Of a stretch of 33,871 bases of DNA, positions 1 through 33,871 are shown piece after piece. The notes below the pieces were generated by a model that was given only the letters and a program-made list of their open reading frames with translations, ran no database searches and was not told where the DNA came from. The first letter of the stretch is position 1, and each line of letters begins with the position of its first letter. Source of the DNA: Folioceros fuciformis (Eukaryota); NCBI GenBank assembly GCA_049999805.1, contig JBNGIO010005255.1, positions 1-33,871 on the forward strand, written 5' to 3'. The translations under genes and the position numbers were made by a program.

Positions 1-88
1 GGGGTCGTCTGGTGGGAGAAGTAAGGGGGCTTGGTAAGGTCCGAGCACTGGACGTGTGTGTGTGGGTCAGTCAAGCTTTAGGTGTTAA

Positions 89-672
89 TTGACTTTAGAA
101 GCTAACCTGTGTAGTTTAACACAAATCATTCCCTTGGGATCGAATCCCAGAGCTACAACGACATAGAGGGCTTGTATGGACCTCGCGCTACCTCCGGGTA
201 CCATATTTTAACCCCACAGTAAGGAGCATGGAATAAGCTACTGGTAGTTGAAAGACAACAGAGGTAGCCGAAGCGGCTACTGGTAGTTGAAAGACGACGG
301 AGGTAGCCAAAGCGGCTACCGATAGTTGAGACCCTACCTCGGTAGTTGAAGGGTCGGTAGGTTTAGAGACCCCCCCCCCCCCGGTAGCCGAGTGAGTCAA
401 TAGGGTAGCCCAGGGTCGAGGTAGTCGAGTGGGGCCTAGAGTTATAGAGTAGGGACTGTGGTAGCTAGGCTAGCTGAGGGGTAGGGGTAGTTGAACCAGT
501 AGGTAGTGGAGTGGGGTAGTTAAAGTCTGACCTAGGTAGTAACTGACTTTTAGAAGAAACCTGTGTTACTTGGCACAAATCATTCCCTTGGGATCGAATC
601 CAAGTGCTATAATGACAAAGAGGGTTTGTGTGGTCCTCGCAACACCCCCGGGTGCAATATTTTCCCCCACAG
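89..672 (+). repeat. Diverged ~130-bp direct duplication (about 89-219 and 543-672)
   Basis: Both copies contain gacttt..agaag..aacctgtgt...cacaaatcattcccttgggatcgaatcc and end in ...ccccacag. Confidence 0.8.
237..330 (+). repeat. 39-bp tandem repeat, ~2.4 copies
   Basis: gctactggtagttgaaagacaacagaggtagccgaagcg at 237, a near-identical copy at 276 and a partial copy at 315. Confidence 0.85.
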
Positions 673-3600
673 GTACTCAGAGGAGGAAGGTTCAAATGAT
701 GAAAGCGCCATGGGTGCAAAAGAGGGAGATTCTTTGCAGATTCCAACCATTGCTTACAATCCGACAAAGACTGTGACGAGACCTGCTCAAGTGAGTGAAC
801 CTAGGAGTAGGTCAAAGGAGCTTGAATCTCCCCAGGTGGAGTGGTTTATACCTGGATTCGAATGCTAGCATGTAGGAGAAGATCAAAGAACAGCTGCTGA
901 GGAGACACAGCAGGATACAATCACCGGGCGATGACATCCCGAAACGGTTGAAGCAATGCGGGTGTAGCACACCATGTGGCCTGCACACCACCGGCACCTT
1001 CACGCAATCGAGCAGGAAATGGTGGTGGTCATCAGGTGGAGGAGCAAGGAGTTCGATCCTAGCCAGCGGAGTTCTTTGGAGGATGCCGGCATGTCGGTGT
1101 CTTGGGAGAACCCTCTGTCGGTGATGGCGGGCGTAAACATGTAGGAATTCATTGCCGGTAGGAGGTAGAGGCAACAGGGCGCCGACATGGTGGAGGAAGA
1201 CCCAGTGGGGTGCCAGCATGCAGGCGCCTGCCTAGTGGAGGGCGAAAGTAGAGCCAGAGGGTGCCCACATGTTGGTACTAATAGTGGTGCACGGGAGAAA
1301 AAAAGGTGCCGGCATGCCCGCTCCCTTTGAGAAGATGTTTGTGTCGATAAGGCAGGTGACATGGAAGAACCATATGCTAATGAGGAAGAAGACGAGGGCA
1401 TGCAGCGAAAAAAGCGTAGGAAGCCTTTACGGTTGAGGGAATAGAATCTAGAGATAGAAGATCATGTGAGCTTAGACTTTGACAGCAATATGGGAAGGAA
1501 CAGAGGAAGGCATGTGCACCGGGCGTTGGACAACAATGACATACCGACTTTGTATATTGCAACAGATGGGGAGCGGCTTGAAGGCTTGTATAGAGATGAA
1601 GTCATTCTGAGCAAGTTGTGGAAGTCTGCCTATGAGAAGAAAGTTCAAGCTGAAACTGTGTTGGTAAAACTGGAGAACCTCCGCCCGGCTTCGTTCCTAA
1701 CCCCTGATGTGCAGATTCGAACAGTGGATGAGGCTTGGAGTAATTACTTGGCAAGGGTTATTGCTAAGGGCAGAGTGGAGGAAGGAGTTCTTCCGTTGTT
1801 GTGTATGATATATCCAGCTGAATGCAATGATAAGAAAAAGCTGGATTGGGATAGATTCCGTGCGAAGAAGTATACTATGGGAGTTCTCGGCGGCAATCAT
1901 ACTTATGCGGCAATGAAGCATCTTGCTGATATTTCACTAGGGAAGACTAAGTACCAATGGCTTGAGGCACATGTATATTGCGGGCTGTCATTGCAGGAAA
2001 TGAGAGAACTAGCAATAGATCATAACACGATGTCGGACAAATGAAAGAAGATGAGTTTTATTGAGCAAGTGCGCTACTTGCGGGATGAACTACAGATCGC
2101 CAAACGCGACGGCGTGAACATGAATATGCAATGGAATTTTAATTTGTATAAGGATCTAGGCTTGATTGAAGATGATGCCGGGCGTGAGGACGAGCAATAC
2201 AAGCAAAATAAAGTCGACAACCGGACTCACATTCTCTACATAGCAAAGATGGAGGGGAGAGTTTGGGAAAATGTGGATAAAATCTTCAAAAAATGGGAGG
2301 CTCTAGAGTTACCTAAATAGGCCTAACATGTTGCAGCAGGAACAAGCAAGAAGACCAAAGGCAAGCGGAAGGTGCAGGTAAAAGCCCAGGTGATTGATAA
2401 GCATTTTCTCAAACCAAAGGAGATGCAAGGAAAACCTTGGCGAAGCTTTCAAGGTGTTCCACCTGGTGAATTTGGGCAATAGATGCTTGTTACTGTGACA
2501 GAAAAGGTGCTAACTAGCTTGTTGGACTTGAATGGGATGGCGAACAAAATTATGCTTCGGAAGAAATTACTTGTCATCCAGGTCGCGATGGCAAAACACC
2601 TTGGTTGCACCTCATTTGAGATGGTCCGCAAAGAGTATCCGATGCACTCCACCAACGAGGTCATTGCAAGATTCCAAACGGCATTTGAGGGGAAGGTACG
2701 TAGTTTGATGATATCACTTTGCATGATGCACTTCTAGTATGCTAACCCAATATGATGTTTTGAGTTTTAAATAAGGCAGTAGGCGACGGATGTGGAGGAT
2801 TTGAAGAAGTTGCCTAAAGACTTCCAATCTTTTATCCTAGAAGTGCACAATTGGAAAGGATTAGAGGATGAGCAGCGAGCGATGGCAGATTTGGACATGG
2901 AGGAGGGTTTGCAGTCATTCACGGTGCCCATGGCGGAAACAACCGTGCATTACCAAGTGGTGGGAAGGGATGCAGCTAACATGAGAGGGTTCTTGCGGGC
3001 AAGGAAATACACGACACTCATAATGGATTTGCCCCGAGGTTTCAACAAGGGTGTGTGGAACGTGCGCATGGACTAGTCTTAGCTGGCAACTATCTTACAA
3101 TCATTTCATGATATGACTACATGTGATGAACTTCGTATGATAATTATGCACGGGGTTGAGGAGTTGCAAATGGTGCGAGAATCACATCGCAAGTGGTGCA
3201 TAGCAGGTGGATTGGTATCTTTTATTTGGGACAAAACTAATATGCACAACGATTAGGGGGGTTTTAACACAGTCGAGAACATTATTGTGAGATGGGGTGC
3301 TACTGCGAGTAGCAAAAAGATCCGAGTGTCTATGCTGCCTAACACTTTGCAAGGGTCTTTCAACAATGGTTAGGCTGTAATTTCAATGATACTGTTGTGA
3401 AGAAGCTTCTATATATGTCCTTGGACAAGCTGGTGGTCTATGTAGGGTTAGAGACCTGTGGGTCCCATGACGAAATTGATCACCAGTTTCTCGAATGAGG
3501 GCGATTGGATAATAGACACATGTGCAAGTAGTGGGTCCTACACACTGGCGGCTCTTCTTTGTGAAAGAAACTGTATTGCCATAGATGTCTACAAGCGGTG

Positions 3601-3934
3601 CACGGAATTCATCCCCTAGAGAATTCATGGGTAGGAGGTTCTACCGAATGTAGTAGAGGAGTTGAATCACGAACCCCACCAGTGAGGTCCTAGTCAATTT
3701 TGGGCAAAGGAGCTGAGTTTGTCTGAGCGAACTACGACATAGGCATAGGTGGTTCTACTAGGGTTTCAGCGGATGAGAATAAGGACAGGAGACATGTTGG
3801 CCCCGGGTCAGCAGACTCTCCAAACATCATGGAAGCTTCAAACGACGGGTGGCGATGCCATGACCATGCTCGAAGTGGATGCCATGGAAGACAATGACAC
3901 CTTTGAAGAACCTATGGATGGTCACCTTATGTAG
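673..3934 (+). pseudogene. Degenerate ParB/Srx-like domain + beta-class N4-cytosine/N6-adenine DNA methyltransferase fusion gene, probably transposon-borne
   Basis: ORFs 563, 1466, 2051, 2483, 2792 and 3749 are all in frame +2, separated mostly by TAG/TGA/TAA stops. ParB-like motifs: QIRTVD, VLGGNH (GGNH 1889-1900), VYCGLS, LAIDHN. MTase motifs: LIMDLPRG..GVW (DLPRG 3026-3040, at the DPPY/motif IV position), FIWDK (WDK 3227-3235), and *RPVGPMTKLITSFSNEGDWIIDTCASSGSYTLAALLCERNCIAID (from 3449; QKP plus motif I pattern of the N6_N4_Mtase family). Probable GT-AG intron 2696-2779/2782. Start is uncertain. Confidence 0.75.
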
Positions 3935-6350
3935 ATTTGGTGTTAGATAGTGCGTCTGGGCAATGTCTCCCTATTTCCGAGTGGCAAGGAGAGGAAAATA
4001 TGCTGCAAGAGGAGTCGGAAGAGTAGGGTGTGTGTGGGCGTTGGCATGCCGGCGCCCTCGATTGTGATTTCCGTGAACATGAAGGGTAGTACAATTAAGT
4101 CATGTACCAGATGACATTTCATATATGTAGTTTAGTTGCGAACATAAGGCCACACATACCCTTCTTGTTGAGGGCTTTGAACAGAAAAGGTGTTCATATG
4201 AACAAGGGGACTGTACCATGCACTTGATAGTTCACGAAATATTGTTGAAGTCGTTGTCGGGGGTTCAAGTCTACTTTGTTATAGGTGGATAGGAAAAAAC
4301 GAAAGGGTCATTGAATAATCCGATCCTTCAAAAATTATGGTGCTAGTAAGCATCATGTAAGGTCAAGGGGTCTCCCTCTTCTACAACAATGCTTAAGGCA
4401 AAGATATCATCCACAATACCAACATAGGTTAATCTAGCTTGATTAAATTCAATGTCAAATGGTGGTTCCTTCTAGAGATGCCTAGGTTGTCTCTCGCATA
4501 TAGGTAATCTATGCTCAAGAGTAGGCACAAATCCAGTAGGGGATGGAGGGATGATAGGCGCCGAAGGGAAGTCATGGGGCACCATCAAATATAGATCAGC
4601 ATGTTTAAGGGCATCTAGATCAATTGATGGGTAATCTGACGTTACCACAGGGTCTACCTCCACTTCCCCCTCTTGAGTAGGAACAAGGTGCACCAGAGCT
4701 GGTTGCAAAGGTGAAGCAAGAGAAACAATCCGTGGCAATGAATCTACTTGAGGAAGAGGAGCTACGGGAGGCACAAGAATACCAGCAGTAGGAAAAGTAG
4801 AGGGCTAAACAATGGGATCAAAGGAAATATCACTAGATGAGCGCGGAATGCTCGTGGCTAGGACATCATGAGGACACGCCATGGACGTCGCAATTGCAAG
4901 CACTATCTTAGCCTCATCAAAAGTGATAGCATGTGCACATATTAGAGTCCAAGTACCCATGTCTATGAGCTTGTAGGCTTTGTGATCTTCACCATAGCCC
5001 ATAAAGACCAGCTTCTAAGCATGAGTGTCAAGCTTGTCACAATGCTGGTGGGACAAGAGCATAGGCAGGGCAATCAAAACACAAAGATGTGAAATTAATG
5101 GCTTGCTCCCATGCCAACACTTGTAAGGTGTACAGCCAAAAATTGACTTGGTAAGGACCTATTCTTAATGTATACTGTAGAGGTGGTTTTTGTACGACTG
5201 GTACTTAGGGAGGAGACTAAGGAGAAGGGGTGAGGGACGAAGAGGAAACATAGTAGAAGTAGAAGCAACATAGGTGAAATAGGGGGTGAGGATGGGGGGA
5301 AGAAATGAAGGCGAAGAAGAAGGTGGAAGCGAGGAGATAGGGGAGAGGGAGAACTAAAGGATCACCCAAGTACCAAGTATCATGTGGGGTTGTCAATCCC
5401 ACAGTCGCGACTACATCACCCACAGTCGTTGTAGTAGCATTCTCGGACTCTGTCCCCATGAGTCCGATGTCATGCTAGAAGCGACTATTTACTTACCTAC
5501 TCTACTACTCAACTTAAAATACCAACTACAAGTCACTCTCAATACACACGTTTATTAAAGGCGGTGGCTAAAAACCATGAGACGCTGAAGGAGAGAAGAA
5601 TCTCCTTCCACTATACACTCCTCTAGCTGCTACATTGGCCATGAATTCCAACGGACTAGTTCTTTTCTCCAGCCAGGGATGTGGAGGCTACCAATGTTGG
5701 TTAGCAAGTACCTCTAAGGACTCCTTCCCAAGGCTTTACCCTTCTACTAACACCCACGATTGACTTTTTAGGGATGAGAACTTGTAGGGCCGTGGGCCGA
5801 CTGCTAGAAAACCCAACCTTAACCTCCTGACCACCTCCTCCCAGAGAGCGAGAGGACTCCTCCGTGGCCAAGACTCGGCGTCCTTCGAGCTACCTTTACA
5901 GCTACCTAATGACACACCTACAGCACCATGCAAGATGCTTACTCCTATCTAAATTCACACCACATCTAGCACACTAATTTTAGAATCTCAGCGTGCGGGA
6001 AGGCTGCTCCTCCTCTCATTTCAGCTGAGGGATTGGAAGCCTCTCTCGGAAAATCCTGCCACCAGATCTTCTGAGATATTAGTCTCGATGGCTGCCTACA
6101 CATCGATACCCGATGGAAGTTAATGCCTGCCCTAGCCCGTGCGCTATGGCTGTGCCAGGCCTTACGGTGCCATTTCGTTTTGCCCAATGACACGGCCTTA
6201 CTAGTTCTCATCCTTCGTCCCGTGAGTTGAATGCGGTCTTGCAGTGTGCAATCACGCGATGGTAAACCATGCGTGCATGAACCATGCTTGGATCACGCGA
6301 TAATAAACCATGCGCTTATCAGCCTGTAGAATTTCCCGGTTACGATGAAC

Positions 6351-9300
6351 TTAATGTGTTGAGAGTGGAAGGAACACTGATGGAACGCTAGCTTTGAGAG
6401 CACGTTCATCTTTTGTCTCGCTATTTCCTCTAGAAGAGTTGATTGCTTGTCTATCATACCTCGATGAAAAGCTTACAACAAGACGGACAAGCCGATGTAA
6501 AGCACGCTCGGTTTCAATGAAAGGTGACAGAGATATGAGCAAAGGAAGCCTTTGAAAGGCATGCCAACTATTTCTCTGCTTGCTTTGTCCAGATGAGTCA
6601 AATGATTTCTTATCATACTTCAATGAAAAGATTACAACAAGACGGACAAGCCGGTATAAAGCACGCTAGGTTTCGATGAAAGAAGACGGAGATATGAGCG
6701 AAAGACGCCTTTGAAAGGCATGTCATCTTTTTGTCTACCCGCTTTCTCCAGATGAGTCAAATGCTTTATTATCAGTCTTCGATGGAAAGATTACAACATG
6801 ATGGACACGTCGGTGTGCAGCATGCCTGGTTTCAATCAAAGATGAAGGAGATATGAACCGAAGAAGCTTTTGAAAGGCAGTTCACATTTTGTCTACCCAC
6901 TGTTTCCGGAAGAGTCAAATGCTCCCCTATCATACATCGATGAGATGGACAAGCAGGTATGCAGGCTACTTGGCTTCGATCAAGGACAACAGAGCTACTA
7001 CAGAAAGCTGCCTTTGAAACAATAGTCACAGGTTCCAAGTCACTACTTTTTTCTTCTTCCTTGGTACTTCATCAAACCCGCTCAACCGTTGCAAACTATT
7101 TGAACCTTCATTCACAGGCAGCTCTTGTAATGGCATTTGTGACCAAGGTCTCTCTCTCTACTGAGCTGTAAGTATCCGAATTTGATTTAAGGTTTGTTCC
7201 ATGATAGCAGCAATATCAAAACACAGATCCTTGTGATGGAAAGCAACCTTACAAATCTCCCTACATCCTGCTTCAATTGTGTCCATCCTTCGCTGCTGAG
7301 TTTGCTGGAAATGTGAGGTCTTTGCACTTGTTGCCACCAAACTGTTGTTAAGAATGACAAGTTTTGGGTTTTCCTAGTCCTGTAGCCAATATGACATTGC
7401 TAAAGTAGACGTTGCTGCCCCATCAGAGCAATATGCAGCAGGATTGGGCGTACACTCCTTCACACACTCCTTCACATGTGCAGTTCCATCTTTGTAGACA
7501 ACAAGTAATTGCTGAACCTTAATAATATGCTTGCGTATGAACCCTTTCAGGCCCATAGGGCATGTGCACGTTGCCCATGGTGAATCTGCATGATCTATAA
7601 CATACCAAGTAGACTCAATGGAGGAAGACATGCAGTGAGTCAGCCCAAGCAATCTTCCTACTGTAGGGCATGGTAGAATTACTGAGTTCAGTGGAATCTC
7701 CTGAGCTTGTAGAACCGCATGCCCCATCAGAAAATCTTGTTTCTTATTTCGAGCATAGCCTCCTTCTTTAGTGAGGTGTTGGTACTAATAATGTCGTGCT
7801 ATCACAAAAACCAGCTGGTATAGTAACCAATCCAATTTGCGTGCAGGCAGAGTAGCTTTGGAAAAAGATACATGTTCTTTCAAGAAGCGGTGAAATGCTT
7901 CCACTGCCGAAGTTGTATTCTGCCCGGCATGAGAGAACAGCCGAGCATTACAGATCCACATTTCTGCATAACAATCATTCACTTGTCAGGGGTTCACCTA
8001 AAGGTAACATGAGCAAAAACATGAAGTGCGTAGAAAATGAACTAACCCATTATGGAATCCCATTGAGCTTTGAAATACGAAACGTAAGCAGGTTGTTTGA
8101 CCTCCCACTTGGCATAGAATGCAGATAGCATAGACCTTGCAGTGCTCAAACAAATGGCTGCTGTGGTTGCACCTTGGACATACATAATTCTACCTAGTTC
8201 TGCCCAAATTGCTTTCCGGTCATCCATGTCACGTACCTTGCTTAGCAGTTGACGTCGTCAAGCTTTACGAACATGCCACTAACACAATATGATTGGCATG
8301 TTATGTGACCAAACCTGTTGGATAGCTGTTATCTCAGCTTGGCAATCATCCACGATGAAGGAGCTCGGAATCCATGCACGGTCACGTTTGAATACCTGCA
8401 ACTGGACAGTAGAAAGCCATGGAACCAAAGAGGCAATTGTTGCCTCCTTGGAAATCAACTAAGCAACAAGTACTCCGTTAAAATGAGGGTCAAACACCAT
8501 CAAAGTGAACAAATTGTACTTGTACTTGTTCATGCCGAATGTGGCATCCATAGCTAAAACACTATTATTTCCATATTGTACGATAGCCTCCAACATGAAT
8601 GGGGTTTGAATTCCCAAGCAGAATGGTTTGTCATCAGGTGCCAAGTAAAATACAGAAGACGCATTTTGCGCAAGCCACATGGATACAGAGGTGCAATCAT
8701 CAACATGAAGCTTGTATTTACCTATATCCAATTGAGTAGCAATGTTCAAAACATCTTGTCGTAACATGTAGTCATCTCTAACGTGTTCGTATGGCTTTGC
8801 TGAATTATTTACCTTCATGAACACAGCATCCTTGTGTCAACGCATAATTTCATCGACGGACACCTTGCGGTACAAGCAGTGGTGGACCCACTCCTTCTTC
8901 TCATGAGAAAGCCAGGCTGCTTGAACATCTCGAGGCAAGCCTATGTAAGCGGAACCATGACAAATAGTAGCCCCAAAATCAATATGATTATCTTCATACA
9001 AGCCAATCTCGGCAACCATGGGCCACAACAATAATTGCTTTACACGAAAGTTAGCTTGACATCCGTGCTTCACACTCTCTCCTCTCACAATTTTGCACTT
9101 CGCTGTTTGAACACTTAAGAGGCCTTGAGGACTAGATTGCCGAAAATCCTCGGGCTCATATGAACACCAATACCTGCCAAAACGTTCAGAACGTACAATC
9201 AGTTCCTCACATGGCAGTATAATTAAGGCTACCCTAAATCCCACAAGTCACTGTCCTGTTTAGTGAGTGCCACATGTAAGATGAAGTGAAGAATAGCAGT

Positions 9301-9620
9301 TACAGTCAACGGAAAAAAATCAGGATGGTACCTTGTGTAGAAAAGGGTTGTGTGGACAAATGGTGTTATAGGTTTCAAGAGCTTGTTGGGTCCTTTTGAA
9401 TCCCTTATACAAATTTGTTGGATGTTCTTTGTTTGCGCTCATACCAGCTACAAAGTCCACCACTCTGTCCATCAAGATGTGAGCAATACGAATCATCCGC
9501 TGATGCCCATGTGCCCATTTTGAATGGCTCTAAGAGGAGCACATCCACTCCAAATCTGCAGCTGAGAAGTGTCCAGGTTTAGGCAATTGCACCACGAATG
9601 GTGTATCCCGGGGCTGCTCC
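6351..9620 (-). pseudogene. MULE DDE transposase with SWIM zinc finger, disabled
   Basis: YWCSY..KHGCQANF, LAMDATFGMNKYKYNLFTLMVFD, FIVDD, ILC*WHV, NTTSAVEAFH, and SWIM-like ATCTC..(C>R)KH. Probable introns at ~9330-9176 and ~8046-7998. Several in-frame stops and a frameshift near 8830. Ends are approximate. Confidence 0.85.
6380..7020 (-). repeat. 159-bp tandem repeat (~4 diverged copies) inside the MULE
   Basis: The motif tacaaca..a.ggaca recurs at 6474, 6633 and 6792; gatgagtcaa recurs at 6592 and 6751. Confidence 0.85.
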
Positions 9621-12600
9621 TCAAAATTTTTGCACTTGATACGATCTATGTACACTAAGCTCAATCAAAGCTGCCCTTGACAAGTAAGATCATCGACCTA
9701 ATCTAAACCCTTTTGATAGGGTAAGCAAAAACTTTGAAAATAGCAGACGTGAATTTGGGCAATCGCTTGAATGAACATTAGGGTTAATGGTGGTAGCCAC
9801 GAAGCTAGGTATTGTAAGCGTAATTGGCGCATGGTTTACTATCGCTTGATGCCCGCACCGCTACATCGCGCGGAATAGCCTGTTGGTGTACACAACGGGT
9901 TTAGCTCACGGAAGGAGGATGAGAACTGGTAAGGCTGCGTCGTTGGGCGAAACGGAATGGCTTTTGGCACCAGCCGTAAGGCCTGGCACAACCGTACAGC
10001 ACGGGCTGTGGCAGGCATTAACTTCCATCGGGTATCGATGTGTAGGCTCGATGGCTCACCCTGCCACCCCTCGAGCCGGGACAGGCCACCTTCGGGGCCT
10101 ATTCCAAAACTATCCCAGATGCCCGTTACCAAGGCCCGTCGCCCACTGGCCCCACAACAGCCTGAATCGCGAGTTCTCAAACGCCACGGCTGTCACATTG
10201 GCGTCGGTGGTATTGCCTCCGCTGGACACCAGCTCGCCGCCGACATCCATCCACCAACCCCTCGTTAACCGCCTGCAGCACCGTCGGCTTCGCAGCGGCG
10301 AGTGGAAGCACGCCAGCCGACACGGACAGGGACACGCACGCAGACAGGCGCCGCGGCGTCACCAACAGCAGCGGCTTGGAGCGATGTACGCGAGCTCGGA
10401 TCTGCAGTTGCCGGGACTTGAGAATCCCACGATCCCACTTGCTGGTCGCCGGGATCCCAGTCGGACCAGCGCAGAATCCTTGGTCAGTCTCGCACAACTC
10501 CGCATAGTCGGCACAAATGTCCCGGCCCCGTAGCTGAAATTCAAGCTTCATCTTCTAATTCCGTGCAGACCAGTTGAGTCCTCAGCAGAGCCGGGCCCAT
10601 CCAGGACCCTGAATTTGGATCGGAGATCCTTTCCCGAAGCAAATGTCCGGTAAGGCCGTACTCCCGAGGATCAAGGTGGGAGCTGAGTTGTTCCGAATCC
10701 GTCAACAGCAGCACAACCTGGGCGAGAGCTTCTCGTCGGTGGGGGCCATGTCCCTCGATTCCCTCCTTGTGGCACATTCCACACCATCTTGCTGATTTGA
10801 GTGTCACCCAACCGGGTTACCCTGGATCCCCAACACACCGAGACTCAAACCGCAGTCCTCCTGCGAGTTGCTCCTCCACCTCCCAGAAGCCTCGCACCAG
10901 CAGCCTCTGCTCGTGCTCCCACAAGCTCAGCCCCTCACTTCAACTCTGGCTGATCCAAAATCCGGCACTACTCGACAACGACACCTTCCAAAACACTCGT
11001 TGTCCGAGCTCCGACATCGGCCCGAGGTGGTGCAAGAATGCTCGCCGCGACACCACTCTTCCTGCTTGGAATCCCTGTTGCTGGACCCACCTGAAGAAAT
11101 TCAGCGCCACACTGGCATCTCTCCGCCTCTTCGAAATGATCCTCACTTGTGGAGCAGAGGATTGCACACGAGGCTGGTTTCGAGACTCCACAGTCGCCGG
11201 TCCCCGATGTTTCCTCAAGATGTCGCCGGTCCAGCCAAGATGAGCCAGCTTCAAATGCGTGCGGGTACCGAATGGGAACAAGCTCCCATCCAGACACCGG
11301 AATTCCTCAGCCAGCAATTGCTCCGCCTGCATGGCTTCATCTTCACCTACCGCCTCCTTCTCGGCTACCAGCAAAATGAGCTGTTGGTTCTTGTAAAGCA
11401 ATGGGTCGATGCCGCTAATCTCTCCTCTCAGTAGATCCCATCCCAGCGCAATCGCATCGGCTTGAGCCAGTAGGCTCCCTCATGGCATCGCTGGAACTGT
11501 CAATCCAGCTGTACAGTAGGCAGCTTTCCGAGCACCGTCGTGTTGGTGATGGGCCTCGGCAGCAGCCTCCCGGCTGCGAATCGGGACCTGGCAATCCGCG
11601 GAGGGAACCTGTAAGGGTTCTGCAAGCTGGGAAGGCCGCGGTTTCGCAGGAGGGTCCTCCTGCCGTGGTCACTGTCCACCGTGAAGCCCCGGCTGCGGAT
11701 GTCGCTCTTGGTATGGCCGTGGCTGCGGCTGTGGCTGCGTGGAGAGGTAGAGTGCCGGCTTCGGCCGCTGCTGCTGACGCTAGGTCCACGAGTGCGGGCC
11801 ATGTCCTCCTGGGAGGAGGCCTTGCTGTTCATAATCATTGTGATCCTGGTCCTAGGCTTGGCCGCCTCCTTGGAATCTGTCTTGATTGAGTGCAAGAGGA
11901 AATCCGGGAGCCTGTGAGTGGCCTTCCGGACTACAGGATTTATTGTCAGCAAATCGTGGGCGCTCAAAGCCGTCCCCGGAGCCTCGTCTCGAGATGGACC
12001 AGGATTCCGTTTTGCACTCCCGTAGCTTCTAGCATTGTAGCTCCTCAGCTAGCCCATCCCAGTTCCAAAACGACAGTGCGAAGTCCAGATCTCTCACCAC
12101 CGTCCCCAGCATCCTCTCGTAGAAATACAAATACCGGCGGTGGAAGGGCAGGAGGAGCCAGTTTTTGCGGATGCAGTAATCCGCAATGCTGTGCTCCCGT
12201 GGCTGCTTTCGTGCCTCGTACGCTAGACTTAAACCTCAGCCCGTTCCAAGTGCAAGACATCCGATGCCGACGAGAATCGTCGCTCATCGGAACGCACCCA
12301 TCCGGATCCACCCGCTCTACTCGCCGCTCAGAGTCCGCTGTCCTGAACGGACCTGAAGTCCGATTCACACTGAAGTCGGACAGATAGTCGGACCTGAGTT
12401 GTAGGCCGGTCCTCGTTCTGTCCGGAATGTTCTTGGGTTCCAGTCCGGTGGAGCTCAGCTCGTGTTTCCAAAACGAACTTGGTCCGGAGAATTACTCCGG
12501 TCCGAAAATACTTTCGGACTCCGGGAGGAATTACATCAATATCGGAATCCTGAAAATTACCTTTTCAAGTCCGTATTTTTTTTGGGATTGACATATACCA

Positions 12601-13969
12601 CAGTACACACAGCCAAAACCCACGAAGACCTCGGCAGTTAAGACAGGGTCAGGATAGCACGAGCCATGGACATCAAATTGCCATTAGTCCTTTCGGCCAC
12701 GCCATTCTGCTAAGAGGTGTAAGGCACGGTGAACTATCTCAAGATGCCATGTTCCTTGTAGAAATAACAAATCGGATGGTTGTTGAGTTCCCCGCATTGT
12801 TGAATTGAATACACCAAAGTTTATGACCAGTTGAATTGAATACACCAAAGTTTATGACCAGTCTGTAACTCAGCCATAGCAATTTAAAGGGTAAGAACAC
12901 ATTATATGAGTCACTCTTAAGACGGATTGGACACCCAAACGTATCTTTGAAGTCATCAACGACAATCATAAAATGTTAGCTTCACTTAAAAGAAGCAATA
13001 GGTAGAGAGCCACATAGATCTACATGAACTAATCAAGAGGCGATGAAGAACGACAAGCCGGAAGAGAAGGATAAGGTGAACTTCTATGTTTGGCAAGCAC
13101 ATAGGCTTCGCAGAAAGGCTGGGTCAAGGAAATCCTTGGAAGCTTATCTCTTTACAAATCTTGTTGAAAGGTGGCAAACAACCGGGCATGATTGATATGC
13201 GCAAGGTGGCAATGCCAAAGAAGAGTGTTACACGGGTATGACCTCCTTTGAGGCTGGTCTTCGAGAGAGCAGGGACCAGCAAGGAGGTAGGCACCAAAAG
13301 CACAGGCTTGCCTATGAATACATACAAGTCATGGCAGGGATGACTTCTAGCAATGATAACATAGGGTTAGAACATTGATATAATAAGCAGTCTACAGGGC
13401 TAAACTCAAGCCGAAAGGAGCCGTCCCACACAAGTTGTCGAATGGAAATGAGGTTCTTGGTCGTTTGGGACACATGTAAAATGTTAGATAGAAACATGGA
13501 GGATCCATCAACCAAGGTGAAGGCAACATATCCAATCCCTATAATCAAAAGACAAGAGTCATCTCTAAGTAGCACGAAACTCTAAGTGTCATCGATTACC
13601 TTGTACCTTGTGAACATAGTCTTGTGATTGTAGATATGCTTTGACGTAGCATAATCTATCAGCCATGAATCTCTATACTCAAAGGCCACAAGACAAATAG
13701 TGAGAGCAATCCTAGGGTGAGAAGGGTTCTTGGCCTTACATAAAATAGCCATGACGTTTGTCGTGTGAGGTTCTCACTTGGCCTCACTAGCTTGCTTTTT
13801 CCGGCACTCCTATTCCTAACATTTCTGTGTTTGACACCAGTTGCATGTCCCTTGACCCTTTGACGGCTTGGATGAGGAAGTGAGCTTGTAGGGGCACGAG
13901 GAATTGTTCGAACAGTTACTTTAATTGGAATTCTTACGTTGTAGTTGACGTCCTTTGGATACGAACAAG

Positions 13970-13979
13970 NNNNNNNNNN
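13970..13979. other. Assembly gap with a duplicated 43-bp flank
   Basis: Ten N bases; ggaattcttacgttgtagttgacgtcctttggatacgaacaag occurs at both 13927-13969 and 13980-14022. Confidence 0.9.
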
Positions 13980-14468
13980 GGAATTCTTACGTTGTAGTTG
14001 ACGTCCTTTGGATACGAACAAGGCCTATTCTCCTCCATGTTTTGAAGTCCCAACGTTGAGCTCAGTAGACTCCTCTTGAAGGCCAACGATTTTGGACACG
14101 GTAATGTTGGGCACTTAGCTCTACTTCATAGCTCGGCGAGAAGCTCTACTTCATAGCTTGGCGAGAATTTCTCCCTATTTTGAGAGGAAACAAAGGTCAA
14201 GTAGCTAGTCGGAGGCTATTGAGTAATTGAATAGCAATTTCATATTCAGCGATGGTCATCCCAAGAGCAGCAAGCTGTGCTCATACATATGGAAACTTGC
14301 TGATATGTTGAGCAACACTACATGGCCCATTTGCAAAGAATAAAATTCCAATCGTATCATACTCAACGTCATAACCTTGGTTGACTGATAGATGTTGGAA
14401 CCAAAGATGAATAAAATCAAGGAGGAATACTTATGACATTATCTAGGAAGAATACTTATCACATTGTG

Positions 14469-14970
14469 TGTAGAGGTTGCCGAGTTTGTAAAGATTGAGT
14501 AATTAGGTTGATAGAGTAATCATATGAGGTTGCAGAGTTTTATTGCAATAATACTATAAATAGCTAGCTCCACAAGGTATACCTACAATTTTGCGTATAC
14601 TATACTTGTCTTGTCCACAAATTACACCTTTCCAGATTTATTACAAGCTACATCTTTCTTACAACAACTACAGAAACTACAAACCTTTCTAAATAATAAT
14701 AAATTTTATTTATTTTTAAAAACAAGATTAAAAAAATCATCTACTCTTATAAGGGATAAATTGATTCGGACACAAAGGGCTAACCCTGGGACACTTAAGG
14801 GCTCACCCTTGGGCCCTGGGACACTTAGGGGTTTGGCCTTGGGACATCCACTAAGGGCTGACCCCCAGAAGCATGTGGACAACCAATAGTAGGTAAGGTG
14901 TGGAAACAAAAAAGAGTTTCCACGGGTCAAGGGTTTCTCCAATTTAATACATCGAACGTCCCGAGTAGAT
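14469..14970. mobile_element. Possible LTR fragment related to the 5176 element
   Basis: It starts tgtagaggttgccgagtttgtaaagattgagtaattagg, resembling tgtagaggtggtttttgtacgactggtacttagg at 5176. No TSD found. Confidence 0.3.
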
Positions 14971-15134
14971 ACATTTAGATGATATTTACCCTATATATAT
15001 AGTAATAATAATAATAATAACAACAAATTAACAATACAAGGTCGGTAGATGAAAACAACCGTGTGTGACTTATCGCTCGCCGGTAACACAGCGATCTAAT
15101 TGTGCTTTCAGTTCATCTATTTTCTCCTCTTCCG

Positions 15135-16920
15135 TCATCCTTGCTTTGAACGCCTCCCGAGGAATCCCATGAGAAAACGTTTGCTGGAAGGGTGTGGCTC
15201 ATCAATGCTGGCAGATGGACCAGATTGAAAATCAGTGGGAGCCTGCAGGACACATGTGTCAACCTCGGGGGTAAAGTAAGCAGATCCAGATCACCCACCT
15301 CTAACACGACTAGTTAGAAACAAGCTGCTACAATCCAACCACGCTGTGGAATCTCATGTGGCCAGCATGAACTGCCTTCGTTGGAAAGGTATTGGGGAAG
15401 GCTCTCTTCCTCCTCAACTTCCCTTAAGGGAATGGTTGCTTGCGTGGCATATCACACCAGACCATGCGGTCAAGATTTGAATGATAACTTACATTTCGTA
15501 CAGGTGAGGAAACAGATGTTGCAGCTGCAGGTCCATAGGCTGTTTGAGTACTAGGCTTTGACCTGCTGGCAACTGAAGGTGAAGACGCGTTGCTGGCAGA
15601 TTCGAGATCTGAGAAGAGTTGGAAAGCAAGCAAATTAATATACACCAGACCACCAAAGTGCATCATAACCATGGCCAATTGCCTCGTGGAGAGCGTGGAA
15701 AAGAAGAAGCGTACCAGATGATGATGAGACAAAAGATCCGTGATTGAAAGAGGACTGAGCTCGCACACTGCTGGAAGTGGGGGTGTGATGAAAGAAGCAG
15801 ACAAAATACAAAAGCAGTGACGCATGTGTAGAGAAATAATTGTTCCTGGGCAGCGAAGACTAAATTACCTGTTAATCGGATGTGGATGAGTGGTATCTGA
15901 TGCCAAATGCCATAGCAAAGATTTTGACCCACTTGCTCCTAATTATGAAGAAAGTGATCAAACGACCGCAAACATCACCAATTCTTAAATATCCATTCCA
16001 TTTCACGCAGTGGATAATTCTTTTGCCCCTCCAAAAATGTACCTCGATGAGACTGATCAGGTTGCACAGGACGAAGTTGCTCGGGGTTGAATGCTTGAGG
16101 AAACAGGTCTGGACTCTGTGCTCTTTCTTCTGCTACAGGGTCTGCGATAACAAAGATTGTCGTAAAGAACCTACAACAAGTTATGATTAAATCACCGAAC
16201 ATGCAGACCAGCTCATGGCAACGTCTTGCCTTTGAGAATGTAGTGGCTATAATTTCGTGGGCACGTCCTGATCAGAGACTGCTGCTTCATGCCCTCACGC
16301 TCAGAATGCTCCTGACATGAGCGCAGACGCTAGAAAGCCCAATCACTCAGTCAATAATCCTTTTTCTTAAGCCCACGACCAAGACTGGGACATCATAATG
16401 AGCATGTTCTGTACTTGAGAAAGGGAATCGCTGCGAGTCTGGATTATGGAGAGCTCGTTGTTCTCCTGGGCTAGCAGATCATTCAGCTTGTAAGCGACAG
16501 TCCCCAGGTGATCCACAGCATTTACAAGAGCCTTGATAGAATAATCTTTGAGATTTTCCAGCACCCTAAGCACGGCCCACTGGGTTACAAGCATGACTAT
16601 CAGGGCGACCCTACACACACGTGAAAGGGACTAGAACGACACTTACACTTGCTTCTGGTCACTGTAGTGATAGGAGGACTCGAAATATTCTGCAGCGGAG
16701 TACAACTGCGGACGCAGATTCTTCAGCTCCTAATGGTTCGAGGACACGTCGAAATTTCAGAAACACAGAGAAGCCACAAGGGCCTTTGAATTCAATCATT
16801 CATGAAGGACCTCACCTGCAGAGCCACGGTAAAATTTCTACTGCGCTGCATGGAGACTTCATCATAGGTAAGATGCGACTCCTCGGACGCTGCCGGTGTC
16901 GGTGGTGCACGACGCTCCAT
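15135..16920 (-). CDS. ABIL: ABI-1-like (Abl interactor-like) SCAR/WAVE complex subunit, ~9 exons
   Basis: Spliced translation: MERRAPP..TYDEVSMQRSRNFTVALQ (16920-16816) | ELKNLRPQLYSAAEYFESSY (16729-16647) | VLENLKDYSIKALVNAVDHLGTVAYKLNDLL (16565-16415) | RLRSCQEHSEREGMKQQSL..HYIL | ... SKSLLWHLASD ... | PSSKRFLMGFLGRRSKQG* (15242-15135). These match plant ABIL motifs. Confidence 0.92.
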
Positions 16921-17550
16921 GGCGGCTACCCCGTTCGGCTTCTCAGCTTAAGCTCGGACCTCAAAGTTGAGCGAGCAGAAAACTGCAGCTACACCTCTTA
17001 CGAAGAGGAAAGTTGAAGGAAAAAATAGTTTTCCTTTTCTTCACGGTCGGTGCTAGGAAAGTCGGGCCCGCCTCCGCCCGGTAGAGGGCTCGGAGCCCCT
17101 TGGAACCTTGACAAACGTAAGTAGCTACATATTCGAACAAGGTTGTGAAGCTGCCGCGGTGTGGGTGAAGAAGCTCCTGCTTCAAGAGGCAGGGCCGGTG
17201 CCGACAGCACGGTATAGATGTACATATGCCACAGGGCCAGAGTTCTCTCCATCTTGCCACGCCAGCCTGGACAGGATATCATGAATCTGTTTAAGGCAAT
17301 CGCTCTCACACGAGCTTCAGAACTCCCTGTGCCCTTTCTGGTCGACAGCAGAATTCTAACGAAAAAAACAAACAAACATTGTTCCAATCCTGCTTTAACA
17401 GCACTCAAAGTGTACAACATTTGGTCCAGCATTTCTCTGCTGTAACGTATCGTTTCAGTGGCTCTGAATTCCCCAAAACAACGGCCCAAGACAGGTACAC
17501 CAACTCTACGTGCGAACTTCCCCCGAAAAGTATCGTCGTTTAAAAAAACT

Positions 17551-20500
17551 TCACTCCGTTGCTCGAGTTAGCTCCTCTATGTAAACTTCAACATTTGCGT
17601 CATATTCTGCGGCTCGTCGCAGAAATTGCAAAGCCTCGGCCTTCGCACCTTGCTGGCATAGAACACTGCAATGAAATCTACCATATTGTGATCAACGCAG
17701 ACGATGGAAAAGTTCAACTGACCACAGGTCCAGTCTATCCAAGTTCACAGTCTAATTATGGATGCACAAAACTTCCACACAAGTGGAAAAAGGGTAGGGT
17801 GGAAATGATAAGAGGAGAGCTCGCCTGCCCAATGCCACCAATGCCTTCAAGTATCGCCGACGCACGCGTTCATCCTCGGGCACTTCAAATTTCTCCACTG
17901 CTCTCAGAGCTTGAATGGCCTCATCTATTTTTCCCTGCCCAATAGAAGATCACCAAATTCATGCCAACCTCAAACCAAATGAACTAGTAGTGCCACGTCG
18001 TCATAATACTGAATCAAAGCCACAGATGCTGGTGCGCCACATAAGTAGAGAAGTTCTAGCTCTACCTGATGGTGCAAGGCAAGCCCAATACCAAAATATG
18101 CAGAGATCAATAGCTGGTTGTCTTTAGTCTGGAACAAAAAAACCTGCGTCAGTGGACGCTAATTCCTCCAGATATAATAACGAGGCCGCCAATCCCATGT
18201 CCAAACACAGCCACACAAACAAGAATTGACAAAAATTCACCTTTGATAACACGCACGTATAAGAGCAAACAGCCTCTGCCCATTGCTGATTCTCGAACTG
18301 CAGCCTGCCAAGTGCACTGAAAGCCTCTGGACAATCTGGATACTTCTCAACGGCCCGACTGCACAAGACAAATTTACAGCCTTCAGAGGTGCGCAAAGTA
18401 GAGGCAAGCAGCACGTCACTGGACAGCGAAGCCTTATATCACATGACAAGCCTCATATCACAATGCATTGATTCCTCCATTGCTGCAGAGTCATTTCAAC
18501 TCGCATACAGTCAAGATGATGTTCCACAGTGGGACACGAAACCTTACTAGAGGAGCTGTAGTCCTACTTCCCGTTTGCCTTGCGCTACATGGTTTGCAGC
18601 ACTCTGAAGTAAATATTAGTTTGCATGGATCTCACGGGATGTGCCCATGACAACACTCAACTGAACGAGCTCTGAACTTATACACTTGTCCACAAGCAAA
18701 TGACGTAGAAATACCAAAATTATCTCATCCGAAGCTACCCCTGCCAGGCCTGCCTCCCTGTCACCAAGCAATCTTCGGTCTGGACGACGTGGCAAGCCAA
18801 GCTTTTTGCGAACAATTGGCTGCTGCAAGGCCATAGCCTACAGTAAACCAGTGCTGACATAAGCTTTAACTGTGTTAACATAAACTTATGTGCCCACGAC
18901 ATTGGTTGGCATGAACACATCTATGTAAAGGTTCCATAAATCCTCTGCCAAACAATCGATGACCGGACATCACAAATCTGCAAAACAAGCATGGAAAGAC
19001 TGCAACATTTTAAACCAACTCTGAAACTACCTGGACTAGACTGCAAATGTTGTTTGGGAGCCAGTACATGAATACTCCCTGCAGTGCCACTAAGCTGGTC
19101 AATATCAGCGAAACTAAACTCCGTGAAGATGAGCCTTCTAAGCGGGCCACGCAAGAGTGTGCACACTTATTCTTGACCTGTGGCAGGTAGAAAGCGATGA
19201 GCATTGTGGGTATTGTGGCAGCCTCCAGGCCCCACTTGTAGAACTGAACCATGCACACTCAGCTCTTAGAAGGCAATGGAGGTAGCCAACGAATATGTGA
19301 GACGGCCTGACAGCTGATTACAGCTAACTTTAGGGACCAAAGAAACGGAAACTTTCATCTAGACGCTGAAAAAAGTTCAGAAAGCACCTTCATGAAGGTC
19401 GCCATTCCTCCTGTCTGTTCTTCAACGCCTCTCAATGACACCTACATTTCTAAAGCCCAGCACACCCAAACAAGAAACCAAGCACCCTTGTGCTTTTCGT
19501 CATAAACCGGCAGAAGTAGAGTGCGGACGCATGAAAAGTGCAAACAGTCTGCCTTACCTGCAGATTGATGAAGTACGTCCAGGCCACCATGAGAGGGAAA
19601 AGAGCCCCAACAAAACCTTGACCAGGCACAGAAAGATCCAGAAACCACAGCGCACCGCCCTGATAAATCATCCGCCGTGCTTGCTGGTCACTGTGGCATC
19701 CTTGCATATCTACCATGAAAACCGTCGAGGCTACTTAGCATCGATCTTGCAGAAGAAAGTTGCTAACCACGTCAAACCCTGGATGAGGGGCCAGTGCCAT
19801 CCGTCGGACTGCCAAAATCCATGATATGAATAGGGGTACCTGCTTGGAATCATGAGCCTAGCTTCAGAGATACAACAGCAGTTACGCAGCACGAGAGGAC
19901 AGCTACCAAGAATTACACTTATGGTAAGGCAGTAAGTGCGAGAAAGCATTGAACCTGCACAATAGGGACGACAATGAGCCAAGCAGGACTAGGCACACCA
20001 AGCTGTTGGCGTCTTCGCGTGAAGAGTTGATACCGCTGGACAAAACTTACGCCTGTAGGTTTGGACTTGGACAGAGGAACTGCACACCAACACGGCCAGA
20101 TGAGAGAACAAATTGAAATAATGGGATCAGAAAAAGCTGAGGTCACCGCTGTTTACAGTTTGCCCGAAGCTGCATCAACTGTGACGCTTTCCTGAGCTGG
20201 GTTACAGTGAGTGGGAAGAGCAGAGCACGCAGGGCGAGCGTTGAGCTGACGATTGTCAGCCACCTAAAACAGAGGAAGAGAGCAGTTGAGAAAGACGATC
20301 ATGACTGATGGCTCAGGCAAGAGTATAAGGGGTAGAAACGTACCAAGGCAGGCCGGTGAGCGCGTGGATTCCATCCAGAATTACCACTGCGAAGTCCACT
20401 GGAGCGTTAAGCACTGCGTACACAGCAGAGCTTGTGGAATCTCCGTCGGCCAAACAATTTGGAGTGTTGACGGCCAATGCAGCTGAGGTGGATTCAAGCT

Positions 20501-20660
20501 CAAAGTGGGAGTCAGACCCCGCACTACGAGTTTGCACACCGTCCGGCGATAGAAGGAAAGCCGCAACCCGAGGACAGAGAGGAGAGGGGCGATTGAAGAG
20601 TCTTCTGCCGCTGCAGGACCCGGAAGCACAAAGGTGCCGGAACACGGCCGCGCCCGCCAT
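17551..20660 (-). CDS. ALB3L: ALBINO3-like / OXA2-type YidC-Oxa1-Alb3 membrane insertase with C-terminal TPR-like repeats; organellar targeting peptide likely
   Basis: Exons encode LDGIHALTGLPW|WLTIVSSTLALRALLFPL, VPLFISWILAVRRMALAPHPGFD, GGALWFLDL, FYLPQ|GVFMYWLPNNICSLVQ, LQQPIVRKKLGLP. A TPR-like tail follows: RAVEKYPDCPEAFSALGRLQFENQQWAEA...GAKAEALQFLRRAAEYD..TE*. Confidence 0.88.
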
Positions 20661-20840
20661 GGAATTGGAGGTATGACAAGTGGTTCTCAGATTCAGAAGA
20701 CAACTTCGTCCGAACTAGGCAACCTGGAGAAGCTGCTGAAAAGTTGTGAGGGCTGGCGTTAAAAAAAAACCTATCTGGCAGCGACACATACTTGTGTATA
20801 CATTTTCATTCATCTTCGTACAGTACAAAAAATTTAGGAG

Positions 20841-23800
20841 TCAATGAGGAAGGGAGACATCCCACTTTTCCCGATGGTCCGTTCCTGGCTTGATAGGACG
20901 AGCCAAGTTAGGATCCGTAGCCCAAGGCTCAGCCTCAGACGCTTCAAGCAGTAATTGCTGCAGCTGCACCTCGTACACAACGTCACTCCGGTGCTCGCGG
21001 TCCACATCTTGCAACTCCTCATTTCTGGACATAGCAAATGCGCTTCGCTGCTTGAGGACCCGGCTGATCCACGGCTCGTCTTTGTTGCTGCTGCTGATGA
21101 GCTTCTCCAAGAGCCGATCCTCACATTGACTGGTGCTAGGCAACCGATGGTCTGCCTCGCCCTCCGTATGATGGCCACTGCCGGTGGCATCAACGATGCG
21201 CCTGGCTACCCAGTCTTTCCACACAGCTCTGTCGTACCTGCGTTCCTCCAGAGTGTGCGAACCAATGAGACGATAGACAAACACCTGCTTTTTCTGGCCG
21301 AGGCGAAAGGCTCGGCTGATGGCTTGTCTGTACACGGCCGGGTTCCACTCGATATCCAGAAAGATGAGCCGCGAAGCTCCAATCAAGCTCACGCCCTCCC
21401 CGCAAGCTTTGGTGGACGCCAGCATGACCTGCACGCTGCTGCTGGCCCTATTAAGCTCGTCTATGTTATGCTGGCGCTCGTCCAGGTTCATGGACCCGTC
21501 AACTTGCATGATTTCCCTGCCCATCAACCAATTGAACCGTGCTGCCAGCATGTGCTGGAGTAGCCTGAGCGGCTTGGTCTTCTGGCAGAAGATCAGCACT
21601 CGTTCCCTCCGGAGCTGACACAACCTCACCAGATTCACCACGAACAATGTCTTCACGCCGTCTCCTGGCTCTGCCTTAGGGAAGGACACGCTTTCTGGCT
21701 CTGATGCTGAGTGTAGGACAGGGTGTATACAAATGCTGGTCACAGTGACATCCGCCTGGAGGGCACTCAAGTTGCTGGGCACCTTCTCCAGCAACTCCTG
21801 CTGCTTCTTGTTGGGCATTAGCACAACAGCAAATTCTCTAAGTTCCGGAAGGCTGGAAAGAACTTTCCTCCCGGCATGGTAGTGCACAAATGCCTTTGTC
21901 AGCTTGGTCAACTTCTTCAGACCGATTAAAACGCCACTGGGCCCCTCATCCTCCCCAATCTCAAATGGCCTTCCAAACTTCTCAGTGAAAAGCCTCCTAG
22001 CCTTGCTTTCCACATCCGCGGCCCCCTCACATCTACCTTTCCTGCCACCTGGCTGCTCCGTCTCCTCCTCAGTCCCATCCTGAGGGGCAGCTGGATGTCG
22101 CCGTGGGGACACATCATGGTTACTACAGTCAGGAATGTCTTCCGCAAATCTTGGCCGAACCAGATAGAGTGTGTTAAAAAGCTCCGAGAAATTGTTCTGA
22201 AACAGAGTTCCCGACAGCAGAATCCGTAGTTTGGTCTTGATGCTCATCAATGCTTTCCTGACTTTGGTCGTCTCATTCCGGGCAAGGTGGCCTTCATCCA
22301 AAATCAAGAGGTCCGGGATCTCGAGCAGAGCATTTCGAATAAAATTTTCTTCTCTGTCTAGCTTGTTCTCGGAATTGTCAATCAACTTAGCGAACATGGA
22401 ATAGGTAGTCATGAGTATGCTCTTTTTCCCACGCCACTGTTGTAGCATTGCTAACCTTTTCAATTGTACCACCTTTGAGGCCGGTATCTGAGAGCCACTC
22501 TTCAGCTGCACCACGTCCTGTTCATCATTCCCGCAGGACTTCCCAGCAGTGTTCAGGATGAAGACAGAGATATCCACTTTCCATTTTCGAAATTCCCTTT
22601 CCCAAGGACGCAGCATGCTTTTGGGCGCGATGATCAGAGTTCTGCGATGGGGATTCACTTGCAGATAGCTCTTAAGGAAACTAATTACAAGAAAAGATTT
22701 CCCTGTGCCTGGGGCATGCGCTAATATGCATCCTCCTGGCTCCTTAATCTTCGAAGAGTTTCCACCGGTGCCACCAATATTTTTCCACAAGAAGTAGAAT
22801 CCCTCCCTTTGATGCTGGTGTAAAAACTTGGCCAATTCTGGAATTGAATCCAACCTGCAGTTAAGCTTATCTGGCCCTTGTTTGGTCTCCAATGGCTTGC
22901 TAGAGTTGAAATCCAAGGAAGCCAATGCCACTTTGAAATCCTCATCCTCGTGTTTTTCCTGCTTCATTTTCGATCGACAGGACGACCAAGAATCCTGCAG
23001 TCATCCATGTTCACACAAAAGTACACGTCAGTTGTTGAATAGCTGTCGCACCTCTATTTGGGCCCTTAACACAAACCCAGAGGAGCACGTTGAGCCTTAC
23101 AATTTCAGGTACCATGTCTGCAATGTCCATACCAACCATGGCACACTTCGAGCAGACTAATCCTACATATTCATCCAGGAGGAAGTTATGCTCGTTCTTG
23201 GGGCATCGTTTGCCTGTAGTATCAGTCTCTCCTACGATAGCCAGAGACTTCTCAGCCTGCAAAAAGCACCACGGCATCTCAGTCCACGAACAATTGATTC
23301 GACAAACCTCTTCATGCAAATACTGGCGTGGTGGGCATGATAGCTCACAACAGATCGCGAGAAAGCTTCCTCCAGTAATATGTCCTCATAATCCTGCCAC
23401 AGTTTGGCATGAGGATCCTCCTCAGCCTCAGGACTCAATGGGCAGGAAGGCTTCTTCAAGTCTTCCATGAATGGCTCGCGTTCTCTATCATAAAATCCGC
23501 CCATGGGAGCCACCGCCGGTGAGCATTCCACCCTTCCATCAGCTTCGACTGCACCGCTATCCTCCACTGGTTTGTGAAGTTTGCCCTCGGAATGCGCATC
23601 CAGTTCTGTTGGGCATAATTTGATGCGCTTGAGTTTCTGGTCTCCAGAACCTGTAAAGCACTGTCCTTCACCCGTTCGCTTATTGTTCTTCCACATAGGC
23701 CTAATGTCTTCAGAGACGTCTAAAATGGGTGTCGCGGTGTCGCAGGCTTTCGTACCAAAAGCATAGGCAGGCTTTGCCGAGACCCCAACAACCCCCTCGT

Positions 23801-25844
23801 TGTCAGATACAGTGCCTGAAGAAGGGCCACTCACATCTACAGACCTGATTGCATGACGGCCTCCCTTGAAATGGTGACACCCACGGGGCTTCTCAGCTTC
23901 AAGTGCTCCCATGTGTGGCAGCGAATCTCTATTGGATTTGCCTCTTAGTTTGGACTGGGATTCTCCCGGTGTCCTCCCAACCGGCTCCGGAAGATCGCCT
24001 AGTTGCTGGTGACCATGCAGTAGAATTCCCCCAACCCCACATTTCCTGTCTGGTAAACCGTTAATGAGTACGGCCTGCTCCTTCCGTCCAGAGGGCCTCT
24101 TCATCCATCGGAAAGTGTCAGCGCTCGTCGAGCACTGACGACTTTCTTCCCGGGCAGCTGGATCACGGGGAGCAACATCTGCAGACGATGATGGAGAAAT
24201 CCGTTTCCTGACGGATTCCGACATGGAACTTGTCGACGAGAGTACCTTCTCCCAAGAATTTACAGAATCATAGACTCCGACTGGAGACTTCCTTCCAGGA
24301 GATGCGTGAGTTTGAGACGATGAGACATCGCCAAGCCTGTTGAGTCGGGGACTAGAGCCGCGCACTAGAGCAGGTCTGGACAAGGCAAGCTTACGCTGTA
24401 CCTTGGGACCGCTGAAGCAGATCTTCTGGCTCTGATAGCTGGACCCCTGAGTTGGCCCTGGTGTGGCTGCTTCCCGATTCCTGGCAGACATCGTATCATC
24501 TGTCCCGTGTCCCGCAGATGCTAGGCTCGCGTGGGCATCATACCTTAGGGTCCTTGGGGAGCTCCAGCACCTGAAACTGTCGGCGCTTGAGGAATATAGG
24601 TCATCCTCATTGCAAAAGTCCTCTTGCAATGCATGATTGAGGCGGGCACAGCCTTGGTGGGCAGACCTGGGCAACTCCAGGTTGCGACGTGAAACAGCTG
24701 CATCTGGACCTCTGTCATCTTCCCAGGACTGAGCAGAGAGATGAGAGTCACAATCCGTTCTGGATTGGGAGCTGGTGCTTACAGACAGTTCCACGCATGA
24801 GTTAGAGTACAAAGCCCGGGCAGAGAAGTATTTTCCTATGAGTCGGTTGAAAGTGGCAAGCTTGTGCTGAGGCTTAGCGGCTCCTTTGGGGACGGGAAGC
24901 GTGGGGAGCAGCTCTTCCAGAAGATGGTCGAGAGAGCCCCACAATTGCTTCTGCAGGACACATATCTTGCCGATGCCGATCGTCTTGGAGCCCGTCAAGA
25001 GGCGCCTGTTCGTTAGGTCCCCGCGCTCATCCTTAACGTCATAGAATTCCACGACAAACTTGCAGTTGCAAACCCGCTGGTGGGGCCTACGGAACACTTT
25101 GATGACTTTGGCATCGAACCACGCCTGCACTAGCGAGTGGCAGCAAGTCGATGATGAGATGACTGCATTGCTAGCAGGGCGAGCGAGGAAAGGCATTAGA
25201 GGGCAGACAGGCTTACCGACGACGAGGTCGCACAGCCCTTCATCTCGTGGGCGTGCGGATGAGCAGCAAAGACGGTGATATCCACCCCAGAGGACAGCGT
25301 TCCATCAGCACAATCATGAACCGTCGCCTTGCGAGAACGCAAGCGCAGAGTATCGGCAGGGACTTGCTCGTCGTACGAGTCAGTGAAATTGACGTAATGG
25401 ATGCGATAAACCCTGCCCACTTTCCGAATGACTTCAGCGTCCCACCATGAGCCACCGCTGTAGGCTTCCAGAAGCACTGTGCAAGGCAAGGCAAGGCAAG
25501 GTTGGGCAATTCCTAGAACCACGGGAGGTAGCAGATGAGAGCCGAACAGTAGTTGTGGCAGTAGCAGGAGATGGAGCGCGAGCAAACTTACAGCCGTTTT
25601 GGCCCAAGATGTCCAGGCGAGGCAGCTGCTTGACGATACGGGTGGCGGTGCCGATGCCCTTGCTCTGGCCCTGCAGGTCCTTGTAAAGAGGCACCGGAGC
25701 AAGTTTGCCATGCGGCGGCTGTTGCTGCTGCTGCCAGGAGCCCCTCGGAGGGGGAGGAGAAGGGGAGGAGGAAGGGAGGGCCGAAGACGAAGAAGGAGGA
25801 GTGTGTTTCGTTCGTCCACCACGGGCCGACACCCCCGCTCGCAT
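20841..25844 (-). CDS. CLSY: CLASSY/DRD1-family SNF2 chromatin remodeller (RdDM) with N-terminal SAWADEE-like domain, 5 exons
   Basis: Approximate exons: 25844-25592, 25476-25217, ~25125-23349, ~23256-23101, ~23005-20841. Helicase motifs GGCILAHAPGTGKS, LILDEGH..RN, LSGTLFQNNF.EL, ASTKACGEGVSLIGASR, QAISRAFRLGQ. Cys/His motif CPKNEHNFLLDEYVGLVCSKC. N-terminal EAYSGGSWWD..LRLRSRKAT..DC..GVD | WFDAKV..RRPH..CNCKFVV. Confidence 0.92.
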
Positions 25845-28250
25845 TTCCGCTTCCGGCTCTGCCTATGCCTGTGCCTGCGCCTTTGCCTTCGCCTGTGTCC
25901 TGCTCTCTGTGGCCCAGGTAGGAGCGTTGAACTTCGGGTGCAGCAAGCAAGAACGACGCCGTCGCCCGCCCAAGTGGCAACGGAACGAAGTGGGTTCCCG
26001 ACCGTCCATTTCTGTATGTAACTTTAAAAACGAAGCCCTAATGCGGTCCGTCGTCCGGAAGTTGTCTGTGGTCCTCACTGTCCTGTTTGGGTACGACGAG
26101 TGGCGAACCTCGTTTTCGGCTCGCCTCCTGCGTGAACTCGGCTCTACTCGGCCTGGGGGGCTTTTCAAATAATGTACATACATACATACATACATACAGT
26201 GCAGGAGGAGGCGATCAGACAAGAAAAGGCAAGGAAAGGCAAGGCAAGTCTGGAGGGGCACTCCTCGGTCCCGAATTCGGTGGCACATGACCGGCTACCG
26301 GCTTGCCGACAAGAGAGAGAGGCCGCCATATCGCGTCACAATCATCAACCCCCGGGGCCCTTTTTAAAAGGCTTCCAACTTCCTGCCCGAGGGCCCTTTG
26401 CACCTTGTCGCAACCCTCACTATCTGCCGTTGCCCGGTAGCGCCTACCTGTATTGTGTAATGATACGGCAGGCATGTTGTGGCATGGACATGACATTAAA
26501 GCTTGCAAGATGGGGTGGAACCCCTCCCCCCACCCCGAGCGGTCCCACCACCTCGCCACCTGGCAGCACATTTCAGTTCAAGCTACTTGGGTGGTGGACC
26601 ACGTGATGGGTGACTTGACTGGTCACGGGCTTGGCACATATATACAGTATATATGTACACACTGCGTCCTCTTCTCTTGTGCCACTCCAATCCTCCACAA
26701 TCCCAGCCCAATTATTATGTGCATATTTCAAATGCTCACCTTTATACCCCACTCCCACTATCTATAAAAACATATTTTAACTGTAGTAATTTATATTATT
26801 TATTAATTATTTTCTTCTATTATCAAAAAAATATTAGAGAAATTTTTGACTTAGTCAGTATTTTTAATTTTTACTCAACAATAAATTACTTCAATTGTTG
26901 TACTTGCTTGAAGTTTAGATTGGACACCACCGGTGGCATGTGTGAAGCTTGAAGTTCCTTCTTATAAGGTAAATTATATATTTATATAATACTTGTCCAT
27001 GCAAGTAGTTCATCAATAACAAGTGTAAGGTGTGAACATATACAACATCTTACTCTATCATCCATTTGTAGGAATTGCAAGTTATAGGCGTAAATCATTC
27101 ATTACCACTTCTCGTCATGTCATGTACTAATCTCATTATACGTTGTCTTAAGGTACATAACTTAGTCCCAACCAATGAACTCAGCATATAATCAAATCAT
27201 TCCACACTCAACAATGGCTTTGGGTTTAGTAGCTTCATCCACACTTGTGGGCTGGCCGGTAGGCTAGTAGGCACTATTGAACATCATTACTCCACGACAT
27301 CTCATAATATTGGAAAGGAGACTATTTACCTTCAGCTCTCTTGGTATTGTTTCCATTTCAACTTTGATCTTTTCGAAAGTGTTACTGGGCCCTCTAGCGA
27401 TTGTTCCCCCTCTCCACCTTCAGCCCCAGTGGAATTGTTGTTGTTCCTCCCCCGTTTTGGGGTGATAAACCCTCCCCAACTCCCTTTTAACAAAATATAT
27501 AACTTCATAAAATCACTGCATACGTAGTAAGTACAAAGGTAGGAAGAGGTTTTTGGAACTCAATATGGCTCGTTTATCGCTCGTGGCCCCTCTCCGTTGC
27601 CTACTACTTCGCATCCCCCTTAAATCCGTTCGCTGTAAACACCCGGCCATGTGCAACTACCCGTACCCGCAAGACCTACATCGGGCAACCCGCTTGCAAT
27701 ATGTCCAAATTCATTCTGCAAGGACTAACTCATCAGCCTGGATTAACTGCCCACTTACCTCCTCTCCTACGATCAGAAGAAACCACATGCCAGCATCTGG
27801 CCCATTACAAGACATTTCATAATTCCTGTACGCGATCACATACAGTACTGTACAGCGAGATCGATTTCAAACGCCCACCATCACAATTGAATGCACACGT
27901 CCTGTTTCTTACTTTTATCGTTCTAAACCGTCAAATTCATACGTCACGGACATCATTCAATAATCCGACAGGAGATAAGGTTACACAGCAGGAGGAACTC
28001 GTCATCACCAAGTCAAGCTTCGCCACCGGCTACCTTGGGCACGCTTGTATACATGCTGACGGCAGATTCATTCTGCCTTTGATACAAGAAGACAAAAGTC
28101 TCCACTAAGTATTAACTTATGGGCTTCTCACAATTCTGCATACAAAACATGCAGCTGCAGTCAATATCAACCACTCATGACCCTGTCCATTGCTTTTCAG
28201 CTGCTCGTCATCGCAAGCATCGACAAAAGAACAATGCAGTAACGGACCTC

Positions 28251-31242
28251 CTATCCCGGATGCTGCTGTTCACACCCGGCCTGCTCTAAGCTAGCTGCAC
28301 AACACTCTACAATAAAAGCAACCCCGGAAATTGGACAAACCTTCCAGAGAGAGAACCGTGCAGCCCTCCTTTTGCCGAGCTCAGGCGTCTAGTCCTACTC
28401 TCCCTCTCAGCTCGCAGTGCAAGCAGTTCTTTCTCCATAGCAGCCACTTCCCGGCGCATCTTCTTAGCCTCCACCTCCATAGCTTTAGACAAAGTGTCCA
28501 CCTTTTTTGAAAGCATCTGCACCACACTTCAGCTAAGAAGAGCGATCCTCTGCAAAGTGACCATGTTGCCAAAACCAGGAGCACATTATACAAACTCTCT
28601 AACATTCAAGCACATACCTCTATAGCATCATCTTTATCCTTCAGGCTCTGATCTTTCTCATGGCCAGCTCTTCTGAGAATAATCACTTCCTTTTGTAGCA
28701 CGTCATATAACAAACTGGAAACCGTGTCTTCTTTACACTCCGAAGAGTCAACCTTCTCTGCTTCTGGGGGAAGCGACACGGGGCCTGACTCCTGGAGCCT
28801 GCTGTCTGGAATGTCGTCAAAACCATTAGCATAGGACTTAACCCTCATCCCACTGTCAGAAGGCCGGCCCCCATCGAAAGACTTTGAGGTTAATTTCCCA
28901 GTCTTAAGCATAGAAGAGCCAGACACTGATGCTCTTAACAGGGATGATGAAGTCCTCTGGCGCCTGAACCCATTCACAAATGACTTCATTGCATCTTCAG
29001 ACCCTGTGGACTGTCGACGAGGGAATCCATTCAAAACACTTCGCAAGCCCTCATCTGGACCTGTTGAGAGCAGTCTGCGGGAAGATCCATTGGCAGGCGT
29101 CTTCAAACCCTCCTCGAGAACCTTCAGTCTCAGCTGGAACTTCTCCTGGGGGGAAGACAACAATTTGATGTATTATCAGAGAACTGGCACAAGGGGGGGA
29201 GTACTAGCGCAGGCTGCTGGTCTCACCTTCAGCTGTAGCTCCGTTTTAGCAGTCCGTTCAGCTATAGATAACTTGTCTCGCAATTGTTGCATCTCACCCT
29301 ATTCAACGACAGTCACACTTCATTTGTCATTACAACCACCACATATCGTGCAGACCAACGCGTGCAAAGAAAAGAGAAGAAAGCAGTGGCTACCTGCATG
29401 AACCGCCTCTCTTCAAGCCACTGACGTACAGGCATGACCTTATCATTGGCGTCTTTCCACTCATTCGCTACAACCACAGCCACTCTGTTGGCAGTAATTT
29501 TCACCCGTGCTAGTTCCCTCTCTAGGGTCCTCTTCTCCTCCTGACAACAAAGTGGACATGTGAGGTGCATAACAGCGTGTGCTCTGCAATGAGCAGAAAT
29601 TGCGGGTGAAGTGTTCAATTCAATCATACCACCAGCTTATGGACTTGTCGCTGACAGTCTATTATAGTATTTGCACTTGCACCTCCAGCGAGCAAAGCTT
29701 CTTCAAGCTCAGCAACAGAAGTGCTCAACTTTTCAACTTCAGCCACCTTTTGTCGATGCATTTTATCAAGTACTTTGCTCTCCTCCTGTAACATAAGTTG
29801 TCACTTGTGAGAGTGACAGATGCTGTGTAATGCTATGTCACTCGTCTGTGAGTAGCGGTTCCTGCGTAATGCAATGGCACAAGCACTGGGGGTTGTCGTC
29901 CAACCTGTAAATTTTCGATCTGCTTCAATAATTCCTGATTCCGGTTTTGCAGGTCATCCACCAGGGACGCCTTTGCTTCAGCAACCTGTATAGACTTCTC
30001 TGCTTCGAGCAGGGCAGCTTCTTTGGACTTAGTCAGACGATCCAGCGCCCGGTTGTCATCCTGCAATTTTGCAATCTGCAGCCAGAAAAGTTTGCATGAA
30101 CACTAAAACGTACATACACAGGCCACAGTATCCACGAGGCGAGGACAGCCCCTTCGGGCTCATAGTCGCCCTGCAAGTTTAAGCATCAAGCCGTCGAAGG
30201 AGCACACAGTACCTCCTGTCTCGCAAGCTTCAACTCGGCTTCAAGCGGTGCAAGAATAGCTTCAATAGGTGGCAACTCTTCATCTTTCTGGGCAGCATGT
30301 ACTCTTCTGAGAGTTGCTTCTGCTGCAAATTGAGCAGCGAGTGCTGCTTTCCGTTCATCACTTATTCTCTTTATCTCAAGCGTCTGAAGTATATACATCA
30401 AAGGTGTCAGAAATGCAATGTAGACCAACTTGCTGTGGTCTGGCACACGGTCACTACACTGCTGCTGCACGTGAGTGAGTCTGACTGACCTTGTTATCCA
30501 ACAAGATCTCCGTGGCCTTGAGCTTCTCATCAGTTTTTTCCAACTCCTCGTATAGCTGGAAGGATGCCATGAAACATGCGAGACAGATGGAAAGGGCCAT
30601 CAGACGGCAGGCATAAATAACGCTATCCCTCAGCGGTACTGGAATCGCAAAAGTATGCAGGCAACAAAGCCCCACGCACGGAAAATGGAACGACAGGACA
30701 CACTGAAGCAGTCACGGACAGAGAGAGGGTTGGGAGGTGCCGGTTTACCTCTTCTACCGCCTTCTCCTTTTGCCTGTCGGCCAATCTCAACGCCTTGATC
30801 TCGGACTGAGCTTCTGCTAGTTCACGGTCCTTGTCTGCCAAGAGAAGAAGACAGGCGACAAGGACAGCGTACATACATCGATCCGAGTAAGCATGAGGCC
30901 CAGGCGTAGGAGTGGACATTGTGCAATACTGTCAAGCAAAAGAGTAGCGCTGCACGTTCTACCGGGACAATGAGCAATGAAAGGCCTCCGAGACAAACCT
31001 CTCAGTTCGTTCTCCAACCGGTTTAACTCGACCTTGACAGGGTCGGAACCATGCAGCAAATTGATAAGCTCGTCAGTTTCCAAGTTGGGCCGGATGGAGC
31101 TCCTCCTTTTCGCTTTGGTGTCGGACTTAGGGGGAAATGAGGAATGGTGCGTGGAGGAGGCGTCGAAGCTGGGCTTAGCATCGATGTGCAGGCTATCAAG
31201 TAGGTTATCGTCTTCGTCTAAACTACTGCGGGAGTCGCCCAT
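28251..31242 (-). CDS. MAP70: Microtubule-associated protein 70 (plant coiled-coil MAP70), multi-exon
   Basis: LLHGSDPVKVELNRLENELR|DKDRELAEAQSEIKALR, AQFAAEATLRRVHAAQKD, LQDDNRALDRLTKSKEAALLEAE, VVANEWKDANDKVMPVRQWLEERRFMQ|GEMQQLRDKL, LYDVLQKEV, MLSKKVDTLSKAMEVEAKKMRRE. Well supported down to ~28341; the last short exon and the stop are uncertain. Confidence 0.93.
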
Positions 31243-31497
31243 CGCACCAGCTAGAAAGGGACAATTGTGGCCCAAGGCAGGCTGGTGGCACTACGAGTCA
31301 CCAGTCCGCAGATGGACCCAGCAGCGGGGGCCTGTAGAGAAGGAGTAGCCGCAGCCGCTGCCAAAGCCGAAGAAAAGAGGAGCGGACCATCTCCGCCGTT
31401 CAGGTCCAGTCGACTGGGAACAGACAGGCAGAAGCTGAAGGGTGGAAGGAAGGAAGGAACGGGATGGGCACCGGACGGGAGCAAGGACAGCCTGCGG

Positions 31498-31697
31498 GGA
31501 GCGGGAGTGAGGAGTGTGGAGCGGGAGTGAGGAGTGCGAAGCGGAAACGAGGAGTGCGGAGCGGAAGCGCAAGTAGGGGAGGGAGGGAAGGAGGGAGAAG
31601 TCGGACACAGGTGCAGTAGCGCCAAGAGACCGACTATACACTAATAACTAGCTGGCATAGCATAGCCCCGCAACCGAGCAACCGAGCAACCGAGCAA
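31498..31697. repeat. Short tandem repeats upstream of MAP70 (~20-bp gagcgggagtgaggagtg units; (CAACCGAG)3 at 31671-31694)
   Basis: Directly visible repeated units. Confidence 0.6.
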
Positions 31698-33871
31698 GAA
31701 GTCCTGCCGGGAACTGGGGCCCTCATCAACACAGCTTCCCGCGTCTCCACAGTTTCGCCAACCCGACCGTTTCCATTTCGCCCGCCGTTGCCTCTTGCCG
31801 TCCGTCCGTGTTCTTCGCGACCAGATGCCCACTCCTTTCAAAAAACGAAAAAAAAAAAACACAGATTTCAGCACTCGCCACATGGCCGCATAGCCGACTG
31901 GACCCTTCAAGTATGTACGTACCTCGTGGTTAAAACCCATAAATAACGCCCTTTCAGGCTTTTCACCACCTCGTTTTTCTCACAAAAACGTCTTCTAACA
32001 ACTATATATATAAATAATTGACTCCGAGATTTGGACGAGGACGCGGTGCTCCTTTCGCAATAAGCACCGTGTTTTCCGTATCATCAATTTTACGTCCTCT
32101 GAAAATCTTTCCACCATTCTCGGCTTGCCACAACTTCTTTGATAGTGCTACCCACAGATGGATACCGATATCCTCACGCCTGATGCATGACCAGACCACC
32201 TAAGCCAATTTGTAGGTCAGGTCAATAATTTGACGCCTCCCCCTCCCCCCGGGAGACAAATTGCGAATCACCCAATTGACGATATCCGCCGTTTCCCTAC
32301 TCGCATCCGGTGTACCGATGGTTATCTGACTGACAGACAGGGTTTCTCAAGTAATAAGGCTGGAGACGATGTACACAGGCAGCGGCTTTCAAGGGCGGTC
32401 GCTATGAGGCCACTGCCTTGCCTCCCGTGCCTGTATAGACTCGATGCCAACTCGCACGAGCAGGCCTACGTAGACACCTGCAACTTGGAGAAGACATAGA
32501 AGTGAACACTCCTTGGGCTTGGGTAAGCCGCATCCTAGTGTGTGTGTGTGTAGCCGATTGAGATCGGTGCCATGGTGCGAGTATGATCAACACCCCGAAT
32601 TTAGTATGCGTTGGGCAAAAGCACCCAGAGCGAGAGCGACAGTTTGTTTTGGCTAGCTAGCAAAATGGAGGAACGAGCTACTCATACCGGGCTGCTGCAG
32701 GGAACATGGTCTTCTTTGCCACTTAAAGCCTCAAGGAAACTAACTTCCCGCTGGCACACTTGGCACACCAACTCGAGTGTGTGAAGGAGGGAATTCTTTC
32801 ACTCCACCACATCATCGCATATGCATATGCCTTGAGGTAGATGGTTTTCAATGTGTCTAATATGGGTATGCATTAAGTGCTCTACTAAGTATATTCTAAC
32901 TAGAATATGTTAGAAACAAAAGACATCTTCCACATGGCCTCAATATGGAATCCCAACACGGGTACCACCCTTCATGTGGCACGAAATTTGTGACATTTGC
33001 ATACCAAGGCAATTTCCGACCATCACAAACTTGACCATATGGTATAGGCTAGGTGTGCCCTTAACATCCCTATGTGGCCATCACAAACATGATCATATGG
33101 GCTGGGTGTGCCCCTCAAACATTCCAATGCTGCCATCACAACCATCACTCATCACAACACAACTTTTCTATTGGACACAACGTTCTTTCTTTCTTCTGCA
33201 AGTAAGAAGCATGTATGATTAGCCATTATAACCATAGCCATCACAACTTTCCTATAGAACACAATTATTTCTTTTTGACACAAATAGGGAGAATGTGTGA
33301 CTAGTTTTTCCAACACAAGCAATGATTGTGGTTGCTAGACCCACAAAACTCTTTGAGTCCAGCATTTAGTGGCCACAAATCCCCCACTATCATTGTAGAG
33401 TTCCTCTCAGGCTATCCCGTTGAGTGTTAGCTCCCGGCTCTTCTTCACACGGTGAATCTAGCTAAACAGTGGAGTGAATCCCCTCCATACCACGTAGGTG
33501 TGTTCGCCTCCTTTGTCAAGGATATCTTCTCCTTCTCAAGATTGAATCCAAATGGCTCCAATAGCTGAGCTAGCTATGCAACAAACACATCAAACGTCTT
33601 CTTTCCTCAAAACAAAAATTAGACACCCACTTCTCCCCACACACCTTGTGAAGCTTGTCCTACTTATAGGCCTACCCCTACCAATAGTTAGTTTTAGGTC
33701 TCGTTGGGTAGCGTTAATTACAAGATATCTACCGTAAAATCAAAGGAGTGGAGCACTTGCAAGATTATAAAAATCCAACTAAATCTAACTAAGTTGCCTT
33801 TTTGCTCTTCCTTGCTAAGTATTTTGTTAAAGGTATTATTTAGACCTAAGTATACATTGCTACCACTTAGG

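Follow-up and report, generated by a model that had tools for sequence, protein, structure and literature searches.

The window (the whole 33,871-nucleotide stretch analysed here, contig JBNGIO010005255.1 of Folioceros fuciformis) holds at 1445-3700 of its forward strand what is probably a decayed copy of a gene coding for a ParB-like domain and a PF01555-type methyltransferase. A MAP70 gene and a CLASSY-like SNF2 gene were found in the same window, and the copy lies amid retrotransposon and MULE debris, its right flank having been overwritten by copia-like and MULE insertions; the window begins just 1.4 kb upstream of the gene. The features of the locus were as follows.

1085 to 1321, unstranded: the 14-bp palindrome GCCGGCATGCCGGC in three near-copies (starting at 1085, 1212 and 1308), all upstream of the ORF with the ParB-like domain
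1445 to 2044, forward strand: exon 1, ORF of the N-domain, stop-free over 199 codons (ORF list)
1883 to 1900, forward strand: VLGGNH motif (coordinate check)
1973 to 1990, forward strand: VYCGLS motif (coordinate check)
2009 to 2026, forward strand: LAIDHN motif closing the N-domain, A190 and N194 being nearly invariant in the N-domain alignment
2045 to 2695, forward strand: remainder of exon 1, helical middle region (alignment to the relative P0082)
2696 to 2779, forward strand: predicted spliceosomal intron of 84 nt, AAG/GTACGT...GCAG, in phase (sequence and collinear alignments)
2780 to 3700, forward strand: exon 2, with linker, beta-class amino-methyltransferase domain and acidic tail, 11 stops
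3017 to 3040, forward strand: motif IV variant LIMDLPRG (coordinate check)
3221 to 3235, forward strand: FIWDK, the W-x-K motif, W and K being invariant in the methyltransferase alignment
3272 to 3286, forward strand: VENII (coordinate check)
3449 to 3457, forward strand: TAG-AGA-CCT (stop, R, P) at the QKP position of the family (alignment and coordinates)
3503 to 3538, forward strand: motif I, the SAM loop, DWIIDTCASSGS (coordinates and alignments)
3569 to 3586, forward strand: NCIAID (coordinate check)
4040 to 4053, unstranded: fourth near-copy of the palindrome, some 350 bp beyond the last coding homology

When 1445-3700 was translated, a single reading frame (frame +2) of 752 codons with 18 in-frame stops (12 TAG, 4 TGA and 2 TAA) was obtained, as against 49 and 53 stops in the other two forward frames. 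The alignment of 85 family proteins to the whole window by tblastn gave 92 HSPs, of which 91 fell on the forward strand in frame +2 between 1541 and 3673, the lone remaining one being a weak stray at 6669-6779; there is thus no frameshift and no second copy of the gene within the window. This agreed well with an earlier note on the same DNA, which had read the ORFs at 1466, 2051, 2483 and 2792 and the sequence up to about 3640 in one frame (+2), and every motif quoted in it was found at its position in the coordinate check. Its start at 1466 had to be given up, as the frame actually opens at 1445, after a stop at 1442-1444.

The alignment of the relative P0082 ended at residue 416 and that of P0005 began at residue 445, and the 28 codons between them were unmatched, having no counterpart in P0082, in P0005 or in most rows of the family alignment. 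It is here that the predicted intron lies, with its GT at 2696-2697 and its AG at 2778-2779. The intron proposed earlier, at 2696-2782, was real in outline and in its GT at 2696, but its end was shifted to 2779, position 2782 belonging to an alternative AG 3 bases further on. A spliceosomal intron, as predicted from the sequence, suggests that this copy of the gene family is adapted to eukaryotes, in line with what had been proposed. Three of the 18 stops lie inside the intron and 15 are exonic, those of exon 1 being at 2042, 2318, 2324 and 2480. Owing to the 15 exonic stops, the damaged glycine loop of the SAM-binding motif and the loss of about 18 residues before the QKP position, the window copy is a pseudogene unable to make protein, and the same three defects bear out its earlier description as a decayed copy. 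The observed/expected CpG ratio was 0.64 in the gene compared with 0.45-0.62 in the neighbouring genes and the MULE; it was no different from that of the neighbours, so that no special decay signature was indicated.

The N-domain ORF (1445-2044) was modelled using AlphaFold2 with a mean pLDDT of 77.8; residues from about 50 to 199 appeared folded, 10-residue blocks having values of 80-96 from residue 51 on, and residues 1-46 were predicted to be disordered. In a Foldseek search against the PDB the model matched Noc (7ng0, E 4e-4) and ParB (6sdk, E 9.6e-4), and further matches were obtained with ParB 7bm8, sulfiredoxin 3cyi, PadC 6ryk and KorB. Best-match E-values ranged from 4e-4 to 1e-2 with a probability of 1.00 in the top rows, and TM scores were 0.3-0.4 on the query and 0.5-0.7 on the small targets. 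ParB/Srx clusters were also ranked first for this domain by a language-model look-up (score 0.95), which is a lead only. No match of the Pfam ParB_N profile (PF02195) was observed with the window translation at E up to 10, or with any of 22 N-domain sequences at E up to 1, among which the single weak Pfam matches were to DUF6551 (0.034) and PF08775 (0.16); similarly, no ParB chain came up when PDB sequences were searched with the N-domain profile, the sole matches being picornavirus polymerases (E 1.8). What supports the ParB call is thus the predicted fold, by which the N-terminal domain can be assigned to the ParB/sulfiredoxin type. The ParB-like N-terminus claimed in the earlier note can be kept in the same sense, through the Noc, ParB and sulfiredoxin matches of the model and not through the PF02195 profile. 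Canonical ParB has a CTP-binding arginine patch, GERRxR, followed by an HTH that reads parS. The VLGGNH motif, which we take to correspond in position to the GERRxR loop of ParB or the GCHR loop of sulfiredoxin, has GGNH and no arginines in place of GERRxR; its G149 was nearly invariant in the 22-sequence N-domain alignment, and a GGxH-type motif was present in many relatives.

Across the middle region, P0082 aligned with window residues 145-416 at 35% identity (E 3e-44), and the equivalent region in the AlphaFold2 model of the full-length relative P0016 was all-helical with pLDDT mostly above 85. Neither the Pfam scan nor the language-model look-up, whose best score of 0.81 was uninformative, gave a family or fold for the middle region of the window copy.

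The window translation matched PF01555 (N6_N4_Mtase) with 22.2 bits (E 1.6e-4) over residues 670-718, covering profile positions 166-214 only, and this was below the curated gathering score of 26.7 bits. The gathering score was exceeded by 8 of the 20 relatives scanned (7 of 10 in one set and 1 of 10 in another), namely P0008 (65.7 bits), P0006 (50.1), P0016 (39.9), P0025 (38.1), P0011 (33), P0005 (30), P0013 (28.8) and P0003 (27.3); the family is thus a member of PF01555, and the decayed window copy alone falls short. The alignment of P0005 extended over window residues 445-741 (E 3e-28), and the HMM built for the methyltransferase of the family matched residues 519-736 (E 2.7e-33). The fold was tested on the relative P0016 and not on the window copy: its AlphaFold2 model (mean pLDDT 79.3) gave 137 PDB matches at E<=1e-3 in Foldseek with a Rossmann-like amino-methyltransferase fold, led by CcrM (6pbd, E 3.9e-12), M.BceJIV, M1.HpyAVI (TM 0.80), N4CMT (8s9o, TM 0.73), RsrI, MboIIA and PvuII. 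With relatives above the PF01555 cut-off and the P0016 model matching beta-class enzymes, the C-terminal N6_N4 amino-methyltransferase claimed earlier is supported.

The motifs of the window copy follow the order IV, W-x-K, QKP position, I, which is the permuted beta-class layout, and the same order was seen in the family alignments. The canonical catalytic tetrapeptide of such enzymes is (D/N/S)PP(Y/F/W). Motif IV of the window departs from this consensus, and from DPPY or SPPY, in that DLPRG keeps the Asp and has Leu for one Pro and Arg for the aromatic residue. It is clear from the intact relatives that DLPRG is a shared form, being common to four of them (P0005, P0006, P0009 and P0038); most others have D-x-P-Y-G, and only P0025 has DPPYG. 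The SAM loop of the window copy is degenerate, with DTCASSGS against DGCSGSGS/T in the relatives. The stretch of about 18 residues that the relatives have is absent just before the QKP position, and a paralogous contig diverges from the window at 3385-3466.

A phmmer search of 1.84 billion representative proteins with the window translation gave 80 matches at E<=1e-3, 28 at <=1e-10 and 2 at <=1e-30, the best being P0002 (E 8.5e-40) and P0003 (E 1.2e-31), so that homology beyond chance is established. When the translation with its stops was used in a word-indexed protein search no match was obtained, against the 80 of the exhaustive HMMER search, and phmmer against PDB sequences returned only a chance match to complement C3 (E 0.8). 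One of the 80 matches, P0031 (2235 aa), proved to be a protein of HYR repeats and was discarded as a false positive; a search with P0005 added only two further relatives. Among 87 family sequences the N-domain was detected in 53, the methyltransferase in 50 and both in 20, and the N-domain always came first where both occurred. These 20 include the window and the artefact P0033, which leaves 18 independent homologues with both parts fused; the two parts do occur in one ORF, and the earlier proposal of a fusion gene withstood this comparison.

Thirty proteins were looked up, and 17 of the 17 with a named source were eukaryotic: Chara braunii with 8, in 8 separate 50%-identity clusters, Adiantum nelumboides and Riccia sorocarpa with 3 each, and Ginkgo, the amoebozoan Clastostelium and the annelid Owenia with 1 each. 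In a tree of the N-domain (43 rows, HMM matches covering at least 80 profile positions, P0033 excluded), the Chara copies grouped together with good support, and so did the Adiantum copies; two rows out of three from Riccia formed a pair, and the window copy was placed among long branches without resolution. This grouping is as compatible with mobility as it is with vertical descent and local expansion. P0016 was absent from the metagenome contigs searched, and the DLPRG subclade, which is closest to the window, had no relative in 2.9 million viral contigs.

DNA contigs from two runs with the same organism label covered the locus exactly, and about 2-4 related copies at 85-91% identity were detected in the DNA runs of that label. 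A single run presumed to be RNA gave no coverage of the gene, which has no bearing on its expression. No transposase domain was found in 1-6100 (both strands) or 10048-19000 (minus strand), there were no convincing terminal inverted repeats around the gene in the window, and no other virus-like gene was seen next to it. The transposon carriage that had been called probable earlier was therefore not borne out in the scanned parts of the window, at a copy number of about 2-4, and a transposon carrier for the window copy is plausible. A high-copy repeat upstream of the gene was neither a tRNA nor an Rfam family. The palindrome, allowing up to 3 mismatches, had 6 matches in the window where 1.01 were expected, a count reached in 0 of 100 shuffles, and four of the six flank the ParB-like/methyltransferase gene. 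A role as terminal repeats was rejected for the inverted pair 1305-1325 / 4036-4056, since its core is itself palindromic and its orientation carries no information.

Taken as a family, the protein would consist of a disordered N-terminus, a domain of ParB/sulfiredoxin fold, a helical middle and a C-terminal beta-class (PF01555) amino-methyltransferase; the window copy has two exons. The ParB-like module of intact relatives most likely recruits the enzyme to DNA and possibly binds nucleotides as well, and the methyltransferase would use SAM to methylate an exocyclic amino group. N6-adenine would be a likelier target than N4-cytosine, because motif IV starts with Asp and not with Ser. The patchy eukaryotic spread, the many fragmentary copies per genome and the algal transposon precedents suggest that the family is a passenger of mobile or selfish DNA and not a housekeeping gene; as no carrier element is visible in the window, we hold this part of the reading to be evenly balanced.

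The window copy could instead be a decayed duplicate of a domesticated host gene family whose intact members serve plant chromatin, for instance in amino-methylation of the germline or sperm. The species-wise clades of Chara and Adiantum and the pairing Riccia rows in the N-domain tree, the low copy number, the intron and the lack of a carrier element in the window would all suit such a history, and a bacterial-type amino-methyltransferase has indeed been recruited in Marchantia sperm, as is reported (bioRxiv 10.1101/2021.02.12.428880). Nevertheless, we consider it unlikely, given that the family is patchily distributed and extends as far as an amoebozoan and an annelid, that many partial or fragmentary proteins are predicted per genome (as in the 8 Chara clusters), that the window copy sits amid retrotransposon and MULE debris, and that DN4MT1, as described there, belongs to a different family (SPPY, no extra domains).

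An origin from a large DNA virus that had integrated, or from a virus-like element carrying a ParB-methyltransferase gene, was suggested by the proteins ranked best in BFVD for the full-length relative, which were viral, some of the matches spanning both domains, and by the Pandoravirus and Megaviridae methyltransferases that match its C-terminal domain. The matches over both domains were, however, phage proteins superposing at an rmsd of 25-32 A, which indicates a shared architecture and not close kinship; with a spliceosomal intron in the gene, no virus-like neighbour and no viral-contig relative of the closest subclade, this origin is very improbable. For domains typical of prokaryotes and phages one might think of contaminating bacterial DNA, of an insertion from bacteria in very recent times or of an open frame that arose by chance, but these are refuted and carry practically no weight: the copy shares one unbroken stretch of DNA with plant genes and plant transposons, has a GT..AG intron and exclusively eukaryotic named relatives, reached E-values down to 8.5e-40 in the protein search, and is covered exactly by the DNA contigs of the two runs.

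Beyond the reading of a decayed ParB-like/PF01555 gene copy, it is conceivable, and in our judgement quite doubtful, that the streptophyte ParB-like/amino-methyltransferase genes are self-marking modules which bind a palindrome and write 6mA or 4mC, with the DLPRG subclade as a new catalytic variant. Intact genes would then be kept from Chara to Ginkgo, including the lineage of the window plant, the ParB-like part would bind the four GCCGGCATGCCGGC-like sites flanking the gene, where 6mA or 4mC would be written, and in DLPRG the arginine would replace the base-stacking aromatic of (D/S)PPY.

Non-canonical DNA methylation (6mA, 4mC) in plants is contested, and to our knowledge MpDN4MT1 is the only plant writer established. 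The locus itself is dead, and what gives it value is the family to which it points, with about 80 relatives that can be detected, a fixed ParB-like/helical/PF01555 architecture, and ORFs in a stonewort, in liverworts, in ferns and Ginkgo, and also in an amoebozoan and an annelid. This would be a second, architecturally different candidate writer family in land plants, offering concrete proteins to test, and it would extend to land plants the accessory genes by which algal transposons are proposed to bind and mark their own element; no report of such an extension was found in the literature searched (full text).

The phage ParB-methyltransferase fusions that matched P0016 in BFVD (H9YSJ8, A0A2D1A3U0 and A0A6J5MMM5, 'ParB/Sulfiredoxin') resemble the family in that a ParB/Srx domain at the N-terminus precedes an N6_N4 methyltransferase. 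The top three matches and rank 13 (ParB/Sulfiredoxin, uncultured Caudovirales phage) extended over 670-705 columns and spanned both domains, the targets being 458-507 aa long; Pandoravirus and Megaviridae methyltransferases matched the C-terminal domain of the relative. Identity with the fusions was only 11-12% at the rmsd of 25-32 A given above, and the eukaryotic family differs from them in its long helical middle, disordered N-terminus and intron, and in that most members lack a canonical DPPY/SPPY. With the bacterial enzymes CcrM, M.BceJIV, M1.HpyAVI and M.RsrI the fold is shared (E 3.9e-12 to 1e-9, TM on target up to 0.80), as is the motif order IV, W-x-K, QKP, I, whereas identity is 15-20%, motif IV of the bacterial enzymes is DPPY and a ParB domain is absent from them.

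Marchantia MpDN4MT1a/b, a bacterial-type amino-methyltransferase recruited in sperm, is described as having a TSPPY motif and no additional domains (bioRxiv 10.1101/2021.02.12.428880), and N4CMT of bdelloid rotifers is described as carrying a chromodomain; both are eukaryotic writers of 4mC that stem from bacteria. Both share the PF01555-type beta-class fold with our family (N4CMT 8s9o and 8s9n match P0016, TM 0.73), but judged from these descriptions they are set apart by motif IV, D-x-P-Y-G or DLPRG in the family, and by its ParB-like N-terminus. The kinship with DN4MT1 and N4CMT assumed in the earlier note is thus unsupported, since both motif (SPPY-type) and architecture (no ParB domain) differ. 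The same two building blocks occur in the red-algal Plavaka elements, where, as reported, PAG2 is a PF01555 methylase with SET and PAG3 is ParB-like with a 2OG oxygenase, and tandem repeat arrays adjoining the ParB-like gene are proposed as binding sites (bioRxiv 10.1101/2025.02.11.637652). A palindrome cluster is present here in place of the repeat arrays, and the domains which are separate in Plavaka, each with other partner domains, are fused in the plant family.

A further counterpart is the accessory protein of the Ectocarpus transposon Sola1-1_Ec32, which according to PMC12477816 has 1104 aa with ParB-like DNA-binding and DNA methyltransferase domains, is predicted to make 4mC or 6mA, and is proposed by its authors to bind and mark its own element; its gene lies within a defined 21.5-kb transposon, opposite the transposase. 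Transposons of brown, green and red algae have already been reported to carry accessory genes for ParB-like proteins with a DNA methyltransferase. The gene called hidden in the earlier note is therefore less so than supposed there, algal transposon counterparts having been published (PMC12477816) and the Chara and Riccia homologues being already auto-named 'DNA methylase N-4/N-6 domain-containing protein'. The window copy, unlike Sola1-1_Ec32 as described there, is dead, has no visible carrier and belongs to a land-plant host. What the two have in common, likened by description and not by sequence, is a ParB-like domain fused with a prokaryote-type amino-methyltransferase in a eukaryotic host, and the window gene is a new land-plant member of this already described ParB-like and methyltransferase architecture.

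Frame +2 opens behind a stop at 1442-1444 and was traceable to about 3700, over 752 codons. Within 1445-3700 this frame contained 18 in-frame stops (12 TAG, 4 TGA and 2 TAA), whereas 49 and 53 were counted over these positions in the remaining forward frames; with far fewer stops than its neighbours, frame +2 still betrays a coding past. No stop interrupted codons 1-199 (1445-2044), and the motifs quoted from this stretch in an earlier note were all located again in their places. When 85 family proteins were used as tblastn queries against the entire 33.9-kb window, 91 of the 92 HSPs fell on the plus strand in this single frame, at 1541-3673, the remaining one being a weak stray match. Such confinement to one frame and strand indicates a single copy in the window without any frameshift, and together with the stop counts it bears out the proposal of one hidden gene read in frame +2. 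The damage consisted of point stops, 15 of the 18 being exonic and three lying in the intron, plus one short missing piece of about 18 residues directly ahead of the QKP motif; a paralogous contig diverged too, at 3385-3466. Motif I, the SAM loop, read CASSGS in the window vs CSGSGS/T in relatives. The description of this gene as a decayed copy was thus correct in view of the exonic stops, the degenerate motif I and the missing residues.

Two marks, AAG/GTACGT at 2695/2696 and a GCAG ending at 2779, were found to bound 84 nt in phase. BLASTP against P0082, the closest N-terminal relative, aligned window residues 145-416 and ended there; beyond this end P0082 runs on with the segment RVMSVGNINVLPGSFQEHI, matching the start of another relative, P0005, whose own alignment covers window residues 445-741. 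The 28 codons between the two alignments lacked a counterpart in most of the family alignment, and once the 84 nt were excised, the distance to a conserved LP dipeptide became equal in the window and P0082. The collinear alignment with both relatives argues for the intron suggested earlier at 2696-2782, with the same start; its probable end was moved to 2779, and the earlier choice of 2782 as acceptor, three bases downstream, is also possible.

A word-indexed protein search returned no relatives of the window copy. Exhaustive phmmer over 1.84 billion representative proteins gave 80 matches at E<=1e-3, 28 at <=1e-10 and 2 at <=1e-30; one of the 80, P0031, was dropped as a HYR-repeat false positive. 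Sources were looked up by exact sequence for 30 of the 80 matches, and all 17 with an organism name attached were eukaryotic: Chara braunii (8), Adiantum nelumboides (3), Riccia sorocarpa (3), Ginkgo biloba (1), the amoebozoan Clastostelium recurvatum (1) and the annelid Owenia fusiformis (1). The other 13 came from Logan (9), ENA (2) and JGI/IMG (2), and the most informative source names were "hypothetical protein" or "DNA methylase N-4/N-6 domain-containing protein". The proteins closest to the window (P0002, P0082, P0005, P0006, P0007 and P0009) were all without organism name and showed just 25-35% identity to it. In the N-domain tree the Chara copies formed one well-supported clade and the Adiantum copies another, two of the three Riccia rows paired, and no position was fixed for the window copy. 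Judged by these sequences, the family is widespread yet patchy, in streptophytes and beyond.

Separate HMMs of the N-domain and the methyltransferase were built and scanned over 87 family sequences. The N-domain was detected in 53, the methyltransferase in 50 and both in 20, with the N-domain first in all 20. These 20 included the window translation and P0033, whose N-domain match was rejected as an artefact of its own inclusion in the N-domain alignment; setting both aside leaves 18 independent fused proteins, and the proposed fusion therefore has both parts in one ORF among homologues. In P0003, from Chara, the entire two-domain unit was present twice, and for the subclade to which the window copy belongs, the overlap of P0082 with the beginning of P0005 showed the fusion.

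The ParB-like nature of the N-terminal part was not seen by sequence profiles: the window translation matched no ParB family in Pfam at E up to 10, a search of the 22 N-domain sequences for PF02195 (E up to 1) came back empty, and the N-domain profile retrieved no ParB chain from PDB sequences. On the other hand, AlphaFold2 on the stop-free ORF of the window, with the 22-sequence alignment, gave pLDDT 80-96 from residue 51 on, and Foldseek with this model retrieved Noc (E 4e-4), ParB with CDP (9.6e-4) and Caulobacter and Myxococcus ParB, as well as human and Arabidopsis sulfiredoxin, PadC and KorB, with no other fold among the matches listed. A language-model look-up placed ParB/sulfiredoxin clusters on top (0.95), which we take as a lead only. 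The predicted fold alone thus supports a ParB-like N-domain, the earlier assignment standing on structure and failing on profiles. Three residues of the N-domain hardly varied: in GGNH the second Gly, and in LA..HN both the Ala and the Asn. These presumably sit at the positions of the ParB GERRxR loop and the ENxxR asparagine. Since the arginines of the GERRxR loop are missing, a canonical CTP clamp appears doubtful. No assignment was found for the helical region between the N-domain and the methyltransferase.

For the methyltransferase (METHYLTRANSFERASE) part, Pfam on the window translation yielded PF01555 only, in the motif I region (E 1.6e-4), its 22.2 bits lying under the 26.7 cut-off, and NCBIfam gave a weak DNA-methyltransferase match. 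The PF01555 cut-off was passed by seven of ten relatives in one scan, the Ginkgo protein scoring highest (65.7 bits), and by one of ten in another. The full-length relative P0016 was modelled with a 28-sequence alignment (mean pLDDT 79.3), and Foldseek against PDB returned 137 matches at E<=1e-3, led by CcrM (3.9e-12), M.BceJIV, M1.HpyAVI (TM on target 0.80), rotifer N4CMT (0.73), M.RsrI, M.MboIIA and M.PvuII. Running IV, W-x-K, QKP, I, the motifs follow the beta-class order; this order, the scores of the relatives and the P0016 fold agree with the beta-class amino-methyltransferase recognised before, the window itself remaining below cut-off. The catalytic motif IV is D-x-P-Y-G in most members, with DPPYG in P0025 alone. 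Besides the window copy, four relatives that have diverged from one another (P0005, P0006, P0009 and P0038) carried DLPRG, so its arginine is a conserved subclade feature rather than decay of the window copy. Motif IV of the family argues against a simple 4mC assignment, and the conserved DLPRG variant deserves testing.

The surroundings of the gene contained the following features.

Features of the window around the pseudogene
1-674, upstream of the pseudogene: very high-copy repeat
1085-1098, 1212-1225 and 1308-1321, just upstream of the gene: near-copies of the 14-bp palindrome GCCGGCATGCCGGC
4040-4053, just downstream of the gene: near-copy of GCCGGCATGCCGGC
4.4-6.07 kb, minus strand: copia-like fragment, integrase SH3-like domain at 4907-5113
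6094-10047: MULE-type DNA transposon with its own terminal inverted repeats (6094-6220 and 9910-10047, 85-92% complementary)
13086-13665, minus strand: copia-type piece with Pol beta-barrel and gag-pre-integrase domains
20841-26023, minus strand: CLASSY-like SNF2 helicase gene, one exon of 719 codons encoding the SNF2-related and Helicase_C domains
28606-31290, minus strand: exons of MAP70 (microtubule-associated protein 70), plant origin confirmed

The MAP70 exons and the CLASSY-like gene mark this as a land-plant window. In the latter a weak resemblance to SAWADEE was also noted at about 25265-25456, the best named homologues of this gene (SAWADEE plus SNF2) being lycophyte, fern and liverwort proteins of 38-44% identity. 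The 1-674 repeat comprised direct 136-nt copies (79-214 and 533-668, 78% identical) around a GGTAG-rich array (11 GGTAG in 251-500; a 39-nt unit x2.4-3 at 237-353); it matched no tRNA and no Rfam family, and its summed contig depth was about 2,600-4,100 vs about 13 over the next 670 bases. Over the copia-like 4.4-5.7 kb, summed depth stood at about 10-15x the single-copy level. The MULE held a 159-nt tandem array (6412-6943) and broken minus-strand transposase ORFs with a ZSWIM RNaseH-like domain (8459-8836); same-label contigs joined 6071 to 10047, a MULE-empty site in related flank copies, or joined 6645 to 9510 or 7109 to 9432, internally deleted derivatives. Further on lay a GC-rich block (10000-12500; 0.59-0.60) in which both strands carry long overlapping ORFs, a minus-strand tyrosinase/polyphenol-oxidase central-domain fragment (about 11975-12199), and an N run at about 13927-14022 between two exact 43-nt copies (13927-13969 and 13980-14022), resembling an assembly gap artefact.

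The transposon carrier suggested earlier for the gene was not seen: six-frame Pfam over both strands of 1-6100 and the minus strand of 10048-19000 found no virus gene and no DNA transposase other than that of the MULE. DNA contigs of runs bearing the same organism label were mapped to 1-10100 at >=80% likeness. In one of these runs, X1, depths (sums over contigs, a rough guide) were about 13 at 675-1348 and 22-52 across 1349-4381, and distinct contigs of 85-91% identity covered 1463-1926, 2391-3009 and 3095-3642, which points to about 2-4 related copies rather than a high-copy element. By analogy, and with the patchy distribution of the family, a carrier transposon is still plausible. Run X3, of the same sample as the best-matching DNA runs, was strongly enriched on 1-10100 for C>T (498) and G>A (295) differences, with each listed C converted over 4078-4274; it resembles a library converted by bisulfite or enzyme and could yield 5mC levels across the pseudogene.

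Palindromes are what ParB proteins read. With up to 3 mismatches, GCCGGCATGCCGGC matched the window 6 times vs 1.01 expected, and none of 100 shuffles reached 6; some of the mismatches were C-to-T changes. At this one locus, whose flank is GC-rich, the cluster could have arisen by chance, act as a promoter element or serve as a binding site. The last of these parallels the proposal in the Bostrychia genome preprint that tandem repeats adjoining the red-algal PAG3 are binding sites (bioRxiv 10.1101/2025.02.11.637652).

The window copy is a dead member of a eukaryote-adapted ParB-like/PF01555 gene family, and the value lies in the family, not in the locus. The best BFVD matches to the full-length P0016 model were viral proteins; the top three and rank 13 (phage, named ParB/Sulfiredoxin) spanned both domains over 670-705 aligned columns, in keeping with the phage ParB-methyltransferase fusions cited in the earlier note. 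With 11-12% identity and rmsd of 25-32 A, these modelled matches show common architecture rather than close kinship. A full-text literature search, most subscription journals lying outside its coverage, yielded no account of a ParB-methyltransferase family from Chara or any land plant. According to the Bostrychia preprint, Plavaka and other elements carry PAG2 (PF01555 plus SET) and PAG3 (a ParB-like domain joined to a 2OG oxygenase) (bioRxiv 10.1101/2025.02.11.637652), and Iyer and colleagues describe a Dam family of chlorophytes and chytrids fused to a ParB-type HTH (PMC4738411). The kinship with DN4MT and N4CMT raised earlier was not borne out: MpDN4MT1 has TSPPY where the window family has D-x-P-Y-G or DLPRG, and, while MpDN4MT1 lacks additional domains according to the rotifer paper and N4CMT carries a chromodomain, the window family carries the ParB-like N-domain. 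The window copy is best filed as a new land-plant addition to the recently described ParB-plus-methyltransferase genes of eukaryotic mobile elements.
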